DNA of 64,000 nucleotides from a virus (taxonomy: Duplodnaviria > Caudoviricetes): positions 32,001 to 96,000 of IMG/VR virus record IMGVR_UViG_3300020048_000009; one strand, written 5' to 3'. Positions 1 to 64,000 of this stretch are shown here, one piece after another. The notes beneath the pieces were generated by a model. The model did no database searches. It was not told the DNA's origin and was given only the letters and a program-made list of their open reading frames with translations. How positions within the stretch are numbered: the stretch's first letter is position 1; every line of letters begins with the position of its first letter. The position numbers were made by a program, and so were the translations under genes.

Positions 1-68
1 AGTATAATGCAATAAAAAATACAAGGTGTTAGGTGTACTTATATACCATATGAGCATACAATATTAAT

Positions 69-1361
69 ATGAAAATTTACAAAATTGGCGGATGTGTTAG
101 AGATAAATTAATGAGTAGAGTACCACATGATATTGATTATTGTGTGGTTGGTTCTACTATTGATGAAATGTTATCATTAGGTTTTAAACAAGTCGGTAAA
201 GATTTTCCTGTTTTTTTACATCCTAAAACAGGCGATGAATACGCATTAGCTAGAACAGAAAGAAAAACAGGGAATAAACATACTGATTTTGCTTTTGATT
301 TTGGTAAAAATATTAATATTGAAGATGATTGTTTTCGTAGAGATTTTACTATGAATTCTATTGCTGAAGATATTACAAATTCTACTATTATTGATATGTT
401 CGGCGGACAAAATGATATTAATAATAAAATAGTTAGACATATTAATGCTCAATATTTTATACAAGATCCTTTACGGATTTTAAGGGCTTTACGTTTTTGT
501 GTAACATTAAATTTTAACTTAGCTCCTGAAACTAAAATTTTATTAAAAATTATGGTTAAAGATGGAATGTTAAAAGATTTAACACCTGAAAGAATATGGA
601 ATGAAATTGATAAAGCTTTGCAGTGTAAAAACTTTTATACTTTCATAACTCTATTAGATGAAATTGGTGGGTTACCTGATATTTTTCCAGAATTAGAACA
701 TTTAAAATATGTACCAGAGCGTGATGATTATCATGGTGAAAAAAATACATTTAATCATATTCTTTTAACATTAATACATTTAAACAATAAATTTAATAAT
801 ATCGGTGAAATTAAATATTTAAATTTTGGGCTTTTAGCTCATGATTTAGGTAAAATATTAACACCTATCGCAGACTGGCCATCACATCCAAGTCATGAAG
901 ATTCTGGTGTGAGTGTTATTGAAAAATTATGTACACGTTTAAAAGTTCCTAATGATTATAAGAAGTTTGCAATATTAGCTTGTAAATATCATATGAAAAT
1001 TTCTAAATATTTTGATATGAATATTAGTAAACGGTATAATTTTATTACAGATGTAACTAATAATTTTAGAGATAAAAGTAATTTGTCATACATTTTTTCT
1101 ATATATTTTTATGATAAGGTTGGTCGTTTAAATTTTAATTTTGATTATACAGATTTTGCGGACAAAATGGCAAATGCGTATGAAATGTTTGATGTTATTT
1201 CTAGGACAAGTGCTGATATGTTCCCAGAATTATTAAAATTTAAAGGATCACAGTTTGGAAAATTATACAGAGATAAACGTATTGAATTTTACAGAAAACA
1301 AATAAAAAAGTATAAGGATAATGACAATGCTTCTAACACGCAGGATATTCGAGACGAATAA
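69..1361 (+). CDS. cca: CCA-adding tRNA nucleotidyltransferase with HD domain
   Basis: GGCVRD..DIDY, ARTERK, RRDFTMN, DPLRILR motifs; H..HD-type C-terminal domain. Confidence 0.95.
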   Translation: MKIYKIGGCVRDKLMSRVPHDIDYCVVGSTIDEMLSLGFKQVGKDFPVFLHPKTGDEYALARTERKTGNKHTDFAFDFGKNINIEDDCFRRDFTMNSIAEDITNSTIIDMFGGQNDINNKIVRHINAQYFIQDPLRILRALRFCVTLNFNLAPETKILLKIMVKDGMLKDLTPERIWNEIDKALQCKNFYTFITLLDEIGGLPDIFPELEHLKYVPERDDYHGEKNTFNHILLTLIHLNNKFNNIGEIKYLNFGLLAHDLGKILTPIADWPSHPSHEDSGVSVIEKLCTRLKVPNDYKKFAILACKYHMKISKYFDMNISKRYNFITDVTNNFRDKSNLSYIFSIYFYDKVGRLNFNFDYTDFADKMANAYEMFDVISRTSADMFPELLKFKGSQFGKLYRDKRIEFYRKQIKKYKDNDNASNTQDIRDE

Positions 1362-1680
1362 TATATTAATGTATAACATCAAGAAAGAAAGTGAAAGCTT
1401 TCTTGATGTTTTTCTAAAACTTAAAGATTCATATAATTTTACAGTTGCAGATTTTATTGTATTATTAGAAACTCATTTACTAATGAAAAACTATTCTAAT
1501 AAAAAAATTAAAAAGTTTTTTGATATAATAAATAAAAATACACAGTCTTATATTAATAATCTAATAGAAGTTGAAAAAGAACTTGTTAATACTGAACTAG
1601 GTCGGAAAAAAGAAATTAACGAATTAATCAAAAAAGAAAAAGAATTGGAAAAATTAGATAATGAAGAAGAAAATAACTGA
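1321..1680 (+). CDS. hypothetical coiled-coil protein
   Basis: ORF overlapping the cca end; phage-like codon usage. Confidence 0.6.
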   Translation: MTMLLTRRIFETNNILMYNIKKESESFLDVFLKLKDSYNFTVADFIVLLETHLLMKNYSNKKIKKFFDIINKNTQSYINNLIEVEKELVNTELGRKKEINELIKKEKELEKLDNEEENN

Positions 1681-1870
1681 AGAAGTTGGGATGACTACAG
1701 GTATTGTTACAGGTGGCAATACTGATGTTAACACAAATGGTATACTTGGACCTGGCAATTTCCAAATTCCTGGTGGTAAAAAACCCAAAGTTCTTAAACG
1801 TAAAGCTTTTGAATCTTCATATAAAAATATATGTGAAGGTATTAAAAAGAAAGTTATCAAGCCGGTATAA
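1661..1870 (+). CDS. small hypothetical protein
   Basis: ORF in operon; ITEE/FES motifs resemble late proteins. Confidence 0.6.
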   Translation: MKKKITEEVGMTTGIVTGGNTDVNTNGILGPGNFQIPGGKKPKVLKRKAFESSYKNICEGIKKKVIKPV

Positions 1871-1899
1871 TTTAAGTAATAAGTATAAGGAAAAGTAAC

Positions 1900-2073
1900 A
1901 TGGGTAAAATATTAGAAGATTTCACAAAAGAAAATAATATTAAAATAGAAGTTTCAGATTCTATATACCAAGATATGGAAAAATATCATGGTATGTCGCC
2001 TGATAAAATAGACGCCATACTTGTTGAAATGGCAAAAAACACACAAAAGGATGAAGTAACATGTCAAAAGTAA
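1900..2073 (+). CDS. small hypothetical protein (57 aa, not in ORF track)
   Basis: MGKILEDF...TCQK; AAGGA RBS upstream; fills operon gap. Confidence 0.55.
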   Translation: MGKILEDFTKENNIKIEVSDSIYQDMEKYHGMSPDKIDAILVEMAKNTQKDEVTCQK

Positions 2074-2615
2074 TAACGTATTCAGAAAAAGAAACAGACC
2101 TTAAAACACTAGCCGTTAAAAAAGGTAAACTTGGAAAAAAAAGATATTATATTCCACAAGAAACTGACGAGCTCGTAGTTTTATTTAAAGAACAGCTTAA
2201 TTTAATTAATGATAAAGCATTAGTAGATACACATAATATAAAATTCCAAGTCAATTATATATATCCAGCGATTAGTAAAACAGTATGGGCTCATATTTTT
2301 AAAGTAACGCCTTATATGAAGATGTTTACTGATCTTGATTATGTCGTAGAAGTAAGCGGTGATATTTGGGAAATGATTGATGATGAAATGAAAAAAATCC
2401 TCTTAGAGCATGAACTTGATCATGTCTGTATTACTGAAAAAGATGATGGAACACCTGTTTTAAAAACATTAAAGCACGATGTTCAAGACTTTAGAAGTAT
2501 TATTAGAAAATATGGCATAGATTGGACTGTTAAGAAAGACCTTATATCTGAACAGTATAAAGAGATTTTGCATGAGCGTAAGCAACAGGAAAAAATTGAT
2601 AGCAAAAAGGCTTAA
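2061..2615 (+). CDS. putative phage metallopeptidase
   Basis: LLEHELDH zinc motif followed by HDVQDF. Confidence 0.75.
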   Translation: MSKVITYSEKETDLKTLAVKKGKLGKKRYYIPQETDELVVLFKEQLNLINDKALVDTHNIKFQVNYIYPAISKTVWAHIFKVTPYMKMFTDLDYVVEVSGDIWEMIDDEMKKILLEHELDHVCITEKDDGTPVLKTLKHDVQDFRSIIRKYGIDWTVKKDLISEQYKEILHERKQQEKIDSKKA

Positions 2616-2621
2616 TATAAA

Positions 2622-3218
2622 ATGTCAATTGAATCAATAACTCCAACTAATTTTTCCGGCCTTTTTATTATCACGAATGAAATATTTCGTGATAATAGAG
2701 GCGTTTTTATTCAAAATTTTCAAAAAGAAGATTTTGATGAAAAACTATCAAAATATACAGATAAAAAATATGAGTTTGTCCAAGACAATATTTCCGTTTC
2801 CGCTGATAACGTTGTCAGAGGTTTACATTATCAGTTAAAGAAACCTCAAGCAAAATTGGTATCTGTTTTAAATGGTTCTATTATCGATGTTGTAGTTGAT
2901 ATTAGAAAAGACTCAAAAACTTTTGGCAAATATTTTATCTATCAATTATATGCTGGCAGTGCAGAGCAGATATTGATACCTGAAGGTTTTGCACATGGTT
3001 TTAGGTCTTTATATGATAATACAATTGTTTCATATAAAACAACCAACCCTTATTGCAATGGTGATGAATATGGCATCATTTATAATGATCCACATTTAAA
3101 TATTGATTGGACGCTTAGCGACACATATCCTATGTGTGATGGTGATAAATTTATAGTTTCTCCTAAAGATTTATCTTATAATGAATTAATATTCACTGAA
3201 CCCTCTAAATTGTTTTAA
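2622..3218 (+). CDS. rmlC: dTDP-4-dehydrorhamnose 3,5-epimerase
   Basis: DNRGVF, QDNISVS, RGLHYQ, VDIRKDS.TFG, GFAHGF. Confidence 0.95.
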   Translation: MSIESITPTNFSGLFIITNEIFRDNRGVFIQNFQKEDFDEKLSKYTDKKYEFVQDNISVSADNVVRGLHYQLKKPQAKLVSVLNGSIIDVVVDIRKDSKTFGKYFIYQLYAGSAEQILIPEGFAHGFRSLYDNTIVSYKTTNPYCNGDEYGIIYNDPHLNIDWTLSDTYPMCDGDKFIVSPKDLSYNELIFTEPSKLF

Positions 3219-3220
3219 TT

Positions 3221-3643
3221 ATGAATACTAAAGAAAATATAAAAGAATATAAAGTTCTAGAAAATGGCGATGAGCTAATTATTGATAATAATTTTAGATA
3301 CCATTTGTTTAGAAATGAAGAAGAATTGACTAAAGGTATTGAAGCTTTAAAAGCTCAATCATATCACAATAATTATTGGAAATATAGAGATCTTAATAAT
3401 TTTGAACATTTATTTGATACAAATGGCATAGAATTGACTAAAGACATTAAAACAATGTGGGTTGAAGCATATGCTAATGGGTATTGGAAATACATGACAA
3501 AAGAGGGATTTTGGCAATTATGTAATGATAAGAACGTATGTATTACTAAAGATCCTAGTATTTTCTCAATTACAGTGTTTCCAAATGGAGATTGGGAATA
3601 TAAATTAACAGAATGGGCCATTCCAATATATGTAAGGAAATGA
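3221..3643 (+). CDS. hypothetical protein
   Basis: ORF in operon. Confidence 0.6.
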   Translation: MNTKENIKEYKVLENGDELIIDNNFRYHLFRNEEELTKGIEALKAQSYHNNYWKYRDLNNFEHLFDTNGIELTKDIKTMWVEAYANGYWKYMTKEGFWQLCNDKNVCITKDPSIFSITVFPNGDWEYKLTEWAIPIYVRK

Positions 3644-3668
3644 TAATTTATTTTAATAAATAAATTAT

Positions 3669-4109
3669 ATGATAAAAGAAAAATCCTTATATAAAAAAAA
3701 TAAATTTCATATAGATTTCTGTAACATCGATATTATATTCTATATTATAGAAGAACAAAATTTTTTAGATTTTATACAAACGCAAAAAATTAATAATATC
3801 CTAATAAAAGAATATCTTAATGACACTGATACTCCTGATGAAATGAAGTCAGGAGCAGTTATAAATGCTAATAATACGTTGTATATATTAATAACTGCCT
3901 TTAAAGGTGAGTATCTTGATATAATGAATACTATTATTCATGAGTCTACGCATGCAACACAGGAAATTTTTAGAATAATAGGTAATGATAAGGTAACCGA
4001 AGATTTAGCTGAATCTTTTGCATATTTAAATAGTTATATTGCTACTAAGATTTTAAAAACTATTTTCAAAAAAGATTCTAAGGATAAACGGTTTTATATT
4101 AAAATCTAA
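3669..4109 (+). CDS. HExxH-motif protein (possible metalloprotease)
   Basis: IIHESTHA...ESFAYL; TAAATA promoter upstream. Confidence 0.6.
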   Translation: MIKEKSLYKKNKFHIDFCNIDIIFYIIEEQNFLDFIQTQKINNILIKEYLNDTDTPDEMKSGAVINANNTLYILITAFKGEYLDIMNTIIHESTHATQEIFRIIGNDKVTEDLAESFAYLNSYIATKILKTIFKKDSKDKRFYIKI

Positions 4110-4136
4110 TAAATAATATAAAAATTATCTATAAAT

Positions 4137-5183
4137 ATGCCATATAAAACCTCAAACGGCCTTTGGAAATGGGGCAATCTAGAAAAATCGTCAAAACAAG
4201 AGTTATGTCGATTAGTTTATGGTATTTGGAAAAAACAAGGTTCTGAAGGTAGTTTTTCAAAGTTTTGGCAAAGGGGTAAAGTATTAGAATCAATTTATGA
4301 TAATGTTTTAGATTCTATAAATGAATCAAGAGTTGATTTCGCTGAAAAAAAATTAAACCCTGATATTTGGTATAAAGAAGATGATCAATTTTTTCTTAAA
4401 CAAAATATTAAAGATGAATTGTTAAAGATTAAAGATAAATTTGAAAATATTTCTAAATATACAGTTGAAAGTATTCGTTTGGTTGGAAGTAATACATCAA
4501 CTCAATATAAAAAAGATAGTGACCTTGATTTTCATATAACAATAAATACTACCAGTTTAAAAGAAATTGAAAAATGCAGAAAATTAATTGTAGATAATAT
4601 TAAGGGTAAATATTACTATAAAAAATATCCATATGAAATTTATGTGCAAGAAAATATCTTTCAAGACTTAGCCAGTATAGGATGTTATGATGTACTCAAT
4701 GATACGTGGCTGGTTGGTCCGGATCTAGTCCCAAACTCGTTCAACCCATATATAGAGTTCATTGATATATTCAGCAAGGTGGAAGCAACCTGTAGCGAGT
4801 GTGATATCGAAATTGGAAAGCTGAAAAGAACAATTCAAGATTACAAAGCATTAAAAGAAGGTTTATCTAAAATAAGTTCTAATAAAAAAACAGAACTAAA
4901 AAAATTATTAGATAAAAAATTAAAGGATATTTTTGATACTGTTGATACTTTAACAGAATTAAAAGCTGAAATACGAGATGATAGAAAAGTTTCATCTACG
5001 CCTAAATCTGAAGCGGATGCAAAAAAATTAAGAAAAAATAAACAATGGCAAAAAGCAGATGCATCATTTAAAATGATTGCCAAATATGGTTATTTACAAT
5101 TAATTTCAGATTTAGAAATAATAAAAGATTCTAAAACAAGATTTTTAGATCGTGACATAAAAGACATTGAAAAAATAGTATAA
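4137..5183 (+). CDS. Pol-beta-superfamily nucleotidyltransferase-domain protein
   Basis: LVGSN..QY..DSDLDFH and downstream YEIY acidic strand. Confidence 0.75.
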   Translation: MPYKTSNGLWKWGNLEKSSKQELCRLVYGIWKKQGSEGSFSKFWQRGKVLESIYDNVLDSINESRVDFAEKKLNPDIWYKEDDQFFLKQNIKDELLKIKDKFENISKYTVESIRLVGSNTSTQYKKDSDLDFHITINTTSLKEIEKCRKLIVDNIKGKYYYKKYPYEIYVQENIFQDLASIGCYDVLNDTWLVGPDLVPNSFNPYIEFIDIFSKVEATCSECDIEIGKLKRTIQDYKALKEGLSKISSNKKTELKKLLDKKLKDIFDTVDTLTELKAEIRDDRKVSSTPKSEADAKKLRKNKQWQKADASFKMIAKYGYLQLISDLEIIKDSKTRFLDRDIKDIEKIV

Positions 5184-5228
5184 CATTTTGTTCGAAAAGT
5201 ATAATGGATATACGTATAATTTTTTATA

Positions 5229-7136
5229 ATGTCAACACAAAATCAAAATAATATCGAAAAACCGGATTTAACTAATGTTTATCCAGGGTATAGAAATATC
5301 TCTTACCATGTTACTAATGGTAAAGGTGAAATTGTATTGGATGGATGGGATAAAGATAAAGTTCCTAAAACTTTTTATTTTCCACATTTAAGCAAAGTTG
5401 TATATGAAACAAAAGAAAAAACAGATACAAAAACATTATTTGATACATACGCACAAACTAGATATTTTAATAATAGTTACGAGCGAAAAAAATGGTTAGC
5501 GTCTATTGATAAAAATATTAATATCATTGAGGCGTTTAAACCTGAACAAGAATTTTTAGTTGATAACTTTTACGATAAAGTTTATGATAATGATTTTAAC
5601 GTTTTAGATTTACGTACACATTTCATAGATATTGAAGTTGCAATAGAAACGGAATTCTGTAAACCTACAGAAGCCAAATATCCTATTAATATTATAACGG
5701 TATATGATACATACTTAAAGAAATATTATAGTTGGGCATTGGATATGTCCATCACTAATACTATTGCAAATAAAAATATAGAATTAAGAAAATTTAATTC
5801 TGAACAGATTATGTTGCGTGATTTTATTGAATGGTTTTCTGTTAATAGACCTGATATTATTTCTGGTTGGAATATTTATTTTTTCGATATGCCGTATTTA
5901 CTTAAAAGAGTTGAGAATGTTTTAGGTAAAACATATTGTGAAAAGTTTTCATCAATTAAGCGTTATTGGTTCGCAGAGAAAAAAGACAAATTCAATAGTG
6001 CATATGTTAATATTCCCGGTGTTTCACAATTAGACTTATTAATATTGTATAGAGATAAGTTTAAAGTTAATCCTTCATTGGATGGCGGCTATAACTTAGA
6101 CAATGTTGCATTTGAAGAATTAGGTGAAAATAAAATAAAATATGAAGGTTCAATGCGTAATTTTTATAAGAATAATTTTCAAAGATTTTGGGAATATAAT
6201 ATAAAAGACGTTGAACTTTGTGTTAAAATTGAAGCCAAAAGATCACTAATTCCTTGTGCTAGACGTATTACTACTCTTGGTTTATGTCAATACGAACAAA
6301 TTTATGGTTCTATTAATTATATTATAGGCTCGGTTTGTATTTATTCTAAAAATCATCATAATAAAATTTTTAGATCTTATACTGATTATGATAATATTGG
6401 TGAAGAGTTTGAGGGTGCATACGTATTCCCAACAATGGCAGCGTTTTATAAAAATGGATGTGCATGTATTGACGTAAACTCACTATATCCCAATACAATG
6501 ATAGCTTTAAATCTATCGCCAGAAACCAAAATTGGGCAACTAATAGATAATCTAAATGGTACTTTTAATATTGTATTAGATGATGGTACTATAAAAATTA
6601 TTACAGCAGAGGTAAGAGCTAAATTATTAGAAACCAAATGTATTTTAAGTAAGAACGATACTTTATTTTATAAGCATTCTGTTAAAAAAGGTATTCTATC
6701 TGGTTGGTGTAAATATTATTTTGATAGACGTAAACATTATCAAAAGTTAGCAAAAGCCGCGGGTAAAAAAATAGAAGAACTTGAAAATCAATTAGTTATT
6801 AAAAAGCAAGAAGGTTCAGACTATAGTGCTATTGATAAAGAATTAGCAGAACAAATTAAATATAAAATGATTTATCATACTACACAGTATGCTATTAAAA
6901 TCATGTTAAACAGTGCATATGGTATGACAGGTACTAAATTTAGTCCTATTTATGATATAAATTTAGCACAAAGTATTACTTTAAATGGACAATTTGTAAA
7001 TAAATCTGTTGCAACATATCTTAAAAAGAAGTTTAATGAAAAATATAAATGTTCTGAAGATTTTGAAGTTACAATTAGCGGTGATACTGACAGTGTAGCA
7101 GGTGATACAATTTTAAATATAAGAATAGGTAAATAA
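5229..7136 (+). CDS. DNA polymerase family B, N-terminal part (exonuclease, motifs A and B, start of motif C), ending in a split intein fragment
   Basis: DIEV, GWN..FDMPY, YNIKDV, DVNSLYP, KIMLNSAYG, GDTDS; no thumb domain. Confidence 0.95.
   Translation: MSTQNQNNIEKPDLTNVYPGYRNISYHVTNGKGEIVLDGWDKDKVPKTFYFPHLSKVVYETKEKTDTKTLFDTYAQTRYFNNSYERKKWLASIDKNINIIEAFKPEQEFLVDNFYDKVYDNDFNVLDLRTHFIDIEVAIETEFCKPTEAKYPINIITVYDTYLKKYYSWALDMSITNTIANKNIELRKFNSEQIMLRDFIEWFSVNRPDIISGWNIYFFDMPYLLKRVENVLGKTYCEKFSSIKRYWFAEKKDKFNSAYVNIPGVSQLDLLILYRDKFKVNPSLDGGYNLDNVAFEELGENKIKYEGSMRNFYKNNFQRFWEYNIKDVELCVKIEAKRSLIPCARRITTLGLCQYEQIYGSINYIIGSVCIYSKNHHNKIFRSYTDYDNIGEEFEGAYVFPTMAAFYKNGCACIDVNSLYPNTMIALNLSPETKIGQLIDNLNGTFNIVLDDGTIKIITAEVRAKLLETKCILSKNDTLFYKHSVKKGILSGWCKYYFDRRKHYQKLAKAAGKKIEELENQLVIKKQEGSDYSAIDKELAEQIKYKMIYHTTQYAIKIMLNSAYGMTGTKFSPIYDINLAQSITLNGQFVNKSVATYLKKKFNEKYKCSEDFEVTISGDTDSVAGDTILNIRIGK
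7092..7133 (+). mobile_element. N-fragment (14 aa) of an atypically split, Ser1 intein at the PolB pol-c site
   Basis: GDTD|SVAGDTILNIRIGK-stop matches intein block A. Confidence 0.85.
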
Positions 7137-7138
7137 AT

Positions 7139-7348
7139 ATGAATAATGATAAAGCTCAAAAAATTTATACAATAAAAAGCGTTAACAATAAAAGCGTTAT
7201 TGTTTATGTAAATGGCGGTCAATATATAACTACAATAAGGCATGACCATACACAGGCTCTTATAAATGATACAGTTATTACTATAACTACTCCTAGAGGA
7301 AAAACAGTTCAATATTCAGTTTATGGTGCCTTTTTACGACAATTTTAA
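7139..7348 (+). CDS. small hypothetical protein
   Basis: ORF directly after polB; lacks intein C-terminal HN motif. Confidence 0.65.
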   Translation: MNNDKAQKIYTIKSVNNKSVIVYVNGGQYITTIRHDHTQALINDTVITITTPRGKTVQYSVYGAFLRQF

Positions 7349-7380
7349 TAAATAAAATAAAACATATAAAAGGTTGAATT

Positions 7381-7725
7381 ATGTCTGAAAGAATGTTTGT
7401 TACTGGATTTACGGGTGTTTATAACACTAATGATAATATATTATCTGCAGTTGTTAATAATATTAAAACTATTGCGGGAAGCGCTATTATCCCCACAAGC
7501 GCTAATATCGGATGTTTAATTAAAGGTTTTTCGGCTGCATCTAGTGGCGATTTTTTATTAAAATTATCAGATTATTCTACTATAAAAGCAACTGTTGATG
7601 ATGGTGTTTATTCTGTAGATGTTGGCTTATATACAGATAATATAAGCGTTCCTATTGATCAATTAACACTATTAACTGGAAATAATCTTACCCTAGATTT
7701 TAATGTATATTATATCCCACTATAA
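7381..7725 (+). CDS. hypothetical protein (late promoter)
   Basis: TAAATA and AAGG upstream. Confidence 0.65.
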   Translation: MSERMFVTGFTGVYNTNDNILSAVVNNIKTIAGSAIIPTSANIGCLIKGFSAASSGDFLLKLSDYSTIKATVDDGVYSVDVGLYTDNISVPIDQLTLLTGNNLTLDFNVYYIPL

Positions 7726-7731
7726 GATATA

Positions 7732-8217
7732 TTAAAGATTTTTTAAATCCTTATCGGTTATAATTACAAAATTATAACCTTTTTCTTTTGCCATTTTTTT
7801 AGCGGCTGTCCATTTTGACATATTTTTAATATATGCCTGAGATTCTAGGATTTTAGTGGGAGCCATTGTAACGTTAACATCATTTTTTGATTTAACTTCT
7901 ATCCAAACCTTTTGTGTACCATTTTGGGTTTTTATTGTCGCAACAAAATCAATATAATATTTTCGCTTAATGGGTTGTGCTCCACGATCTAATAACAACG
8001 GGCTCTTGTCCCAATATTCTATTGCAAAAGGTTCATAACTCCAATTTATAACATTTTGGTTATTATCTAAATATACCATTGTTTTTAATTCAAGTTTTGA
8101 TTTATAATGAGGTAATGCGTTACTTTTATATTTTTCTTTATTCCTAGGACTATATACACCGTGTAATGATTTATATTTACCTGATTTTTTTAAATTATTT
8201 AATGATACAAACCCCAT
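7732..8217 (-). CDS. T4 gp4-like head completion nuclease (TnsA-like fold)
   Basis: YKSKLE..TMVYLD.N.NVINWSYEP..I.Y...RKYYIDF...IEVK. Confidence 0.85.
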   Translation of the reverse strand: MGFVSLNNLKKSGKYKSLHGVYSPRNKEKYKSNALPHYKSKLELKTMVYLDNNQNVINWSYEPFAIEYWDKSPLLLDRGAQPIKRKYYIDFVATIKTQNGTQKVWIEVKSKNDVNVTMAPTKILESQAYIKNMSKWTAAKKMAKEKGYNFVIITDKDLKNL

Positions 8218-8313
8218 AATTAAGTCCTTTTACATATAAAAACATACAAACATTTTAAATTATTTATTAAAAAATGTAAAATTTAAATATAAAAATAGAA
8301 CGTAAAAGGATTT

Positions 8314-8718
8314 ATGAAAGCTAATAATACAACAACAACATATCTATATTATCTTGATGGACAATTAATGTATACATTACCATTAGTTAAAGAAAATGAA
8401 ACAGCATATTCAGTAGAATCGCCGGTTATATGTACAGTACAATATTTAAATGAAGAACACACAGAAAAACAAATTATTCTTTATACCAATCCTGAAATTT
8501 TAAAAGAAGAACGCTTTTTCTTAGCCGGTTTAATCGCTGCCATAAAAGAACAAAATGAAGAAATAATTATACAAGATGATAAAGATGAAAATATGATGTA
8601 TAAAGTTGTATGTAAAAAAGATGGATTATATTTTAATGATAAACTAGTTAATCCAATGTATAAAATAGATTTAATAGAAGCTAATAAATTCTTTGCAAAA
8701 GAAATTGTAATAAAATGA
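8314..8718 (+). CDS. hypothetical protein
   Basis: ORF with AAAGGA RBS. Confidence 0.6.
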   Translation: MKANNTTTTYLYYLDGQLMYTLPLVKENETAYSVESPVICTVQYLNEEHTEKQIILYTNPEILKEERFFLAGLIAAIKEQNEEIIIQDDKDENMMYKVVCKKDGLYFNDKLVNPMYKIDLIEANKFFAKEIVIK

Positions 8719-9401
8719 AGATAGAATTAAAAGATAATGAATGGATAATAACCGATACTACTATTAATTTAACCAGTAATATCGAAAGATCCATTAGTAT
8801 ATGTGTTTCAAATAAAAACAAGTGCACTCTTAATTCAGTAGATTTATCATTAGGTGTTGGAAATTTTTATTATTTTATAGATAGATTTTTTAGAAATTCT
8901 TTTCCGCCTGGTGCTGCACTACATGAAGTGTTAACATTAACACAAAAGAGATTTATTAGAGATGTAGATTTACGTAGTAATATTCTTATTAATTCTGATA
9001 GAAACCAGGGAAAAACTTATATTATGGCAATGTATTGTCTATATAGTCTAATTTGTGATTATTATAATGAAAATAGTAAAGGTACTGATAATATTGTTTT
9101 CATTACACATACTGATGCGTCTAAACAAAATGTACGAAATTATTTTAATAACATTTTAATGCAAAATGATTTATTTAAATATTTTAAAATGGAACAAGAT
9201 AGAAGCAAAATTAAAATGGGAAGTAACGCTGTTCATTTTGTTACTTATAGTTGTAATAATGCAATAAAGGGTATGGGTTCTAAAATATTAGTATGTGATG
9301 AATTACAACAAGCAACCCAGCAACAACAAGATAATATGCTTGCTGCTATTGTACCAACACTATATTACAATAAAAATTCCAAGATTATAAGTAGTATTTA
9401 A
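8715..9401 (+). CDS. terminase-large-subunit-like ATPase domain only
   Basis: Q motif, RNQGKT Walker A, IKG...ILVCDE Walker B; ends at SKIISSI. Confidence 0.65.
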   Translation: MKIELKDNEWIITDTTINLTSNIERSISICVSNKNKCTLNSVDLSLGVGNFYYFIDRFFRNSFPPGAALHEVLTLTQKRFIRDVDLRSNILINSDRNQGKTYIMAMYCLYSLICDYYNENSKGTDNIVFITHTDASKQNVRNYFNNILMQNDLFKYFKMEQDRSKIKMGSNAVHFVTYSCNNAIKGMGSKILVCDELQQATQQQQDNMLAAIVPTLYYNKNSKIISSI

Positions 9402-10225
9402 AATCTACTACCTGGTAAATATTCTAATTTCTTTTCTACACTAAAGCTTGTATCAAAATATTTCATAAGTGTATTATATATAGAATTTAAATCCGCATGT
9501 GGGAATACCATTTTATATTTGTTGGCATATTCTATAAATTTATTAATAATTGATGATGCTTGTTCTTTTGTAATATCGGAATGAATATTAAAAAATAAGC
9601 TATTAATTATTTTTACTAGTTTATTTCTAGTGACTATAAAATTATTATCTATTCCATAGTCTAATAATAATAGATATGCGTTATATCCATTAATAGTAAA
9701 GTCACTGATAAGAGCACTTATAAAATCTTCTGTATTAACTGGTTTATATTTTAGGTTTTTATATTTTGCATCTTCGTCTAAATTTTTACAAGCGTTATAA
9801 TTTCCTGTAATATTTACTATACAGGGAATATTCATTTTATTTTTTACTCTGTCTGGAATTATTATTAAAGTAATTATTCCATTATAATTTACGTCTACTC
9901 TATCAGGTAATACCTTTTTACAATCTAACATATTTTGATTATAATTTTTCCAATAGTTTGATATTTCGCTTTGTATACTTTTAGCTTCTTCAGGACGTAA
10001 TCTTGTATTTAAATTAATATCACATTTCCATGTTCCATCTGAATTATTACGGGACCATTTTAAAATATAATTTTTACCGTTAAAGTCCATACTGTTTATA
10101 AAACCAAAAGTTTCTATTGCTCCTGTATATGCTTCTAATATTTTATCATCAGGATTAAACGCTGAAACTTTTGGTTTAATATAATTATCTATTGGAAAAT
10201 CTGGACTATATGTTAGCCATTTCAT
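9398..10225 (-). CDS. hypothetical protein (late promoter)
   Basis: 275 aa ORF; GATAAATA upstream on minus strand. Confidence 0.65.
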   Translation of the reverse strand: MKWLTYSPDFPIDNYIKPKVSAFNPDDKILEAYTGAIETFGFINSMDFNGKNYILKWSRNNSDGTWKCDINLNTRLRPEEAKSIQSEISNYWKNYNQNMLDCKKVLPDRVDVNYNGIITLIIIPDRVKNKMNIPCIVNITGNYNACKNLDEDAKYKNLKYKPVNTEDFISALISDFTINGYNAYLLLLDYGIDNNFIVTRNKLVKIINSLFFNIHSDITKEQASSIINKFIEYANKYKMVFPHADLNSIYNTLMKYFDTSFSVEKKLEYLPGSRF

Positions 10226-10305
10226 TAACTTTATCTCTCTTTTTATATATTATTTATCACAAATATGTATAATTTAAATAATAAACGACTAAAAAGTATT
10301 TTACT

Positions 10306-11274
10306 ATGATAAATTTAAATATAATTATACAAATGATGGGTGATGACCTTAAGCTAGATTTTAAGCCTATAAGGGATAGCACTTCTAATGATTATGAACA
10401 ATTCCTATGTGATGAGATTCTAAAAAAAATCAAAGATTTTACCGAAGAATTAGTTAACGAGGCTTTATCATATGAAGAAGAAGAGGATACGTCATATAGT
10501 GTTGTACCAAATTCAACATTAAAAGGAATGCCTTCTGCTAATGCCGTAATAGATACGCCTATTAAAAATAGTTATAATAAAAATAATATTTTTACTACGG
10601 GTCTATTAAAAATAGCATATGTTTATACCTTTAAAGACAATAAAAATAATGTAATAAAAGATGGCGATAGGGATATTACCTATAATATGGATGATCCAGC
10701 TTTTGCTAGAGAATTTAAACAGGATAAGAAAATTCTAATTACCAGAGTCCAGGCTCATGATTATTTTACCAATCCTATAAAAATTTATAGTAAAATAGAT
10801 GTAATAGAAAATGTAAAAAACTTTTTATTAACTGGTAAAAATGATGAAGGTAACGTTTTTGCAAAAGAAGCGGTAGCTGATTTAGATTTTGATAATTCAA
10901 CATTTATTGAATTTTATGAAGAAGAAAATATATGGTGGAATAGAGATAAAGAAGAAATGGATAATTTCCTAGACCAATATAATAAACATAAAAAAATTAC
11001 AGGATTATATAATGATGGTATCTGTTATCTAAGAATACCTTTACTTTCAGATCCAAATATTTATGTTAATTTCTATTTTAACTATTTTGATTGTAATAAT
11101 AAGATAAAACATATTAAAGATACGACTGTTATATTAGTTAAATCCTTTAATAAAAGAGATGAAGATCCGTTATATTCCTTTGGTAAAAATTTAGTAAGTT
11201 TAGAATATTCTGAAAATTATGATTTTATCTTTAAAGATATAGAGTTAAAGAAATTCTTAAAATCTAATAAATAA
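10306..11274 (+). CDS. hypothetical acidic protein
   Basis: 322 aa ORF. Confidence 0.65.
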   Translation: MINLNIIIQMMGDDLKLDFKPIRDSTSNDYEQFLCDEILKKIKDFTEELVNEALSYEEEEDTSYSVVPNSTLKGMPSANAVIDTPIKNSYNKNNIFTTGLLKIAYVYTFKDNKNNVIKDGDRDITYNMDDPAFAREFKQDKKILITRVQAHDYFTNPIKIYSKIDVIENVKNFLLTGKNDEGNVFAKEAVADLDFDNSTFIEFYEEENIWWNRDKEEMDNFLDQYNKHKKITGLYNDGICYLRIPLLSDPNIYVNFYFNYFDCNNKIKHIKDTTVILVKSFNKRDEDPLYSFGKNLVSLEYSENYDFIFKDIELKKFLKSNK

Positions 11275-11304
11275 ATTTAATTAATAACTAAAGAAATTGA
11301 ATTT

Positions 11305-11901
11305 ATGGCAAATGCATCAGATGTTTATAACGATATTATAAATGAGGATACTCAACGAATTAATGAAAAAGGCCTATTACCTGCATTAGCATTAGCTGCA
11401 GGTATGGCATTTGCTAATCCAGCACAAGCTAAAAAAGTTATAGATGCACCCCAAGCAGCAGTATCTACTAATGTAAAAAATGTAGATAATAAAGTAAAAA
11501 AGGTTAATGATAGAATTGTTGAAATTTTAGCGAAAACTATATATACAGAAGCCCGGGGAGAATCGTATAAAGGTAAATTGGCAGTTGCTACTATTATTTG
11601 GAATAGAGCAAATAATAATACTTGGCGAAAACTTGGCTTGTCTGGGGTATGCTTACAGAAAAAGCAATTCTCCGGTTGGAATAACGGTGAACCAAGAATA
11701 AAAATCAATACCTATCTTGAACAAAAAGCTTGGAATGACAGTTTAGAATTAGCAAAATCAATGGTTGATAATACGTTTAGACCATTAGCTGCTTTAAAAG
11801 ATTCTACTTATTATTATAACCCTAAAAAAGCTACACCTTCTTGGGGTAAGAAGTTAAAAAATATAAAATTTGTTGGGAATCATAAATTCGGTAAATTATA
11901 A
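11305..11901 (+). CDS. cell wall hydrolase (SleB/CwlJ, Hydrolase_2 family)
   Basis: LAKTIYTEARGE...AVA..I.NR, QFS.WN, YYNP...PSW, GNHKF. Confidence 0.9.
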   Translation: MANASDVYNDIINEDTQRINEKGLLPALALAAGMAFANPAQAKKVIDAPQAAVSTNVKNVDNKVKKVNDRIVEILAKTIYTEARGESYKGKLAVATIIWNRANNNTWRKLGLSGVCLQKKQFSGWNNGEPRIKINTYLEQKAWNDSLELAKSMVDNTFRPLAALKDSTYYYNPKKATPSWGKKLKNIKFVGNHKFGKL

Positions 11902-12132
11902 TTAATATGGTTTGGGTTTAATTTGCCATTCCTGTATACCATTATTCTTTAACTTTTTATCAATACTTCTACTTATTGCTTCATTATTTTTATTTATAGC
12001 ATTAATTACTGAAGCATTATATTTATAGTTATAATCACCAGCATCTAATTCTTTTTTTCTTTTAGCTAAATACTCTTTGCTAAAAATAGAATTCTCTAAT
12101 ATCGTCTTAACATATGGATGAAATTTTATCAT
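11902..12132 (-). CDS. small hypothetical protein
   Basis: ORF with ILEN leader, abutting the hydrolase stop. Confidence 0.5.
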   Translation of the reverse strand: MIKFHPYVKTILENSIFSKEYLAKRKKELDAGDYNYKYNASVINAINKNNEAISRSIDKKLKNNGIQEWQIKPKPY

Positions 12133-12150
12133 ATTTTTATTTATTATTTT

Positions 12151-12165
12151 GATAAATAAATAAAA
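12151..12165 (+). promoter_or_regulatory. T4-like late promoter (G/A)ATAAATA (representative copy)
   Basis: recurs 15-60 nt upstream of structural-like genes and all six endonucleases (near 4110, 7349, 11269, 39790, 52196, 54388, 55501, 56866, 58880, 63698). Confidence 0.75.
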
Positions 12166-12179
12166 AAGAAATTAATGCT

Positions 12180-15100
12180 ATGGTTTATAATATATTAAAA
12201 AGATTTAATACTTTTCTTAAAAACAATGAAGTAATCTTAGAGGCTAATGAAAATTCGCCCAGAAATCAATTAATTAAACATTTATCTACAAATGTTTCAG
12301 ATGAAGCGGCAAAACAAGACATCGTAAAAAAGGTTGACTTATTCTTTGCTTTTAAAAAAGAAGGTAGATTGTCTGGTATAAAAGAAAAAGAAAAATTAGA
12401 TATTAACTGGTGGATTAAGAATAATAAAACATTTACTGATTTTAATCAATATTTTGATGAATTTTTCAACAATCCCGACAATGTTTCAGTTGATGAATAT
12501 TATTTAAAATATTTAAAGGGTAATAGATTATATAACTATGATTTAGTTCCTAAAAGAATAATAGATCATTTGAAAAATGGTGAAGATTTCGATGGACATC
12601 CTGCCGTAAATCCACATACAGCCGTTCCACATTTAACTAAAAAAGGATTTTCTATAGCATTTGAAAATCCTAGTTGGTTGGTGGTTGTTCCACATACTAA
12701 ATGGGCATCTATATTTTTTAGTAAAATGAATGAAGAACCAAGTTGGAGATATGCATCTTGGTGTACTGGTAAATACGACAAAGAAGATCATAATAATTAC
12801 TTTAACCGTACTAATTATACTCCTCATGGTTTTCAATATATTATCATAGATAAAGTTCGTAGAACTAAATATAATATTCAATTCTCTAATCATTCGTCTG
12901 GTAATAAACAAACAGAACAGAATAATACAATTAGTCAGGGTGAATATGATGTATTCCCAATCGAGCTCATTACTGCAATGTTTAATTTTGAAGATAAAAA
13001 TGAAGCTAAAAGTTTAAGAGCAGATAATATAGCAGATTTTTATAAAATATTAACACAAAAACGTTATAGTAAAATAGATGAACTTGCACAACTACCATTT
13101 ATTAAACAAATAGAAACAAGAAAGAGATTAAAAAATCTATTTGATACTGTTCCTATTAATGAACGGGATGATTTAAATACATATAGAACTACTATTACTG
13201 ATTTTATTAATAAAAATTTAAATACATTTTTTACTCTTGATGATGTAAAAATATATCTATCTGAAATGATTCCTGTATGGTCTGATACAAGACTTGATTA
13301 TACGTTTAAACTACATATACATATTTTGTCATTACAGGAATTTTTCATTGAGACAATAATACAAAAAATGGATAGTCTCAATGTAGAACAAAATCCAAAT
13401 GATAAATTAACATTATCTACTACTATTACAGACTATATTTTTAATGTTTTAAATAAACCTGAATTATTTGAAAGAGCAAAAAATAGTGCTATTTCTAAAG
13501 GGTTAATGCTACCTAAATCAAGTACTTTTGATGTGTTTGAACGCTTAACACCAGAACAAAAAACAGAGCACTTAATCAATAAATTTAAAAGATCTAAAGT
13601 ATTAGAGAAAGATGTTAATTTATATCCATATGAAGCTATATTAGCGTTTGTTAAATATTTAAATACTCTCGATTCTTTTTCTATATCTGAAATTGTTGAA
13701 AATAATGATGTAGTTGAAATACTTTTTAGAAAAACAATAAATTGTTCTAGTAAGTATAAAGCACATATTGAAAAAAATACAACAGAAATAGAAAATGATA
13801 ATGATATTTTAGAGTTAAACGCTAATAATACAGAAACGGAAGAAGAAATACAGTTATTTTTCCAAAAATGTTTATCTACTGATTTTAGTAATAGCAACGG
13901 TCAATATTCTACAGGTATTTTTAGAATTTTTAATGCTGAAAATAAACAATTATTTCTTAATAAATGTTTAGATAATGGTTTATCTTTTTACTCTAAAGAG
14001 ATTTTAAAAATATTATCTCCAAATACAATTAATACCATTTTATTATCAGCAACTAATTCTAAATATATATTAAACCCTTCATATTTAAAAAATGCTGAAT
14101 TTAATGATATACTATCTAATTATATTGATATGATTTTGGCAAAAGAAGATCTTTATTCTTTAGAGTTATATGTAAACGTTAATGCAATTTCACAAAAACA
14201 ATTACATACCCTTATTAAAAAACGTTTTGAACATGAAAGATATTCTATACCAATACCTATATATGGAGTATTATCACATGAAAATAAAAAAGCCTATGTG
14301 AAATTACTTATGGATAAATTGGTATCATATCCAAATGAAGATTATCCTGCTATTCATAGTCTTTGGACAGAATCTTTAATTGAAAATGTTTTTGATGAAG
14401 ATTTATTTAAATATTATATTGAAAAAGCTAAGATAAATCCTAATATTTTTAATGACCTTATTATAAAGAAAATGCCTGAGTCTTTAAGAAATGAATATCT
14501 AAAAATTAGAATAGATGGAAATGTAAAATTAAGAGATTTAGAAAATTCTTATGTAACAGACACGTTGATATTATATTATATCGAAAAAGCTACTAGAGAC
14601 GGTACAAAAATATCAGAAACAATATTCGTTAAAGCCAATGCTCTAAATCCAGAATTAACAAAAAACTATATATTAAGTAGAATAAATGCTGGATATACAT
14701 TAAGTTTAGTAGAACAAGATAATTGTTCTGTTGATGTTTTATACACATATTATAAAAAATGGATTGATGATAAAAAAATATTAGCTTTTTCTGAATTTAC
14801 TAAATTAAGCAACGATACACTTCGCCCACTAAAACATAGATATTTAAAAATGATGTTCCCGAACATTGATCCTATGTATTTTGCTGATGTGTCAGATGTT
14901 GTAAAAGAAGCAATTCTTAAAAAATATACAGATGCTAATTTAAATATTCCTAGAAACATTTTAGCAATAACGCCCGTTGCAATACGTGAGAAATTCCAAG
15001 ATGTAACATTTACTGCAATAAGTGATGAAGAATTTAATGGACTAGATATAAATTCTAAGAAAACATATATTACAAACTGTATTGAAAAGCATATATTAGT

Positions 15101-15311
15101 AACACCTCATCAATTATCTAAATTAAGTGCAGGTTTACAGAAGAAATATATAGAAAGTAATGCAGGTAGATTTGCATTAAGTAATAATCATTTCAATGTT
15201 TTAAGTGAAGAAAATAGATTGTTATATATACATACTTGGTTAGAAAAAGGTAAAAATTCTCTTATTACTCCCGGTCAATTATCATGGGCAAGAGCGCACG
15301 TAAATAAATAA
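12180..15311 (+). CDS. large helical protein, paralog of 15341..18118
   Basis: shared WLVV.PH..W.S.FF..M...ASWCT.K...GFQYIIIDKV..TKYNIQFSN domain. Confidence 0.8.
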   Translation: MVYNILKRFNTFLKNNEVILEANENSPRNQLIKHLSTNVSDEAAKQDIVKKVDLFFAFKKEGRLSGIKEKEKLDINWWIKNNKTFTDFNQYFDEFFNNPDNVSVDEYYLKYLKGNRLYNYDLVPKRIIDHLKNGEDFDGHPAVNPHTAVPHLTKKGFSIAFENPSWLVVVPHTKWASIFFSKMNEEPSWRYASWCTGKYDKEDHNNYFNRTNYTPHGFQYIIIDKVRRTKYNIQFSNHSSGNKQTEQNNTISQGEYDVFPIELITAMFNFEDKNEAKSLRADNIADFYKILTQKRYSKIDELAQLPFIKQIETRKRLKNLFDTVPINERDDLNTYRTTITDFINKNLNTFFTLDDVKIYLSEMIPVWSDTRLDYTFKLHIHILSLQEFFIETIIQKMDSLNVEQNPNDKLTLSTTITDYIFNVLNKPELFERAKNSAISKGLMLPKSSTFDVFERLTPEQKTEHLINKFKRSKVLEKDVNLYPYEAILAFVKYLNTLDSFSISEIVENNDVVEILFRKTINCSSKYKAHIEKNTTEIENDNDILELNANNTETEEEIQLFFQKCLSTDFSNSNGQYSTGIFRIFNAENKQLFLNKCLDNGLSFYSKEILKILSPNTINTILLSATNSKYILNPSYLKNAEFNDILSNYIDMILAKEDLYSLELYVNVNAISQKQLHTLIKKRFEHERYSIPIPIYGVLSHENKKAYVKLLMDKLVSYPNEDYPAIHSLWTESLIENVFDEDLFKYYIEKAKINPNIFNDLIIKKMPESLRNEYLKIRIDGNVKLRDLENSYVTDTLILYYIEKATRDGTKISETIFVKANALNPELTKNYILSRINAGYTLSLVEQDNCSVDVLYTYYKKWIDDKKILAFSEFTKLSNDTLRPLKHRYLKMMFPNIDPMYFADVSDVVKEAILKKYTDANLNIPRNILAITPVAIREKFQDVTFTAISDEEFNGLDINSKKTYITNCIEKHILVTPHQLSKLSAGLQKKYIESNAGRFALSNNHFNVLSEENRLLYIHTWLEKGKNSLITPGQLSWARAHVNK

Positions 15312-15340
15312 AAGTAATAAATAAAATAAAAATAAAAGTT

Positions 15341-18118
15341 ATGAAAAATAGATATAAAGAATTACAAAAAAAATTATTAAATGAAGATTGTTTAGAATTA
15401 ATTGTCGAAGCTAATATAGATAAAGATAGATTAGCTAAACATTTTCTAGAACATAATTATGATGGTGATCATTCTGAAGATAAAGTAAAAAGTTTTGTAG
15501 ATTGGTTTTGGTCATTTAAACCTACTAAACAAGCTGTAAACTTTAATATTTTAAATCCACAATATTGGATTAATTCTGGTTCAACTATAAAAGCATTGGT
15601 TCCAATACTTAATAAATATGATAATAACAGACAATATAGACTACCCGCTGTTCCAGTAGGACAAGAAAAAACAGAAGAAAAATTATTTGCACATTTTACA
15701 AAATTTGATGATTATAGTAAAGCTGATTGTAGATATTATGTAAATATATATCTAAATATGTTAGATAAAAAGATTTTAAAGCCTATTAATCCCTTAGATA
15801 TTAATTATTGGATCAAATCTAATATTGAATTTAATGATTTTTATAATTTCTTTTATCCTTATTATAAAAAAAGCTTAAAAACAACAATAAACGAATCTAT
15901 AACAGTAAGAGCCTTTTATGAAGAAGTATTAGATGCTGATGATGTTTACAATTATAATAATATTCCTCCATTTATTTTAGATAGATTATTAAAAAATCAA
16001 AATTTTGATGGCCAAGCTTGTGATAGAAATAATATAGTAACGGATAGAGGTTATTCTATCTTACATAACGATAATAATTGGTTAGTTGTATGTCCACATA
16101 ATGAATGGTCTTCTAGATTTTTTGGTAAAATGGTCCAATCATATGATGGTGACTGGGCTTCTTGGTGTACATGTAAATATTTAAGAAACATGTATTGGAG
16201 TTACGCTGAGTATGGTTTTCAATACATTATCATAGATAAAGTTAATAAAACTAAATATAATATTCAATTTTCCAATAGATCTGGTGGCAATAAACAAACC
16301 ATCGAAAATAGTTCTTTAAAAACAGGTGAATATGATAGATTCCCTGGAGAATTAATAAACAAGATGTTTATATTTGAAAATACCAATAATACAGATGCAG
16401 GCAAAAAAAATGCTAATATAAAAGATTTTGCAGAAACATTAGAATATAACAAGTATAAATATTTATATGAAATAACTATATTGAAAGATCTTATTAAATT
16501 TAAAATTGTTAGTAAGGTTTTAGAAGTAGATAATGATATTACGGCTCTTGATAAGCTAGATATAACGCCTGATGATCTAAAAAAATATATAGATTCAGCG
16601 GTTACAACTAGTATAAATATATTTAGAGATTCTGATTACGCTTCTTATAAAAATAATACAAAAGACTCAATTGTTAAAAATGTTATGGATAAGTATGATT
16701 CGAATTTATATATCTATCTACTTAATGCATTAATAACACAAATGAAGGCTCGTACGGATATTAAAGAAGGCGCTTTTTCTGCATATATGATAGATTATAT
16801 TATTGATACCTTAAACGATCAATCTACTCTTGATATATGTAGACAATTATATATAGAACGTGGATATAAAAATGCTCATAGATTAATTTATAGTAGTGAC
16901 ACATATGGTGGTGATAATACTGTATTAAGTAAAAATGAAAATGTTACAGATGAACAATTTGAAACATATACATTAAATACTATTAAAGACAATATTAAGA
17001 ATCTAAACGTTCAAAGTTTTGAAGCATATTCACCATCATTAAAAAACAAATTAATAGGGGTAATTGCTAATATAAGTGATATGTATAGAACCTCTACTTT
17101 AAACTTCATGCTTAAAGGTGAGCCGAATCTATTAACTTCTATAATAAATAGCTCAGAATTATATAAAAAACTATATGCAGATACTAATTTATTAACAATG
17201 GAAATGTTAATAAAAGAAGAAAATATAGAAAAATTATCTGATACCGATCAAAGAATAAGTATTATATTAAATTTAATCGTTTCTGCTTTTGTTGATAATA
17301 AAACTGGCGGCGGATATATAAGAGATGAATATTCAGAATTTATTAAAACAAATATGAATGCTAATTTTTTAAGAGTTTTAACAACCGATAAGTTTAATAA
17401 AATGTTGGATGTACTTTCTTTATTAAATAATGTAGATATTAATAGATATATTAAAATATTAGCTGAACCTATTATTGTTAAATATATAAATATGTGTATT
17501 CTTAAAAATAATCCAATTACATCAGAGGCTGAACAATATGTTACTTCAGAATTATTTGAATTATATATCAACTCTAAAATTAATAGTTTAGATAAAGATT
17601 CATCACAAGAACTTTCAGTATTATTATTCAATAAGTTTAAAGATACGAACACTGCAATATTAGAACAATATATTAAAGCTAAAATGTCTAAAAAATTAAA
17701 AGTTTCATCACATGAATTACAATTATGCGATAGACAGACACAACTAAAATATATAGAGTCTTTAATTGTTTCAGGTAGAACTATTGCTTTAGACTTGTTT
17801 GAGATGTGTCCTGTTGCATTACAACATTTATATGTTTTAAATACAGGATATAGAAATATTTCTGGTAATTATTATAATCTATGTAAGATTATAAAAAATC
17901 CAGATGGAACAGAAAAAGCAAATTTGAAATTATATCTATGGCGTGATTTTATTAATAATGATACACTACCTGTAGGATATTTACAGTTCACAACACCTGA
18001 ACTATTTGCTAAAGTTTCTGAATATTTTTATTCTAAAGATAGAAGTCAATCATTCATAGAGCATTTCAAGAAGCTCGAAGAGACTATGAAGAGTGGAATA
18101 GATATAGCTAATCAATAA
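15341..18118 (+). CDS. large helical protein, paralog of 12180..15311
   Basis: same domain; LLNED/IVEA leader. Confidence 0.8.
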   Translation: MKNRYKELQKKLLNEDCLELIVEANIDKDRLAKHFLEHNYDGDHSEDKVKSFVDWFWSFKPTKQAVNFNILNPQYWINSGSTIKALVPILNKYDNNRQYRLPAVPVGQEKTEEKLFAHFTKFDDYSKADCRYYVNIYLNMLDKKILKPINPLDINYWIKSNIEFNDFYNFFYPYYKKSLKTTINESITVRAFYEEVLDADDVYNYNNIPPFILDRLLKNQNFDGQACDRNNIVTDRGYSILHNDNNWLVVCPHNEWSSRFFGKMVQSYDGDWASWCTCKYLRNMYWSYAEYGFQYIIIDKVNKTKYNIQFSNRSGGNKQTIENSSLKTGEYDRFPGELINKMFIFENTNNTDAGKKNANIKDFAETLEYNKYKYLYEITILKDLIKFKIVSKVLEVDNDITALDKLDITPDDLKKYIDSAVTTSINIFRDSDYASYKNNTKDSIVKNVMDKYDSNLYIYLLNALITQMKARTDIKEGAFSAYMIDYIIDTLNDQSTLDICRQLYIERGYKNAHRLIYSSDTYGGDNTVLSKNENVTDEQFETYTLNTIKDNIKNLNVQSFEAYSPSLKNKLIGVIANISDMYRTSTLNFMLKGEPNLLTSIINSSELYKKLYADTNLLTMEMLIKEENIEKLSDTDQRISIILNLIVSAFVDNKTGGGYIRDEYSEFIKTNMNANFLRVLTTDKFNKMLDVLSLLNNVDINRYIKILAEPIIVKYINMCILKNNPITSEAEQYVTSELFELYINSKINSLDKDSSQELSVLLFNKFKDTNTAILEQYIKAKMSKKLKVSSHELQLCDRQTQLKYIESLIVSGRTIALDLFEMCPVALQHLYVLNTGYRNISGNYYNLCKIIKNPDGTEKANLKLYLWRDFINNDTLPVGYLQFTTPELFAKVSEYFYSKDRSQSFIEHFKKLEETMKSGIDIANQ

Positions 18119-18138
18119 GTATTAGTTATATCATATAA

Positions 18139-18178
18139 TTAAATCCTAATCTAAATTAAACATTAGATTAGGATTTAA
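18139..18178. terminator. 16-bp perfect hairpin between convergent genes
   Basis: TTAAATCCTAATCTAA / TTAGATTAGGATTTAA. Confidence 0.65.
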
Positions 18179-18922
18179 TGTTTTATATCCTGAAAAGGAT
18201 ACTTCAAACTCTCCATTAAAATATAATTCAAGTTGATTTAAATTAAAAATATTATCTTTATTATCTGTTATATTTTCAAGATTATCTAAATCCGCTAGAG
18301 TAATATCGTTGTTATAAACAAGTCTACCGCCCTGTATTAAATCATTATTTTTATATAAGTCTATAAATAAATTTGAACGATAGATTCGTATTGCTGCTAA
18401 TAAAATATTTAAACTTTTTATTTTTTTAAGATAATTTTTAAGGATGTATTGAGGTTTTATTGTTTCAGGGTCTATTAATTCATCCATATCAAGGCTAGAT
18501 GTATCAAATTTTGATAATTCTGGTAAATCTAATAATTCAACTAATCTAATTTGTATGGGTGGATTTAGGTGAAAGTTTATATCATCATTAATGTATAAAA
18601 TATTATCATTTATATAAAATTTAGAAAAATGTCCTCTATCTATTATTTTTTTAGGTGTACCATCAGTATCACGGAATTCTATTACATCATCAAAATTACC
18701 GTTATTTAATTTAGACATTATTACAATATCAGAACTTATATTAAATAAACGTGATCGTATATATTGATCTGTTCTATAAACTACATATGCATTATAATTA
18801 GTTTTATATGTTTCTAATAATTTCTTAAAATATTTAACTAATAGGTTAAAATTAGTATAACCCGCTTCATTTTCTTGGGCTTCAATCAATAATTTTGCTC
18901 TTAAATTTTCAAATCTTTTCAT
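18146..18922 (-). CDS. paralog array A member 6
   Basis: MKRFENLRAKLLIE leader; LDMDELI; YKTLNP C-terminus. Confidence 0.8.
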   Translation of the reverse strand: MKRFENLRAKLLIEAQENEAGYTNFNLLVKYFKKLLETYKTNYNAYVVYRTDQYIRSRLFNISSDIVIMSKLNNGNFDDVIEFRDTDGTPKKIIDRGHFSKFYINDNILYINDDINFHLNPPIQIRLVELLDLPELSKFDTSSLDMDELIDPETIKPQYILKNYLKKIKSLNILLAAIRIYRSNLFIDLYKNNDLIQGGRLVYNNDITLADLDNLENITDNKDNIFNLNQLELYFNGEFEVSFSGYKTLNPNLMFNLD

Positions 18923-19686
18923 TTTATGAATTCCTTGGGATCAATTATTTTATACTTTAAATACCATAAATGTGTAGTTCCTGCTGATAATAATAAAAAG
19001 TCTTTATCTAAAAATCTATATACCTTATAATTAATATCTCCTCCACTATATGATATTTCATGCGTTTCACGGTCAGTAGATACTCCAACAGAATTATCTT
19101 TAATAGTATCAAGTGCTGGAAATAACATGAATCCCGCGGTTAATGCAATCTCTACTTTTTCTGTTTCCATAATCATTTTAAAGAAATTATATAAATTATT
19201 TTTTAATGAAGGTTCTACGTCTAATAAATCATCTAATTTATTGTAATCAACACTTGGATAATTACTAAATTGCTGCATATCATGTATTTCAATTATTTGA
19301 ACCTTGATATTTACATTATATACGCCCCATTTAGTAGAAATTATTATTTCATTACCATTAATTTCAAAATTAATAAGTTCCTTTGCTTGAATCAAACGAT
19401 TATCAATTCTAATATAGTTAGAATTATTATCCACACCCCAAACTCTTCCCCAAGATGTACTACGAATTCTTGGTGTATTGGGATATAATAACAAATATGG
19501 TCCATCGGGTAAAGCATTAGTGGCTTGTTTATATAATAAACAATATTTATTACCATTATTATAAAGCCTATTAAACAACATAAAAAGAGTGTTAAATTTA
19601 TTTCTACGCTCATTAATAATAGTATATACATCAATATCATCATCTTCACATAATAATTTAGCTCTTAATTTTTTAAATCTATCCAT
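18919..19686 (-). CDS. paralog array A member 5
   Basis: MDRFKKLRAKLLCE; VDYNKLDDLL; KYKIIDPKEFIK. Confidence 0.8.
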   Translation of the reverse strand: MDRFKKLRAKLLCEDDDIDVYTIINERRNKFNTLFMLFNRLYNNGNKYCLLYKQATNALPDGPYLLLYPNTPRIRSTSWGRVWGVDNNSNYIRIDNRLIQAKELINFEINGNEIIISTKWGVYNVNIKVQIIEIHDMQQFSNYPSVDYNKLDDLLDVEPSLKNNLYNFFKMIMETEKVEIALTAGFMLFPALDTIKDNSVGVSTDRETHEISYSGGDINYKVYRFLDKDFLLLSAGTTHLWYLKYKIIDPKEFIK

Positions 19687-19690
19687 TTGA

Positions 19691-20470
19691 TTAATCCTTT
19701 ACCGATATATTTCTATATTTAAATACCCAAAAAATATGTTCATTAATATCTTTAGTCATTCTTAAAACATTAACACCAAGTCTTTTATATTCAGTGCTAA
19801 AAGAAGTTATATATTCTAAATCAAATTTTTCATCATAATAACTTGTACTATTATAACTTATATCAATATATGAGTTATGTGCTATTTGTCTTTCTCTAAT
19901 TAATACTTTTTCTAAAGGTACCAAACTTCCTCTATATAATGACATATATTTACTAGAAAGATCAGCCTTTAACGACTTTAACCATTCTGCATATTTTATA
20001 CCAACATTGTTAATAGCATTAATTTTTTCAGAAGATAATAATTCATCTAAATTATCATAGTCTATTGGATTAAAGATATATTTATCACAATCCAATGCTT
20101 CTATAAATTTAAGATATATTGAATATACTATATTATCTCTATCTGGTCTTATTCTAAATATAATAAAATTCTCTCTTATATCTTTACGCCAACTTACAAA
20201 GTCTTCTTTAAAATATTCTTGTGATAATTTTATTGATGAATCCGTATAAAAATAAAACTTTTTAATGTTCATATCATTACTATGTTTGCTATCAATATAT
20301 ATTTGTGGAGCTTTAAAATCATCATCAAGATCTTTAAGTACACATACAGAATTACTAATGCCTATCATTTTTTTAAAAAAATTTAAAAACGCATCAAAAT
20401 CATCAGACCATTCACCATCGTTAATATCTTCACATAGTAACTTTTCTCTTATTTTTTTAAAGCGTTCCAT
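19691..20470 (-). CDS. paralog array A member 4
   Basis: MERFKKIREKLLCE; IDYDNLDELL. Confidence 0.8.
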   Translation of the reverse strand: MERFKKIREKLLCEDINDGEWSDDFDAFLNFFKKMIGISNSVCVLKDLDDDFKAPQIYIDSKHSNDMNIKKFYFYTDSSIKLSQEYFKEDFVSWRKDIRENFIIFRIRPDRDNIVYSIYLKFIEALDCDKYIFNPIDYDNLDELLSSEKINAINNVGIKYAEWLKSLKADLSSKYMSLYRGSLVPLEKVLIRERQIAHNSYIDISYNSTSYYDEKFDLEYITSFSTEYKRLGVNVLRMTKDINEHIFWVFKYRNISVKD

Positions 20471-21226
20471 TAATAATATCCTTTGGATTAAGTGTTTTAT
20501 ATTTTATAAAATTTCTACTATTCATATTTCCTCTATACCTATTCAGAAATTTTACATTTGTAACCTCAACATCAAATTTCTTTATCATATCTACAATAAG
20601 TTCTCCATACGTTGCCCCTATATCCATATCTAAATTCTGAAGACCGGTATCCTCTACTATTGTTTTTATGTCATGTATTCCACCATACATAATCCCACTC
20701 TATTATAACCGTCTGATATTTTTGCAAGTGTATTAAAATATTTCTTTATATTTTCTACTTTATAATTTTCATTATATTCAAGTAACTCATCTAATTTATC
20801 ATAATCTATCTCAACTATTTTAAATGGTTCTATATCTACTAATTCTATTGGAACAAGATTAAATGTAGAAACACCTGTTGTATATTTAAGTATATTTTTT
20901 ACAATTAATGCTCTATCAGTTACTTCTACACTTTCAAACTGACTATCTGTCCATATTCTAGCAAAATCTGGCATACCTTCTTCATTAATAAAATAAAAAT
21001 TATCATAACCAAATTTATTTTTGTTCTCCTTATTAATATATAAAAATGCTTCATTTTTATTATTAACATTATATTTTATCATAGAAATATCGGGTCTTTT
21101 TATAAACTTATTAAATATTTCTATAAATTTATTAGAATCAGTAATAATATTAGGTTCTTTTCCTTCGTCTTCTTTTATAAAATTTTCATTTAATAAACGA
21201 CTTCTTAAAGTATCATATCTCTTCAT
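20457..21226 (-). pseudogene. paralog array A member 3, split by a single frameshift (ORFs 20666..21226 and 20457..20690)
   Basis: family leader and IDYDKLDELL in the first ORF; family C-terminus KYKTLNPKDI in the second; summed length matches family. Confidence 0.65.
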
Positions 21227-22077
21227 TATATAAATTCCTTGGGACTAATTACTTTGTATTTTATTAATTGTGGTAATGATATTTTATAATTTTCTATAAC
21301 TAACGTTTCTTTATTATAACATTTTGATTGCTCTACAAATGTATTTTTATAAAAATCTATAAATAAATTAAGTTTTTTAACATATATTCCATTATTTTTA
21401 ATATTTTCTAATAATGGATAAATTTGTTCGTATTTTGTAAAGGCATAATCATATGTACCTTCTTTTGCTATCTGTACTAATCTATTAATATAATTTTTTA
21501 AAGTATATTGAATTAATCTATTTTTTTCAGGAATTAATTCATCTAAATTATCATAATCTATTTCAACCTGTTTAAATTCATCTATATCTTCATTTATAAT
21601 TAATTTGATTTTACTAGTATATGTAACATTCCTTATACCATATATAACACCATATTTAACATAAATATATCCGTCTTCACTTATTTTATATCCCTTAAAG
21701 GTCCCTTTATTTATATTATATGATAATTGTACACTTTCTCCGCCCTCATAATGTCCATCATAGTCATCATCGTTCGGTATATTATTAACTCTATTATAAT
21801 CAACCTTAACTTTATAAGTATCATGTCTATATGAAAAACTCGTTCTATCATTAACAAGTATATACGTATAAACATGATTAGGGGTAGTTTGCTCCTCTAT
21901 AAGGTTTATTAATCTGTTATTCATAAATATATTGCTAAAATAATCTACAAATTTTAAAAAATCAGTATTCCAATTGTCATCAATATTTTCAGAAATCGTA
22001 TTATCTTGTTCTGTAATAACATTTGTTGTATTATTTAATAAACTCTCTTCTAATAGACTGTACCATTTTCTCTTCAT
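21226..22077 (-). CDS. paralog array A member 2
   Basis: MKRKWY..LEESLL; IDYDNLDELIP; KYKVISPKEFI. Confidence 0.8.
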   Translation of the reverse strand: MKRKWYSLLEESLLNNTTNVITEQDNTISENIDDNWNTDFLKFVDYFSNIFMNNRLINLIEEQTTPNHVYTYILVNDRTSFSYRHDTYKVKVDYNRVNNIPNDDDYDGHYEGGESVQLSYNINKGTFKGYKISEDGYIYVKYGVIYGIRNVTYTSKIKLIINEDIDEFKQVEIDYDNLDELIPEKNRLIQYTLKNYINRLVQIAKEGTYDYAFTKYEQIYPLLENIKNNGIYVKKLNLFIDFYKNTFVEQSKCYNKETLVIENYKISLPQLIKYKVISPKEFI

Positions 22078-22871
22078 TATATAAACTCCTTAGGATCAAC
22101 GCGTTCAAATTTAAAAAACCAAAAAGTATAAGAGTCATCTGTTACTAATAAATATTTATTTTCAAGTCTTAGTGTTCCAGGTAAACGAATACGGTCATAC
22201 CACATTTTAACACTCTGTATATCTATATAATTCTCTTTTAAAATTTCAGAAGCATCATATACTCTATAACCACGAGTAACCATCACTTCTAATTTTTCAT
22301 TATCTACTATATTTTTAAAATACTTTAATACTATTTCCTTATTGGTACTATCAGTATTATCGGGTAACAATGAATCTAAATTATCATAATCAACAGGAAC
22401 ATAATTTAACTTATTCATATTTTGTAAATTTATAATGGTTATTATTATTGGTCTACTTGTTGACATACCAAAACCATCATGTTCTACATAAATATATATC
22501 TGATTATTTTCTATCTTATAATCTTTAAAATTTTCATATGTTATCATTGCGCCTTCCATAAAACTAAGACCACCATTAAACTCTCTTATATGCCATGTCA
22601 TATACCAGCCATCAGCATTATATTTACCCTTTCTATGATACATAGAACGTTTATTATACACTTGAAATTCTGCAATTATTTCATAGTTTTTTTCATTAAT
22701 AGCTAACTTCTGAAATAAAGACATAAAACTATTCCATTTTTTATCTTTTTCATTAGAATCATTATTCTGATCACCTATATCATCAAATATATCATCCTCT
22801 GTAATAAATGATTCTTTTAACAATTTACCCTCTATATCACTAAACCATTTTCTTTTCATATTATCACACAA
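22077..22871 (-). CDS. paralog array A member 1
   Basis: MKRKWF..KLLKES; VDYDNLDSLLP; VDPKEFI; late promoter upstream. Confidence 0.8.
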   Translation of the reverse strand: MCDNMKRKWFSDIEGKLLKESFITEDDIFDDIGDQNNDSNEKDKKWNSFMSLFQKLAINEKNYEIIAEFQVYNKRSMYHRKGKYNADGWYMTWHIREFNGGLSFMEGAMITYENFKDYKIENNQIYIYVEHDGFGMSTSRPIIITIINLQNMNKLNYVPVDYDNLDSLLPDNTDSTNKEIVLKYFKNIVDNEKLEVMVTRGYRVYDASEILKENYIDIQSVKMWYDRIRLPGTLRLENKYLLVTDDSYTFWFFKFERVDPKEFI

Positions 22872-22951
22872 AAGCTTATCAATATTTTTATTTATTTATC
22901 ACTATTTTATAAGCATTACCTGTATAATTAGCATATACATAGGAAAAGATT

Positions 22952-23218
22952 ATGAATAAAACATATCAAGAATTACCAGAAGAACTAAAAATATTAGCAG
23001 ACAATATAGATAAACCCTATAATGAAAATTATAACTATATAAAAGATATGGATAAATTTGTTAAATATGAAAAAGAAGTAAAAGGTTTAACTCATCTGAA
23101 TATAAGTAGTGGTATTTATGGTAATACTTCATCACCGAATCAAATAGCTTATACTTTTATTCAATTATGCTATTCACCAACCTTAATAAAACAAGACTGT
23201 ACAGGAGTATTTTTCTAA
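22952..23218 (+). CDS. hypothetical protein
   Basis: ORF with RBS, first of a small-ORF operon. Confidence 0.6.
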   Translation: MNKTYQELPEELKILADNIDKPYNENYNYIKDMDKFVKYEKEVKGLTHLNISSGIYGNTSSPNQIAYTFIQLCYSPTLIKQDCTGVFF

Positions 23219-23224
23219 AAGATT

Positions 23225-23497
23225 ATGAAACAAGAAGTAACGCTAATAACAGCAGAAGAAGCCAGACGTAGAGTAAACACACCTCAACAACTACAACTGG
23301 TAGATATTAATAATAAAATCATAGAAGCCTGTGACCAGGATAAGTATTTTATTGAATATAAAGATCCCTATCAAATAGTAATCAATACCCTAAAACAATC
23401 AGGATATGAAGTAATGGAAACCAATCCATTAGCACCTCAAGCTACTATAATAGTATCCTGGAAACCTAAACAAGACTATTCTATGTTTAAACGTTAA
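23225..23497 (+). CDS. hypothetical protein
   Basis: LITAEEAR...L..SGY.V...IVSW pattern. Confidence 0.65.
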   Translation: MKQEVTLITAEEARRRVNTPQQLQLVDINNKIIEACDQDKYFIEYKDPYQIVINTLKQSGYEVMETNPLAPQATIIVSWKPKQDYSMFKR

Positions 23498-23520
23498 CTT
23501 GTAGTGAAAAATAAAATGTT

Positions 23521-23907
23521 ATGAAATTCTCAGACTTTTCAGATATAGATTATGCTTATATAAAGAATTATATCATCACTCAACATGATATGTTTCAAGA
23601 TTTACAGGCTATGCATGGTATAAAAAATGATGCAGTGGGTATTCTGGGTAAAGCTATTTCACTTCAAGAATTAGAACAACTTAAAGAAACGGATGAAGAA
23701 CTTATTCCCGATCTAGAAATACTCTTTAAAGAAATAATAGAAAATGAAAAACTTGCTCTTATTAAAAGTAAAGAATATTCTAGAGATATAAATCAATCTA
23801 TTGGAGATTTTGAATCAGAATATCAAAGTATTCCTAATACTTTATATGACCAATTCGGAAATGTCTATACTATAAGTAGAGGTTATACTCAAGAAATGGG
23901 ACAATAA
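23521..23907 (+). CDS. hypothetical protein
   Basis: ORF in operon. Confidence 0.6.
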   Translation: MKFSDFSDIDYAYIKNYIITQHDMFQDLQAMHGIKNDAVGILGKAISLQELEQLKETDEELIPDLEILFKEIIENEKLALIKSKEYSRDINQSIGDFESEYQSIPNTLYDQFGNVYTISRGYTQEMGQ

Positions 23908-23908
23908 T

Positions 23909-24190
23909 ATGTTCAATATTTCTATATTAAGATTAATACAATTAACTAATACTCCTGATAAAGAAGAGAATTTAGAAGAACCTTGTATAAATTGTGTCGA
24001 TTATACAAAAGGATCGCTTAGTGATAGAGTATGTGATGAATGTCATAAACCTGAATATAAAAAATTTCTAAAGAAAATAGAAAGTAATAAACCTTCTAAA
24101 GATTCAAAATGCCCTATTTGTAATTCAAATTGGTTAGGCTGGGATGAAAATTGTACAACATGTTTAAACTGCGGATATGACTTTAATTAA
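23909..24190 (+). CDS. Cys-rich zinc-ribbon protein
   Basis: four CxxC pairs. Confidence 0.65.
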   Translation: MFNISILRLIQLTNTPDKEENLEEPCINCVDYTKGSLSDRVCDECHKPEYKKFLKKIESNKPSKDSKCPICNSNWLGWDENCTTCLNCGYDFN

Positions 24191-24605
24191 TAAAATGAAT
24201 ACACAATCAATAACACTTCTATATAAAACTGATGTTCCAGGACCCAATGGACGTATATATTCTAAAGATGTCGTAAAAGCCGCATTTGAAGAATATTACA
24301 GTAGAATAAAAAATCAACAATCTTTCGGTAATCTAGGTTTTCGTCTATATTATTCTGTTCTAAATAACCCCGTACAAGATTTAAATAATGCTAGTCATCG
24401 CATAGATGACATAGAAGACGTACCAGAAGGCTTTAATATCACTGCCACATGCCTCCAAAAAACTAAAGCGGGCAAAATACTATCTGAAATGCTGACCAAT
24501 AAGGTAGCAGTGAGATTCGGTTTAAGAGGTATAGGTCGTATAGAAGATAATCACGTAAAAGACTTTAAACTTATTTCAGTAGATATACTATCAGCGGATG
24601 AATAA
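24177..24605 (+). CDS. T4 gp21-like prohead protease paralog, probably inactive
   Basis: PNGRIYS, ASHRI, T.AGKIL, RG.GRI, DF.LISVDI; lacks GEL.HP and SSRG. Confidence 0.65.
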   Translation: MTLINKMNTQSITLLYKTDVPGPNGRIYSKDVVKAAFEEYYSRIKNQQSFGNLGFRLYYSVLNNPVQDLNNASHRIDDIEDVPEGFNITATCLQKTKAGKILSEMLTNKVAVRFGLRGIGRIEDNHVKDFKLISVDILSADE

Positions 24606-25077
24606 CAATATGATAACTACACCAGAAACAAAAGAACTAAATAAGGCTTGGAGAAAATTCAATAAAACATTTGATCATTCTAAGGATTTTATTCCAGGTA
24701 AAGAAGCGTTTAAAGCAGGATATGAATTCTGCAAAAGCCTTCAGACTCCTAAACCCACAAAGAAAATCTATAAATATATCGTCGTCAATTATAAGTTCGA
24801 TAGTCCTGATTATAACGAAAGTATGGTATTTCAAGATAAAGACAGAAAAGACTGTATAATTGTAAGTAAAGATGAATCTAACTATGTCAAAAGAAATTTC
24901 GATGTAAGATGGATGGCTGAACACCTTAAAGACATTAAGCTATATAATAAAAGAGAAGAAGCACGAGAAGCTGTAAAACTCAATAAAGAAAATGATCCTG
25001 ATATAAAAGAAGTAATCTGGAAAGTCGAAGTAAATGAACATTCTCAATTTATTAACTGGATAAAAAAGACACCCTAA
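24598..25077 (+). CDS. hypothetical protein
   Basis: ORF in operon. Confidence 0.6.
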   Translation: MNNNMITTPETKELNKAWRKFNKTFDHSKDFIPGKEAFKAGYEFCKSLQTPKPTKKIYKYIVVNYKFDSPDYNESMVFQDKDRKDCIIVSKDESNYVKRNFDVRWMAEHLKDIKLYNKREEAREAVKLNKENDPDIKEVIWKVEVNEHSQFINWIKKTP

Positions 25078-25092
25078 GGATATATTAATATA

Positions 25093-25275
25093 ATGAATAA
25101 CGATATAAAAGAACTTATTAAAACATATGATGATTATTTAGAGTTTTTAAAGAAATCTAATGAAGAACCTTTATCTATTGCATGGGCGCATGGATATAAA
25201 TGTCCTGAAGAACTTATAGTACAAGGTCATTGTTTTAGAGAAAATATTAATAATTTAAAAAAGAGGGTAACATAA
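25093..25275 (+). CDS. small hypothetical protein
   Basis: ORF in operon. Confidence 0.55.
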   Translation: MNNDIKELIKTYDDYLEFLKKSNEEPLSIAWAHGYKCPEELIVQGHCFRENINNLKKRVT

Positions 25276-25276
25276 T

Positions 25277-25459
25277 ATGAAAAATAAAAAATATAATCAT
25301 ACTCAAAGAGATTGTACTCCTTTATGGAATATAGTCGTTAAATGTTCAGTAGATGGTTTTAATAACGGACTTTCAGATGAACAATTAAAAAAATACATTA
25401 CAAAGTTCAGAGATAGACTCGATAAACTTATAGAAAAGAAACTTTCTAAGAAGACCTAA
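25277..25459 (+). CDS. small hypothetical protein
   Basis: ORF in operon. Confidence 0.55.
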   Translation: MKNKKYNHTQRDCTPLWNIVVKCSVDGFNNGLSDEQLKKYITKFRDRLDKLIEKKLSKKT

Positions 25460-25636
25460 ATGAAATGTAAAGAATGTGAAAATAAACCAGAACGATTACT
25501 TTCATTAAAGGGTGATGGTTGGTGTGAAGTACATAAAATGAAATTCTTTTTCTCAGAAAGAAATAATCCCTGTCCAATATGTGCAAGAGAGAATAATCTT
25601 TGTGATAGATGTGGAAAAGAATTAAAGGAAAAATAA
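25460..25636 (+). CDS. small Cys-rich protein (58 aa, not in ORF track)
   Basis: MKCKEC...CPIC...CDRC. Confidence 0.55.
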   Translation: MKCKECENKPERLLSLKGDGWCEVHKMKFFFSERNNPCPICARENNLCDRCGKELKEK

Positions 25637-25706
25637 AGTTCTAAGAAAACAAAAGAAAACCTATGGTTTTTGAAAAGGTCAAAAAGGCCCCCGTGATTGG
25701 CCCTTT

Positions 25707-25855
25707 TGGATACAACAGCCTATATACAGATACAATCACATATACGCAGATACAACCCCTATATATCAGATACAGTATGCAGTATATCAGATACAGTCTA
25801 CATACAGCAGATACATATGATACGTATCAGATACAGCTATACAGGCTGCAGATAC
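25707..25855 (+). repeat. iteron-like array of CAGATAC with 20-21 bp period
   Basis: CAGATAC at 25727, 25747, 25767, 25788, 25808, 25828, 25849 plus GGATAC at 25708. Confidence 0.8.
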
Positions 25856-25970
25856 GCTGTATGAATACAGGGTGGGCCATCCAGGATCAATATTATAGAA
25901 AATAGCGCTGCAGTGTTTTAAAAGAACGAGTATAATTATATTATAAAAATATATACAGGAGATAATTGAT

Positions 25971-26249
25971 ATGTCATATAGTATTAAGCCGCAAGGAGAT
26001 AGGTTGTTATTGAAGATGGATGTTACAGCTGAACGTGTTGTGTGCGGCGTGATCTTACCGGATCAGGCGTGTGGCGACTTGCTGCGGCGTGGTGTGATAG
26101 TTAGTGTGGGTACAGGCTGCGCCTCATCCTGGAGTGCCGGGACGCGTGTACTGATTGGCAAGGAGACAGGCACACCAGTTAAGATGGGCGACGTGCAGTA
26201 TGTCCTTATACCGGCGGCAGACATCCTAGCGGAGATAACAGATGATTAA
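25971..26249 (+). CDS. groES: co-chaperonin GroES
   Basis: IKPQGDRLLL, GVILPD, G.IVSVG.G, DILAEI. Confidence 0.85.
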   Translation: MSYSIKPQGDRLLLKMDVTAERVVCGVILPDQACGDLLRRGVIVSVGTGCASSWSAGTRVLIGKETGTPVKMGDVQYVLIPAADILAEITDD

Positions 26250-26487
26250 TTTCTTAGATAATATTGTACTGTTTATATTCGATTCCGGTTTAATACTGTT
26301 TAGCTTTATAGTATTATGGTTACTAGCAGCAGTATATGGAGCAGCGATAGTATTGACACTGTTTGCATATACCAGGAAGCTGTACAGGAGTTGGAAGTAT
26401 GTGTCGAATGTGTTTATAGACAGTGTGGTTAATTTTCAATACTGGACTGAAATGGACTTTTTAAAAGATAGAGACAGAGAAGAATAA
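26242..26487 (+). CDS. small membrane protein
   Basis: long hydrophobic segment between groES and groEL. Confidence 0.6.
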   Translation: MINFLDNIVLFIFDSGLILFSFIVLWLLAAVYGAAIVLTLFAYTRKLYRSWKYVSNVFIDSVVNFQYWTEMDFLKDRDREE

Positions 26488-26504
26488 AAGGAGTAGAAAT
26501 AATA

Positions 26505-28145
26505 ATGAGCAATAAGAAGCAGATAGTGTTTGATAAAGATGTACGGGAAAAGATACTGAAGGGTATTACTATCCTGGCAAAGAGTGTGGGTTCTACGTTA
26601 GGACCGTCAGGTAAGTGTGTGGCTATCCAGAATCAGTACGGATCACATACGATCACCAAGGACGGCGTGACAGTGGCTAAATCGATCAGCGTCGAGGATC
26701 CGTTTGAGGATCTAGGGATTCAGCTTATTAAAGAGGTGGCGTCTCAGACTGCGAATGTGGCAGGTGACGGTACGACTACTGCGACCATCCTGGTTGAAGC
26801 GATCTATAAGGAAGGACTCAAGTATCTTACTGCGGAGTATGATGCGCAGCAGCTTAAGCGTGAGATTGACGCAGCGGTTACATTTGTTCTAGGGAAAGTT
26901 AAAGAGCAGTCGCAGCCAGTGACGACATCAGCGGCGATTGAACAGGTGGCTACTATCTCTGCGAACGGTGACAAGGAGATCGGTAAGATGCTGGCTGAGG
27001 CCTTTGAGAAGGTAGGCCCTGATGGAATGGTAACAGTAGAACCTGGCGACAAGGCGGAGACCTATTTGAACCTGGTGACAGGTATGCAGTTCAACCGTGG
27101 TTATACATCGCCTTATTTCGTGACCGACGTGGACAGTATGACCTGTACCTATGAGCGTGCGGCAGTGTTGCTGTACGATAAGAAGATCTCTAATGTTAAT
27201 GAAATCCTGCCAGTGCTGCAGTACGCGGCCAAGCAGAAGGTGCCGCTCATCCTTATTGCAGAGGATATAGAGGGTGAAGCATTAAGTACACTGGTCGTGA
27301 ATCGCATACGCGGCAACATTGCAGTGTGCGGCATCAAGGCACCGGAGTACGGACAGCAGCGCAAATATGCTTTAGAAGATCTAGCAAAACTATTAGGCTG
27401 CAAGGTGATCAGTGAGGATACCGGGCAGAAGCTGGAGAACGTCACTGATGCTATGTATTTAGGTGTCGCTGACAAAATCATTGTTACCCGGGACAGTACG
27501 ACTATTATTAAGAAAACCCCAGAAGAAGGCTTCCAGGAATATGTTGCAGCGCTGCGTGAACAGGTTAAGCATGCGACGTCAGACTATGAAGTCATGAAGC
27601 TGCAGGGAAGAATCGCTAAACTGGTTGGCGGCATCGGTGTTATTAAAGTAGGCGCAGTAACAGAGGCTGCCATGAAGGAGAAGAAGGACCGGGTAGACGA
27701 CGCGTTCCATGCGACTAAAGCTGCTATCCAGGAAGGTGTTGTACCTGGCGGCGGTATAGCGTTGTTAAACATAGTCCACATGATTTCTACGGAGTTCGGA
27801 ACAGGTGGACGTATAGTTCAGAAGGCTATCGCTGCACCTATCCAGAAGATGCTGTCGAATGCAGGATTGGACCCAGCTATCTATATCAACCGTCTAGAAG
27901 TATTACAGGACGCTGCACAGGCTAACGGTACCTGGAACGTTGAAGGCTATAACATCCTTACCCGTACGTATGTTGATATGTTCGCTGCAGGCATTGTTGA
28001 TCCTGCTAAGGTTACCAGAACAGCGCTGGAGAACGCGGCAAGCATCGCAGGCTTGTTACTTACTACAGACTGTATGATAGTTGATATGCCCGACGACAGG
28101 CCTCAGTTGGTGATGCCAAATATGGGCGGCGGCGGAATGATGTAA
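26505..28145 (+). CDS. groEL: chaperonin GroEL
   Basis: TLGPSG, ITKDGVTVAK, AGDGTTTAT, GMQFNRGY.SPYF, VVPGGG, GGGGMM tail. Confidence 0.98.
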   Translation: MSNKKQIVFDKDVREKILKGITILAKSVGSTLGPSGKCVAIQNQYGSHTITKDGVTVAKSISVEDPFEDLGIQLIKEVASQTANVAGDGTTTATILVEAIYKEGLKYLTAEYDAQQLKREIDAAVTFVLGKVKEQSQPVTTSAAIEQVATISANGDKEIGKMLAEAFEKVGPDGMVTVEPGDKAETYLNLVTGMQFNRGYTSPYFVTDVDSMTCTYERAAVLLYDKKISNVNEILPVLQYAAKQKVPLILIAEDIEGEALSTLVVNRIRGNIAVCGIKAPEYGQQRKYALEDLAKLLGCKVISEDTGQKLENVTDAMYLGVADKIIVTRDSTTIIKKTPEEGFQEYVAALREQVKHATSDYEVMKLQGRIAKLVGGIGVIKVGAVTEAAMKEKKDRVDDAFHATKAAIQEGVVPGGGIALLNIVHMISTEFGTGGRIVQKAIAAPIQKMLSNAGLDPAIYINRLEVLQDAAQANGTWNVEGYNILTRTYVDMFAAGIVDPAKVTRTALENAASIAGLLLTTDCMIVDMPDDRPQLVMPNMGGGGMM

Positions 28146-28209
28146 GCTGCAGCTAAATGTAGGTGTACAAATTATATAGTCTTCTAGGAGATTATGTAAC
28201 GTAAAAACG

Positions 28210-28246
28210 AAGGCCTCTCATACCGTAATTGATATGAGAGGCCTTT
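28210..28246. terminator. hairpin terminator between groEL and a convergent ORF
   Basis: AAGGCCTCTCATA / TATGAGAGGCCTT. Confidence 0.7.
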
Positions 28247-28269
28247 AATATATATTCTTGCAGCTTTAT

Positions 28270-28656
28270 TTAAAGTTCAACAATCTTCGCGTCCTTAACA
28301 TATTTGCAATAAAGGCTTGCATAGCCCCAATTAATGTTCTTGCTCTTTTGACGCTCGAGGATCTCACTAATCCGAAAAGCTTTAAGGGTTTGCCAAACAG
28401 CACCGACTGAGCCATATCCCTCATTAGGACGACCCTTAGTGTGCTTTGTCATATCCTTGATTTGTTCTTTGGTCAAGGCTCGCATGCAATCACCCTTCTT
28501 AGTAAAGCCCGATGAAGGTGACATGATGATAACCGAATCAAAGTAGTTGACGCCACAAACCCCTTCAGCAAATTGATTTCCACCCCAATGCAAAAGAGCA
28601 TATTGCTCCAAGGCTTCGGGATGTTCTTTTACGAAGGTTTCTAATCTATGAAACAT
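28270..28656 (-). CDS. hypothetical early protein
   Basis: AAGGAG RBS and early promoter upstream. Confidence 0.7.
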   Translation of the reverse strand: MFHRLETFVKEHPEALEQYALLHWGGNQFAEGVCGVNYFDSVIIMSPSSGFTKKGDCMRALTKEQIKDMTKHTKGRPNEGYGSVGAVWQTLKAFRISEILERQKSKNINWGYASLYCKYVKDAKIVEL

Positions 28657-28727
28657 TTGATGCTCCTTGTTGTGTGATTGAATAGATATATGATGTCACA
28701 TATCCTTAGAACAATACACTTAAAAGG

Positions 28728-28907
28728 CTAATGCTTTTTCTTTTTTTCTTCCTCTTCGTTATTGGTGTATGTCCAATTAGTACTCTTACATTTTGGACAT
28801 ACATAATCAAAATACTCAAACAAAGGCGATAATCCGAATCGTGGCAATTTTTCGTTTTTATCGTATTTATTTCCACATGCATTGCATATATGAAACCAAT
28901 GTAGCAT
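28728..28907 (-). CDS. small zinc-ribbon protein (59 aa, not in ORF track)
   Basis: CNACG...CPKC. Confidence 0.55.
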   Translation of the reverse strand: MLHWFHICNACGNKYDKNEKLPRFGLSPLFEYFDYVCPKCKSTNWTYTNNEEEEKKKKH

Positions 28908-29002
28908 AAAAGTTTTTCCTATTTCTTCTTTTGTGGTTTACATAGATGGTAGGCATACCAACACCAATAAATCCAGAAAAATGTCATTGCTGTTGTCATT
29001 TT

Positions 29003-29197
29003 CTATTTTTGTTCGACATATTCCATGGTGTACACATAAGCGAAATATGCATAGAGCAATGCTGCTCCGATTTCAAGGATTGATAACAATGGACGTTCGA
29101 AGATGTTGATTCCGAAACGAAAACCATACGTGATCATAAGATCGATTGAGGCGAGAACGATGATGGCATTTAAAGACTTCTTAAAGAATTTTTTCAT
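29003..29197 (-). CDS. small two-TM membrane protein
   Basis: two hydrophobic segments; AAGGA RBS. Confidence 0.65.
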   Translation of the reverse strand: MKKFFKKSLNAIIVLASIDLMITYGFRFGINIFERPLLSILEIGAALLYAYFAYVYTMEYVEQK

Positions 29198-29491
29198 GGT
29201 GTTCCTTGTTGCTTGATTGAATAGATATATAATGCCAAAAATCTTTAGAACAATACACTTAAAAACTAATGGATTTTTATTTTATTTTCTTTGAAATTCC
29301 TGGTGAATTGTGGTGTACAAAGATTTATAGAAATGATATTCGCGTGCGCATTCCTATATAAGATATACATTGAAAAAAGATTCAGATAAAATAAAAATCT
29401 CAGTGTATGTTTCTCTTCGGATTGTATAATATATATCTATCTTAAATGCACAACGCATTAAGAACAAACCAAAAAGAAAGAGAGTTCCAAT

Positions 29492-29803
29492 ATGAAACGT
29501 GATGCAAATGGTCGCTTCCTCCCCAAGTCCGCAACAGTCGCTCCGGTCGCCAAGAAAGTTGTCGCCCCCGTCGAGCAGAAGCCTGTTGAAACCGATCCCG
29601 TCAAGATGATCAAGCCCCTCGCGAAGTTGCTGGTCGGCGTGGTCGGCACGGGTGTCGCAACGGCCGTCGAGAAAGAGCTCTTCGCCAAGTATCGCACCTC
29701 GGGTGTGTATCAGGCCAACAAGGCCAACCTCTGCGCGCTCTATACCCAACTGGGTATGACTGAGATGGCCGAGCTGGTCGCGGCTGACATGATCGGCGAG
29801 TAA
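29492..29803 (+). CDS. KRDxxGRF-family small protein, paralog of 42161..42472
   Basis: MKRDANGRFLPKSA; GC-rich codons. Confidence 0.75.
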   Translation: MKRDANGRFLPKSATVAPVAKKVVAPVEQKPVETDPVKMIKPLAKLLVGVVGTGVATAVEKELFAKYRTSGVYQANKANLCALYTQLGMTEMAELVAADMIGE

Positions 29804-29925
29804 GTCAAGAACAAATCGAGGGGGTGAAAATCCCCCAAGTTTTTTGTTTTGCTTTGTTGTATCTTAATGAGATATGGGTAAGACGTTTATGAAGTGGAAT
29901 TACTAGTCTCCATGGATTAAGCATT

Positions 29926-30047
29926 CAGAGATAGATTGAGGGAACTAGTGTTAATGGTTAGCACAAGGGCCTTTGTCCCTTAGAGCGGTTCGAATCCGTA
30001 CCCTTAGAACAGATCTTAAGCTATAGCTTAACAGGTGAAATCCTCTG
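29926..30047 (+). ncRNA. three-way-junction RNA copy 1 with tRNA-derived insert
   Basis: CAGAG-AT-AGATT ... GAAC ... GTGAA-AT-C-CTCTG; D-, anticodon- and T-arm-like segments inside. Confidence 0.6.
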
Positions 30048-30190
30048 TATCTTACCTTGATTCGGGACATGTTAAAGTGTCCCGTTTCTTTTATTTAGTG
30101 TTAAGGTTCTAGGAATTTGTACACCGGATAAAAGAAAAACCTGATAACTATTAATTATCAGGTTTCATTGTAACGTATCTTGTTGAGATA

Positions 30191-31723
30191 TTACTCACCA
30201 GGAGCGACAGGCGTACCAAAGTCTTTAGCTGTAGGGGGTAGTTTAGGTTGAGCATTCGCTTCTCTATCCCATTGAGCCTTCATTGATTTAGCACCGGTCT
30301 CAGACATATCTTCCCAATACCAATAACGTGTTTCAGGTTTCATCTTTGACTTGTAATCAAACATTTTACCAGACTTAGTTGTAGGTTGAATTTTGAAGTT
30401 GATGTTTGTGATGTATTTGATTTGGTCATCAGGCGATAACATTTCAAACTCTGCAACAGCAATCGGCTTACCTTGAGCGATCTTGATCTCTAATGTCTTA
30501 GCACCAGTATTAGGAATAGAAGCTTGGCTTGTAGATTGTATACCTGTTTGAAGGTTCGCTGTGCGTCTGGCTGAATCATTATCAGTTAACCAACCTTTAG
30601 CACCGACTCTATCTGTAGGAAGAACATCTGGACCTGCTTCACCCAACTTCTGATATTTCTTATCGGCGGCTTTTATTTGATTTATACCTTTAGTGATATC
30701 ATCTGGAGTGATTTTATTTTTTATTTTATTATACATCTCCATTATTTTGTCTTTGCCGCCCATATTATACCAGTCAGTAATACTGTCTAAACTATAATAA
30801 GTAGCCAATGCTGCCACAATTTGTACTGAGACACTTGCTAAAACCCCTGCGAGTGCTCCAGCTAAAATGGCGCTTTCTTTCACTGGTTCCTTCTTGAGTT
30901 CACGTTTTGATTTATATTCGTTAACAAACGTACAGAATTCTTTGATATCCTTCTTCATCCAGTAGCTGATATCTTTTTCTTTACCAGTTAATTTATGACG
31001 AATCTCTTTCACGAATTTGTCACAGCAAGCTTTGTCAGCAGCAGTTTTACATTTCTTATCTTTGAATACTGCAATGGTCGTAACAGGTTTCTTTTCTGCT
31101 TCTTCCATTTCTTTAGAAAGATCATATGTTTTATAAGATTCTTCTATAGCGTTACCAGTATAAGGATCTTCATTACTTAGGTCAGGAGCATCCTCGATAT
31201 TCTCGAAACAGTCTGTAATGAATTCTGCGATCGCTGTAACCTCATCAATGCCGAATTCCTCGCAGCAGTCATCATCTTCTGCGCCGCAAGTAACTAAAAC
31301 AACATTCTCCTTAATCAGTTCTATTTCTGCCTTCTGTGTAATAGGATCGCCTGCTTTAATTACTTCTAGGATATTCTCATCTTCATTGAATTCAATTGAA
31401 TAATCAAACATGCCTTCTAATTTAGCTCTAAGGTCTGTACACCAACAAATGTCATCTGAATCAATATCTCCTATATCGTTTTCAACAATTTCATCGTCGC
31501 CAATATCATCTGTTGAAATAATAGGTTCAGCTTTGACGCTGCTAGTAGTCGCCATTCCATCTTCTTTAATGACTTTACCTGTAGGCGCTGCTTTAGTTAC
31601 TTTAGGTTTTGAAACAGCAAATACCGGTTTCCCGGCATTTGGTTTCTGGTTGCAGCATGCTTTACTTTCAGAAATAACCTGTAAGTAAGCATCTGTTATT
31701 TTATCTTCATGCTTTATATACAT
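30191..31723 (-). CDS. acidic late protein, possibly head core/internal
   Basis: many (I/V)xE sites; D/E-rich. Confidence 0.75.
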   Translation of the reverse strand: MYIKHEDKITDAYLQVISESKACCNQKPNAGKPVFAVSKPKVTKAAPTGKVIKEDGMATTSSVKAEPIISTDDIGDDEIVENDIGDIDSDDICWCTDLRAKLEGMFDYSIEFNEDENILEVIKAGDPITQKAEIELIKENVVLVTCGAEDDDCCEEFGIDEVTAIAEFITDCFENIEDAPDLSNEDPYTGNAIEESYKTYDLSKEMEEAEKKPVTTIAVFKDKKCKTAADKACCDKFVKEIRHKLTGKEKDISYWMKKDIKEFCTFVNEYKSKRELKKEPVKESAILAGALAGVLASVSVQIVAALATYYSLDSITDWYNMGGKDKIMEMYNKIKNKITPDDITKGINQIKAADKKYQKLGEAGPDVLPTDRVGAKGWLTDNDSARRTANLQTGIQSTSQASIPNTGAKTLEIKIAQGKPIAVAEFEMLSPDDQIKYITNINFKIQPTTKSGKMFDYKSKMKPETRYWYWEDMSETGAKSMKAQWDREANAQPKLPPTAKDFGTPVAPGE

Positions 31724-31741
31724 GTTAATATCTCCTGTTAA

Positions 31742-32176
31742 TTACTTAACTTTCTTACCATTAGGAGCTACTGCGATAACTTTTGCTTTCTTACAGCATG
31801 TTTTGCTTTCAGTGATTTCTTCAGAACCTTCTTCTGGAAGTTCTTCACCGGCATCGCCTTCGCCTTCTGCAGCAGCTTTGAATTCCTTAAGTTCCTTCAA
31901 CCAGTCAGCCATTTGAGTATTTACTGCAGCAGCTTCTTCATCTTCTTGTTCTTCTGCATCAGCAGCAAGCTTTTCATAATTTGCAATAGCTTCATCAAGT
32001 GGATCTATTTCTTCTTCACCGGCGTCTAAATCAACATCATCAGTACCAGTGTCAGCAGCAGGATCCATTTCAGTATTTTCTAGATCTTCATCAGCTTCGG
32101 ACACAACACCTTTTCTGCCAGTGCTAAAAATTTTCTTGTAAGCATTTGCAATATCATTATCATATTTGGTATACAT
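31742..32176 (-). CDS. very acidic late protein, leader related to 30191..31723
   Basis: MYTKYDNDIANAY vs MYIKHEDKITDAY; ITESK.CC; TAAATA upstream. Confidence 0.75.
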   Translation of the reverse strand: MYTKYDNDIANAYKKIFSTGRKGVVSEADEDLENTEMDPAADTGTDDVDLDAGEEEIDPLDEAIANYEKLAADAEEQEDEEAAAVNTQMADWLKELKEFKAAAEGEGDAGEELPEEGSEEITESKTCCKKAKVIAVAPNGKKVK

Positions 32177-32274
32177 ATTCTCTTCCTTTATTAGTTTCGA
32201 ATTTATTTTATTTATTAAAAATAGTGTATATTTTAGAGGGGCCTTGCTATAATTATATTTATAAGGAATTAATT

Positions 32275-32709
32275 ATGTCTATTCAACAATTCAAGAGTAC
32301 CGTAGAGTGTCCAACCTGTAAGCATGAGCATAAGGTAGAATGGCCTGGTGATCACGCGCTTTTCCATATGGGGATGCACTACATCTGTGAGAAGTGTCGC
32401 TGTGATTTCCATGTAGAGGTACAGATTCAGGGTGTTACTTTCAAAACAACCCGGCATGATCCCCGAGAACAAGACCATTACTTGACGATTGATAAGCTCA
32501 ATGGTCGAGCGGATCTCTGGAAGGTATTTCCTTTTCCTAAGAATCTTCTTGCGCCGCTTCGCTGCTTAAACGGAAAGGTCGGTGATGATTCCTGGAGCGG
32601 CAACTGTTACATTGAAAGCTTTAAACATATCCCTTGGAGATGGGAATTGATCGGTCCAGACAGCAAAGAAAATCTTGTGGAGAAGGCAAAAGAGTTTAAA
32701 CGAAAGTAG
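32275..32709 (+). CDS. zinc-finger hypothetical protein (start moved to ATG 32275)
   Basis: CPTC...CEKC; AAGGA RBS before 32275. Confidence 0.65.
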   Translation: MSIQQFKSTVECPTCKHEHKVEWPGDHALFHMGMHYICEKCRCDFHVEVQIQGVTFKTTRHDPREQDHYLTIDKLNGRADLWKVFPFPKNLLAPLRCLNGKVGDDSWSGNCYIESFKHIPWRWELIGPDSKENLVEKAKEFKRK

Positions 32710-32828
32710 ATTTGTATACTGTATAACGTATCCTTTCTAGATATAAAGAAACCTATGGTTTTCATCCCATAGGTTTTTGCCCTCACGATTGGGCCTTTTG
32801 GATACAGATACGAATACAATCAGATACA

Positions 32829-34328
32829 TTACACGAAAGTATCATCATCTTCGTTCATATTAGCTTCTTCTTGCTGTATGTAATCCTCAAGACTACCACT
32901 GAATTTGCCGTTATGAACTAACTCATTATACTCTTTTAGGTACTGTTCTTCATCTGAACCTGTTACTTTATAACGAGGTTTGTTATCTACTTTTGGAATT
33001 CTGCTTTCTGCTGCAAACTCTTTTGATTCGCCTTTAAACCATTCCTTTATATACTCTATAAATTTTGAACGTTCAGCAGGGTTGTTAATGTTAAAGACAT
33101 CTGATTTATCTGTAGAAGGTTTGCCATTTTCAAAAACCTGGAATTGAATTTCTGCCATACCGTTATCAGGTTGAAATACTATTTGTATACCTTTTCCACC
33201 TTGCGTAGCGTCAGAATTTTCATAGAAGAATATCTTTATTCTGTTGTCTTTAAACTCTTTCTTGATTTCGTTAGACTGATAACCTTCCTTCTGATCAGTG
33301 AACCAGGTTTCATTCTTAAAGTTAAGCTGCACAGAAATGAATTCATTTAGTTCTGCTGCACTGTTAATGAATGTGGCATCACCTGTTTTTAGAGAACCAT
33401 TACCTTCATTTAGTTTAGCATACTGTTCTCTAGAACGAGCAGAATGGTTTCCTGATATTTCCCTTGCGGCTTTCTCTAATTTATCTTTAGGTATGTTATT
33501 ATATCTTTCATCTTCTTGTGATATTCTAAGTTCTTTTTCATCATCAGTTTCTTCATTTAGATTAATACTTTCAATATCTCTATTGACGTTGATATTACCA
33601 ATCGCTTTATTAACTGAATCTTTCCACTTGGCTAATTCCTGGATAAGTTCCTCTATGTTTGAACAGTCAACAGCGCCTTTATCATAATGTGCAGCGCCAT
33701 CTCTTACATTTAAATAGTCATCAATTGTTCTAGAAATGGTGTACGTATTACCTGGTTGAGTTTCTACCTCTGCGGTAAAAGTAATGTCGCCGTCTTTAGT
33801 ATAGATCTTGATTCCATAGGGTTCATCTTCTTCCATCGTCCAGTCTGAATCAAAGATATCAGCTTCATCGATCGCTCTGTATAGCTGTGCAATGTCTGAT
33901 TCGTCAGTTACTTCTTCAGGGATAGTACCAAACTCCTCACAGATGAATCCGCCCTTACCATATGTAAAGGTAATAGAATAAGGATACTGCGTTGTAACAG
34001 ATTCAGTTACAGGTTCAGGCGTCGCAGATTTCTTAGAAGTGAACAGTGGCTGGTGATTTAAAAAGTAAAAATCATAAACAAAGTCTTGAGTTACTTTTTT
34101 AGTAAGGGTATTGATATGTTTAGCATAACCCTTGTTTAGAAGTTTTGTTTTTAATTTCTTGGATTTAGATTCAGTAATTAAACTTTCAAATACCTCATCC
34201 ATTTCCTTGATGCTTAAAACTTTTTTGGATTTGATAAGAGGTGAAAATACTGATTCTAATATTGAATATTCTAAAAGATCTTGATTTGTAATCATATGTG
34301 TATATCCCGTTTTTATTTTATTTATCAC
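32829..34328 (-). CDS. acidic late protein with repeated (I/L/V)xE sites
   Basis: ILES, LITES, VTES, LNEE; GATAAATAAA upstream. Confidence 0.75.
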   Translation of the reverse strand: MINKIKTGYTHMITNQDLLEYSILESVFSPLIKSKKVLSIKEMDEVFESLITESKSKKLKTKLLNKGYAKHINTLTKKVTQDFVYDFYFLNHQPLFTSKKSATPEPVTESVTTQYPYSITFTYGKGGFICEEFGTIPEEVTDESDIAQLYRAIDEADIFDSDWTMEEDEPYGIKIYTKDGDITFTAEVETQPGNTYTISRTIDDYLNVRDGAAHYDKGAVDCSNIEELIQELAKWKDSVNKAIGNINVNRDIESINLNEETDDEKELRISQEDERYNNIPKDKLEKAAREISGNHSARSREQYAKLNEGNGSLKTGDATFINSAAELNEFISVQLNFKNETWFTDQKEGYQSNEIKKEFKDNRIKIFFYENSDATQGGKGIQIVFQPDNGMAEIQFQVFENGKPSTDKSDVFNINNPAERSKFIEYIKEWFKGESKEFAAESRIPKVDNKPRYKVTGSDEEQYLKEYNELVHNGKFSGSLEDYIQQEEANMNEDDDTFV

Positions 34329-34800
34329 AAAACGGTATACAAATCAAGATCTTTATATTAATCCGGCAGTGAAGTAGAATCAGTATTAATTATTTCATCT
34401 TCTATGCGCAGGGTAACTTCAACCGACCTGCACCAAATACTCACCTCAACCTTAAGGTTTTCTTTTAGATATCTCTTTATTTCTTCTTTATCCATTTTAC
34501 TCCGTTCAGGTTGATAGTATTATCGCAGTCCCAATTGTGAATACGATAAATCCTACAATACCGCAAATAGCTTCTTTCATGTTTACTCCTTAGAACAACA
34601 CACATCCTGTCCAGATTGCAAGGCCGGCAAAAAAGATGATACCAATAATCTGCTGCCAATCATCGAGGCGGGGATCAGGCGTCATGATGCAAGAAAACAT
34701 TTTGAAGAGGAAGAGAATGAACATTGTAATCAGATATGCTTTCATTTGGATGCTCCTTGTTTGATTGTTATAATATTATTATAACGTAATTTCTAAAAAA

Positions 34801-34998
34801 TTACACCTCTTCTGACAGTGTTTTTAAAAATTCTTTTTGATCTCTTGCTTTGTCGCGGCGCCGCAAATCTCTCTTTAAATTGGCATCACGGTTACGGGTG
34901 TTATCTGAACGTATACCACTTCCTAGAAAAATGTTTGGCGGCAAGCCTTTATTGCGAATAGCTCGACACGCTTTTTTATGCCGGTGTGTGTTACTCAT
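34801..34998 (-). CDS. small basic protein
   Basis: R/K-rich. Confidence 0.6.
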   Translation of the reverse strand: MSNTHRHKKACRAIRNKGLPPNIFLGSGIRSDNTRNRDANLKRDLRRRDKARDQKEFLKTLSEEV

Positions 34999-35188
34999 CT
35001 TGCTTCAATTCTTTCTGTAAGGAGCGTTTATCGATTGCCCGTGCACGACGATGTGAGATTTTGAGATTCTCACGCTTGTTCTGTTGTGAGCTTCGACCAT
35101 TCATTCTCCAGGGTTTAGCTCGATAGGATTTATTATTTTCGCCCCAACAGCGCTTAGACTCAATATCGATAGTATCATTCTGTTTCAT
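34991..35188 (-). CDS. small basic protein
   Basis: R/K-rich; C-terminus similar to 34801..34998. Confidence 0.6.
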   Translation of the reverse strand: MKQNDTIDIESKRCWGENNKSYRAKPWRMNGRSSQQNKRENLKISHRRARAIDKRSLQKELKQDE

Positions 35189-35214
35189 AATTTCCTAGAA
35201 TTTTGGTGTACAAA

Positions 35215-35460
35215 TTATTCTACTTGAAGTCTTTCAACTATGCCATTTCCAAGACATACTCCACATTCAAAAATATCTCCACCACATCCATCTTGACCAG
35301 ATCCATCACATTGGGGACAGGTAATAGCCTTCCACTTTTTAAATCCCTGTTCTTTAATACATTCACCGCATGGACGTTCTTCTTTTGTTGGATCAAAGTT
35401 TGAAATTGGTGCTCCATGATAATAGCAGGTAAGACAGGATTTTTGTACAATTTGTGCCAT
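35215..35460 (-). CDS. Cys-rich protein with DnaJ-type CxxCxGxG repeats
   Basis: CPQCDGSG, CGVCLGNG; AAGGAG RBS. Confidence 0.7.
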   Translation of the reverse strand: MAQIVQKSCLTCYYHGAPISNFDPTKEERPCGECIKEQGFKKWKAITCPQCDGSGQDGCGGDIFECGVCLGNGIVERLQVE

Positions 35461-35671
35461 AAAGTGCTCCTTGCTGCAACTTGTTATACTTATATATTAG
35501 CAAATGTTCTTAGAAAAGTATACCTAATATAATAAAAAAACGTGAACCAATCGCTTGATCCACGTTAAAAGGAATACGGACAGTTTACTTCCGCTTAATT
35601 TTATTTATCATTTCACAATAAAAAAATGATAATCAGTGTACAAAAAGTTCTAAGTTCTTTTAAATCATATA

Positions 35672-35863
35672 TTAATATCTTCGCCTGTGATGGCTGTCCT
35701 CATGGATATTGTACTCGTCATCATCCTTATCCCATCCTTCTCGGTGCTGGGATTCCCACTGGCCAAAGCTAAAGCGATCCTTATTCTTTGGTATGTTCTT
35801 TTTGCGAAGTGTAGCAGCTCTCTTATCTGAGCTGTCTGTCTCTTTGTGAATTGATTTGCTCAT
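35672..35863 (-). CDS. small charged protein
   Basis: ORF behind early-type promoter. Confidence 0.55.
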   Translation of the reverse strand: MSKSIHKETDSSDKRAATLRKKNIPKNKDRFSFGQWESQHREGWDKDDDEYNIHEDSHHRRRY

Positions 35864-36097
35864 GTTTTTATTTATTCGTTGTTCATTGAATACTTATATA
35901 TTATACTCTTATTTTAGAATAATATACTGGAATTAATCTGTTTTTATTAATTATTTTTCTCTAGAATATAAAAAATTGCAGTGTACATATAGTGATATTC
36001 GATGCAAGATTCTAATTACTTTTTTATGAATATCGGTGTACTTCCTAAGCAATACATCATATGATATTACTTTAAACAAAACACGAGGAGACTTTAT

Positions 36098-36376
36098 ATG
36101 ATTAAGTTACAAACGCCTATGGGTGATCTTTCGATTCCAATCGCACTGCTGAAGGATGGACAAACAGCAGTGATTACAAAATATGCAAACGGGTGTATGT
36201 ATAATGGACATATTATTATGCGTATGGGAAAGCATCTGATTAATATCACAAGTTGTGATTGGTGGTCTGATGCTTATTCTATTGGAACTTTTAACCGTGA
36301 TAACGATAATATCAATTATCGGTGTGAAGTTCTCCCCAATGGCACCACCCTTGTTGTATCTCAGCCGGAAGCATAA
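36098..36376 (+). CDS. hypothetical protein
   Basis: GAGGAG RBS. Confidence 0.65.
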   Translation: MIKLQTPMGDLSIPIALLKDGQTAVITKYANGCMYNGHIIMRMGKHLINITSCDWWSDAYSIGTFNRDNDNINYRCEVLPNGTTLVVSQPEA

Positions 36377-36381
36377 GCTAT

Positions 36382-36777
36382 ATGCAAACACTACACAATT
36401 GGATGTTATCATGGGGGTTTGATTTAGAAAAATCATTACTCCCTATTGGGCAATGTGATCAGCTGTCTTTCAATACACTATTATATACATCGCCTATTGA
36501 TGATTTAGTAGTTAACTTTGATGATAACACGCTTAGCATTCGCTTCAATGATTACTATATATCACTATATAGTAATAATGTCGGTACCTTAATTATAACC
36601 ATCGAAAATCCCCAGGATGGTGTTAATAAGATTTCTACGTATGCCATCACGCGGAAATTAAACGGCGAGTATTTCACCCTGGTCAATCATAAGAATCGCA
36701 ATAAGATTGACGACAAATATGTTGAAACTTTCACCTGGAGAGATTCTAAGAATAATCTTGAAATAATTAATACCTAA
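36382..36777 (+). CDS. hypothetical protein
   Basis: ORF in operon. Confidence 0.6.
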   Translation: MQTLHNWMLSWGFDLEKSLLPIGQCDQLSFNTLLYTSPIDDLVVNFDDNTLSIRFNDYYISLYSNNVGTLIITIENPQDGVNKISTYAITRKLNGEYFTLVNHKNRNKIDDKYVETFTWRDSKNNLEIINT

Positions 36778-36788
36778 CAGTGTACGTT

Positions 36789-37187
36789 ATGAAATTAACA
36801 GAACGAGAACAGAAAACATTAAACACTATTATTCGCTGCGGTGATATGATAGGTGTTACAAGAGGTGTTACAAGCTTTACTTTTAGATGGGCAAAGGAGA
36901 ATGTAACTGAACCTTGTCCTATCTGGAAGGATATTCGAGGATTGATTCGAAAGGATAAAGTGTTTGGTCTTCCTTTCAGTGCTCTTGGAATTCCTGGTAC
37001 ACATGTGTTTGTAACTAATTATGATCGATTCCTTATTGATACTTGGAATTATCATCCTAGATATATTAAATGGCTGCGTGAACATAATCGAACAGAAGAT
37101 CTTTGTAATGAATTTGAAGCTGTTATTATTGAAGAACATGGTTTAGAATGGTCTAAACAAATTAATTCAATGGAATATAAAGCTTAG
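36789..37187 (+). CDS. hypothetical protein
   Basis: ORF in operon (ATG 36789). Confidence 0.6.
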   Translation: MKLTEREQKTLNTIIRCGDMIGVTRGVTSFTFRWAKENVTEPCPIWKDIRGLIRKDKVFGLPFSALGIPGTHVFVTNYDRFLIDTWNYHPRYIKWLREHNRTEDLCNEFEAVIIEEHGLEWSKQINSMEYKA

Positions 37188-37373
37188 GTGTACATTAGCA
37201 TGATCTATAAAAACATACACGATGCGAGAGAAGCGCAGCATAAATTCCATGAGGAGTATGAAGCACTTTTAGAAAAATATGGTGCAAGTTTCTGGGAAAA
37301 TGATGATTGCGCTGGTTCGGGCTATTCCTTTCAATATCGAGATAATAAAGGAAATGTTCAAACTTTAGAATAA
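37188..37373 (+). CDS. small hypothetical protein
   Basis: ORF in operon. Confidence 0.5.
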   Translation: MYISMIYKNIHDAREAQHKFHEEYEALLEKYGASFWENDDCAGSGYSFQYRDNKGNVQTLE

Positions 37374-37378
37374 GTTAG

Positions 37379-37440
37379 GTGTATTTTTCCTAATTCATCT
37401 GTTAATATATAAGTATAACAAATCAACAACCAAGGAGTAT
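37379..37440 (+). promoter_or_regulatory. early promoter GTRTAT-N18-TANNAT plus ATAAGTATAACAAATCAA leader (representative copy)
   Basis: near-identical arrangement at about 37379, 41764, 42067, 43560, 45913, 47863, 50811, 53566, 54938; reverse copies near 28680, 29220, 34770, 35490. Confidence 0.8.
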
Positions 37441-37444
37441 TATT

Positions 37445-38746
37445 ATGAAACAAATTATTATCATATCAGTTATAGCTGCCAGTTGTCTTTTATATGGAGC
37501 GATAGTTGTTAACGGTCTGATTAAGATTAAAGATACTAAGAGTACTACAGAAACCATAGTAACAGATACCGTTCAATTAAAGAAATTGGAGCTAGATACC
37601 AAAGAAAAAGAGCAGCAACTAATTCAGTTGGAACTAAATAATAAATACGCCGATTTAGAAAAGGAAAAGATTAAAAAAGACCAAGAAGAGTTAGAATATA
37701 ATTTAATGGTAGAAAAGAGGAAACAGTCCGAAGAAACGCTTAAACGAGAAACCGAAGAAATTGTTGATGCTCGAAATAACGTAAGTGTTTTGTTTGCTGA
37801 TCTATATAACAGAGCAGGAAAATTAAAAATACAAATTCCTATATTGATTGATGAATTGACTTCTATAAATAGAGATATTCCTATTCTATTAGATAGAGTA
37901 TCTGAATATAAAAATACGATTGTTACTAATTCATACACTGTATTAGATGGGCGAGCAAGAATTGATTATACTAAGAAATATACTAGAACTCCTATGGAAT
38001 TTGTCGAAGTATTGAAGAAAGATAGAATAATATTGTCTATATTGATTAGGTATGATAACGTCTTATTTAAACATGAATTAGACAAATTTGTAAGAAATTT
38101 AGAATTTGAGAATAATAGGTTGAAAACGTCGTTTGCATTATTGGCAAGAAGTCGAAACATATATGGAAATAAATTATCAGATGCTAACACTTCTACAGAC
38201 GATATTAATAAGGCGTTTGAGAAAGAATTAGAAAAAATTAACAAGAGGATTGAATTTCTAAAGTTTAGATTGAGTACATTGGATGTGTCTTCAAATAATA
38301 AGGAAGCTAAAGAACAATTAAAGCGAGAAATTCAAGATGAATTAGGACACTCTGAATCTTCAGGTTTATATGCCGAAAAGAAGCGGCTTGAACAGATGTC
38401 AAAGTTGTCTGTTAACACTGCACAACATGCTGATGCATCATCTAGTGGTATATGTTCTAACTTTGATCTTCAGGAAAAGAACTTACGAGATGAATATGAA
38501 TCTAATGTTAAGAAATGTTTTGATGATATAGAACGATCTTTGTTGATGACATTGTATGTTAAGAAAGAAAATACTGAACAAATGTTAAAACATTCTAAGG
38601 ATGCTTTAGATTCTATACAGAATATTATTAGTAATTATTCTAATAAGAGTATTGATAATAAATCATTGTTAAAGATGAATAGTAAGTTTAAAGAGTTTAA
38701 AACGAATGAATTAGATGTATGTTTAGATACTGTATATAAAAAGTAA
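37445..38746 (+). CDS. membrane-anchored coiled-coil protein
   Basis: N-terminal TM segment then long heptad-rich helix. Confidence 0.75.
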   Translation: MKQIIIISVIAASCLLYGAIVVNGLIKIKDTKSTTETIVTDTVQLKKLELDTKEKEQQLIQLELNNKYADLEKEKIKKDQEELEYNLMVEKRKQSEETLKRETEEIVDARNNVSVLFADLYNRAGKLKIQIPILIDELTSINRDIPILLDRVSEYKNTIVTNSYTVLDGRARIDYTKKYTRTPMEFVEVLKKDRIILSILIRYDNVLFKHELDKFVRNLEFENNRLKTSFALLARSRNIYGNKLSDANTSTDDINKAFEKELEKINKRIEFLKFRLSTLDVSSNNKEAKEQLKREIQDELGHSESSGLYAEKKRLEQMSKLSVNTAQHADASSSGICSNFDLQEKNLRDEYESNVKKCFDDIERSLLMTLYVKKENTEQMLKHSKDALDSIQNIISNYSNKSIDNKSLLKMNSKFKEFKTNELDVCLDTVYKK

Positions 38747-38760
38747 AGGAAATAAATTAA

Positions 38761-39687
38761 ATGAAAAGATTAATTACTATATGTTTTTATATGACATGTT
38801 TATCATGTATTGGAATTGATTCTACTAATATAGTAGAGCTTCCTCAACAGAATAGAATATGGACCGCCACTGATGGAAATACCATAATGGCATATTATAG
38901 AGAATATAAAGATGCCGAAGATGTTGTATATTTTTTAAGAAAAGAAAAAGATAATTATAAGACAATTAGCATAAAATTTGATAAATTGATTTTAAAAGAT
39001 AGAAAAATTATATTTGATTATAATACAAATATAAAAAATAAAATAGAAAAGAAAGAACAAGAGATTGCTGATAATTTACAAAAAGAAAAAGAAGAAGAAT
39101 GTCGCTTAAAATTAATAGAAAAATATAAAAATATAAATTCTATAATTGGTAAATATAATATTCTATTAACAAACAGAACATTTAGTGTATACCATTATTA
39201 TTCGGGTAAAGATAGCACATTATATAATTCATTCTATATTAAAAGAATAGTAGAATTTAGGGATATAATAACTCAAATTAATGATGAAGCTAAAAGGCTA
39301 AATTTAATACAATATGATTTTGAAAATAAATCATTAGAACCAATTAATGAAGTTATATATTTATTTTGTATGACGTATTTTAAAAAAGGAAATGTATTAT
39401 CAATAACTAAAGATGGGGTATTATTTAAAAATAAAGATGAAATATTTCATATAATAAATCTTGAAAATCAAAATCATTTAGTTGATGGATCATATTTAGA
39501 TGGAATTTTTTGTTATGTTGATGGAAGATACCAATATGCTTCAGCAGATAATTCTTTAAAAACCGTAAGACAATATAAAGCGCTTTATCCTTATAAATAT
39601 TCAGTTGAAAATAAACAATTTATTGATATAGATATTATACCATTTAAGCAAATATTTCAAACATTGAAACCATTAGTACTATTTTAA
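38761..39687 (+). CDS. exported protein with SHD1-like N-terminal motif
   Basis: signal-like N-terminus; RIWTATDGNTIMA. Confidence 0.6.
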   Translation: MKRLITICFYMTCLSCIGIDSTNIVELPQQNRIWTATDGNTIMAYYREYKDAEDVVYFLRKEKDNYKTISIKFDKLILKDRKIIFDYNTNIKNKIEKKEQEIADNLQKEKEEECRLKLIEKYKNINSIIGKYNILLTNRTFSVYHYYSGKDSTLYNSFYIKRIVEFRDIITQINDEAKRLNLIQYDFENKSLEPINEVIYLFCMTYFKKGNVLSITKDGVLFKNKDEIFHIINLENQNHLVDGSYLDGIFCYVDGRYQYASADNSLKTVRQYKALYPYKYSVENKQFIDIDIIPFKQIFQTLKPLVLF

Positions 39688-39723
39688 AAGTGTAGCTGAA
39701 ATAGTATAATATATTCTTTTATA

Positions 39724-39847
39724 GGGACAGATGGTTGGTGCCATTTGGCATATTTATTCATATAATATGTCTAACCTATTTATATTTTTGATAAATAAAA
39801 TAGAGGTTACACCAATAACCTCTTTAAAATAAAGGTAAAACAATATG
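39724..39847 (+). ncRNA. kissing-loop endonuclease-leader cassette copy A
   Basis: H1 loop TTGGTG (39735-40) complementary to H3 loop CACCAA (39810-15). Confidence 0.75.
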
Positions 39848-40699
39848 ATTAATGAATTAAATACTATACATAAATTATGTGATTGTGGCTGTGGTAAAGA
39901 AGTTTCTATAAATAGAGATACCAAAAAGCCTAATAAAGTTATTAGGGGACATACATCAATAGCGATTAGAAAGAAATTAGCAGAATCGCATACTGGGAAA
40001 AAATTCTCAGAAGAACATAAAACAAATTTAGCACTTTCACATAAATGTAAAGAAACACAACAAAAGCTAAAAGATACCAATATAAAAAAATATGGTGTCG
40101 AAAGCCCAATGCAATCGCCTATTCTTAGAGAGAATCATAAAAAGGCATGTTTAAAAAACCTAGGATATAATACACCACGAGAATCCGCTCTGGTTAAAGA
40201 AAAGCATAATAAAACATGTATAGAGAAGTATGGGGTAGATAATTGGGCTAAATCAATAGATGGTCGCAAATTTGCTAGGGTTAATAGAATAAAGGTAATT
40301 GAAGTTCAGAAACTAAATGGTGAGCCTTTAAGCCCATGTATAGGTATAAAAGAAAGAGAATGCTTAAATGAATTACAACCCCATATTTCATTTAATATCA
40401 TTAGGAACGATCACTCCTTTAAAAAATTAACTGGAAGATTTCCAGATGGTCATATCAAAGAACTTAAATTATTTATACAATTTGATGAGCGGCACCATTT
40501 CATAGATAAAGAAATGTTAATATATAAAGAACAAGATATTCGATGTACTAAAGATTTAGAATCAATACCTGGTTATACGGTTTTTAGAATTTCAGAAAGA
40601 GAATGGTTAGACAATAAACAAAAGGTTATAATAGATTTTAAAAATATATGTAAACAGTGTACATTACCACAAAGCATGTCTGAAAATAATTTTAACTAA
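39845..40699 (+). CDS. free-standing endonuclease (NUMOD3 plus Vsr/DUF559-like nuclease)
   Basis: CDCGCG, GKKFSEEHK..L, PDG.I.EL...IQFDE.HH..D..Y.VFRI. Confidence 0.8.
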   Translation: MINELNTIHKLCDCGCGKEVSINRDTKKPNKVIRGHTSIAIRKKLAESHTGKKFSEEHKTNLALSHKCKETQQKLKDTNIKKYGVESPMQSPILRENHKKACLKNLGYNTPRESALVKEKHNKTCIEKYGVDNWAKSIDGRKFARVNRIKVIEVQKLNGEPLSPCIGIKERECLNELQPHISFNIIRNDHSFKKLTGRFPDGHIKELKLFIQFDERHHFIDKEMLIYKEQDIRCTKDLESIPGYTVFRISEREWLDNKQKVIIDFKNICKQCTLPQSMSENNFN

Positions 40700-40777
40700 A
40701 TTTAGATTTGCGGTGTATTAACAACGACGTTTAAGGTAATATAGTATTATCTTAATTAAACAAAGGAGCAACAACTG

Positions 40778-40909
40778 ATGAAGACCGTGACCAATGGAAA
40801 AGAGATCAAGCGAGCAACCGATGCGCAAGCAACCAAGCTCGTTGATAAGCAGGGTTGGAAGTATTGTTCGAAAGAACTGTGGAAAAAAGAAGTTCGTGAT
40901 GTAAAGTAA
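40778..40909 (+). CDS. small hypothetical protein (43 aa, not in ORF track)
   Basis: AAGGAG RBS; MKTVTNGKEIKR. Confidence 0.55.
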   Translation: MKTVTNGKEIKRATDAQATKLVDKQGWKYCSKELWKKEVRDVK

Positions 40910-40932
40910 ACAAATCAAACAAGGAAAAAATT

Positions 40933-41547
40933 ATGAGCAAAGTATTCAAGTTGGACAAGGCTGGGCGTGACACATTGTTACAGGCGGTGGCGGCAAAATT
41001 CGCGGCAACATCTGCGTGGCCGATCAAGGAGTCAGATCGCAAGGAAAATTACGTTTTCCTGGATCCGGTTATGGGCATGAAGGCATACAATGAAGGCGTC
41101 CGCTTCTGTGTGCAGTCGTCAGCGAAGACCGTCAATGTCTGCCTGGAAGTTTATTCCCGCAAGGAGGATGAAGCCAAGCAGCACGCGTTCGCCGCTCGTT
41201 TGCAAGAAGTGTTTGCGGACAAGGTTGAAGTTGCAGGCCTCAAGATGGAGTGGAAGGTTATCTATAAGGGTGGATTGCTCCGCGTTGCAATTCCCGCCAA
41301 CAAGACGGATGACGAAATGGTGACCATCATGTCTGACTTCAAGGCCGCTTTGATTGCCGAGTATAACGGCTTCTTCGCTGAGCTGGCCGCATCTGCTGAT
41401 GATACACCCATCACACCTGTGCCTGAGCAAGCTCCCGTTGAAGAGGTAGCTGCTCCTGCCGAAGGTGCACCGGCCGCTGATCAGGTGATTGAAGATGAAG
41501 CGCCTGCTGCGCCGCCCGTTGTTGAAGAGGAAGTTGACTTGGCATAA
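40933..41547 (+). CDS. hypothetical protein, possibly DUF4268-like, with acidic Ala/Pro tail
   Basis: GC-rich codons; VNVCLEVY...LQEVF..K.E..W pattern. Confidence 0.65.
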   Translation: MSKVFKLDKAGRDTLLQAVAAKFAATSAWPIKESDRKENYVFLDPVMGMKAYNEGVRFCVQSSAKTVNVCLEVYSRKEDEAKQHAFAARLQEVFADKVEVAGLKMEWKVIYKGGLLRVAIPANKTDDEMVTIMSDFKAALIAEYNGFFAELAASADDTPITPVPEQAPVEEVAAPAEGAPAADQVIEDEAPAAPPVVEEEVDLA

Positions 41548-42160
41548 GCAAGTGAAATGGTCTTCGAGAAGGGTGTGTAGCAATACACACCTTTTTTATT
41601 TTCTATAGGTGTATATCATCTAAAGCTTTTGTTATTATTAATATATGAAAGCAAAGAAAAAGAAACCTGTTATGAAATCGATTAGAAAGTCTTGGGGGAT
41701 CCGACCTGTAACAAAGGTAAAGGAATCTAAGAAAATCTATAAGCGGGATAATAAAAATCCGCAGTGTATTTATTAGAATAGTTTTGGCATTATATAAGTA
41801 TAACAAATCAAACAAGGAGCACGTTATGAATGGTCAAGACTGGGATGATGATGGAATCTGGTGGGGACGTGGTGATTGGTCAAGTTACTAAGGAGAACAA
41901 GTTATGAGAATCTATGGAATCTTCGCATACTTTTTTCCAAAGCGCAAGTATATGTGCCTTGGTTGTGGTGTACATGGAGAAATGGATCAGATTAAGGATC
42001 CTGCCATGAAGTGTCCCAAGTGTGGACATTGGACTGTAAAGTTTTTAAATTAAAATTAAAACTTCGGTGTATTATCTTCAAACTATCTGTTATATTAATA
42101 GTATAACAAATCAACAACAGATGTTAATCAAAACATCTCATTAAGAAAGAGAACAAAAAC

Positions 42161-42472
42161 ATGAACAAGCGTGATTCAAAAGGTCGGTTCCTTCCCAAGT
42201 CGGCGAAGGTTGAAGCTACAGTTACCCCCAAGGTCGCTCCTCAGGTCGAGAAGATGATCCAGGGTATTCCCATGAAGGAAATCGTTGCACTCGGTCAGAA
42301 GGCAATTTCCCTTCTCGGCACGGCAACCATCCAGAAGATGGAAGCAGCTCTCATCGAGCAGTACAAGAATGAGCCCATCTTCGTCAGCAACATGGAAAAG
42401 CTTCTGCCCATCTATCTCAAGCTCGGTATGACGGATGTTGCAAATACCGTGGTTGACAAGCTGATCGGCTAA
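42161..42472 (+). CDS. KRDxxGRF-family small protein
   Basis: MNKRDSKGRFLPKSA; C-terminal LGMT.VA shared with 29492. Confidence 0.75.
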   Translation: MNKRDSKGRFLPKSAKVEATVTPKVAPQVEKMIQGIPMKEIVALGQKAISLLGTATIQKMEAALIEQYKNEPIFVSNMEKLLPIYLKLGMTDVANTVVDKLIG

Positions 42473-42687
42473 TCTCCTCACAACATAGGGTTGGATAGTG
42501 TCAGACTATCCAATCTTATTTTTTTAAAGACTTTACTTAAATGTAAAGATCTTTTTATTTTACTTTTTGCCTTTTGTTGGTATACACAACAGATTAAAAG
42601 GTTTTATATTTTCTAATAATGTTTAGGTGTATTATTAGAAGACTTTTTGTTATATTTATATTATAACAATTTGTACAGGAGCACGTT

Positions 42688-43554
42688 ATGCAGATATCGA
42701 TTAAATCCTTTGTTACCGAGACAATGACTAAAACCTATAAGATTCCTTTAAATAGGGATGCTAATGTTCGAGCTATTGCCATCAATGTACTTGCTCCTGA
42801 TGTCGAGTATCCTGTCTGGCTTATCCATGAGGTAGATGGTGCAGGACGTACCACCTTTAGAGTTGCAGGTCGTATTAATGACACGTATGCGCAGGCTGTT
42901 GGCAATGAAGTAGTTGATGTTACGATAGCATCACAACAGTATTATGCCTTTGTGACAGAGTGGAATGTTGAAGCCGAACGCCTACAGGAAATTGAAAAAC
43001 AAAAAGCCATTGCAATAGAAAATGAAAAAATTGCAGTGATAATGGCAGATATTAATAAGGTGTTTCCTGTTATGGGAGCAATCGGTGGTGAAAAGGTAGA
43101 CAATCAATGGTCGTTTAATGAACCTCCTACTTCTACTGTTGTTATTCTTTACTGTAACCTCGTAAAATTTAGACTAAGAAAAGAATATGACAAATGGGAG
43201 TTAACCGTTTTTGGTGAGTACACTTCTACGGCATATGAAAGCAAAAGATCAAAAAATCTTTTACCCGTTCTAAAATATATTCTAGAAATCTGTCAAGAGT
43301 ATTTTGATCGGGCTAAAATCCGGTTTGAAGAAAGACGTCGTGAAAAACTATTAAGAACCGTGATGACCGAGGCAGGCTGGGAACATGATAGCGGCAGCCG
43401 CTGGATTAAAAACAGACCTGATGGTGGAGAGTATAAAGCCTGGGTTGAAATGGATGATGCACCAAGTGAGAGGGTTTATATCGTTTCTCTTTCCAGGAAA
43501 ATTGCAGGAATGGAAATAGTTCCTAGCAAAAATGACTGTTGTATCATGGAGTGA
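42688..43554 (+). CDS. hypothetical early protein
   Basis: AGGAG RBS, early promoter. Confidence 0.7.
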   Translation: MQISIKSFVTETMTKTYKIPLNRDANVRAIAINVLAPDVEYPVWLIHEVDGAGRTTFRVAGRINDTYAQAVGNEVVDVTIASQQYYAFVTEWNVEAERLQEIEKQKAIAIENEKIAVIMADINKVFPVMGAIGGEKVDNQWSFNEPPTSTVVILYCNLVKFRLRKEYDKWELTVFGEYTSTAYESKRSKNLLPVLKYILEICQEYFDRAKIRFEERRREKLLRTVMTEAGWEHDSGSRWIKNRPDGGEYKAWVEMDDAPSERVYIVSLSRKIAGMEIVPSKNDCCIME

Positions 43555-43620
43555 TGCGAGTGTATTTCTTCTAAGTGTTTTAGTATTATATAAGTATAAC
43601 AAATCAACAAGGAGTATCAA

Positions 43621-43932
43621 ATGGTCTTAACAATTATTATTTTGTCGGTTGTAATCGTAATGCTCATCGGCGTTCTTATCGTGGGTAAAATGTTTTATTC
43701 TGATTTGATTGCCGGCTTTGAATGGGAAGCTGAAGAGTATAAGAAAAAGCTTGAGGTCTATAAAGCAGAACGAAACACATATATCACGCGCAGAGTGGAT
43801 CTTGAATGTGCTCTCCTCTGGTGGGTGAATGAATGTATGAAAGACTATTCCGATAAACAATACGGAAAAGGAAAGTTGAAAGAATTGATTGAAAAGGATA
43901 AATTAATTAACATTTCGAAAGTGAGTAAATAA
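43621..43932 (+). CDS. membrane-anchored small protein
   Basis: N-terminal TM; early promoter. Confidence 0.7.
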   Translation: MVLTIIILSVVIVMLIGVLIVGKMFYSDLIAGFEWEAEEYKKKLEVYKAERNTYITRRVDLECALLWWVNECMKDYSDKQYGKGKLKELIEKDKLINISKVSK

Positions 43933-43933
43933 T

Positions 43934-44632
43934 ATGAAAGATCTAATTGCATATCTAGGAAATTCTACAACTGATGAACGCTATCAGAAACTGATCGGGT
44001 TACTTCAGGAATGCGGCGCAGACTTCTATACACAAATGAATGATCCCTTTAACGCATTCTTTGCTGTGAAGAACATTATCATCCCGGCTCGTGAGCAAGT
44101 GAATAAGATTGTTCTCTGTGCACATTACGATGTTGTATATGGATCGTCTGGCTATTTGGATAATACATCAGCTATCGTTTTGGTGTTGTCCATTCTGCCT
44201 GATCTGTTGAAGCATGATAACGTTGAGATCATTTTCTCAGATAGAGAAGAGCAAGGCGGAACAGGTGCAAGTCACTATTGCAACATGTCCAAAACCGTTC
44301 CTCGCTTGGTTGTCAACCTTGACATCATCGGGCATGGCGAAGTGCTGTACTATTGTCGGTACAATGTACACTCTACAATCTTGGAGAAACTGAACGAAAA
44401 GTGTATTGAACAGAATTATCCCTTCTGTGATTTCAATATCTTTAGAATGAATCAGTTCCCTTGTGTGTCAATCATCTCTGCTCCATCTGGACCCTTTCAG
44501 GCAGCACTCACAGCAGACTACACATGTATGCATCGCGGGAAGTTCGATGGCGACATGGACAAGATTGACATCAACACTCTTGAACGTACACAAATCGTTT
44601 TACTTGAGCTGCTGGAATTTATGAATTCTTAA
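43934..44632 (+). CDS. M28-family zinc peptidase
   Basis: LCAHYD, G.LDN.S, DREEQG..GA, NLD.IG, C-terminal H. Confidence 0.85.
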   Translation: MKDLIAYLGNSTTDERYQKLIGLLQECGADFYTQMNDPFNAFFAVKNIIIPAREQVNKIVLCAHYDVVYGSSGYLDNTSAIVLVLSILPDLLKHDNVEIIFSDREEQGGTGASHYCNMSKTVPRLVVNLDIIGHGEVLYYCRYNVHSTILEKLNEKCIEQNYPFCDFNIFRMNQFPCVSIISAPSGPFQAALTADYTCMHRGKFDGDMDKIDINTLERTQIVLLELLEFMNS

Positions 44633-44704
44633 AAGAGTAGGTATATTTTATAATAGAAATAACCTACAATAGTATTATAACAATTCATTAAGAGAGGTAT
44701 CATT

Positions 44705-44959
44705 ATGAAGAAGATGCGAGTTTCAATTTGCGGCAAGAAGCACACCATCGAAGTTCCTGAAGGTTACAAGCGAGTCTTCAAGGGCCGGATTTTTAATGGC
44801 GACCTTTGGTTTGATGCTAATGGTGATCGGACTGTTCTTGCGCACGCTGAGCATGCTTCAAATATCGAAGATGGCTGGGAATGTATTTTCAGAAAGATTG
44901 AGGATCTTCCTGCGCCTGAACCCAAAATCGATGTTGTAATTATTTTGGTAATTGTTTAA
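44705..44959 (+). CDS. hypothetical protein
   Basis: GAGG RBS. Confidence 0.6.
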   Translation: MKKMRVSICGKKHTIEVPEGYKRVFKGRIFNGDLWFDANGDRTVLAHAEHASNIEDGWECIFRKIEDLPAPEPKIDVVIILVIV

Positions 44960-45039
44960 TCCATCAGTATATTTTCAGAATGAATTGTTATATTATTTAA
45001 GTATAACAATTCGTTATTACTTATTAGAAAGGATTAAGT

Positions 45040-45501
45040 ATGCCAGTTTATACTGTGAAGAATATTAAAACTTTTAGAGGACATGAGGGCCATGGTTTTA
45101 ATGTAAGCTTATATTGTGACAATAAGAAAGTTGCATTTGTAATGGATCAAGCAGATGGTCACCCTGTCATTATTGAATGGGATGATCCTTCTGCTGAAGG
45201 CGTTTTAAATAATCATATTAAAGATATGACTTACACTTTTTATGAAACCGTTAATCCAATGACAGCTGATATTTTCATTGCACAACTTGTGGATAGGGTT
45301 GAAAATGAAAAAGCTGTTCTCGCTCAACAAAAACGTTGGATTAAAAATCAAACGGTTTTTCATATTAAAGGTGAACCTGAAGGAGACTTCAGAACTGTTA
45401 AATCTCCTTTTTCTAAAAAGATCAAAGAGTTTATCATAAATAAATATGGTGATCAAGTGGAGTATATTCTAAATGAACGTCATGGACAAATCGCAGTTTA
45501 A
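45040..45501 (+). CDS. hypothetical early protein
   Basis: RBS and early promoter. Confidence 0.7.
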   Translation: MPVYTVKNIKTFRGHEGHGFNVSLYCDNKKVAFVMDQADGHPVIIEWDDPSAEGVLNNHIKDMTYTFYETVNPMTADIFIAQLVDRVENEKAVLAQQKRWIKNQTVFHIKGEPEGDFRTVKSPFSKKIKEFIINKYGDQVEYILNERHGQIAV

Positions 45502-45808
45502 CAACCCTTTAACAAACCCTATTGCAATCAATAGGGTTAATCTGCCCTTTATGAATGTTGGTGCAGATCCGCTGTTTGTGTTCTATATTGGTGTATTAGG
45601 AGAAGTTCATTTCTATGCTTTTCCGATTAGCTCTAAACTCAATCAAGAAGAAACGTCTGTCTTCATTGAGAAAGCTATTAAATACATCAAGCTGGAGTAC
45701 TCAAAGGAATACATCCTTGTGACCAGGGTTGAGCCTGATGGGTTTCTGATGTTGCAGGACGTAGACAAAATAATCGCTGATCGTAAAGCAGCACAAAAAG
45801 AAAAGTAA
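45473..45808 (+). CDS. hypothetical protein (start uncertain)
   Basis: ORF; alternative ATG 45551. Confidence 0.5.
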   Translation: MNVMDKSQFNNPLTNPIAINRVNLPFMNVGADPLFVFYIGVLGEVHFYAFPISSKLNQEETSVFIEKAIKYIKLEYSKEYILVTRVEPDGFLMLQDVDKIIADRKAAQKEK

Positions 45809-45974
45809 AATAGAATTCCTAGAGAACACCAATCTAGGAATTCTATTTTTTATTTAGAATATACGGTATACATATTATAATATTAATATGTTTTGATTTT
45901 TAAATAAATCCAGTATATTTCTTCTGAATGATTTGTTAATATATAAGTATAACAAATCAACAAAGGTTATCGCT

Positions 45975-46421
45975 ATGAAGAAGATTACGTTTTGGGAAGT
46001 GTTTCAAAATCGCGTATCGAATTGTGCTGGCTGCAAAGGCTGGCAATGTGCGTTCACAAAGGAGAATGGTTTTGAATTCCCTTATCGATATTCGAAGGAC
46101 ACAGAGCGCAATGATGGTGTGCCAGGGCCTTACACACCGGCTGAATGTAAGGTCATCAATGCTGATCTGTCTGATGCCAAGCGGCAGTTCAAGGCATATG
46201 TGGAGGGGCTCAAGATTCTCTTCAAGAACAATTTCTATCCGGGTGCATGTGAATCAATGGTACAGGGTGAAAAGGATCGCGTGGATTTGATCGCCAGGTT
46301 TCACAAGCTGATCTATTCCTTTAACAATGGGACGAAGGATATTATCAAGATTGGAATGGGATCTAAGTATTCCATTACCGATTATGTCGATGGCAGCTTT
46401 GTCGGGTATATAAGGGATTAA
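45975..46421 (+). CDS. hypothetical early protein
   Basis: start after conserved leader. Confidence 0.65.
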   Translation: MKKITFWEVFQNRVSNCAGCKGWQCAFTKENGFEFPYRYSKDTERNDGVPGPYTPAECKVINADLSDAKRQFKAYVEGLKILFKNNFYPGACESMVQGEKDRVDLIARFHKLIYSFNNGTKDIIKIGMGSKYSITDYVDGSFVGYIRD

Positions 46422-46484
46422 TCAAACTAGGTGTATTAATTAAAATCATTCTTATATAATAATAAGAAACGAAAGGATTATATT

Positions 46485-46712
46485 ATGACAGATGGAGTTT
46501 ATGCTATTTTTACGACTATTTTACTGATTATTGCGGGCGTTCTCTTTTTTAGAATGGGAATGTCTTTTACGGATTTTGAATTTTCACGTGGCGAACGTAA
46601 AGTTTTTGCCTGGTCTAATGTTTCAGATCTGAATGCTGAATTGGCAAAAGGCTGGACGGTCATCAGAACATATGATGTTACAAATAATGTTCTAGGAAAA
46701 AAGTACAGGTAG
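46485..46712 (+). CDS. small membrane protein
   Basis: N-terminal TM. Confidence 0.55.
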   Translation: MTDGVYAIFTTILLIIAGVLFFRMGMSFTDFEFSRGERKVFAWSNVSDLNAELAKGWTVIRTYDVTNNVLGKKYR

Positions 46713-46882
46713 CTGTATCTCGGTGGAATACATAAGGAGAAAATGATATGTTTACTAAGTTAGATGTCTATGGTTTTATACTGGGATCTGTTATTTTTTT
46801 CCAGGTGTACGGCCAGCAATATAGTGTAATGATTTACGAAATTACAGTGTGCAGCGTTTCAGCTTTCTGTTAATATGTTGTT

Positions 46883-47164
46883 ATGAATAAAACGTATAGC
46901 AACTTGAAAATCTTTGCACAATTCTATGCTTTATCTACTGGATATGTGGAAGGTACTATTCCACCGGTATTTAAAGAAGAGAACAAAATGCTTATTCCCG
47001 TGTGCGGATCAGATGGAACATTGCTTTTAGACGGTAGGAAATGTATTACTACTCTAATGAGCATTGCTAGCAAAACCTGTAAGGAAAGAAATTTCCTAGG
47101 ATATGTTATCAATAAAGGAACTTTTGATAATCCTAGACAACTTACAATGTTACAAACAGTTTAA
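46883..47164 (+). CDS. hypothetical protein
   Basis: ORF behind early promoter. Confidence 0.65.
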   Translation: MNKTYSNLKIFAQFYALSTGYVEGTIPPVFKEENKMLIPVCGSDGTLLLDGRKCITTLMSIASKTCKERNFLGYVINKGTFDNPRQLTMLQTV

Positions 47165-47239
47165 AGTTTTAGTGTATTTTCTTATAGTATAAGGTTATAT
47201 TATAAGTATCAAAACAAACAAAGAAAGGTTATAAAACGT

Positions 47240-47713
47240 ATGAACATTAGTGCATGGTCTATCTATTGGTTGATTAAACTCGATGCGATTATCTCTATGA
47301 TGGGGGTGTTTGGATTTATTTCACTCCTGTTCGTGTGTGTGGCAATTGGAGGTATGTGTATATCTGCGGCCATTAAGTCAGATATTACGGTTAATTATTA
47401 CACCAACAAAGAAGAGGCAGAAGCGAAACGGGTGCGATTCACGGGGTATATTAGTTTCTGGTATAAGTTGTTTAAACGTCTAATTGCTTTGCCGATAATC
47501 TTTCTTATTATGGGACACATGCTTCCTACAACAAAAGAAATGGCTGCGATTTTCGTAATCCCCAAGATCGCCAACAGCGAATTCGTTAATGAAACACTTC
47601 CTGCTGAAATGGCCGAGATCTACAGTCTGGCTAAGGATTGGATGAAGTCAATCGTTCCTACTCCTCCGATTCGAAAGCAGGCCGCAACCAATGAGGTTGA
47701 AAAAGCCAAGTAA
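47240..47713 (+). CDS. two-TM membrane protein
   Basis: hydrophobic segments; LPTTKEMAAI..IPKI motif. Confidence 0.75.
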   Translation: MNISAWSIYWLIKLDAIISMMGVFGFISLLFVCVAIGGMCISAAIKSDITVNYYTNKEEAEAKRVRFTGYISFWYKLFKRLIALPIIFLIMGHMLPTTKEMAAIFVIPKIANSEFVNETLPAEMAEIYSLAKDWMKSIVPTPPIRKQAATNEVEKAK

Positions 47714-47922
47714 AAGTCTTATCAAAAAATAAGTGGTGCACAGGTGCATGAAACCTGGTAGATGAAAGTCTACCGGGTTTTTTATTTATTTTATTAACTA
47801 TTACAGTGTACATAACAAATAGAATGTTCCTAAAAAATAATTAATAAATTTAACAATCTTCGGTGTAAAACTGTTTGATTCTTTTATATTATATAAGTAT
47901 AACAAATCACAACAAGGAGTTT

Positions 47923-48207
47923 ATGACAAACGAGTTAATAAACACGATTATGACAATGACCGAGGATCAAGTTGAAGAGGTTTATAAATTCACGGCCAAT
48001 CGTCTTAACACGTTCCTCAGAGAGCGTCAACGTCGGGCAGCGTTTAACTTTAACATTGGCCAACGTGTTCAGTTCTATTCGAGCAAAATGTGCCGGAATA
48101 TAATCGGCCCTATTACAAAGATTAATTCTAAGTCGGTTAAAATGACAGAAACATGTTCTGGAATAAAGTGGACGGTTTCTGCGGATCTTTTGAAGGCAGT
48201 GGTATAA
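47923..48207 (+). CDS. small SH3/KOW-like protein
   Basis: FNIGQRVQF...G.I.KIN.KSV. Confidence 0.6.
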   Translation: MTNELINTIMTMTEDQVEEVYKFTANRLNTFLRERQRRAAFNFNIGQRVQFYSSKMCRNIIGPITKINSKSVKMTETCSGIKWTVSADLLKAVV

Positions 48208-48231
48208 AACAAAACAACAAGGAGATTCATT

Positions 48232-49236
48232 ATGGCAGCAGGCATTCAAGAGTTTGACAAAGGTGTGCTTAAGGGCACAAGCTGGCATATGTCACCCAAG
48301 TTTATCCATCAGGATACACCCGTGACACGTGAGCAGGTTAATACTGTATTCGGTTTCAACATCATTAAGAAGCCGTTGCACTTCATCACTGATGCAGGCG
48401 TGACGGTTAAGGTTGATGGTGCAAATGCTCTCATCCGTGAAGATACCGGTCATATCCTGGTGCCTTCTGTGGGCGATCGCTTTGTCGCTGAATCAAACCT
48501 CAAGCTCGCTGATATTGTGTATGGCGGCGTTTTGAAGGCCTTCCCTGATCTGATCGTTGAGGGTTGTATTACTCTCTGGAATAATCAGACAGCTGTTCTG
48601 CAGCTGCACGGCGGGGAATTCCAAGTTCGCGGTGATCAGTCACCATCCTTCACCCGGATGATGTACGTCAATCCCCTTGGTAAGGGTGCATACTCGGCAA
48701 TGGTTCACAATGAACGCGTCGTGTGTAACAATACGCTGCGTGCGGCGATGGCTGAAGGTGCTGCTAACAAGAGCTTGCGCCGGTTCTCACACACTCACAC
48801 GGCTTTTGATAAGATCAACAGCTACATGGAGGAAATCGCAGCGACCAAGCTGGCTCTTGCGCGGCATGTTGAAGAGCTCAATGTTCTGTCTGGCTTGAAC
48901 GTAACAACTGAAGAGGTCCAAGACTTCCTCAAGGTTATGTTCCCGAAGTCGGAAGCTATGTCTGATTGTCAGCTCGAACGTTCGGAACTTGCACGGGCAA
49001 ATCTTCTGGAAGTTTTTGAGTCTGATCAGAATCTCGTCGCAGAAAACAACAAGTCTCGTTATGCTCTGTTGAATGCCCTGACGTATTCGATTGATCATGA
49101 CGCGTCTAAAATCGGAAAGCGTGGTCGTGACGCTGCGGCAAACCAGTGGGATAACTGGACAGGTATGGGCATGGACAAAAAGATTGAGGCCTTCAACTAT
49201 CTCAATCGTCCGGTCTTAGCACCAGTTGCTGCATAA
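48232..49236 (+). CDS. DUF932 (TIGR03299-like) phage/plasmid protein
   Basis: ALIREDTG..L...GDRF, ERVVCNNTL..A, H...A, YALLNALT...DH. Confidence 0.8.
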   Translation: MAAGIQEFDKGVLKGTSWHMSPKFIHQDTPVTREQVNTVFGFNIIKKPLHFITDAGVTVKVDGANALIREDTGHILVPSVGDRFVAESNLKLADIVYGGVLKAFPDLIVEGCITLWNNQTAVLQLHGGEFQVRGDQSPSFTRMMYVNPLGKGAYSAMVHNERVVCNNTLRAAMAEGAANKSLRRFSHTHTAFDKINSYMEEIAATKLALARHVEELNVLSGLNVTTEEVQDFLKVMFPKSEAMSDCQLERSELARANLLEVFESDQNLVAENNKSRYALLNALTYSIDHDASKIGKRGRDAAANQWDNWTGMGMDKKIEAFNYLNRPVLAPVAA

Positions 49237-49312
49237 ATTTAATAAAACTTGGTGTATGTTATTGTTGTATCTTACTATGATACATACATCAAGTTTAAAT
49301 TAAAGGTTACTT

Positions 49313-49564
49313 ATGAAGACAAGTTTTAAAGCTGCTCCTGCTGTAGAAACCGGAATTAACAAATTTCCCTGTGTTGGTGTTCTTGATGATTCCTATAAAA
49401 CGGATCTTAAAAAGGAATTGGTGGTTTTGTTTACCGCTAAACAAAGGGGAACAGTCCTGCACGTTCGTAAATCGAATTGGAAAGTTGGCGAGCATGTTGT
49501 ATGCTGGGATATGGATCAGTTCAGGAAGCTGCGCCCAGGTGAAGAGATTATTATCAAAGGTTAA
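49313..49564 (+). CDS. small hypothetical protein
   Basis: FP..G...VVLF...G.V pattern shared with 49578. Confidence 0.6.
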   Translation: MKTSFKAAPAVETGINKFPCVGVLDDSYKTDLKKELVVLFTAKQRGTVLHVRKSNWKVGEHVVCWDMDQFRKLRPGEEIIIKG

Positions 49565-49577
49565 AAAAGGAAAGTTT

Positions 49578-49874
49578 ATGAAAGTTATTATCACGGCTAT
49601 TAAAACAGCCAATAAACCGGTTCTCACACAGGCCGAACGCAATGAAAAGTTTTGGAAGGAAACGTCTTATCCGAGACTTGGTATCGATGAACAACTGGGA
49701 AATATTATTTATTTCATGTCTTATGGTAAAGGTATGAAGATTGTAAATACAACACCCATTGGTCGTGATGGCCATGCAAACGTTGTCCCAGGTGTCTTTA
49801 GAGATAATTGGACAATGGGGTATTATGCCGAATTGCCAGAAGATGTGAAGGTGAATGTTACCTTTTCAAATTAA
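49578..49874 (+). CDS. small hypothetical protein
   Basis: ATG after AAAGGA. Confidence 0.6.
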   Translation: MKVIITAIKTANKPVLTQAERNEKFWKETSYPRLGIDEQLGNIIYFMSYGKGMKIVNTTPIGRDGHANVVPGVFRDNWTMGYYAELPEDVKVNVTFSN

Positions 49875-49882
49875 GGATTGTT

Positions 49883-50239
49883 ATGAAGACATCTGGATTT
49901 GATAGAAGTTTGGGTTCTAGGGAAAATAAAGGTTTCCTTCAATTGACGAATAATGGAGGAGCCTTACTTTTCACGACATCTTTTAATGGTAATGAAGTTC
50001 CAATTATGTTGGGGCCTGCATTAGAAAAGAAAGGTGTATCATCTTTAACCGGTCAGCCATATACCTATATGAATAGTATTATATGGATCCCTAATAAGAA
50101 CGGTCCAGGCAGGGGAGCAGTAGTTCCTCTAGAAGAATTCAAACAGGCATATGCCGATAAGAATGAAGAGTACATTAAAAAGTTATGTGATTTGGGAATT
50201 CCTGATATCACATATATAAGTAAGAGATTTTTGGTATAA
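49883..50239 (+). CDS. hypothetical protein
   Basis: ATG after AAGGA. Confidence 0.6.
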   Translation: MKTSGFDRSLGSRENKGFLQLTNNGGALLFTTSFNGNEVPIMLGPALEKKGVSSLTGQPYTYMNSIIWIPNKNGPGRGAVVPLEEFKQAYADKNEEYIKKLCDLGIPDITYISKRFLV

Positions 50240-50241
50240 TT

Positions 50242-50463
50242 ATGCTAACAGAAGTAACCAAAGATTTTTATAGACAGATTACAGAACATAGAACTTATGA
50301 ATTTGAAAAGAATCGTAGGGGTGAATGGAATGTAAATGTTTATTCAAATGATCAAAAGCTAAATGAAGATGAAGCTTTTATTTCTAGAGAATCTGGAAAC
50401 ATCATGGTTATAACTGAAGCAGAAGATTTTATTAGAAACAACGAACAAGTGATTATAGGGTAA
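50242..50463 (+). CDS. small hypothetical protein
   Basis: ORF in operon. Confidence 0.55.
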   Translation: MLTEVTKDFYRQITEHRTYEFEKNRRGEWNVNVYSNDQKLNEDEAFISRESGNIMVITEAEDFIRNNEQVIIG

Positions 50464-50467
50464 GAAA

Positions 50468-50809
50468 ATGAGTATTAAGAAACCGAAATTAACTATTATG
50501 CGTACACCAAAAGCGGGTAAAGTATTACCCAAAATTGGGGAGTTCTTTACTGTTAAGAATTTTGAAAATCCGGATAACAATGGATTAGTATTAATTAGAA
50601 TCGATCCTTGTTATATATCTCCAGCAATTGTTGAAGCTGGATGTAGTTGGAATAATTGTGGTGCTCATGAAATTGTTTTTGGTATTCCGCTTGGAGAAGC
50701 ATTTAATAGTGCTCAAACTAAAATCAATGGCGCATGTACATGTCCTATTAAAACTATGGATTTTATAGTTTTGGATATTGAAGAAATTAAAGCAAAAATT
50801 AAAAGTTAA
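50468..50809 (+). CDS. hypothetical protein
   Basis: ORF in operon. Confidence 0.6.
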   Translation: MSIKKPKLTIMRTPKAGKVLPKIGEFFTVKNFENPDNNGLVLIRIDPCYISPAIVEAGCSWNNCGAHEIVFGIPLGEAFNSAQTKINGACTCPIKTMDFIVLDIEEIKAKIKS

Positions 50810-50856
50810 GGTGTATATTGTAGCGAGTATCAAGTATAATTAAAGTATAAATTTTG

Positions 50857-50965
50857 ATTCCATCAGGGGAATGAAAAGTGGTTTAAGCCTGATGCGTCTC
50901 GACGGTTTGCTGAATATTGTTAGGGTCCTTTCTTCCTAATAATGTTTATACTGTCGAGGGTACCG
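50857..50965 (+). ncRNA. pistol ribozyme
   Basis: P1 ATTCC/GGAAT, loop ATCAGG pairs CCTGAT, A-rich linker, P2 TGGT/ACCG, UUAAG, GCGU, P3 CTCGACGGT/ACTGTCGAG, GG^U. Confidence 0.85.
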
Positions 50966-51205
50966 ATAGGTTACGGAAAATTATTTTCAAAAATATTTCA
51001 TTTTTATTTTTGGAAATGATAAATAAAATAAAATTAAGGATAAAGCAAATGTTTACGAACACATATAGAGGCAATGATAAAGGCAATACAGAACTATGTA
51101 TTACTAATGCCGGGGCTTTATCCAATCTTACAGCAGTAAATTTCCCAGAACGAATAAAGCCCGTAACCCAAGTTTAATTTAAACGGTAAAATGTTTTGGG
51201 TTACT

Positions 51206-51284
51206 ACTAGGAGAGGTTAAGCCTAGTGCGTTCTATAAAATTTACTGTGTCTAATGCTAAACACGAAATTTTGTAGAGGTCCTC
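51206..51284 (+). ncRNA. pistol-like ribozyme lacking canonical P1
   Basis: ACTAGG/CCTAGT, P2 GAGG/CCTC, UUAAG, GCGU, 12-bp P3, GG^U. Confidence 0.65.
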
Positions 51285-51393
51285 AAAAGAAATGAGCAAT
51301 TATTTCTTTAGATTTGATCTGTGACAATTGAATAGAAAACTTTAAATTATTTTTTGGTGGTTTTTATAACTCAAAAAACTACCCAACTTTTAT

Positions 51394-51470
51394 GAGCTCG
51401 TAGAGGAAATGGTTAACTCATGTGGTTTTCATCCACAAGATTGCCGGTTCGAATCCGGTCGGGCTTACCA
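51394..51470 (+). tRNA. tRNA-Glu(TTC)
   Basis: cloverleaf, loop TTTTCAT, CCA. Confidence 0.9.
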
Positions 51471-51561
51471 TATAAGCATGACGACTAGACTAGCAATGCT
51501 TTCAGCTTATAGCTAAACTAGTGACACGGCGGAGAGCACGTCGGACAATTTTATAATTTAT

Positions 51562-51647
51562 GGATAGGTGCTCCTGAATGGTAAGGGGACGGTCTTGAAA
51601 ACCGTAGGCTAACCCCACTGCACGTTCGATTCGTGTCCTATCCTCCA
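51562..51647 (+). tRNA. tRNA-Ser(TGA)
   Basis: loop CTTGAAA, long V-arm, CCA. Confidence 0.88.
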
Positions 51648-51694
51648 ATTTGTGGCGCGTCACGGTGTGTGTATAAGTCGCTTCGATTTATTAT

Positions 51695-51772
51695 GGGGCC
51701 ATAACTCAGTCCGGCTAGAGTGTCTCCCTTGCACGGAGAAAGTCGGGGGTTCAAATCCCTCTGGCTCCACCA
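51695..51772 (+). tRNA. tRNA-Ala(TGC)
   Basis: G3-U70, loop CTTGCAC. Confidence 0.92.
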
Positions 51773-51876
51773 ATTTGGCTGCATTCCGGATGCAGTCGGA
51801 TCAATTCACCTGATGTACTAGAGCGAGTCAGGAATTATGAAACAGTAAAATTCTGTATCGGTCTGCCAATTTATGT

Positions 51877-51952
51877 AGAACGTTCGCGTAGTGGTTAGCG
51901 CACTAGACTGTCGATCTGGATTTCACGGGTTCGATTCCCGTACGTTCTGCCA
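51877..51952 (+). tRNA. tRNA-Asp(GTC)
   Basis: loop CTGTCGA, G73. Confidence 0.9.
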
Positions 51953-51962
51953 TTTTAATTTA

Positions 51963-52039
51963 CGGAGTGTGGAGGCAATTGGCTGCCCACGTGCCTTGGA
52001 CGCATGGTTATGTCGGATCGTTCCCGACCACTCCGACCA
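51963..52039 (+). tRNA. tRNA-Pro(TGG)
   Basis: loop CTTGGAC; atypical T-loop. Confidence 0.85.
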
Positions 52040-52052
52040 ATTTTTCTAGAAA

Positions 52053-52127
52053 GCCAACTTGACTGAATGGTTAAGTACCTCATTTGTAATGAGACCCATA
52101 ACGGTTCGATCCCGTTAGTTGGCTCCA
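52053..52127 (+). tRNA. tRNA-Thr(TGT)
   Basis: loop TTTGTAA. Confidence 0.88.
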
Positions 52128-52220
52128 TATTTTATATACGAAAGTAATATATTCTAAAACCGGTACTTTCTTTTCAAATATGTATACCGGCTTTAATAAA
52201 TAAAATTAAAGGAATATATT

Positions 52221-52946
52221 ATGAATACAGTAATTTGTCCAATATGTGGAAAAGAATACAAACAATTAATAGCACAACATATTTTTAAACACGGTTTGAC
52301 TATTGAAGAATTTAAACTTAAATTTCCAGATTTTTATTTAGGTAGTCCGGGTATTGAAAGTACTAGAAAAGAAAAAATGGTACTTCAATATGAAAAAGAT
52401 AATATACGATGTAAACATTGTAATAAATTAATAACATCACCAAATAGAAAACATAGAATCTTTTGTAGTACTTTATGTAAAGCTACTTATTATTCTTTTA
52501 ACAAAGAGCTTGTTCAAACAAAAGGAAAACATTTTAAAAAAATCTGTTGTGCATGTAATAAAGAATATAAAGCCTTTAGAGATAATTCTAAATTTTGTTC
52601 TAATAAATGTCAACAAGAATATATTAATGTTCAAAAAATTAAAGAATGGAAAGACGCCACAGAACAGGGAAAACCTTTTCCCTATAGAAAATGGATAAGA
52701 CATTATCTTTTTAAAAAATATGATAACAAATGCTGTAAATGTGGGTGGAGTAAGATTAATCCTTTTACAGGAAATGTTCCTTTAGAACTTGAACATATTG
52801 ATGGTAATTCAAATAACAATAAAGAAGAAAATTTAGAATTGTTATGTCCCTGTTGTCATGCCTTAACTTCCACATATAAGGGTGCAAATAGAGGTAATGG
52901 AAGATTCTCTAGAAGACAAAGATACCAAGAAGGTAAATCTTATTAA
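52221..52946 (+). CDS. HNH homing endonuclease with Cys-rich N-terminus
   Basis: CCKCGW...LELEHIDGN..NN..ENL.LLCPCCH. Confidence 0.9.
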   Translation: MNTVICPICGKEYKQLIAQHIFKHGLTIEEFKLKFPDFYLGSPGIESTRKEKMVLQYEKDNIRCKHCNKLITSPNRKHRIFCSTLCKATYYSFNKELVQTKGKHFKKICCACNKEYKAFRDNSKFCSNKCQQEYINVQKIKEWKDATEQGKPFPYRKWIRHYLFKKYDNKCCKCGWSKINPFTGNVPLELEHIDGNSNNNKEENLELLCPCCHALTSTYKGANRGNGRFSRRQRYQEGKSY

Positions 52947-52957
52947 TAAAATTTAAT

Positions 52958-53031
52958 GCGTCTGTAGCTCAATGGTCGAGCCCGTCCTTGCCAAGGATGT
53001 TATACGAGTTCAATTCTCGTCAGATGCTCCA
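52958..53031 (+). tRNA. tRNA-Gly(GCC)
   Basis: loop TTGCCAA. Confidence 0.88.
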
Positions 53032-53041
53032 ATTTAAAATG

Positions 53042-53113
53042 TTTAATATGAGCTAATGGTAAGCTTCCAGGTTTAAAGACCCAGAGTATATAGGTTCAAC
53101 TCCTATTATTAGA
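53042..53113 (+). pseudogene. degenerate tRNA-like sequence
   Basis: D- and T-arm present, broken anticodon arm, no CCA. Confidence 0.45.
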
Positions 53114-53120
53114 TATTTAT

Positions 53121-53194
53121 GCGTTTGTAACTCAATTGGCAGAGTGCTGGGCTTCCAACCCGGATATACGGGATCATACCCCGTCAGATGCTCC
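53121..53194 (+). tRNA. tRNA-Gly(TCC)
   Basis: loop CTTCCAA. Confidence 0.88.
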
Positions 53195-53200
53195 ATTTAA

Positions 53201-53275
53201 AGCGATGTTAGCAAAATGGTTATGCGGCGGTCTGCAAAACCGCTTACATGTGTTCAATTCACATACATTGCTCCA
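53201..53275 (+). tRNA. tRNA-Cys(GCA)
   Basis: loop CTGCAAA, U73. Confidence 0.9.
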
Positions 53276-53285
53276 TTTTATTTAT

Positions 53286-53361
53286 GCTCTCTTATTTCAG
53301 TGGCTAGAATGCTTCCTTTACACGGAAGAGGTCAGGAGTTCGAATCTCTTAGGGAGTACCA
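53286..53361 (+). tRNA. tRNA-Val(TAC)
   Basis: loop TTTACAC. Confidence 0.9.
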
Positions 53362-53367
53362 TTTTTT

Positions 53368-53444
53368 CGAAGTATAACTCAGTTGGTTAGAGTACCTGTC
53401 TGATACACAGAATGTCGGTGGTTCGAATCCATCTACTTCGACCA
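53368..53444 (+). tRNA. tRNA-Ile(GAT)
   Basis: loop CTGATAC. Confidence 0.9.
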
Positions 53445-53451
53445 TTTTATT

Positions 53452-53535
53452 GGGACTGTGGCGTAATGGCAGACGCGCTGGTTTTAGACACCAGTGGAGA
53501 AATCCGTGAAGGTTCAAGTCCTTTCAGTCCCACCA
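53452..53535 (+). tRNA. tRNA-Leu(TAG)
   Basis: loop TTTAGAC, long V-arm. Confidence 0.92.
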
Positions 53536-53646
53536 GTTTTGTTTCATTAAAGCATATAATATCAGTGTATAAAAGCCAATGAATATACTACTATATTAAT
53601 ATCAATTACGCAATTGATACTGTTCTTTGAATAACAATTTTTAAAT

Positions 53647-53735
53647 CGCAGGGTGGCGTAATTGGCAGCCGCAGCGGACTTAAAATCCGCTGGGTGGTAA
53701 CACCCGTGAGGGTTCGAGTCCCTCCCTTGCGACCA
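53647..53735 (+). tRNA. tRNA-Leu(TAA)
   Basis: loop CTTAAAA, long V-arm. Confidence 0.92.
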
Positions 53736-53769
53736 TTGATCCTTAGTTAGAAGATTGTGTTCTGTCAGC

Positions 53770-53869
53770 CCATCAAGATAGACGTTTGAGATCATGCCTC
53801 TTCTGGAACAAGTATATAAACTTTAAGCCTTTGAGCGGACAGGTTTATATTAAGTGAAATCCTTGATGG
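53770..53869 (+). ncRNA. three-way-junction RNA copy 2
   Basis: CCATCAAG-AT-AGACG ... GAAC ... GTGAA-AT-C-CTTGATGG. Confidence 0.6.
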
Positions 53870-53994
53870 TCGGCGGTGTATTCCAGTCTTTTGTTTTAGT
53901 ATGATATTAATGTTTTCGTTACCTGACCGTTGGACTAAGTGCACTTCGTAAGAAGGCTCCAATCAATCAGCTTCTCCATTAACCAGCAGCATAT

Positions 53995-54071
53995 AGGCGT
54001 GTAGCTCAGCTGGTTAGAGCGGGATCCTTATAAGGTCTAGGTCGCTGGTTCAACTCCAGCCACGCCTACCA
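53995..54071 (+). tRNA. tRNA-Ile(TAT)
   Basis: loop CTTATAA. Confidence 0.88.
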
Positions 54072-54088
54072 TTTTTTAGAAAGTAATT

Positions 54089-54238
54089 ATGCTTTATTAT
54101 TGGACAAGAGTTTATAATACAGGTGCTGCCCATTATTGGGAAGTAGAAAGTGAAGAAGCTTTACTTATCGCTGCAAAAGAAAAGTATGGTGAATCACTTT
54201 TTGATTATGGAATGACAACTCAAAAGAAAACAAAGTAA
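54089..54238 (+). CDS. small hypothetical protein (49 aa, not in ORF track)
   Basis: MLYYWTRVY...; fills gap between tRNAs. Confidence 0.5.
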   Translation: MLYYWTRVYNTGAAHYWEVESEEALLIAAKEKYGESLFDYGMTTQKKTK

Positions 54239-54250
54239 ACAATTTTTAAT

Positions 54251-54332
54251 GGGAATGTATCTCCCCCGCCTTCTAAGCGGACGTTAAAAGAGTAATTGGA
54301 GTATGCAGGTTCGATCCCTGTCTTTCCCGCCA
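54251..54332 (+). tRNA. atypical tRNA-Arg(TCT)-like RNA without canonical D-arm
   Basis: acceptor stem, CCGC-CTTCTAA-GCGG, T-arm, GCCA. Confidence 0.6.
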
Positions 54333-54417
54333 TTTTAGCTAAGAGTAGTAAATATTTAATTTACTTATATATTTAAGCTGCGCTTTTAATAAATAAAATT
54401 AAGGGTATAACTTAAAT

Positions 54418-54924
54418 ATGAAAAATAAATGTCATAAATGTAATGTAGATATTCCAAACAGGGTTAAAATAGATAACTGTTGGAAAACAATTAACCATAG
54501 AAAATTTTGTTTAATCTGTTCACCGTGGGGTAAACATAATACTAAAAGCGTGGATCCTTCTAAAAGAACGCTTTCAGAAAAAGAAAGACATTCCTGGAAA
54601 AATTTAACAGATAAACAAAAAACATGTCATAAAACATCACAACATAAGAGAGCCGTTAAGCGTAAGGTTGAACTTATTAATATGCGAGGTGGGAAGTGTG
54701 AAAGATGTGGTTATGATAAATGTATTGATGTATTTCATTTTCATCATATAGATCCATCGTTAAAAACCATGAACATGGGATTAAATTCTCTATGGTGTAA
54801 ATCATGGGAAAAGATTTTACAGGAATTTGAAAATTGTAAAGTATATTGTTCTAATTGCCACATGGAAGTGCATTATGAATTAAAAAATCCTGATAATAAA
54901 CAATGTACTTTAATTTCAAAATAA
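54418..54924 (+). CDS. HNH endonuclease
   Basis: GGKCERCGYDKC..VFHFHH.DP...C.VYCSNCH.E.H. Confidence 0.88.
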   Translation: MKNKCHKCNVDIPNRVKIDNCWKTINHRKFCLICSPWGKHNTKSVDPSKRTLSEKERHSWKNLTDKQKTCHKTSQHKRAVKRKVELINMRGGKCERCGYDKCIDVFHFHHIDPSLKTMNMGLNSLWCKSWEKILQEFENCKVYCSNCHMEVHYELKNPDNKQCTLISK

Positions 54925-55029
54925 TATGATTAGCCAGTGTATAAAAAGAAGAGATTATCATATTATATATCTATCAAGTATGTACTTGAGCATGTTCTTT
55001 GACAATTAATAGCAAATGATTTTTTTAAT

Positions 55030-55114
55030 GGAAGCGTGGCCGAACGGCTAGGCATCGGACTTTTAATCCGAGGGAGAAATCCTAACGCAGGTTCGACCCC
55101 TGTCGCTTCTACCA
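55030..55114 (+). tRNA. tRNA with Lys(TTT) anticodon on a long-variable-arm body
   Basis: loop CTTTTAA; V-arm GGGAGAAATCCT. Confidence 0.8.
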
Positions 55115-55132
55115 TCTTTTTAGTTTTCAAAT

Positions 55133-55206
55133 TGTCCCATAGTGTAATGGCAGCACAGCACCCTTTGACGGTGTTTGTATTGGTTCAAGTCCAGTTGGGA
55201 CAACCA
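55133..55206 (+). tRNA. tRNA-Gln(TTG)
   Basis: loop CTTTGAC. Confidence 0.9.
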
Positions 55207-55208
55207 AT

Positions 55209-55282
55209 ATTCCCATGTTGTAAAGGATGCATGCGGCGCTACGAACGCTTCGGTTGGAGTTCGAATCTCTATGGGAATACCA
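55209..55282 (+). tRNA. tRNA-Arg(ACG)
   Basis: loop CTACGAA. Confidence 0.85.
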
Positions 55283-55287
55283 TTTTA

Positions 55288-55346
55288 AAGACGCAAACAG
55301 CAATTCAAATAAAAATTCACTGTTAATGAAAAAAAAAACGCGTCTT
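55288..55346 (+). ncRNA. small pseudoknot-like RNA with an Asn-anticodon-like segment
   Basis: AAGACGC/GCGTCTT stem; ACAG/CTGT; CTGTTAA. Confidence 0.45.
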
Positions 55347-55354
55347 GTTTTTAT

Positions 55355-55429
55355 AGTAGAGTAGGCAAGTGGTAATCCGCCTCCCTGTTAAGGAGGACAG
55401 CGCTGGTTCGATCCCAGCCTCTACTGCCA
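55355..55429 (+). tRNA. tRNA-Asn(GTT)
   Basis: loop CTGTTAA, G73. Confidence 0.88.
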
Positions 55430-55433
55430 CTTT

Positions 55434-55558
55434 GGGAACAGATGGTTAGCGCCATTTGGCATATTTATTCATGTAGTATGCCTAACCCATTTATATTTTT
55501 GATAAATAAAATAGAGGTTACGCTAAGAACCTCTTTAAAATAAAGGTAAAATAATATG
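55434..55558 (+). ncRNA. kissing-loop endonuclease-leader cassette copy B
   Basis: H1 loop TTAGCG (55446-51) complementary to H3 loop CGCTAA (55521-26). Confidence 0.75.
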
Positions 55559-56236
55559 ATTAATAAATTAGATGAATCATGGAAGCAAGTAAACGGTTTA
55601 TATAAATGTCCAATATGTAGTAAAGAGTATTCTAAAAAAGGAATTTGTTCGCATATCTTTAGATCACATACAAAAGACGGTAAATATAATTCTTTTAAAG
55701 ATAATAACAGATTATATACTTCATCGTGGAATAAAGGTTTAATAAAAGAAACAGATCTTAGAATCAAGAAATCTGGTGAGAAACTTAAAGAAAGTCTTAA
55801 CTCTGGTAAAGTAATACCACCACAAACAGGAAAACCTATTGCTCCTGAAATAAAAGCTAAAATATCCAATACGATGAAGATTGCTCATAAAGAAGGAAGA
55901 GCGTGGAATATTGGAAAGTCTAGATGGAATAACAAAGCTTCATATCCAGAAGAATTCTTTATGAAGGTTATTGAAAATGAATTTGAGGATAAGAATTATA
56001 TAAGAGAATTTAATGTTGGTATTTATTCTATAGATTTTGCATGGACCGATAAAAAGTTAGCTATAGAAATAGACGGACAACAGCATAAACGATTTGAAGA
56101 ATATAAACAGAGAGATCTTCGGAAAGATGAATGTTTATTAGAGAATGGATGGAAAGTTCTAAGAATTTTATGGATTGATATGTATAAGGATCCACACAAG
56201 TGGATTAAAATTGCTAAAGATTTTATACATAATTAA
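55556..56236 (+). CDS. free-standing endonuclease (zinc finger, NUMOD3, DUF559-like)
   Basis: CPIC..H...H; K.KISNTMK; YSIDFAW..KLAIEIDG.QH...D..L..NGWKVLRI. Confidence 0.88.
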   Translation: MINKLDESWKQVNGLYKCPICSKEYSKKGICSHIFRSHTKDGKYNSFKDNNRLYTSSWNKGLIKETDLRIKKSGEKLKESLNSGKVIPPQTGKPIAPEIKAKISNTMKIAHKEGRAWNIGKSRWNNKASYPEEFFMKVIENEFEDKNYIREFNVGIYSIDFAWTDKKLAIEIDGQQHKRFEEYKQRDLRKDECLLENGWKVLRILWIDMYKDPHKWIKIAKDFIHN

Positions 56237-56249
56237 GAATTTTATTAAT

Positions 56250-56325
56250 GCGATTGTAGCTCAGTAGGCAGAGCGTCGGACTCTTAATCCGAAGCGCGTG
56301 GGATCATAGCCCTCCAGTCGTACCA
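56250..56325 (+). tRNA. tRNA-Lys(CTT)
   Basis: loop CTCTTAA. Confidence 0.85.
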
Positions 56326-56363
56326 TTTTGATGTACAAGATCAGATAGACATGAGAATTTTAT

Positions 56364-56437
56364 TGCGCGGTTGAGGAGAGGCCCCTCTGCAGGCTCATAA
56401 CCTGCCTACGCCGGTTCGAATCCGGCCTGCGCAACCA
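56364..56437 (+). tRNA. tRNA-Met/Ile2(CAT)
   Basis: loop CTCATAA. Confidence 0.85.
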
Positions 56438-56446
56438 ATTTAACAA

Positions 56447-56597
56447 CACGGCGTGAGGAAAGAACTTGTTCTATGATTCTTAATTCGATTCTAGTAAGAT
56501 AGTACTGTCTGAACGAGGATGTTATTAAGCGGAGAACAGAAATCCTACCGGAAACATGTCCGGAAATCGCAGGTATCGAATCCTGTCGCCGTAACCA
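56447..56597 (+). ncRNA. tRNA-fMet-like RNA with about 80-nt D-loop insertion
   Basis: C1:A72 acceptor, AGGA/TCCT D-stem, CCGGA-AACATG-TCCGG, T-arm, ACCA. Confidence 0.6.
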
Positions 56598-56603
56598 ATT
56601 TTA

Positions 56604-56679
56604 GGAGTTTTGTTGTAGATGGTTCGCAAAACGGTCTGAAAAACCGAAGGATAGGGTTCGATCCCCTGAAACTCCACCA
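56604..56679 (+). tRNA. tRNA-Phe(GAA)
   Basis: loop CTGAAAA. Confidence 0.88.
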
Positions 56680-56690
56680 TTTTATTTTCT

Positions 56691-56778
56691 GGTAGTTTAT
56701 TCCGTAGGTAGTCTCGGGGCGCACTGTAAATGCGCTGGCTAATACCCTAAGGTAGTGCAACTCTATCAACTACCACCA
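56691..56778 (+). tRNA. tRNA-Tyr(GTA)
   Basis: loop CTGTAAA, long V-arm. Confidence 0.82.
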
Positions 56779-56789
56779 GCTTTAAATAA

Positions 56790-56923
56790 GGACAGATGGT
56801 TAGCGCCATTTGGATGTTTTTCATATGACACGCCTAACTTATTTAATTATTTTTTCATATTTTTTGATAAATAAAATAGAGGTTACGCTAAGAACCTCTT
56901 AAAAATAAAGGTAAAATAATATG
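56790..56923 (+). ncRNA. kissing-loop endonuclease-leader cassette copy C
   Basis: TTAGCG (56800-05) / CGCTAA (56886-91). Confidence 0.75.
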
Positions 56924-57457
56924 AGTAAAAAATTAATTGATCGCATCGGTGCTGATAAAATCATTGAAGTCTGCAAATCTGCAAAAACATTTAAAGAAGC
57001 ATGTGAAAAACTTAACTGTGGTTATAGATATTTAATGACAGCAGCCGTTGAATTAAATGTTTTCGATGAGTTAAAGTCTAGATCTAAAGAATTTGCACAT
57101 AAATTTAAAAAGGCTGATGGTTCAAGATTATGGTTGATTAAAACTAATACGGGACAAGGCTTTACATCATACAGAACTGATACTAAAATTTGGTGTGAAG
57201 AACTTTTTAAAGGAAATCATACATCAACCGCTGTTAGAATTAAAACACATTTAATTAATGCTGGGTATAAAGAAGATCATTGTGAATGCTGTGGTATTAA
57301 TGAATGGAACAATAAGCCAATAAGTTTACAATTACATCATATAGATGGAAATTCTAGAAACAATCAGTTAGATAATTTAAAAATTCTTTGTCCTAATTGT
57401 CACGTTCAAACAGATAATTATGGTTCTAAGAATGCTCGAAATAAAGAGCGCGAGTAA
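56921..57457 (+). CDS. HNH endonuclease with N-terminal HTH-like region
   Basis: CECCGI.EWN.KPI.LQLHHIDGN..NN.LDNL.ILCPNCH. Confidence 0.92.
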   Translation: MSKKLIDRIGADKIIEVCKSAKTFKEACEKLNCGYRYLMTAAVELNVFDELKSRSKEFAHKFKKADGSRLWLIKTNTGQGFTSYRTDTKIWCEELFKGNHTSTAVRIKTHLINAGYKEDHCECCGINEWNNKPISLQLHHIDGNSRNNQLDNLKILCPNCHVQTDNYGSKNARNKERE

Positions 57458-57473
57458 AGATTCCACCATTTTA

Positions 57474-57545
57474 GGGCAGCATGAAGGTACAAGCTCTACC
57501 TATAACTTAGGTACCTGGTGAGTTCAATTCTCATCCTGTCCACCA
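57474..57545 (+). pseudogene. tRNA-like, anticodon unassignable
   Basis: acceptor, T-arm and CCA present; D-arm reduced. Confidence 0.45.
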
Positions 57546-57551
57546 TTTTAT

Positions 57552-57628
57552 GTAGCAGTAATTCAAGAGATAGAAATGCTGGGGTAATTCCTGGCGTGTT
57601 GTTGGTAAAAATCCAGCCTGCTACACCA
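57552..57628 (+). pseudogene. tRNA-like with 6-nt anticodon loop
   Basis: GTAGCAG/CTGCTAC acceptor, ACCA; loop GTAATT. Confidence 0.5.
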
Positions 57629-57694
57629 CTTTCAGTTGTAATTCAAGCCATGTCCGATAGGGTACTTCTATATGAGCGCGCCCTATTTGTAAAG

Positions 57695-57787
57695 AATGAG
57701 ATAGACGAGAGTCGGCCGTAAGAGAATCCTCTGCAGGGGTTCAAAGACTAAAGACTCAGGAGGAACGTGTTACGTGAAATCCTCATT
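57695..57787 (+). ncRNA. three-way-junction RNA copy 3
   Basis: AATGAG-AT-AGACG ... GAAC ... GTGAA-AT-C-CTCATT. Confidence 0.6.
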
Positions 57788-57825
57788 GACAAAGATCCCT
57801 AATGAACGGGAATGATAGTAAGTTA

Positions 57826-57947
57826 GTAAGAGAGATATTTGTGATTATGCCTTTAGTGTAACGGTTAGCACGTGGGATAATTCCCTTAGATCGGTTCGAC
57901 TCCGCAGGAAAAAACAAATCACATACAGAACCTTGTGAAATCCTTAT
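57826..57947 (+). ncRNA. three-way-junction RNA copy 4 with tRNA-derived insert
   Basis: GTAAG-AG-AGATA ... GAAC ... GTGAA-AT-C-CTTAT. Confidence 0.55.
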
Positions 57948-58074
57948 ATGGTACCTATCCAACTGAGCCATTCCAAGAATCCCCAGAGACGGTGTAGTAG
58001 GGATATACGAAGCAACACATTCATAGGCCTATCGGTGTTGTTGTAGATAGGACAAGACCGTTTCATTTTTATAC

Positions 58075-58201
58075 TGAGTAATGTAGAGAATTGGCAAATC
58101 AGCGGGCCAGTAGGCAAGTCTTAGAGATGCTGAAATCCGGCGGAATAACATTAGCTGGTAAGAGGTTATTCATTTATGGGTTCGAGTCCCATCATTATTC
58201 A
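58075..58201 (+). ncRNA. tRNA-like RNA with expanded anticodon arm, no CCA
   Basis: TGAGTAATG/CATTATTCA, D-loop AATTGGCAA, T-arm ATGGG-TTCGAGT-CCCAT. Confidence 0.55.
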
Positions 58202-58237
58202 GTGTATTTCTTTTTAAATTTAGTTATAATATAATTT

Positions 58238-58546
58238 ATGAAAACCAACAAATTTGTTTTTGAAATCAGTGTTGAAGGCCCAGGTTATAATGAAGAAAAT
58301 GTAGAAGAACTTTATGGTGAAGGTGCCATGTATAATCCAGATTTTTCAGAACACTCTGTAGTCATGGATGAGGTCTATGAAATCTTTAAGGATGCATTAA
58401 TGCAGCGAATGGAATTTAAAATGAATGCATTAATTAAACCTGTTCCAAATGAAGCAGCACAAAAAGCTTATCTAACTCATGTTGATGCAGCAATTGAGCT
58501 TTATAGAAAAGTTCAAGGAAGTTTAAAATTCGTTAGAAAAGAATAA
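58238..58546 (+). CDS. hypothetical protein
   Basis: ORF behind early promoter. Confidence 0.7.
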   Translation: MKTNKFVFEISVEGPGYNEENVEELYGEGAMYNPDFSEHSVVMDEVYEIFKDALMQRMEFKMNALIKPVPNEAAQKAYLTHVDAAIELYRKVQGSLKFVRKE

Positions 58547-58552
58547 TTTATG

Positions 58553-58684
58553 GGGGTTGTTGGCTGAATAGGCATAAGCAGGGCACAAGAGGCCTGACAA
58601 AGCATAAAGGCATGTAGAAAACCGGCCGGGAATATTCTATATGTACTGTGCAGCGTGGAGGTTCGATTCCTTCCAGCCCCACCA
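58553..58684 (+). ncRNA. tRNA-like RNA with about 60-nt insertion in the anticodon arm
   Basis: GGGGTTG/CAGCCCC-ACCA, D-arm, T-arm, GCACA/TGTGC. Confidence 0.6.
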
Positions 58685-58690
58685 ATTTAT

Positions 58691-58765
58691 ATAGCAGTAG
58701 TTCAATTGGCAGAATGGCGATCTCCAAAAGCGATGAAGTGGGTTCGATTCCTGCACATCCTGCCA
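58691..58765 (+). pseudogene. degenerate tRNA-Trp(CCA)
   Basis: loop CTCCAAA but unpaired acceptor stem and weak anticodon stem. Confidence 0.55.
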
Positions 58766-58770
58766 TTTAT

Positions 58771-58849
58771 GGTAGTATTAGCTTAGTCTGGCCTAAAGCT
58801 ACGGACCGTGACTCCGTGATCGTGGGTTCGAATCCCATATACTTCCCCA
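58771..58849 (+). tRNA. tRNA-His(GTG)
   Basis: G-1:C73, loop CCGTGAC. Confidence 0.88.
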
Positions 58850-58858
58850 AAATTAATT

Positions 58859-58919
58859 CATAATTCGATCCCACTATTTGATAAATAAAATAAATATCAA
58901 ATAGTGGGATCGAATTATG
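58859..58919 (+). promoter_or_regulatory. 25-bp perfect hairpin sequestering the start codon, with the late promoter at its apex
   Basis: CATAATTCGATCCCACTATTTGATA / TATCAAATAGTGGGATCGAATTATG. Confidence 0.85.
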
Positions 58920-59858
58920 AATACTTTATTAATAAGACATTGTGAAAATTGTGGAATAGAACATGATGGAACATATGGATCTGGAAGATTTTGTTCTAAA
59001 GAATGCGCTAGAAGTTTTTCTTCTAAATTAAATACAAACATACGAAATGAAAAAATTTCAAAAACATTAAAAAATAAACATATTAGAGAAACTATATGTA
59101 AAAAATGTGGAACTATTGTATATACAAAGGGTTCTAGTCCAAATGTATGTTGTGACAAATGTAGACAAAAAAGAAAAAGCAATACCCCCTATTGTAATAG
59201 ATGTGGTGCCGAACGTGGAAAATGTAAATATCCATCTTTATGTAAAAAAAAGTTAAAATTATTTGATGGATTAGAAAAATATTTTGGATTTGATAAAACA
59301 AGTTTTGGGTCGAAAAGATATTATGAAGAAATCTTTAGAATAAAAGCAATGATAGAAGAAGATTATTATGAAAATAATAACTCAACAGTTGAATTATGTA
59401 AAAAATATAATCATACAGCATGTGGTAGTTTTATAAGAATACTAAAAAGCATTGATATTGTATTAAGAAATTTAAAAGAATCTTCATTACTGGCATATAA
59501 AACTGGTAGATCTGTTATATCAATAGATAATAGTACTCAATATAAACATGGGTGGCATACTGCATGGGATAACACACAAATATTTTATAGATCTTCATAT
59601 GAACTTGATTATGCTGAAAAATTAGATGAGCAAAAAGTAAAATATGACGTCGAAGCTTTAAGAATATCTTATTTTGATACTCAAAAATGTATAGAAAGAA
59701 CGGCAATTCCTGATTTTTATCTTCCTGAAACTAATACTATAGTTGAAATAAAATCTTCATGGACATATAATGAACAGAATATGAATGATAAAATTAAAGC
59801 TTATAAGAAGCATGGTTATAATTTTAAACTAATTTTAGATCATAAGGAAGTTGTTTAA
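58917..59858 (+). CDS. free-standing TnsA-like PD-(D/E)xK endonuclease with zinc ribbons
   Basis: CENCG..HDGTYGSGRFCS; YRSSYEL..A..LD; IPDFYL..IVEIKS. Confidence 0.85.
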   Translation: MNTLLIRHCENCGIEHDGTYGSGRFCSKECARSFSSKLNTNIRNEKISKTLKNKHIRETICKKCGTIVYTKGSSPNVCCDKCRQKRKSNTPYCNRCGAERGKCKYPSLCKKKLKLFDGLEKYFGFDKTSFGSKRYYEEIFRIKAMIEEDYYENNNSTVELCKKYNHTACGSFIRILKSIDIVLRNLKESSLLAYKTGRSVISIDNSTQYKHGWHTAWDNTQIFYRSSYELDYAEKLDEQKVKYDVEALRISYFDTQKCIERTAIPDFYLPETNTIVEIKSSWTYNEQNMNDKIKAYKKHGYNFKLILDHKEVV

Positions 59859-59927
59859 AAAATTTATTTTTTTGCGTATAATTATAGTATACAAATAAAT
59901 TGTAATACAAATAAGGAAAACAATATT

Positions 59928-60068
59928 ATGTTAAAGAGAGATAAGCTCGGTAGATTCGTTGCTGCTAAGAAAGCACCTAAGGCTAAGCCCTGTGCACCAT
60001 GTAAACCTTCCAAGAAGGATTCATGTAAACCTTGCGCACCTAAGAAAACAAAGAAATGTTGTAAGTAA
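59928..60068 (+). CDS. 46-aa Lys/Pro/Cys-rich KRDxxGRF-family peptide (not in ORF track)
   Basis: MLKRDKLGRFVAAKKAPKAKPCAPCKP...; AAGGA RBS. Confidence 0.6.
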   Translation: MLKRDKLGRFVAAKKAPKAKPCAPCKPSKKDSCKPCAPKKTKKCCK

Positions 60069-60331
60069 TTTTCAACGTTTAGATAAATAAAAATATCAAA
60101 CCTGCGGTGCCTCTATTCGGGTGGATTTATTCCTTCGTACTGAATATGCATAATTCCGCGGGTATTTTATTTCAGGTGTACTTTTTAAATAAATCCGTGT
60201 ATTATATAATCATAACAAGTTAAATGGAGATGAGACAATGGATATTCCTTTTGCAGAATTAATGATTAAAGCTGGAGAATTGAACAAAGATACTTTCGTA
60301 ATCGATGTTGATACTCTTAGGAGATGGTTAG

Positions 60332-60547
60332 ATGAACAAAATCAAAAAGAATCAAACACAATGTAATTGTGAATCCCAATGTAATTGGGAAGTTCAAGGA
60401 ATGTCTCCTTCTCCCATACAGAATAAAACAATTGTTTTTAGAATGTCATGTGATGGTAAATACTTTACGACAACTACAAATGAAGTATCAACCCTCACCA
60501 TCTGCCCTCACTGTAATCAACCCATAACTCACCTAAACAAGGTTTAA
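60332..60547 (+). CDS. small Cys-rich protein
   Basis: CPHC motif. Confidence 0.5.
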   Translation: MNKIKKNQTQCNCESQCNWEVQGMSPSPIQNKTIVFRMSCDGKYFTTTTNEVSTLTICPHCNQPITHLNKV

Positions 60548-60551
60548 CATT

Positions 60552-60983
60552 ATGCGTACACAAATAGAAGGTATAAAATACGAGATGCCTGATGGCTATT
60601 ATCGCGTGACTAATAAGCTCGATATGGCCAGACGTGATGATTTAGTTTGGGGATCTTGTGAAGACCTATGGTCTAAACCTACAGGAAGACTTGATCTTGT
60701 TGGTAATTATTATGCGGTTATCCGTAAAGGTGTGAAACCTCCAAAAGTAATTAAAGAGAATTCTAAACCACCAGCTTATATAAAAGTTACTTCAGTTGAT
60801 GATATCAAAAAATATAATCTTAAAGAAGGTTCTAAGATTATTATAAACGATTTGAAATATACAATCGTTAAAATCCATTCAGCTGGTAATTATGGTTGGG
60901 GATTGTTAAGCCAACAATTTGCTATTTGTCTTATCACATCAAAACTTGAGCTTTTAATAAGCGCTTATACTCTTGGTATATAA
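60552..60983 (+). CDS. hypothetical protein
   Basis: AAGG RBS. Confidence 0.6.
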   Translation: MRTQIEGIKYEMPDGYYRVTNKLDMARRDDLVWGSCEDLWSKPTGRLDLVGNYYAVIRKGVKPPKVIKENSKPPAYIKVTSVDDIKKYNLKEGSKIIINDLKYTIVKIHSAGNYGWGLLSQQFAICLITSKLELLISAYTLGI

Positions 60984-60989
60984 TTTAAT

Positions 60990-61081
60990 GGAAGTGTGGC
61001 CGAGCCTGGTTTATGGCGGCTGATTACTAATCAGCAGGGGCCTTAAAACCCCCGTAGGTTCAAATCCTATCGCTTCCTCCA
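60990..61081 (+). tRNA. tRNA-Ser(ACT)
   Basis: GCTGA-TTACTAA-TCAGC, long V-arm, CCA. Confidence 0.85.
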
Positions 61082-61246
61082 ATTTCTAAGAAATCAATAT
61101 CTTAATCGATGTTGATTTTTTTTTATCTTTTCTAAATTATTTTAGTATACATACTATAAAATATTATTTTCTAATTTTCTTAAAATCACGGTATATTTAC
61201 GCAGTCTTTTTTATTATAATATTTATATTGTTTAACCGATAAGGAT

Positions 61247-61678
61247 TTGTCGATGGAATGTAAATACACAAAAGGCAATATTGTTCAAGTATCCCTCATA
61301 CCAAAGATGTATACTTGGTGTGAGCCTTTTTATAAAAACAACATAAAAGTTTTTATAGAAGTTACAGAGGCCGTAGCAGATAATGGCGGACATGAAGGTT
61401 ATTATAGGGGAATTTTAATACTTGAAAATGTAAATACAGAAACCTTTAAGAATCTTTATCGTTGGGATAGAACACTAGAACAATGGCTTGCCTATATATT
61501 GCCCTTATCTGTTAATGGTGAAAAATATGCAAGTCGAAATAAAGAAGATCCATACCCCTGGTCTTTTGTTGAAAATGAATTAGTCCTTAACCGAATTACC
61601 AAAGCTCTTCCTGAAGATATTGATTATGATAATATGCTGCCAGAAGCATATACTGCTTCTGTCTCAGATACATTATAA
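61247..61678 (+). CDS. paralog array B member 1
   Basis: KGNIVQV start; LPEDIDYDNMLP; TTG start uncertain. Confidence 0.7.
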   Translation: MSMECKYTKGNIVQVSLIPKMYTWCEPFYKNNIKVFIEVTEAVADNGGHEGYYRGILILENVNTETFKNLYRWDRTLEQWLAYILPLSVNGEKYASRNKEDPYPWSFVENELVLNRITKALPEDIDYDNMLPEAYTASVSDTL

Positions 61679-61686
61679 GGATTATT

Positions 61687-62046
61687 ATGAAACATAAATT
61701 TGACGTTGGTGATACAGTAGATATTATTTTTATAGATCCACCTGTTGGTGATGGTTATCGTTATGCTAAACCTTATCATTGGCAAGTATGGGCAGATAAA
61801 CAAAAGGTTAGACTATATGGTAAAATTACAAAGCGCGATGAAGAAAATGGATATAGAGTAGATATCTATAGATATGATACTGGAAATTTATGGAGAGTAG
61901 AGGCATTTTTTCAAGATTCTTGGAGTGATGCTTATAACTGGCGTTTGTATGAACATGAAGTAGTATCACAAGTACCCATTTGTGTTTTACCAGAAAATAT
62001 TGATTATGATGATTTTCTTCCAGCATCAATTGTAAACGTATTTTAA
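61687..62046 (+). CDS. paralog array B member 2
   Basis: FDVGDTV; LPENIDYDDFLP. Confidence 0.75.
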   Translation: MKHKFDVGDTVDIIFIDPPVGDGYRYAKPYHWQVWADKQKVRLYGKITKRDEENGYRVDIYRYDTGNLWRVEAFFQDSWSDAYNWRLYEHEVVSQVPICVLPENIDYDDFLPASIVNVF

Positions 62047-62047
62047 T

Positions 62048-62461
62048 ATGAATGAATTAGAAAATTTAAATGTTGGCGATCGTGTGATGTTTAATAGCCT
62101 GTCTATGCCTTGGAGATGGCATAGTGAACTACAAGCATTAAAGATTCCAGTGGTTGGTGAAATCTTTGAAAAACATCAATCCATTCTAGGACACGGTTTG
62201 CTTTTTACAGTATATGCACATATTCCAAATATTTCAATACAACAAATAGAGAGACTTGATAATTACAATCCTGGAAGTTTCTTTAGAAGATTTATTCCTA
62301 GAACTGTAAATGGAACACCTTATATATCGGATATGGGTGAACCACAAAGACATACATGGGAATATCATATCAGATATGTAATACCATTTATTCCGGTTTC
62401 ATTACCTGAAATTTTTGATTATGATGCATTACTTCCTGAAGAAATTATAAGAGGTATTTAA
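62048..62461 (+). CDS. paralog array B member 3
   Basis: LNVGDRV; LPEIFDYDALLP. Confidence 0.75.
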   Translation: MNELENLNVGDRVMFNSLSMPWRWHSELQALKIPVVGEIFEKHQSILGHGLLFTVYAHIPNISIQQIERLDNYNPGSFFRRFIPRTVNGTPYISDMGEPQRHTWEYHIRYVIPFIPVSLPEIFDYDALLPEEIIRGI

Positions 62462-62462
62462 T

Positions 62463-62795
62463 ATGGATATTCCAAACATAGATAGAAACATTAAGATTGT
62501 AAGATTGTCAAGTGGTAATGTCCTGGCTAGATTTACTAAAGCTGGTGAAGACTTACCAATAGTTTCTTTTTATCTAAAGGTTTTAAAATCAGGTATAGTT
62601 ATTAGGGGTGATCATGTTATTGAAGCTGTTGTATTCGATATGGATACAAACCAGGAATTGCTTGATGGTAAAGTCTTTACTATATATTTAAACAATATTA
62701 ACGTGTGGGAATATTGTGAATATGTTCCTAAAGTAAATGTAGATCTTTCATCTCTTGATGAAGATAGTCTTATTCCTGAGGATTTATATAAATGA
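62463..62795 (+). CDS. paralog array B member 4
   Basis: LSSLDEDSLIPEDLYK. Confidence 0.7.
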   Translation: MDIPNIDRNIKIVRLSSGNVLARFTKAGEDLPIVSFYLKVLKSGIVIRGDHVIEAVVFDMDTNQELLDGKVFTIYLNNINVWEYCEYVPKVNVDLSSLDEDSLIPEDLYK

Positions 62796-63211
62796 GTAAG
62801 ATGGATTTTGAAAAAGGTGATATAGTTTATTTTGATGCAGCAATCACTGACACCAGTTGGAGATGGCATAATGAACTGCGAGCATTGGGCATTACAGTAC
62901 ATGGTGAGTTTGCCTATAGCTGGGATTACTCCTATGAAGTATATATACACCTTCCGAAGATTACCGAAGAACAATTAAGGGCTTTAGATAAAGGTGATAC
63001 TCCTGGGAATTTCTTAAGACGCTTTAAACCCAAATCAATAAATGGAATATCATGCAGCTATTTTCATAGTATCTATGAAGGGTGTAGAACGTGGGAATAT
63101 AGTATGGAAACCGTACCAATCCACAAATTAAGTGCAGTCAAACCCCTTCCTGAAGATATTGATTATGATGCTCTTATTCCTAAAGAATTATATGAGGACC
63201 TATACAAATGA
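62792..63211 (+). CDS. paralog array B member 5
   Basis: FEKGDIV; LPEDIDYDALIP. Confidence 0.75.
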   Translation: MSKMDFEKGDIVYFDAAITDTSWRWHNELRALGITVHGEFAYSWDYSYEVYIHLPKITEEQLRALDKGDTPGNFLRRFKPKSINGISCSYFHSIYEGCRTWEYSMETVPIHKLSAVKPLPEDIDYDALIPKELYEDLYK

Positions 63212-63555
63212 ACGAATATAGACTAACAGCTAAAATCGGAGATCTTGTTCGTCCCATATCTATTTCTAGTTATGACTGGTGGCAAGAATTAGGTATCAAA
63301 GGACAACATGATAATGTGTATGGAGTAGTTGTAGATCTAGCACTACATCTTTCAGGGTATATTGCAATAAATTTCTTTTATTGTGATACTGACTTGCCTA
63401 TTCGTCCATATCTTCATGATGATAGTGTGGCTAATCATTGGAATTTTTTGGATGATAGTATTGAATTTATACCTTATGTTAAGATAGATAATTCTAAAAT
63501 AAATATTCTAGAGATAGATGAAGATGCATTAATACCGGAAAATTTATATAATTAA
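63208..63555 (+). CDS. paralog array B member 6
   Basis: KIGDLV; EIDEDALIPENLY. Confidence 0.75.
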   Translation: MNEYRLTAKIGDLVRPISISSYDWWQELGIKGQHDNVYGVVVDLALHLSGYIAINFFYCDTDLPIRPYLHDDSVANHWNFLDDSIEFIPYVKIDNSKINILEIDEDALIPENLYN

Positions 63556-63717
63556 CAGTGTACATTTAATAACAACAACTTCTAATTTATACTTTTTAAT
63601 CACGCTTTTTTCCTCCACCCTAGAGAATATCAAATAAATTTACACTTTTCAATCATTTCTGGTGTACATTCCATAAGAAAGACTTTAGAAATCCTGATAA
63701 ATAAAATAAAGGATTTT

Positions 63718-63981
63718 ATGTATTTGAAATTTTTTAGAAGCTTTTCGGATGAAATCATCAGGTTTGACAATTCTAATATTAGAAAATCTGAAGTTTTCCT
63801 AGTAAAACACCTGGGTATATCTTATAAGATAATAATCACTTCATATTGCTGTATAGTATCTTACTTCATATTAGGTAGAAATATCCCAGATAAACTAAAA
63901 GTAAATCCACATGATTACATCATCATCAAAAATAATAGATCAATCCTTTTAAAAGATGCTTATACCTATTTTATAAACTAA
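63718..63981 (+). CDS. hypothetical protein (late promoter)
   Basis: GATAAATAAA and AAGGA upstream. Confidence 0.55.
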   Translation: MYLKFFRSFSDEIIRFDNSNIRKSEVFLVKHLGISYKIIITSYCCIVSYFILGRNIPDKLKVNPHDYIIIKNNRSILLKDAYTYFIN

Positions 63982-64000
63982 AATATTAAAGCTAAACCCT

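Follow-up and report, generated by a model that had tools for sequence, protein, structure and literature searches.

A large freshwater phage carries the two halves of its family-B DNA polymerase, each with a putative fragment of a PolB16-type split intein, in unlinked genes

The split inteins of cyanobacterial DnaE and Nanoarchaeum equitans PolB are found in cellular rather than phage genes and are split at the canonical position, with N-terminal fragments (IntN) of ~100 amino acids (aa) and C-terminal fragments (IntC) of ~35 aa. The DnaE intein begins with a cysteine (Cys1), and both its host protein family and its insertion site differ from those of the phage PolB intein discussed herein. 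As outlined in PMC2677866, each of these systems rebuilds a replicative polymerase from the products of two unlinked genes by protein trans-splicing, and in this respect the phage locus would resemble them. A closer counterpart is the PolB16 OarG intein from a sheep gut metagenome, which has an IntN of 15 aa and an IntC of 168 aa, uses serine at the first intein position (Ser1) and at the first C-extein position (Ser+1), and follows the N-extein sequence SGDTD (Pasch et al. 2023, PMC10189870). PolB16 undergoes trans-splicing in vitro, for which the NX-motif histidine, preceded by Arg or Lys, is essential (PMC10189870). Aes123 PolB1, a phage-derived cysteine-less intein, was described separately from PolB16 (PMC10189870), and the split site of its short-IntN CL version was moved artificially (PMC13014065). 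According to a 2026 paper (PMC13014065), no natural cysteine-less atypically split intein other than PolB16 is known, and the 15-aa IntN of PolB16 is a record.

The locus described herein lies in a stretch of 64,000 nucleotides (the window), which comprises bases 32,001-96,000 of the 211,678-base IMG/VR record IMGVR_UViG_3300020048_000009 (G000; 29.8% G+C; 84% complete by CheckV). A 635-aa open reading frame (ORF) in this window encodes a family-B polymerase that ends shortly after the catalytic GDTD of motif C (Table 1). Pfam recognizes an exonuclease domain (PF03104) in this ORF, and the polymerase model PF00136 is matched over positions 33-253 only of its 453 positions. Searches of phage genomes with tblastn gave ~29% identity to the gp43-type polymerases of T4-like cyanophages and a pelagiphage, and all of these alignments stop at query residue ~623, which corresponds to DTDS of motif C. 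The exonuclease domain and motifs A, B and C are present in this N-half, and palm and thumb in the C-half described below, as in the T4-type gp43 layout. The next ORF after the polB stop begins at 7139, only 2 bases on. The initial annotation had read the tail that follows DTD in motif C as intein block A with serine as its first residue and had counted only 14 aa for the N-fragment. The tail does align with block A of contiguous inteins, and its length is as proposed.

Table 1. Coordinates of the polymerase halves, the putative intein fragments and neighboring genes. Positions are those of the window unless a contig is named; a slash marks the predicted splice junction.
Feature	Coordinates	Strand	Description
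N-precursor ORF, 635-aa family-B polymerase	5229..7136	+	End ...EVTISGDTD/SVAGDTILNIRIGK-TAA
N-extein, PolB (gp43-like) exonuclease domain plus palm/fingers through motif C	5229..7091	+	Residues 1-621, ending ISGDTD; Pfam and T4-like matches; collinear with unsplit relatives
Motif C GDTD, -4 to -1 relative to the splice site	7080..7091	+	Same N-extein as characterized PolB16 (SGDTD)
Putative IntN, 14 aa, SVAGDTILNIRIGK	7092..7133	+	Ser1 nucleophile and block A; zero cysteine
TAA stop closing the N-precursor	7134..7136	+	Unchanged in an independent lake-water contig
C-precursor, 439-aa ORF (P0267)	L006:9989-11308; G001 ~12,211-13,530	-	159-aa putative IntC plus 280-aa C-extein
348-aa ORF immediately upstream of polB	4137-5183	+	Weak nucleotidyltransferase (poly(A)-polymerase-like palm) matches, below Pfam cut-offs
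161-aa ORF 600 bases downstream of polB	7732-8217	-	Pfam TnsA-like endonuclease N-terminal domain
614-aa UvsX/RecA-like ORF, ~15-17 kb before the window start	G000 14,868-16,712 (L113:1869-3713)	+	Contiguous Cys1 intein in the P-loop, ...GESG/C...AAHN/SGKS

The short tail is neither an assembly artefact nor a chance sequence. A 20.3-kb contig from ERR12084946, a separate lake-water study from 2023, is 97.7% identical to the window at the nucleotide level and keeps the ORF, the tail and the stop. The initial annotation had named an assembly break or a frameshift as possible sources of error, and over window positions 6600-7800 this contig carries 24 substitutions but zero indels, with zero changes in 7080-7136. 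A Logan contig of SRR7760395 shows 0 mismatches to the window over 7,908 bases; this sample may be the source of the record, and its identical contig is therefore not independent. Among the public runs that contain this DNA, none from RNA was found, and two further runs cover only small shares of the stretch. Furthermore, dozens of PolB relatives in the protein collection, 624-733 aa in length, end 12-26 residues past GDTD. The relatives retrieved have 36 different C-terminal tails (12-26 aa) between them, which share the pattern S-[VI]-x-G-[DE]-[TS]-x-[LI]-x-[IV] after GDTD. Unsplit relatives such as P0012 (886 aa; ~50% identity) have GDTD-S-x-F-[LI]-N-[IL] at the tail position. One relative, P0021, ends GDTD/TLASGDTVYIKRIN and might be a Thr1 variant of the short IntN, and another N-fragment, P0015 (1079 aa), carries an additional N-terminal extension of ~440 aa.

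Several neighboring genes are also conserved. The nucleotidyltransferase-like gene before polB is syntenic in all three close relatives, and the ORF with the TnsA-like domain likewise keeps its position in relatives. We considered the latter as a free-standing homing endonuclease and dropped this assignment, since among PHROGs it is closest to T4 gp4-type head-completion proteins ('head closure').

We found neither a PolB C-half nor an intein C-fragment in the window, as the initial annotation had stated, or in the whole 211,678-base record. For this purpose, tblastn was run with the C-halves of two phages and 15 closer relatives, and a custom HMM was run against six-frame ORFs; the best score was no better than E 0.025. 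The Pfam model PF14890 (Intein_splicing) likewise has zero matches in this record. Elsewhere, when the C-half of P0012 was used to search the protein collection, proteins of ~435 aa were revealed in which an extension of ~150 aa, ending ...VL[IV]HN, precedes S-Q-F-[IL]-N and the PolB C-half. A profile search over 1.8 billion representatives returned further partners in two forms, one with a long IntC of ~136-260 aa (atypical split) and one with a short IntC of ~40-50 aa (canonical split). In a scan of viral contigs, we encountered one partner gene on IMGVR_UViG_3300020048_000142 (G001, 62,427 bases), with 54% identity to the query. This partner has its own Met, and its putative IntC ends ...FYANDILVHN/SQFINIEPL. 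The initial annotation had proposed searching the rest of the genome for an ORF with intein blocks B-G, ending HN/S and followed by PolB palm and thumb, and the 439-aa P0267 is such an ORF in the same phage genome. A synteny route through the complete relative G002, where the partner lies upstream of a clamp-loader-like gene, was abandoned when the G000 homologue of that gene (~190 kb) was seen to have an unrelated 472-aa ORF upstream.

Evidence that both halves belong to one genome comes from contigs that span the two records. By looking up a tail-fibre-like protein at the right end of G001, we found the Logan contig SRR7760395_753, which reads G000 9,890..1 (100%), then 18 bases, then G001 62,427..51,003 (100%). 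Because this contig joins them with 18 bases between, G001 and G000 are adjacent pieces of one phage genome, with a sum of 62,427 + 18 + 211,678 = 274,123 bases. For both the N-fragment protein P0346 and the partner P0267, the longest contig on record has 274,159 bases. The ENA contig of this length, ERZ27262921:k141_74535, carries the partner at ~12.2-13.5 kb, and this stretch agrees with G001 at all but 1 of 21,296 bases. The partner gene and the N-fragment gene (G000 37,229-39,136) are therefore ~86 kb apart and divergently oriented, in agreement with the initial annotation, which had the halves unlinked. The CheckV completeness values of 84% for G000 and 26% for G001 also fit two pieces of one genome of ~274 kb. 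When the right end of G000 was joined directly to the left end of G001, no continuous reading frame was obtained, and we therefore left the circle unclosed. No bridge that would close the genome was found at the left end of the ENA contig, and an exact-pattern scan of metagenome contigs with the left end of G000 gave no match in a set from which records of its own genome were possibly excluded.

The two genes occupy different surroundings. The N-half lies in a replication-gene cluster, and the C-half lies where nucleotide-metabolism genes border T4-type portal and head genes, with a thymidylate-kinase-like gene on one side and the T4-type portal gene on the other. The C-half gene closes a run of nucleotide-metabolism genes (NrdD, dUTPase, DHH phosphoesterase, thymidylate-kinase-like; L103/L114, G001 ~1-23 kb), its start codon overlaps the stop of its upstream neighbor, and it is followed directly by the genes for the T4-type portal, prohead protease and major capsid protein. 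Neither G000 nor G001 yielded a family-A polymerase, and no second PolB C-half was found in G000.

The insertion point lies within motif C of PolB, between GDTD and S, such that the N-precursor reads ...SGDTD/S and the C-precursor reads ...HN/SQFINI. An alignment of 25 split N-fragments revealed that G618, D619, T620, D621 and S622 are invariant and that G625 is nearly so. Similarly, in 31 aligned partners, H55 (with R54 before it), T84, D86, H87, Y139, D140, H148, N153, H158 and N159 are invariant, as is S160 (Ser+1, the first C-extein residue; 31/31). These IntC positions belong to the NX motif, block B (TxxH), block F and block G (His-Asn), and the Ser1-specific NX histidine preceded by Arg or Lys is present as R54-H55. 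Thus, judging from the alignments, all of the predicted class-1 splicing residues are in place, with Ser1 and Ser+1 and no catalytic Cys. The initial annotation had called the intein cysteine-less, which is true of the catalytic positions and of the N-fragment but not of the C-fragment, where there are four cysteines, all at non-catalytic positions. Together, IntN and IntC align end to end with contiguous inteins of the same site, and the break separates block A from the I-x-x-L-[YW] strand that comes after it. When the two exteins are joined in silico, the virtual spliced product (901 aa) is gap-free at the junction relative to unsplit relatives and restores GDTDSQFINI, with identities of 41-49% in the N part and 35-44% in the C part.

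Structural databases point to the same family. The best PDB matches of the IntC are the 8cpn and 8cpo entries for the 'PolB16 intein' (the single sequence matches 8cpn_A at E 2.6e-17, the family profile at 6.6e-47), and a profile of the C-extein matches residues 642-890 of the RB69 polymerase (E 8e-16). On the partner, PF14890 yields only 14.7 bits (E 0.027), under its curated cut-off of 35.8 bits, and relatives yield 21-26 bits; the Pfam PolB model has no match to the C-half. Given these misses, both assignments are based on homology to profiles and PDB entries and not on curated thresholds. PF14890 is poorly suited to this Ser1 clade, and we consider the intein assignment to be settled by the PDB homology.

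On these grounds we assign the pair to the PolB16 type, that is, a predicted class 1 intein with Ser1 and Ser+1 that is split after the second beta-strand, all sequence features of this type having been found. Like PolB16 (8cpn/8cpo), it resides in a PolB host at SGDTD/S and would be split right after the second beta-strand, and it shares Ser1 and Ser+1, the NX R-H, the block B TxxH and the terminal HN. It differs in the lengths of IntN (14 versus 15 aa) and IntC (159 versus 168 aa) and in an IntC sequence that has clearly diverged (a gapped match of 66.6 bits over 163 residues). Moreover, the source here is a freshwater phage of ~274 kb in which the arrangement is resolved (86 kb, opposite strands). 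The initial annotation was right that a Ser1 PolB intein with an IntN of ~15 aa is known, but the origin in T4-like phages that it gave does not apply to PolB16 OarG, which is from a sheep gut metagenome (PMC10189870).

Both halves also appear to be maintained together. They are present in three samples, namely SRR7760395, ERR12084946 (P0001 and P0366) and SRR24319152 (P0002 and P0269), and the neighboring genes of each half are kept in all three. In SRR24319152 the halves diverge in step, with P0002 at 86% and P0269 at 85% identity. By the method of Nei-Gojobori, dN/dS relative to this 85% relative is 0.16 for the IntC and 0.065 for the C-extein, and the value for the N-extein relative to the 97.7% nucleotide-identical relative is 0.03. 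The IntC is thus under purifying selection.

A predicted complex of N-precursor residues 585-635 and partner residues 1-175, for which a separate alignment was supplied for each chain, supports docking of IntN and IntC. Its score is 0.75 versus 0.36 for the best control, where the mark used is reached by 58/80 solved complexes and 2/110 mismatched pairs; because the structure of the homologous PolB16 has already been solved (8cpn), this pass may reflect likeness to it. The runs have at least 61% of contacts in common, with a partner pLDDT of at least 72. The predicted interface is formed by N-precursor residues 620-635 and IntC residues 1-8, 36-40, 54-55, 81-88, 136-141 and 150-160.

It is therefore very probable, in our estimation, that the window encodes the N-precursor (PolB residues 1-621 plus the 14-aa IntN) of a polymerase that is trans-spliced with the 439-aa C-precursor. 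We infer the splicing chemistry and its occurrence in infected cells from the sequences, the presence of both genes in one genome, their conservation and homology, and the supportive model. After translation, the 14-residue IntN would dock onto the IntC as beta-strands and thereby complete the HINT fold. Ser1 would then attack the D621-S622 peptide bond to form an oxyester, presumably helped by the NX histidine H55 and by block-B residues T84..H87. The N-extein would be passed to Ser+1 (S160), cyclisation of N159 would free the intein, and an O-to-N shift would yield a seamless 901-aa polymerase that reads ...GDTD-SQFINI... and matches unsplit relatives.

Perhaps the two pieces assemble non-covalently instead, with the intein fragments acting as a docking module that no longer splices. 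A precedent for this exists in T4-like phages, where a two-gene gp43 without an intein occurs. Specifically, Petrov and Karam, as cited in PMC2677866, described a T4-type PolB made from two genes in Aeromonas T4-like phages, which is similar to the arrangement in the lake phage except that the Aeromonas halves lack an intein, lie within 2-3 kb of each other and presumably assemble non-covalently. Because that split gp43 works as non-covalent pieces, covalent joining in the lake phage is not a logical requirement, and the complex model displays docking rather than chemistry. However, residues with a role in chemistry only (Ser1, the NX His, the block-B TxxH, the terminal HN and Ser+1) are invariant across 25-31 diverged members, the IntC is under purifying selection, and the homologous PolB16 intein does splice (PMC10189870). 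A docking module that has lost its chemistry is thus improbable.

We give almost no weight to the idea of a polymerase gene that is truncated and dead, or of an ORF created by an assembly error or a frameshift, whose tail would be a chance sequence or a decaying remnant. The lack of a C-half in the 64-kb window and the 211-kb record would be explained by such an event, but the same ORF and stop recur in the independent lake-water assembly, the 36 distinct tails follow one pattern, and a matching partner is present in the same genome. Furthermore, the low N-extein dN/dS and the lack of any other replicative polymerase among those sought are at odds with a dead gene. It is just as implausible that a mobile insertion, such as a group I intron or a free-standing endonuclease cassette, interrupts a gene that is completed locally by RNA splicing or read-through. 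Relatives G003 and G004 do carry a homing-endonuclease gene between same-strand halves, yet even in these phages both halves bear intein fragments. In the lake phage, only unrelated small ORFs and, on the other strand, the gp4-like head-completion gene lie past the polB stop, and the C-half, with its own Met and a full IntC, is 86 kb off on the opposite strand.

Split inteins of this kind are not confined to the lake phage. Our searches yielded ~60 clusters (90% identity) of matching IntC partners in addition to the 36 distinct IntN tails, and the tails of 12-13 aa in relatives such as P0034, P0036, P0002 and P0003 are below the published 15-aa record. By sequence, PolB16 belongs to a large metagenomic family, and the lake phage pair is a new natural member of it rather than a new kind of system. 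What is new here is the resolved unlinked arrangement in a large freshwater phage, along with the size and diversity of the natural family. The PolB16 family is used in protein engineering, and these natural IntN tails and IntC partners are candidates from which improved tools for semisynthetic ligation might be made.

Other forms of the intein also occur at this PolB site. Contiguous inteins of ~165 aa are present there in P0063, P0133, P0137 and P0056, and PolB is unsplit in G005 and P0012. Canonical splits were found in P0135-P0143, P0151 and others (~320 aa), with an IntC of ~40-50 aa that ends FFANDILVHN/S. Because canonical splits also occur at this site, one insertion point holds contiguous, canonical-split and atypical-split forms. 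In G003 and G004 the two halves share a strand, with the partner ~2 kb downstream, and they are separated by a single ORF of 575-626 aa (L052:4907-6787, L034:5077-6804) that matches PHROG 3339 'homing endonuclease' (E 6e-118) and also has a weak restriction-endonuclease-like Pfam match. This layout corresponds to the 'fractured gene' stage of Dassa et al. 2009 (PMC2677866). G002, a genome of 291 kb that CheckV rates as 100% complete, has its halves on opposite strands with 97 kb between them.

The 86-kb separation in the lake phage fits step IV of the scheme in PMC2677866, in which the parts are moved to separate loci by dislocation after loss of the endonuclease. Unlike the 'fractured genes' described there, the lake phage has no endonuclease gene between or beside the halves, and its split site is not the canonical endonuclease-insertion position but an atypical, N-terminal one. 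The forms at this one site (intein-free, contiguous mini-intein, canonical split, atypical split with an endonuclease gene, and atypical split that is dislocated) illustrate the gene-breaking model of Dassa et al. 2009 (PMC2677866). With regard to phage biology, the lake phage provides a resolved case of a large phage in which the only polymerase found consists of two genes 86 kb apart, whose products are probably joined by protein trans-splicing.

It is tempting to speculate that the location of the halves in separate transcription units serves as a timing gate on replication, such that full-length polymerase is formed only once both units are expressed. We regard this proposal as doubtful, and the separate suggestion that some IntN of 12-13 aa splice faster than PolB16 is tentative to the same degree.

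The lake phage genome carries a second intein, which interrupts the P-loop of a UvsX/RecA-like protein (Table 1). This intein has a weak HTH_3 match inside and no endonuclease domain. It is contiguous and begins with Cys1, and its chemistry differs from that of the PolB intein.

What the first reader, a model, noticed from the sequence alone, without database searches (positions are those of the whole stretch)
50857..50965. Canonical pistol ribozyme at the head of the tRNA operon
All pistol elements are present: P1, a loop ATCAGG pairing with CCTGAT, an A-rich linker, P2, UUAAG, GCGU, P3 and the G-G^U site (predicted cut at 50960/50961). It starts about 16 nt after the TATAAT of a GTGTAT-N18-TATAAT promoter. 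tRNA-associated self-cleavage in phages is established for HDV-like theta ribozymes; a pistol at a tRNA operon leader is less familiar.
Basis: partly seen in the sequence, partly recalled or inferred. Interest (0 to 1): 0.65.

Follow-up and report, generated by a model that had tools for sequence, protein, structure and literature searches.

The report
Phage pistol ribozyme upstream of tRNAs
A large freshwater phage starts one of its RNAs with an ordinary self-cutting RNA (a pistol ribozyme); it cuts 433 bases before the first tRNA, so it probably does not make tRNA ends but marks the front of a conserved 319-base RNA that a second ribozyme-like element would cut at the back.

Summary
50857-50965 has every pistol element; a structural descriptor finds it once in the 211-kb phage record and never in 60 random genomes. 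Rfam misses it (11 bits), most likely because P3 carries a ~50-nt hairpin extension. Orthologs in two related phage lineages keep the core almost unchanged, show three compensatory changes in P3 with no broken pair, and replace the extension. The promoter belongs to a genome-wide phage motif.

The tRNA reading is only partly right. The cut lies 433 nt before tRNA-Glu, unlike theta ribozymes (within 5 nt of a tRNA 3' end). In between lie a second promoter motif, a 42-codon ORF inside conserved RNA structure, and a second, P1-less pistol-like element (cut 51279/80), the only other pistol core in the record. Best reading: the pistol sets a 5'-OH front end on a 319-nt ribozyme-bracketed cassette, like known ribozyme-flanked phage genes. 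The cassette has two near-equal folds, one blocking the second ribozyme. Circularisation by the phage RtcB is not supported. Pistols near tRNAs recur in four unrelated lineages, without significant enrichment. The scan earlier noted leader pistols and tRNA-cluster ribozymes in other phages. New member of a known class; cleavage untested.

The parts
50811..50840 (+). Phage promoter motif (-35 at 50811-16, 18-nt spacer, -10 at 50835-40); probably early class; inferred start about 50846-48
   Evidence: 56 genome-wide matches, 39 intergenic although only about 10% of the genome is intergenic; both hexamers, their spacing and the 16-nt distance to P1 are kept in L150 and L156 while the spacer diverges
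50857..50965 (+). Canonical pistol ribozyme (P1, pseudoknot, AAA linker, P2, UUAAG, GCG, P3); predicted cut G50960/U50961
   Evidence: PMC4604425 and PMC6154101 for the defining features
50905..50951 (+). Variable hairpin extension of P3; the likely reason Rfam misses the ribozyme
   Evidence: folds as a long hairpin in all three lineages, with different sequence and length (P3 arm 63, 51, 75 nt); 26/49 and 31/49 positions differ
50980..51025 (+). AT-rich hairpin whose 3' arm holds a second promoter motif (GATAAATA, 51018-25), resembling the T4 late promoter; it would start transcripts downstream of the pistol cut
   Evidence: motif with AAA extension: 10 of 16 genome matches intergenic; conserved in relatives; late class is inferred from T4 (own knowledge)
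51036..51177 (+). SD-like site (51036-40) and 42-codon ORF (51049-51177) embedded in conserved RNA structure; no known family
   Evidence: homologs of 45 and 40 aa with in-frame indels and the stop within one codon; no codon-position bias, mostly non-synonymous changes; no Pfam family
51038..51247 (+). Mutually exclusive helices: A (51038-46 with 51115-23, hides the SD), B (51113-21 with 51154-62), C (51134-52 with 51229-47, pairs with the catalytic GCG and P3 strand of the second element)
   Evidence: A+C and B+intact second pistol differ by 1.1-3.5 kcal/mol in three lineages; helix C duplex -16.2 kcal/mol, matched by 0 of 1990 random genome windows; A and B never vary, C has one G-U change
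51206..51284 (+). Second, pistol-like element lacking P1 and the AAA linker; predicted cut G51279/U51280
   Evidence: only other pistol core in the record; 0/38 and 1/38 differences in relatives; same layout after a stop codon in an unrelated phage, L149
51357..51385 (+). 9-bp minihelix ending in CCA, followed by a tRNA-type U-rich spacer (also scored as terminator-like)
   Evidence: similar elements in L150 and L156
51394..61081 (+). Array of 24 tRNA genes, first tRNA-Glu, with interspersed nuclease ORFs and further promoter motifs

Best explanation
It is an active canonical pistol ribozyme at the very start of a phage transcript. Shown: the anatomy, the promoter motif and the conservation. 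Inferred from the class: it cuts between G50960 and U50961 by 2'-O attack with Mg2+, using G50894 (G40 equivalent) as base, leaving a 2',3'-cyclic phosphate on a ~113-nt 5' piece and a 5'-OH on the rest. Inferred from context: its job is to define the front end of a conserved cassette (hairpin, SD, 42-codon ORF, structured RNA) whose back end is set by the P1-less pistol-like element at 51279/80, as ribozymes flank single small genes in other phage operons. The 5'-OH end should be a poorer substrate for 5'-monophosphate-stimulated RNases. tRNA maturation is left to ordinary enzymes; if any ribozyme frees the tRNA precursor it is the second one, 114 nt from tRNA-Glu. Probability that it is a cleaving pistol about 0.9; that its role is this cassette boundary about 0.6.
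For: Unique descriptor hit, 0 in 60 random genomes. Core differs at 8/59 and 2/59 positions in two relatives versus 52/83 and 42/83 in the flanks, Fisher p about 1e-9. 23 pairs: 3 double-sided changes, none broken. Linker length 15 nt is within the 15-18 nt of 69 phage pistol cores. P3 loop is dispensable in tested pistols (PMC4604425). Promoter, pistol, cassette and first tRNA-Glu stay together while the upstream gene and the tRNA set change. The two pistol cores are the only ones in the record and no other ribozyme reaches an Rfam cut-off. Ribozymes flanking single phage genes: PMC3088659. Lower RNase E activity on 5'-OH than on 5'-P RNA: PMC10939160.
Against: No cleavage assay or RNA data. 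Rfam score is under the cut-off. Only three lineages, all close relatives, and P1 and the pseudoknot never vary among them. The ORF shows no protein-level selection, so the cassette differs from a simple ribozyme-flanked gene. The second element lacks P1, which mutational work found important (PMC4604425), so it may not cut. Transcripts from the internal promoter motif would bypass this pistol.
Confidence: 0.6

Rival explanations
1. The pistol serves tRNA production: it trims the leader of the polycistronic tRNA precursor, a 5'-side counterpart of theta ribozymes.
For: It heads the transcript that runs into the tRNA array in all three lineages. In four unrelated phage records the single Rfam-positive pistol is the one within about 250 nt of a tRNA.
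Against: Cut is 433 nt from tRNA-Glu with a second cut site in between; a 5'-OH cannot be a mature tRNA 5' end (own knowledge: RNase P leaves 5'-P). More promoters lie inside the array. tRNA proximity 6/70 versus 1/50 control loci, p=0.13. Theta sites are within 5 nt of the tRNA.
Confidence: 0.15
2. The two ribozymes excise a 319-nt RNA that is then circularised by the phage RtcB ligase.
For: The two cuts would give exactly a 5'-OH and a 2',3'-cyclic phosphate; the record encodes RtcB; fragment length is similar in relatives (319, 324, 313 nt).
Against: No helix joins the two ends; the 15 nt after the first cut are among the least conserved (11/15 differ in L150); circular folds are 4-6 kcal/mol less stable than linear ones. 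RtcB is equally explained by tRNA repair in a phage with 25 tRNAs and a CCA-adding enzyme (own knowledge). Circles were sought and not found for clustered phage hammerheads (PMC3088659).
Confidence: 0.1
3. The useful product is the upstream ~113-nt piece (pistol body plus variable hairpin), acting as a small RNA, or the pistol is a neutral passenger kept only by descent.
For: The 5' piece is fully folded and carries a long hairpin in all lineages.
Against: The hairpin sequence is not conserved and its loops pair only weakly with the SD (-2 to -5 kcal/mol). Strong selective conservation of the catalytic core argues against a passenger.
Confidence: 0.1
4. It is a pseudoknot-type hammerhead, or a non-catalytic pistol look-alike.
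For: PK hammerheads share the pistol's topology (PMC11300833); the Rfam pistol score is low.
Against: The loop between P2 and the pseudoknot is the short pistol loop, not the 7-nt hammerhead loop; no hammerhead core found here; all pistol catalytic positions are present.
Confidence: 0.05

Closest known systems
Pistol ribozyme (Rfam RF02679; Harris et al. 2015, PMC4604425; env25 structure reviewed in PMC6154101)
   Same: Three stems plus 6-bp pseudoknot, AAA linker, A32/G33/G40/C41/G42 equivalents, 2-nt G-U junction, phage context
   Different: P3 arm of 63 nt against a typical 14-34 nt (a few reach 74-79), so it falls below the Rfam cut-off; sits 16 nt behind a promoter at a transcript start
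Theta (minimal HDV-like) ribozymes of gut phages (PMC10879173)
   Same: Self-cleaving RNA encoded near phage tRNA genes
   Different: Other ribozyme class; theta cuts at the tRNA 3' end (within 5 nt), this cuts 433 nt upstream of the first tRNA; this phage shows no sign of recoding (TAG and TGA end long ORFs) although it has one CUA tRNA
Clustered hammerheads flanking single genes in prophages (Perreault et al. 2011, PMC3088659)
   Same: Two ribozymes bracket one small ORF within a longer transcript; function untested
   Different: Pistol class; only one such cassette in the record; the bracketed segment is conserved as RNA structure and not as protein, and contains a strand complementary to the second ribozyme
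Pseudoknot-type hammerhead (PMC11300833)
   Same: Same helix connectivity
   Different: Needs the longer hammerhead core loop, absent here

Membership tests
Pistol ribozyme (RF02679) | P1 hairpin whose 6-nt loop pairs with the P2-P3 junction (pseudoknot) | tested here: met
   5-bp P1, 6/6 Watson-Crick pseudoknot; invariant among the orthologs, so no covariation from them
Pistol ribozyme (RF02679) | AAA linker between P1 and P2, usual length | tested here: met
   AAA at 50874-77, kept in relatives; loop-to-UUAAG distance 15 nt, range 15-18 in 69 cores
Pistol ribozyme (RF02679) | Conserved catalytic core: purine 32, G33, G40, C41, G42 | tested here: met
   A50886, G50887, G50894, C50895, G50896; invariant in three lineages
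Pistol ribozyme (RF02679) | P2 and P3 joined on the 3' side by a strictly 2-nt junction, usually G-U | tested here: met
   G50960-U50961; P3 with 3 compensatory changes, P2 with a U-G/U-A change
Pistol ribozyme (RF02679) | Score above the Rfam gathering threshold (34.5 bits) | tested here: inconclusive
   11.1 bits with the match ending at 50930, inside the P3 extension; the ortholog L137 and another long-P3 pistol, L032, also fail while 8 shorter ones pass. A P3-trimmed sequence could not be submitted. This is an annotation cut-off and not a structural feature.
Pistol ribozyme (RF02679) | Mg2+-dependent self-cleavage giving 2',3'-cyclic phosphate and 5'-OH | not testable with these tools
   Needs an in vitro assay
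Theta ribozyme (tRNA-processing) | Minimal HDV-like fold | tested here: not met
   No HDV-type Rfam match; anatomy is pistol
Theta ribozyme (tRNA-processing) | Cleavage site within 5 nt of a tRNA 3' end | tested here: not met
   433 nt upstream of tRNA-Glu
Pseudoknot-type hammerhead | Hammerhead core loop and matching GAAA strand | tested here: not met

The most novel reading that the evidence does not exclude
The pistol is the fixed front cutter of a phage RNA switch: with the P1-less pistol it releases a conserved 319-nt structured RNA in which a short ORF and three mutually exclusive helices couple translation (or a ligand) to the activity of the second ribozyme, and so to release of the tRNA precursor. 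That would be a natural, regulated pistol ribozyme; RtcB circularisation is a less likely add-on.
Probability: 0.2. Interest if true: 0.78.

Novelty: new member of a known kind. Interest (0 to 1): 0.42.

Why it matters
The ribozyme itself is one more phage pistol, useful as an example that long P3 extensions hide members from Rfam. The setting matters more. I found no paper that gives a tested biological role for a natural pistol, and here the only two pistol cores of a 211-kb record bracket one conserved cassette in front of the tRNA array. That gives a compact test system (about 480 nt) for what phage ribozymes do: cut both ends, stabilise a 5'-OH RNA, or gate tRNA precursor release through a fold switch.

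Tried and rejected
Rfam cmscan at gathering and E<=10 on the site: no pistol hit. No similar DNA beyond tRNAs among annotated phages. No orthologs in IMG/VR by pattern or neighbouring protein; relatives cannot be drawn for a virus record. Sequencing runs: no RNA holder listed, so expression is untested; only DNA contigs were laid. The 86-aa frame from 50917 was rejected as a gene: relatives shift frame upstream of the ATG at 51049. tmRNA: none by ARAGORN. Genome-wide hammerhead descriptor: only 10 loose core matches, none near this site and none reaching an Rfam cut-off. A sigma-70-like site at 51321-51348 is conserved in relatives but the motif is not enriched between genes (3 of 21), so it is not counted as a promoter. 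A 5'-3' helix closing the whole leader is lost in L150. P3-loop pairing with the SD is weak. No paper combines self-cleaving ribozyme, tRNA cluster and phage, and none describes a P1-less pistol in the searched library.

Full report
Observation. A descriptor requiring P1, the 6-bp pseudoknot, AAA, P2, the UUAAG and GCG core, P3 and the G-U junction finds exactly this site on both strands of the 211,678-nt virus record, and nothing in 60 Markov-simulated genomes. Rfam lists no pistol at its cut-off. The only RF02679 hit in the record at E<=10 is this site, 11.1 bits, ending inside P3. The likely cause is a hairpin extension that makes the P3 arm 63 nt; the ortholog L137 and another long-P3 pistol also fail Rfam while eight shorter ones pass. 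A model from 59 unrelated phage pistols gives 32.9 bits, lower than typical members, and the test is partly circular. The P3 loop is removed in active two-strand pistol constructs (PMC4604425), so the extension should not block catalysis.

Genome. The record is a freshwater phage, 30% G+C, 84% complete, with T4-like replication genes, GroEL, a CCA-adding enzyme and RtcB and 25 tRNA genes, 24 of them in one array starting at 51394.

Conservation. Two related lineages were recovered: L137/L150 and L156/L157. The pistol core differs at 8/59 and 2/59 positions, the neighbouring promoter spacer, P3 extension and post-cut spacer at 52/83 and 42/83 (p about 1e-9). Of 23 pairs none is broken and three P3 pairs change on both sides; P1 and the pseudoknot are invariant and so give no covariation. 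A further relative lacks the upstream 113-aa gene but keeps the promoter, pistol and leader, and tRNA content varies between relatives. The unit is therefore kept as a module in front of tRNA-Glu.

Promoter. The GTGTAT-N17-19-TANNNT motif has 56 matches in the record, 39 between genes, and both hexamers keep their spacing and their 16-nt distance to P1 in relatives. The pistol thus starts about 10 nt after the inferred transcript start. The same motif recurs inside the tRNA array at 53565, 53876, 54937, 58202 and 60176, so this transcript is not the only tRNA source.

What lies downstream. The cut is 433 nt before tRNA-Glu. The interval folds better than all shuffles (z -4.8) and contains a hairpin with a second promoter motif (51018-25), an SD-like site, a 42-codon ORF and a second pistol-like element at 51206-51284 with P2, UUAAG, pseudoknot strands, GCG, P3 and G-U but no P1 or AAA linker. 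I noticed this element before consulting earlier notes; the scan had already recorded it (e1-5319485). It is the only other pistol core in the record, is nearly invariant in relatives, and has the same layout behind a stop codon in an unrelated phage. The ORF keeps start, frame and stop through in-frame indels but shows no codon-position bias and mostly non-synonymous changes, so the constraint is on RNA. Folding gives two global states within 1.1-3.5 kcal/mol in all three lineages. In one, helix A hides the SD and helix C pairs 51134-52 with the GCG and P3 strand of the second element. In the other, helix B forms and the second element is intact. The helix C duplex is better than in any of 1990 random windows. 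Helices A and B never vary and C has one G-U change, so they rest on conservation and not on covariation; three compensatory changes occur in the hairpins common to both states. After both cuts the predicted fold shifts to A plus C. These are energy-model results without pseudoknots, from three close lineages.

Mechanism. By class, the pistol cuts G50960/U50961 with Mg2+, giving a cyclic phosphate upstream and a 5'-OH downstream (PMC4604425; core residues in PMC6154101). The most economical role is to set the front end of the 319-nt cassette, with the second element setting the back end, as clustered hammerheads flank single phage genes (PMC3088659). A 5'-OH end is a poorer RNase E substrate than a 5'-monophosphate (PMC10939160), so stabilisation is plausible but inferred. 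Direct tRNA processing is unlikely: theta ribozymes cut within 5 nt of a tRNA 3' end (PMC10879173).

How unusual is the tRNA context? Among 70 IMG/VR loci with a pistol, six (four lineages: L012/L070, L025/L078, L066, L130) lie within 300 nt of a same-strand tRNA, one inside a 10-tRNA cluster. In the four records searched, that pistol is the only Rfam-positive one. I found no paper on pistols at tRNA clusters, but pistols near phage genes are the class's original setting.

Verdict. A real pistol and a new member of a known class, with a long P3. The interest lies in the two-ribozyme cassette and its possible fold switch, which remain untested. Interest 0.42.

Noticed in passing
window 51134-51152 with 51229-51247: A conserved strand inside the small ORF is complementary (10+6 bp) to the catalytic GCG and P3 5' strand of the P1-less pistol; with helices A and B it forms a possible two-state switch.
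   Followed up: partly
window 51357-51385; L150 2318-2341; L156 970-1000: Short minihelices ending in CCA followed by tRNA-type U-rich spacers sit just before tRNA-Glu; relatives have two such hairpins.
   Followed up: partly
L149 10324-10375: P1-less pistol-like element directly after the stop codon of a small gene in an unrelated high-GC phage.
   Followed up: partly
L130 about 7008-7070 (minus); L066 395-460; L012 1492-1571; L070 523-599; L025 2213-2283: Canonical Rfam-positive pistols 150-195 nt upstream of a tRNA, or starting about 160 nt after the second and about 100 nt after the last of three tRNAs (L066), in unrelated phages.
   Followed up: partly
L089 about 9741-9815 (minus): Diverged pistol-like sequence inside a 31-tRNA cluster; 22 bits with my model, no Rfam match.
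   Followed up: no
L032 4194-4313; L035, L054, L087: Other phage pistols with long P3 extensions (arm 45-74 nt); such members can fall below the Rfam cut-off.
   Followed up: partly
window 51471-51561 and 51778-51870: Structured-looking non-tRNA segments between tRNA genes, the second ending in CCA; no Rfam match at the cut-off.
   Followed up: no
window 52221-52946, 55556-56236, 56921-57457: HNH and DUF559-type nuclease ORFs inserted in the tRNA array; two share a leader with the GATAAATA motif.
   Followed up: no
genome 140246-140322 (outside the window): A lone tRNA with CUA anticodon, although TAG ends several long ORFs and coding density gives no sign of recoding.
   Followed up: no
genome 156331-157521; window 69-1361: Phage-encoded RtcB ligase and CCA-adding enzyme.
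   Followed up: partly
window 51321-51348: Conserved sigma-70-like hexamer pair just before the minihelix; not enriched between genes elsewhere in the record.
   Followed up: partly

What the first reader, a model, noticed from the sequence alone, without database searches (positions are those of the whole stretch)
51163..51284. Pistol-like ribozyme with rewired topology (no P1 or linker)
The second copy keeps the core (P2 GAGG/CCTC, UUAAG, CCTAGT pairing with ACTAGG, GCGU, 12-bp P3, GG^U at 51279/51280). However, the pseudoknot strand is joined to P2 by a single A, and a separate hairpin (GTAACCCAA/TTGGGTTAC) lies just upstream where it could stack in place of P1. If active, it is a new minimal or permuted pistol architecture that standard models would miss.
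Basis: partly seen in the sequence, partly recalled or inferred. Interest (0 to 1): 0.72.

Follow-up and report, generated by a model that had tools for sequence, protein, structure and literature searches.

The report
Natural pistol ribozyme lacking stem P1
Just upstream of a large phage's tRNA genes sits a stripped-down version of a known self-cutting RNA (the pistol ribozyme) that lacks a stem thought to be a fixed part of that class. The same stripped-down design recurs, with matching compensatory changes, in at least ten other phage lineages, so it looks like a working natural variant rather than a broken copy; cutting itself is untested.

Summary
Window 51206-51284 holds every pistol core element: PK ACTAGG/CCTAGT, P2 GAGG/CCTC, UUAAG, GCGU, a 12-bp P3 and G^U at 51279/51280. 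There is no P1 3' strand and no A-rich J1/2; a single A (51212) joins the pseudoknot strand to P2. Rfam's Pistol model does not report it.

It is not a one-off decay product.
- A relative of 79% identity (L066) keeps stems, core and hairpin stems with 1 change in 76 nt, against 77 in 240 nt in loops and flanks (p = 5e-10). The one change turns G.U into A-U.
- Pattern scans that did not require P2 or P3 pairing found the same layout in at least ten other phage lineages: PK 5' strand, 1 nt, 4-nt P2a, UUAAG, PK 3' strand, GCGU, P3, GG^U, P2b. PK, P2 and P3 all covary.
- Canonical and P1-less forms head the same conserved cassette in related phages.

The adjacent upstream hairpin (51163-51204) is conserved in this phage but is not a feature of the class. 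The design is a deletion, not a permutation.

Best reading: a natural minimal subclass of pistol ribozyme that cuts between a 42-codon ORF and the tRNA precursor. Cleavage is untested. I found no description in the searchable literature. This scan earlier noted permuted pistols on other DNA, but not this form.

The parts
51163..51204 (+). Upstream hairpin: 9-10 bp stem and 24-nt loop. The stop codon of the small ORF lies in the loop. The hairpin ends 1 nt before the pseudoknot strand.
   Evidence: Sequence and fold. Against L066 the stems are invariant while the loop has 6 changes in 24 nt. Only 1 of 200 random control positions had an adjacent hairpin as good.
51206..51211 (+). Pseudoknot 5' strand ACUAGG. 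It is not enclosed in a P1 hairpin loop.
   Evidence: It pairs 6/6 with 51222-51227. Across the class the PK covaries: ACUAGG/CCUAGU, GCAGGG/CCCUGU, CUUGGG/CCCAAG.
51212..51212 (+). Single-nucleotide linker A. It replaces the P1 3' strand plus the A-rich J1/2.
   Evidence: With a gap of 3-10 nt allowed in the metagenome scan, all 7 distinct hits had exactly 5 nt: 1 linker nt plus a 4-nt P2a. The linker was A in 6 of 7.
51213..51216 (+). P2 5' strand GAGG.
   Evidence: Pairs with CCUC 51281-51284. All four P2 pairs show changes on both sides across the class.
51217..51221 (+). Conserved core UUAAG, equivalent to env25 U29-G33.
   Evidence: Invariant in alignment A2. Numbering follows the env25 construct printed in PMC6101554.
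51222..51227 (+). Pseudoknot 3' strand CCUAGU, equivalent to env25 34-39.
51228..51231 (+). Conserved core GCGU, equivalent to env25 G40-U43. G51228 corresponds to the general-base guanine.
   Evidence: Invariant in A2. The roles of G40, G33-C41 and G42 are taken from PMC6101554 and PMC6795133.
51232..51277 (+). P3 hairpin: 12-bp outer stem (51232-51243 with 51266-51277) plus an inner extension and loop.
   Evidence: Against L066 the outer stem has one change, G51273>A, which turns G.U into A-U, while the inner part has 9 changes in 22 nt.
51278..51280 (+). GG^U junction. The predicted scissile bond lies between G51279 and U51280.
   Evidence: GGU is invariant in all 14 aligned class members. 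The cleavage position is inferred from canonical pistols (PMC4604425).
51281..51284 (+). P2 3' strand CCUC. It would form the 5' end of the downstream product that carries the tRNA precursor.
   Evidence: In a lake-water relative, sequence variation and indels begin at 51286, two bases after this strand.
50857..50964 (+). Copy 1, a canonical pistol. It has P1 ATTCC/GGAAT with loop ATCAGG, an A-rich J1/2, P2, UUAAG, PK CCTGAT, GCGU, a long P3, and G^U at 50960/50961.
   Evidence: Against L066 the core is invariant and the base of P3 carries compensatory changes. Rfam also misses it.
51049..51177 (+). Small ORF of 42 codons with an AAGGA ribosome-binding site, lying between the two ribozymes. 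Its last codons form the 5' strand of the upstream hairpin.
   Evidence: the ORF is kept in L066, and the three indels inside it are all 3 nt; the only change in the X3 relative (51174 T>C) is synonymous.

Best explanation
Window 51206-51284 is a functional member of a natural 'P1-less' (minimal) subclass of the pistol self-cleaving ribozyme.

Fold. The RNA folds as an H-type pseudoknot. The PK helix ACUAGG/CCUAGU is stem 1. A single A is loop 1. P2 (GAGG/CCUC) is stem 2. The catalytic nucleotides UUAAG and GCGU, together with P3, fill the other two loops.

Why P1 may be dispensable (inferred). In canonical pistols, P1 presents the PK strand and the AAA of J1/2 packs into the P1 minor groove. 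Here both have been removed together, and the closeness of the two PK strands (10 nt apart) replaces the pre-organisation that P1 provides.

Chemistry (inferred from canonical pistols). The 2'-OH of G51279 attacks its 3' phosphate, with G51228 (G40 equivalent) acting as general base. This leaves a 2',3'-cyclic phosphate on the upstream RNA and a 5'-OH on U51280.

Biological role (inferred). Together with the canonical copy 1, the ribozyme cuts the leader of the tRNA operon. That separates a small-ORF mRNA of about 320 nt from the tRNA precursor.

The adjacent upstream hairpin may stack on the PK end where P1 normally sits, but it is an optional, lineage-specific addition.

Shown here: the anatomy, purifying selection, recurrence and covariation. 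Inferred: catalysis, the role of the hairpin and the biological purpose.
For: 1. All non-P1 pistol core elements are present in the canonical order and spacing. The descriptor gives 1 hit in the genome against 0.0 in 100 shuffles.

2. Purifying selection. Against L066 (79% identity over 609 nt), the stems, core and hairpin stems of copy 2 show 1 change in 76 nt. Loops and flanks show 77 in 240 nt (Fisher p = 5e-10). The single change keeps the pair (G.U to A-U). A 33.6-kb lake-water contig has no change in 51175-51285, and its indels begin at 51286.

3. Recurrence without ascertainment on P2 or P3. The metagenome scan fixed only the PK and core and allowed 3-10 nt between them. It returned 11 loci holding 7 distinct sequences. 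All 7 have exactly 5 nt in the gap, and 6 of 7 have a perfect 4-bp P2 after P3-GGU. The P2 sequences are GAGG/CCUC, GGUG/CACC, CGGG/CCCG and GCCA/UGGC.

4. Further members from other scans. Viral scans added L047 (GGGU/ACCC). They also added members with other pseudoknots: L085, L093, L092 (4 full copies within 5.4 kb) and L129. L178 came from a MAG contig.

5. Pair counts. On 14 aligned members, 182 of 182 cells are paired, and 11 of 13 pairs have changes on both sides. Sliding the partners drops pairing to 22-52%.

6. Bimodality. Among viral sequences holding the 15-mer core, 31 have P1 of 4-6 bp with a gap of 14-26 nt (30 at 14-17, one at 26), and 1 has no P1 with a gap of 5 nt.

7. Same cassette, both architectures. 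L037 and L049 (canonical) and L067 and L068 (P1-less) head the same conserved downstream element of about 190 nt.

8. Structural logic from the literature. The active site is the three-way junction of P2, P3 and the G33-C41 pair, and P1 only stacks on the PK (PMC6795133). A19-A21 of J1/2 dock into the P1 minor groove, so losing both together is coherent (PMC6101554).
Against: - No cleavage assay exists for any P1-less member.
- In a canonical bimolecular construct, disrupting P1 caused a substantial loss of activity (Harris et al. 2015, PMC4604425).
- P3 here is almost entirely A-U, and P2 is only 4 bp.
- The 100% pairing is partly by construction, because several members were picked with a descriptor that required pairing.
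- I could not check on atomic coordinates whether 1 nt can bridge the PK 5' strand and P2a in the crystal geometry.
- All available sequencing runs are assembled contigs, so no RNA ends could be read.
Confidence: 0.68

Rival explanations
1. Decayed pistol. Copy 2 is a duplicate of a canonical pistol that lost the P1 3' strand and the linker by deletion. It is now an inactive relic drifting towards loss.
For: P1 disruption strongly reduces activity in a canonical construct (PMC4604425). Truncated P1-less remnants do exist elsewhere: L092 at 4362 and L064 both end right after GCGU. Rfam gives no score here.
Against: Constraint on stems and core equals that on the canonical copy 1: 1 change in 76 nt and 0 in 40 nt, against about 32% divergence in loops and flanks. 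The one substitution keeps the pair. The same architecture, with covarying PK, P2 and P3 and a fixed 1-nt linker plus 4-bp P2, occurs in at least ten other lineages. In some phages it is the only pistol-like core the scan found.
Confidence: 0.07
2. A conserved fold with a role other than efficient self-cleavage. The P1-less pseudoknot could be kept as a structural element, for example a 3'-end protective or ribosome-interacting structure at gene ends. Alternatively it could cleave only with help from a protein or from a hairpin supplied in cis or trans.
For: Most members start at or within a few nucleotides of the upstream gene's stop codon. PK 5' strand, A and P2a together often read AGGAG, which resembles a Shine-Dalgarno sequence. 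No activity data exist.
Against: Every nucleotide known to build the pistol active site is invariant in all 14 aligned members, including the exact GG^U junction. This covers UUAAG, GCGU and the G-U step. Such conservation is hard to explain without catalysis. Canonical and P1-less forms occupy the same position in the same cassette.
Confidence: 0.15
3. The hairpin as an obligatory P1 surrogate. The 51163-51204 hairpin stacks on the PK end in place of P1 and is required for activity.
For: The hairpin ends 1 nt before the PK 5' strand, at the PK end where P1 stacks in canonical pistols (PMC6795133). Its stems are invariant against L066 while its loop varies. An adjacent hairpin this good is rare at control positions (1 of 200 and 0 of 200). 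The L067 group (6 bp, 1 nt away) and the truncated L031 (7 bp, 2 nt away) have one too.
Against: L092 (4 copies), L093, L129 and L085 have no adjacent hairpin. In most members the upstream flank is coding sequence that ends at the PK strand. In this window the hairpin's 5' strand is itself coding, which could explain part of its conservation.
Confidence: 0.25

Closest known systems
Canonical pistol self-cleaving ribozyme (Rfam RF02679; Weinberg et al. 2015; Harris et al. 2015, PMC4604425; structures 5K7C and 5KTJ)
   Same: A 6-bp pseudoknot to the P2-P3 junction, the UUAAG and GCGU core, the P2 and P3 helices, and the G^U site with a fixed junction length. It is found in phages and sits between genes. 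A canonical copy lies 334 nt upstream in the same leader.
   Different: There is no P1 helix and no A-rich J1/2 (the AAA that docks into P1). The PK 5' strand is single-stranded RNA joined to P2 by 1 nt, and P2 is fixed at 4 bp. Class members score 27-31 bits against the 34.5-bit gathering score, while canonical ones score 39-70. The window copy is not reported at all.
Minimal natural forms of other small ribozymes: minimal HDV-like 'theta' ribozymes next to phage tRNAs (PMC10879173), and twister, whose P1 is dispensable for cleavage (PMC6154101)
   Same: A peripheral helix of the consensus fold is missing while the catalytic core is intact. The theta ribozymes share the context of phage tRNA genes.
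   Different: These are different ribozyme classes. Theta ribozymes lie 3' of tRNAs and are proposed to process 3' trailers. This element lies about 110 nt 5' of the first tRNA, in the operon leader.
Classical H-type pseudoknots with a 1-nt loop 1 (general RNA structure knowledge; Pleij et al. 1985 as cited in PMC6154101)
   Same: The strand order is stem 1 5' strand, 1 nt, stem 2 5' strand, loop 2, stem 1 3' strand, loop 3, stem 2 3' strand.
   Different: Loop 2 (UUAAG) and loop 3 (GCGU-P3-GGU) carry a ribozyme active site, so the stems need not be coaxial.
Natural circularly permuted pistols noted earlier in this scan on other DNA (e1-5406992)
   Same: Another natural rearrangement of the P1 module of pistol that is missed by standard annotation.
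   Different: In that case P1 is reported to have moved to the 3' end. Here P1 is absent and no downstream copy of the PK strand exists. I did not test that finding.

Membership tests
Pistol ribozyme (RF02679) | P1 hairpin whose loop carries the pseudoknot 5' strand | tested here: not met
   Only a single A lies between ACUAGG and P2a, so no P1 3' strand exists. P1 = 0 bp here against 4-6 bp in 31 canonical sequences.
Pistol ribozyme (RF02679) | A-rich J1/2 linker (conserved AAA docking in the P1 minor groove) | tested here: not met
   The linker is 1 nt (A51212), whereas canonical hits carry AUAAA-type linkers. The role of A19-A21 is taken from PMC6101554.
Pistol ribozyme (RF02679) | 6-bp pseudoknot between the 5' strand and the junction linking P2 and P3 | tested here: met
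   51206-51211 pairs 6/6 with 51222-51227. Four of the six PK pairs show changes on both sides across the class.
Pistol ribozyme (RF02679) | Highly conserved internal-loop nucleotides (UUAAG and GCGU; A32, G33, G40, C41, G42) | tested here: met
   Present at 51217-51221 and 51228-51231, and invariant in all 14 aligned members. The patterns used to find members fixed these letters, so their invariance within the class is partly by construction. Conservation against L066 and X3 is independent of that.
Pistol ribozyme (RF02679) | P2 and P3 helices flanking the core | tested here: met
   P2 is 4 bp and P3 is 12 bp. All tested P2 and P3 pairs covary.
Pistol ribozyme (RF02679) | G^U cleavage step as a junction of strictly conserved length between P3 and P2 | tested here: met
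   GG-U at 51278-51280 lies directly between P3 and P2b, with the same spacing as in the canonical hits. The rule is stated in PMC4604425.
Pistol ribozyme (RF02679) | Rfam covariance-model score at or above the gathering score (34.5 bits) | tested here: not met
   No hit at the gathering score or at E <= 10. Other P1-less members score 27-31 bits.
Pistol ribozyme (RF02679) | Mg2+-dependent site-specific self-cleavage giving a 2',3'-cyclic phosphate and a 5'-OH | not testable with these tools
   All available sequencing runs are assembled contigs, which cannot show RNA ends.

The most novel reading that the evidence does not exclude
P1-less pistols are a catalytically competent, naturally selected minimal form of the pistol fold, with a core of about 45 nt plus the P3 loop. 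This would show that P1 and the conserved AAA of J1/2 are a dispensable peripheral module. The form is used mainly by environmental (largely aquatic) phages, starts directly at the stop codon of the upstream gene, and in this phage sits at the head of a tRNA operon. It would redefine the minimal pistol and extend the family beyond what current covariance models detect.
Probability: 0.6. Interest if true: 0.72.

Novelty: new variant of a known kind. Interest (0 to 1): 0.62.

Why it matters
P1 is drawn in every published pistol consensus, and its disruption was reported to cripple activity. A recurrent, covarying natural form without P1 and J1/2 would have three consequences.

- It would show which parts of the fold are truly needed for catalysis.
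- It would give a smaller natural scaffold for ribozyme engineering.
- It would mean that current Rfam-based surveys undercount pistols. In the one unbiased sample here, about 3% of pistol cores were of this type.

In this phage, a canonical copy and a minimal copy bracket a small conserved ORF at the head of a 24-tRNA array. That adds a second ribozyme class, after the theta/HDV-like ribozymes, to the processing signals found around phage tRNA genes.

Tried and rejected
- **Rfam.** Scans at the gathering score and at E <= 10 found no Pistol hit for either copy in the window.
- **Phage genome database.** blastn of the region against deposited phage genomes gave no match.
- **Related loci.** A search with the neighbouring DUF932 protein found no relatives.
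- **Bacterial and archaeal genomes.** The genome-contig scan for the ACTAGG-type P1-less pattern gave 0 hits.
- **Canonical P1 in P1-less members.** I looked for one formed by the flanks and found none; at most 1-2 bp are possible.
- **Closing helix.** I looked by eye for a helix between the 5' and 3' flanks of the ribozyme and saw nothing consistent.
- **Downstream P1-like hairpin (a permuted form).** I looked for one carrying a second PK strand; none is present in the window.
- **Sequencing runs.** All holders are assembled contigs, so no RNA 5' or 3' ends could be read. The RNA-labelled runs hold only small shares, and the one I laid is probably DNA.
- **Promoter and terminator scan.** Not above shuffled expectation.
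- **Literature.** Searches for a P1-less, minimal or variant pistol found no description. The Weinberg 2015, Ren 2016, Nguyen 2017 and Wilson 2019 papers are not held in the library, so a mention there cannot be excluded.
- **L064.** It has linker G and a tRNA right after GCGU, but no P3 or P2b could be found. I treat it as a truncated remnant.

Full report
**Setting.** The window is bases 32001-96000 of a 211,678-bp uncultured phage contig from IMG/VR. The contig encodes a family-B DNA polymerase, GroEL, a CCA-adding/poly(A)-polymerase-type enzyme and 24 tRNAs. The finding lies in the non-coding leader of about 590 nt between the last upstream ORF (which ends at 50809) and the first tRNA (51394).

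**Observation.**
- Hairpin 51163-51171 / 51196-51204, then T51205.
- ACUAGG 51206-51211 and A51212.
- GAGG 51213-51216 and UUAAG 51217-51221.
- CCUAGU 51222-51227 and GCGU 51228-51231.
- A 12-bp P3 (51232-51243 with 51266-51277, one G.U).
- GG^U 51278-51280 and CCUC 51281-51284.

No P1 can close around ACUAGG, because only one nucleotide separates it from P2a. RNAfold recovers the hairpin, the PK helix and P3. A descriptor for this layout hits the real genome once and hits 100 dinucleotide shuffles of it 0.0 times on average. A canonical pistol (copy 1, 50857-50964) lies 334 nt upstream, with a 5-bp P1, loop AUCAGG and an A-rich J1/2. Rfam's Pistol model reports neither copy, even at E <= 10.

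**Is copy 2 decaying?** No.
- A metagenomic relative, L066, aligns to 50784-51392 at 79% identity and keeps both copies.
- Within copy 2, the stems (PK, P2, outer P3), the core nucleotides and the hairpin stems carry 1 change in 76 nt. The hairpin loop, inner P3, spacer and downstream leader carry 77 in 240 nt (Fisher p = 5e-10).
- The single change, G51273>A, converts a G.U pair to A-U.
- Copy 1 behaves the same way, with 0 changes in 40 core and stem positions and compensatory changes at the base of P3.
- A 33.6-kb lake-water contig from another study has no difference in 51175-51285. Its indels begin at 51286, two bases after P2b.

**Is the architecture unique to this phage?** No.
- *15-mer scan of IMG/VR.* The 15-mer UUAAG-CCUAGU-GCGU returned 51 loci. 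Among the distinct sequences, 31 are canonical, with P1 of 4-6 bp and 14-26 nt (mostly 14-17) between the PK strand and UUAAG. One, L047, has no P1 and a gap of 5 nt.
- *Metagenome scan.* This scan fixed only the PK and the core and allowed 3-10 nt between them. It gave 11 loci holding 7 distinct sequences. All 7 have exactly 5 nt: one linker nucleotide (A in 6, G in 1) plus a 4-nt P2a. Six of the 7 show a perfect 4-bp P2 directly after P3-GGU, although the pattern did not ask for this.
- *Viral scans with free PK letters.* These added members with other pseudoknots: GCAGGG/CCCUGU in L085, L093 and L092, and CUUGGG/CCCAAG in L129. L092 carries four full copies and one truncated copy within 5.4 kb of a 69-kb contig.
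- *Genome scan.* This added L178, on a MAG contig.
- *P2 sequences seen.* GAGG/CCUC, GGGU/ACCC, GGUG/CACC, CGGG/CCCG, GCCA/UGGC, GCCU/AGGC and GCAG/CUGC. P3 differs in every lineage.
- *Pair counts.* On 14 aligned members (A2), all 182 pair cells are standard pairs, and 11 of 13 pairs show changes on both sides. Sliding the partners by 1-3 columns drops pairing to 22-52%.
- *Caveat.* Part of that 100% is by construction, because my descriptor required pairing. The metagenome scan and the 15-mer scan did not.
- *Rfam scores.* Rfam scores these members at 27-31 bits, below its 34.5-bit threshold. Canonical hits in the same loci score 39-70.

**A natural swap.** L037 and L049 (canonical) and L067 and L068 (P1-less) share a nearly identical downstream element of about 190 nt that begins inside the ribozyme. 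Their upstream sequences are unrelated. Both architectures therefore head the same cassette, which argues for functional equivalence.

**The upstream hairpin.**
- In this phage and L066 it is strong and ends 1 nt before the PK strand. That is the PK end on which P1 stacks in canonical pistols (PMC6795133).
- Its stems are invariant while its loop varies.
- An adjacent hairpin is also seen in the L067 group and in L031.
- L092, L093, L129 and L085 have none.
- In most members the upstream ORF's stop codon overlaps or abuts the PK strand, at offset -2 or -3, so the flank is coding sequence.

The hairpin is thus an optional local feature, not part of the class definition. In the window its 5' strand is also the end of a small ORF.

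**Mechanism.**
- *Literature basis.* The pistol active site is the three-way junction of P2, P3 and the G33-C41 pair. The PK is coaxial with P1 (PMC6795133). A19-A21 of J1/2 form A-minor triples in the P1 minor groove (PMC6101554).
- *What is removed.* Taking out the P1 3' strand and J1/2 together removes one self-contained peripheral module and leaves an H-type pseudoknot: PK is stem 1, the single A is loop 1 and P2 is stem 2.
- *My inference.* The two PK strands are now only 10 nt apart, so PK formation no longer needs a pre-organised P1 loop. The rigid '1 nt + 4 bp' rule reflects the steric fit of loop 1 across P2.
- *Chemistry, assumed as in canonical pistols.* The 2'-OH of G51279 attacks, with G51228 as general base (PMC4604425; PMC6101554).
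- *Counter-evidence.* P1 disruption in a canonical bimolecular construct caused substantial loss of activity. That experiment left a long floppy linker in place, so it is not equivalent to this deletion. It is still the main reason for caution.

**Biological role (inference).**
- Copy 1, the ORF at 51049-51177 and copy 2 precede a covarying hairpin, a conserved TGATCTNTGACAATTGAAT box and the tRNAs. The ORF has 42 codons and an AAGGA ribosome-binding site. Against L066 its three indels are all 3 nt, and the one change in the X3 contig is synonymous.
- Cutting at 50960/61 and at 51279/80 would release an mRNA of about 320 nt with a 5'-OH end and a structured 3' end carrying a cyclic phosphate. 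The tRNA precursor would then start at U51280.
- Elsewhere the P1-less form sits between protein genes, usually 15-40 nt before the next ribosome-binding site, like canonical pistols in phage operons.

**Novelty.**
- Published consensus models of about 500 sequences describe P1 as a constant feature (PMC4604425).
- I found no paper describing P1-less pistols. Several key papers are not held in the library, so a mention there cannot be excluded.
- This scan earlier reported natural circularly permuted pistols on other DNA. That is a different rearrangement, and I did not test it.

I file this as a new variant of a known kind: it works like a pistol, but it fails three membership criteria (P1, J1/2 and the Rfam score).

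Noticed in passing
window 50857-50964: Copy 1 is a canonical pistol with a long P3 of about 60 nt. Rfam also misses it, even at E <= 10. Against L066 its P3 base carries compensatory changes (CUCGAC/GUCGAG to CAUGAU/AUCAUG).
   Followed up: partly
window 51049-51177: A 42-codon ORF with an AAGGA ribosome-binding site lies between the two ribozymes. It is kept in L066, where the three indels inside it are all 3 nt, and the only change in a lake-water relative is synonymous. It is probably a real small gene. No homology search was run.
   Followed up: partly
L037:4366, L049 (minus strand), L067:6578, L068:5135 and about 190 nt downstream of each: Four loci share a nearly identical RNA-like element of about 190 nt that starts inside the pistol and ends in a GC hairpin plus a U-run. 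Their upstream genes are unrelated. Rfam finds nothing there besides Pistol. This may be a mobile ribozyme-plus-sRNA cassette. In L037 the P2a does not pair with the bases right after the cleavage site.
   Followed up: partly
L092:4362-4387 and L064:3457-3504: Two truncated P1-less pistols both stop right after GCGU. One runs straight into a ribosome-binding site and ATG. The other runs into a repeated TTGACT promoter-like box and a tRNA. Together with the cassette boundary above, this suggests the conserved core acts as a recombination breakpoint.
   Followed up: no
window 50835-50964 (run X13): A wastewater library labelled RNA-Seq cDNA (flagged as probably DNA) holds a 162-nt contig at depth about 22. 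It consists of exactly 50835-50964, flanked by Nextera adapter letters, so it is a short insert that ends at the 3' edge of copy 1. Its meaning is unclear, and contigs cannot show RNA ends.
   Followed up: no
window 51288-51335; L066 about 580-640: Just after copy 2, a hairpin of different sequence in the two phages (AGAAAU/AUUUCU against UUAGUUAAU/AUUAACUAA) precedes a conserved TGATCTNTGACAATTGAAT box. This fits the boxB/boxA-like reading of another first-stage note.
   Followed up: partly
P1-less members in general (for example window 51209-51216, L065, L047): Joining the PK 5' strand, A and P2a creates an AGGAG-type Shine-Dalgarno-like string. In most members the upstream gene's stop codon overlaps the PK strand. 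This could couple ribozyme folding to translation termination. It was not tested.
   Followed up: no
L092 copies and L178, P3 loops: The P3 loops of the GCAGGG-type members share a UGAGGA motif although their P3 stems differ.
   Followed up: no

Follow-up and report, generated by a model that had tools for sequence, protein, structure and literature searches.

Our comparisons reveal a family of phage leader RNAs, located directly in front of genes for free-standing nucleases, whose covariation defines a three-way junction with two long-range loop pairings, one to a downstream hairpin and one to the ribosome binding site region of the following gene. We favor, as reasonably probable, a model whereby this leader is a cis-acting translational silencer that is bypassed by an internal promoter and travels with the mobile nuclease gene. 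The leader is described here from a window of 64,000 nt, to which all coordinates below refer unless a record is named; the window belongs to the 211,678-base (212-kb) genome of an aquatic phage with a G+C content of 30%.

Three copies of the leader, A (39717-39847), B (55430-55558) and C (56782-56923), can be aligned with one another across about 125-140 nt, and the 211,678-base record contains no others. Pattern searches with the H1 block and with the block formed by the box and H3 returned only these three matches in the window (chance expectation 0 to 0.18). Each copy is closed by the ATG of a nuclease gene on the plus strand, assigned by Pfam to DUF7487 behind copy A (284 aa, 39845..40699), to a DUF559/Vsr-like family behind copy B (226 aa, 55556..56236) and to HNH behind copy C (178 aa, 56921..57457). 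Homologs of the DUF7487 gene are called very-short-patch-repair endonucleases by some sources, and the HNH protein is 46% identical to a leader-borne HNH protein in L035. Pattern searches, alignment and Pfam therefore agree with the original prediction of three repeats at 39724, 55434 and 56790, each ending at a nuclease ATG; the repeats are real, but their true start lies a few bases earlier, at a closing stem, P1, that the prediction did not include. The parts that it did name, hairpin H1, a variable hairpin H2, the box GATAAATAAAATA and hairpin H3, are all found in copies A, B and C. H1 reads CAGATGG, a 6-nt loop and CCATTTG in the window copies, and H3 reads AGAGGTT, a loop and AACCTCT. 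The two loops are exact reverse complements, TTAGCG/CGCTAA in B and C and TTGGTG/CACCAA in A, with two compensatory double changes between A and B among a total of about ten A/B differences; H1 and H3 lie on the same strand, 60-75 nt apart.

Copy B illustrates the layout on the plus strand. The 5' arm of P1 (TGGG, 55433..55436) pairs with CCCA at 55486-55489 and is followed by the junction nucleotides AA (55437-55438). H1 (55439..55458) has a 7-bp stem that covaries in the family and the loop TTAGCG at 55446-55451, and H2 (55459..55481) has a loop at about 55465-55475 that is complementary to the AUG region, with CTAAC next at 55482-55486. The promoter-like box GATAAATAAAATA, a sequence associated with gene starts genome-wide, occupies 55501..55513 in the linker that separates the junction from H3; H3 itself spans 55513..55534 and has a loop core, CGCTAA (55521-55526), that matches the H1 loop in reverse complement. 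An A-rich motif, TAAAGGTAAAA (55541..55551; consensus UAAAG-NN-AAAA), doubles as the Shine-Dalgarno sequence in this copy. Copy A is annotated at 39721..39847 (plus strand, 69.4 bits with covariance model R1), with P1 at 39721-39725 and 39775-39779, H1 at 39728-39747 (loop TTGGTG, 39735-39740), H2 at 39748-39770, the box at 39790-39802, H3 at 39802-39823 (loop CACCAA, 39810-39815) and the ATG at 39845. Copy C is annotated at 56784..56923 (plus strand, 55 bits with R1), with P1 at 56784-56790 and 56838-56844, H1 at 56793-56812 (loop TTAGCG, 56800-56805), H2 at 56813-56833, the box at 56866-56878, H3 at 56878-56899 (loop CGCTAA, 56886-56891) and the ATG at 56921. The homology between copies A and B extends about 17 nt into the coding sequence (39845-39862 and 55556-55573, MINELN versus MINKLD), and the two proteins are otherwise unrelated.

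The family was extended by pattern scans of IMG/VR in which only parts of the H1 stem were fixed and loop complementarity was never demanded. It comprises at least 31 distinct copies on about 20 uncultured phage contigs, 28 of them beyond the window copies. Covariance model R1 was built from 10 copies, and it found more diverged copies with changed H1 stems in the same phage records; alignment A9 holds the 31 distinct copies. Two weak R1 matches in the L090 record (38-42 bits), with no clear H3 partner, were excluded from the counts. No leader was found by R1 in about 190 kb of unrelated loci or in 51 other HNH loci. As controls, H1-like chance matches in the first viral scan were followed by a complement inside 160 nt about as often as chance predicts, and none of 10 chance matches in bacterial genomes (for example in the FeoB coding sequence) had a complementary loop. 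A combined H1-to-H3 pattern carrying the H3 stem of this genome had no match in viral contigs, because H3 stems differ among phages. Searches of the region and of the leader against cultured phages with megablast and blastn gave no real match, tblastn with the DUF559 gene returned distant homing endonucleases only, a DNA-polymerase seed search found no relatives, and none of the RNA runs searched for the phage contained it. Rfam 15 reported only tRNAs in the window at gathering scores, and the leaders of four loci had no match at E values up to 1, hammerhead, twister, pistol, hatchet and riboswitch families included. The leader thus matches no described Rfam family, and literature searches returned no description of it.

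Covariation across the family defines the structure (A9). P1 joins the bases immediately 5' of GRACAG to those immediately 3' of CTAAC, so that, as judged from these comparisons, it closes H1 and H2 into a three-way junction whose joints, G-R-A and C-U-W-A, are short and conserved. A variable-length linker follows 3' of P1, and then come H3, UAAAG-NN-AAAA, the Shine-Dalgarno sequence and the ATG; the UAAAG-NN-AAAA motif 3' of H3 is nearly invariant in alignments A6 and A9. In A9, 94.6% of the cells are paired (28-47% in slid controls), 25 of the 32 pairs have changed on both sides, and the covariation score is 0.71 as observed versus 0.21 after shuffling, with none of 500 shuffles equaling the observed value. 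Pairing reaches 87% of cells in P1, 96% in H1, 97% in H2, 95% in H3 and 99.5% in the loop-loop helix, and changes on both sides affect six of the seven pairs of P1 and all five pairs of the H2 stem. The diverged copies show A-U to C-G and G.U to A.C exchanges in the H1 stem, and in the ortholog of copy A from a close relative (L152, a Logan contig) the H3 stem has U-A in place of G-C, a compensatory change.

The strongest pairing is the one between the loops of H1 and H3, which are perfect complements in 30 of the 31 distinct copies, the remaining copy having a mismatch. Twenty H1 loop sequences occur in the family, one of them in a 7-nt pair, and all six positions of the helix covary through Watson-Crick pairs only; the helix was left out of the covariance model, and the alignment is therefore unfitted to it. 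The kissing loop-loop interaction proposed from the three window copies is thus upheld, and the relatives show that loop complementarity is kept across homologs. A different rule governs the third H1 pair (55441 with 55456 in copy B), which is G.U in 22 copies and A.C in 8 and almost never Watson-Crick. G.U and A.C are isosteric wobble pairs, and the pattern hints that the shape of the helix is recognized by a tertiary contact or a factor. Together with the conserved junction nucleotides and the invariant A-rich motif, this exchange points to a particular tertiary fold or to binding of a factor, neither of which the silencer model needs. Three other readings of these segments were discarded: an extended H1-H3 duplex, as the flanks of the loops are not complementary; a role of CTAACC as an anti-Shine-Dalgarno sequence, as this segment is the 3' arm of P1 and P1 covaries; and a hammerhead-like reading of CAGAUGG, as its bases covary as a helix.

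The second long-range contact is made by H2, whose loop, as the complementarity statistics show, is predicted to pair with the gene that its own leader precedes, at the Shine-Dalgarno or AUG region. Compared with their own shuffled versions, hand-set H2 loops of 10 lineages bind the ribosome binding site better (Fisher p 1e-6), and loops set automatically by alignment columns give p 1.6e-14 over 31 copies that are not all independent, 14 of the 31 being individually below 0.05. The paired segment includes GGAG or AUG in nearly every copy, as in UGAACCU/AGGUUCA (L157), UUCUCC/GGAGAA (L164) and AUUCCA/UGGAAU, which spans the AUG (L272); the three window copies pair UCAUAU of the H2 loop with AUAUGA. 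In copies A and B the leader accordingly includes, by complementarity, the first codons of the gene, with which the H2 loop is predicted to pair. At 5-7 bp and -3 to -10 kcal/mol, the predicted duplexes are short, and many H2 loops are generic anti-Shine-Dalgarno sequences that would fit other copies too. The Shine-Dalgarno sequence lies outside every covarying stem. In the L245 copy, where the gene start has been lost, the complementarity between the H2 loop and the ribosome binding site has been lost as well.

The linker between the junction and H3 carries the box NATAAATA in all three window copies and in about three-quarters of the family, at a spacing of 2 to 10 nt from H3. The T4 late promoter is TATAAATA, and the box ATAAATAAAAT resembles it. 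In this genome the extended form (G/A)ATAAATAAAAT lies 5-70 nt before an ORF start at 23 of 31 sites, compared with 6% of random positions, whereas only 5 of 99 sites of the canonical TATAAATA precede genes; the promoter consensus therefore appears to differ from that of T4 at the first position. From PHROG scans the phage could not be assigned to the T4 family, and the label 'late' therefore stays an analogy. The box is also missing from the linker in a clade formed by L160, both copies of the L161 record, L163 and L283, for which promoter bypass cannot therefore be the on-switch. The late promoter of the original prediction thus stands as a box present in all three window copies, but it is absent from about one-quarter of the family, and its timing is borrowed from T4. 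When transcripts are folded from the box onward, H3 at most is predicted to form and the ribosome binding site is left open. Three other endonuclease genes of the same tRNA cluster, starting at 52221, 54418 and 58917, have a simple hairpin with the box ATAAATAAAAT in its loop before the ATG (52150-52223, 54370-54420 and 58865-58919); the first two hairpins hold the Shine-Dalgarno sequence in the 3' arm, and the 3' arm of the third stops right in front of the ATG. The classic T4-style layout thus occurs in this cluster beside the more complex leader.

The genes behind the leaders encode HNH, GIY-YIG (SegE-type), DUF559/Vsr-like, DUF7487 or NUMOD3-bearing proteins, all of the free-standing homing-endonuclease type. 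One leader type before unrelated nuclease families confirms that the module is portable, and its use by four such families speaks against the earlier suggestion that the nuclease itself binds the leader. Several leader-borne HNH and GIY-YIG genes are frameshifted or N-terminally truncated, the leaders before damaged genes being L234:1313-1625 (-), L240:2681-2793 (-), L243:1501-1700 (+) and L245:1501-1633 (-). A relative of the phage, represented by a 33.6-kb contig (run X6), joins position 55433, at tRNA-Asn, to position 56239, at tRNA-Lys, with 58 other letters between them. By this comparison, leader B and its gene (55434-56238) appear as a single 805-nt insertion that starts at the 5' arm of P1, and because the relative lacks this segment exactly from the 5' end of the leader, leader and gene move together. 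The same contig shows a further presence/absence difference in the tRNA cluster, the tRNA-Met stretch 56352-56434 being replaced by 417 other letters. The closest HNH homologs (L090 and L092) follow directly after a tRNA and have no leader; with the R1 search of the 51 HNH loci, this indicates that the leader is not obligatory for the HNH gene family. The same H1/H3 loop pair is found before different nuclease families, and, together with the leaderless HNH homologs, this indicates that the leader also recombines independently of the gene body.

The tRNA context varies among copies. Ten of the 22 leaders checked begin 2-12 nt past the 3' end of a called tRNA, and the other 12, copy A included, have no ARAGORN-called tRNA upstream. 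Copies B and C had both been described as lying just after a tRNA: copy B does follow tRNA-Asn(GTT) directly (55355..55429, plus strand; ARAGORN and Rfam tRNA), and the tRNA-like sequence before copy C escapes the tRNA finders. This tRNA-Tyr(GTA)-like sequence (56688-56781), directly 5' of copy C and called by neither ARAGORN nor Rfam, has acceptor ends, a GTA anticodon arm and a long variable arm, with a degenerate T arm. The orthologs of copy C in L035 and L237 lie behind called tRNA-Tyr genes.

In the silencer model, a read-through RNA from the tRNA operon or a neighboring gene would fold P1, H1 and H2 into the three-way junction. H3 lies about 22-25 nt ahead of the AUG; its loop and the H1 loop would meet in a 6-bp kissing helix, and the H2 loop would dock on the Shine-Dalgarno or AUG region. 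The double pseudoknot made by these two contacts would keep the ribosome binding site clamped and the nuclease untranslated. The box NATAAATA in the linker would, in most copies, start shorter transcripts that are devoid of H1 and H2, and with the ribosome binding site free these would be translated, while leader and gene would spread together as one insertion. Silencing in read-through transcripts, as originally predicted, finds a fitting layout here and an H2 loop that is anti-Shine-Dalgarno or anti-AUG; translational repression, like the activity and timing of the promoter, is what we infer from that layout. Against the model weigh the clade whose linkers have no box, the varying spacing of box and H3, and H2 duplexes that are short and in many cases generic.

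The same features can be read in other ways. The junction RNA, released for instance as a trailer of the tRNA operon or made separately, might act in trans by binding promoter-started nuclease mRNAs through both loop contacts, and the variable kissing sequence would then work like an address, much as plasmids control their copy number. The H3 loop and the Shine-Dalgarno site would still be available on transcripts from the internal promoter, the loops differ between most copies of one genome (A versus B and C, the two of the L161 record and the three of the L157 record), and such fast-evolving, strictly Watson-Crick loops resemble incompatibility determinants. However, an identical loop is shared by B and C, by two copies of the L052 record and by two of L281, and the codes are therefore not orthogonal; moreover, the partners lie on one strand of one transcript, which kinetically favors pairing in cis, and there is no evidence of a released small RNA, and we consider trans antisense action unlikely. 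A riboswitch-like sensor, whose junction core would recognize a small molecule, a tRNA or some protein of the phage or host, and whose loops would dock or not according to that binding, seems to us quite unlikely. It would fit the near invariance of G-R-A, C-U-W-A-C and UAAAG-NN-AAAA amid helices that all covary, the G.U/A.C switch at the third H1 pair, which is typical of a recognized helix shape, and the copies that have no box and need another on-switch. Most copies, however, came from pattern searches in which CTWAC and parts of H1 were fixed, so that conservation there is partly by construction, and neither Rfam, with no riboswitch match, nor the gene context points to a candidate ligand. 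Some version of these two ideas, in which the junction would be a sensor or trans-acting regulator whose core binds a factor or ligand and whose kissing hexamer gives each nuclease mRNA a private address, is a speculative possibility to which we give limited weight. If true, it would provide a same-strand phage analog of the antisense incompatibility codes of plasmids, or a new class of riboswitch or ribozyme tied to selfish nucleases.

RNA processing had been proposed as well, in the form of trimming of the tRNA trailer. More generally, the leader could be a self-cleaving ribozyme or a tRNA-like substrate of RNase P, E or III that cuts the nuclease mRNA from the upstream tRNA precursor and so spares tRNA maturation. 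The 10 of 22 leaders that begin 2-12 nt past a called tRNA and the tRNA-Tyr-like sequence before copy C are in line with this, small ribozymes often have pseudoknotted junction folds, and the H1 stem, kissing helix and H3 stem, if stacked, would measure about 20 bp, near an RNase III substrate. We nevertheless regard processing as very unlikely and find no support for the trailer proposal: 12 of the 22 leaders, copy A among them, have no ARAGORN-called tRNA upstream, no hammerhead, twister, pistol, hatchet or other Rfam family matches at E values up to 1, and the complementarity of the H2 loop to the Shine-Dalgarno sequence or AUG would be left unexplained. An element acting at the DNA level, with the hexamers as inverted-repeat protein sites, recombination ends of a mobile cassette or a nuclease operator, would account for the hexamers that flank the promoter box and for the behavior of leader and gene as one insertion, and I-TevI, which uses an operator to repress its own late promoter, offers a precedent (PMC2988022). 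Yet the 20 hexamer pairs keep their complementarity and not their sequence, which no sequence-specific protein explains, P1, H1, H2 and H3 covary as same-strand helices that include G.U pairs, meaningless in duplex DNA, and four unrelated nuclease families use the same leader. Gene conversion between inverted repeats cannot explain the 6-nt match either, since the stems of H1 and H3 differ. We hold action at the DNA level to be extremely improbable, and a silencer acting in cis remains our preferred reading.

Among the selfish genes of large phages, those for homing endonucleases are the most common, and to our knowledge only a handful of T4-type hairpins have so far shown how they are kept harmless. 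The silencer model offers a testable account, whereby a mobile gene would bring its own off-switch and land in foreign operons without ill-timed expression. With its unusually clean covariation, the leader could also readily be proposed as a new Rfam family, and its 20 loop variants form a natural set of orthogonal kissing pairs for RNA engineering.

Several known systems share part of this design. ColE1 RNA I/RNA II and R1 CopA/CopT are kissing-loop antisense controls of plasmids. As in the leader, recognition there is by fully Watson-Crick loop-loop pairing of 6-7 nt, and the loops diverge by compensatory change while the stems stay; unlike in the plasmids, the partners here lie on the same strand of the same transcript with no antisense gene, and the target is a ribosome binding site instead of a replication primer or leader peptide. 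SAM-II and preQ1-II/III are pseudoknots that hide the Shine-Dalgarno sequence, and the purine riboswitch is a three-way junction with loop-loop contacts. These riboswitches resemble the leader in being structured 5' leaders with loop-Shine-Dalgarno pairing and a conserved three-way-junction core, but the kissing partner here lies outside the junction, and no Rfam riboswitch matches. The PeSL cassettes of T4-type phages, which Arbiol et al. are said to have described in 2010, reportedly combine an early promoter with a single stem-loop and were proposed to mediate modular shuffling. Like the leader, they are short cassettes of promoter plus stem-loop repeated before unrelated genes; we know of no report linking them to a three-way junction, a kissing pair or homing endonucleases.

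The closest relatives in regulatory terms are the T4-type leaders, in which a simple hairpin over the ribosome binding site, combined with an internal late promoter, is documented for I-TevI, I-TevII, I-TevIII, segB and Aeh1 mobE (Edgell, Gibb and Belfort 2010, PMC2988022). Both sets of leaders precede selfish nuclease genes, often within tRNA clusters; in both, an RNA structure, predicted in our case, occludes the ribosome binding site in transcripts from upstream promoters. The putative promoter box of the present leader resembles the TATAAATA of those systems and, in about three-quarters of the copies, is sited so that transcripts started there would drop the inhibitory 5' part. The T4-type structure, however, is one local hairpin whose 3' arm contains the Shine-Dalgarno sequence, whereas the present leader combines a three-way junction with two long-range loop pairings, forms a conserved and alignable RNA family common to four nuclease families, and has no internal promoter in about one-quarter of its copies. 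Thus, the regulatory logic of an occluded ribosome binding site and an internal promoter is known, and what is new is the RNA architecture, a three-way junction with a double pseudoknot that recurs across phages and nuclease families.
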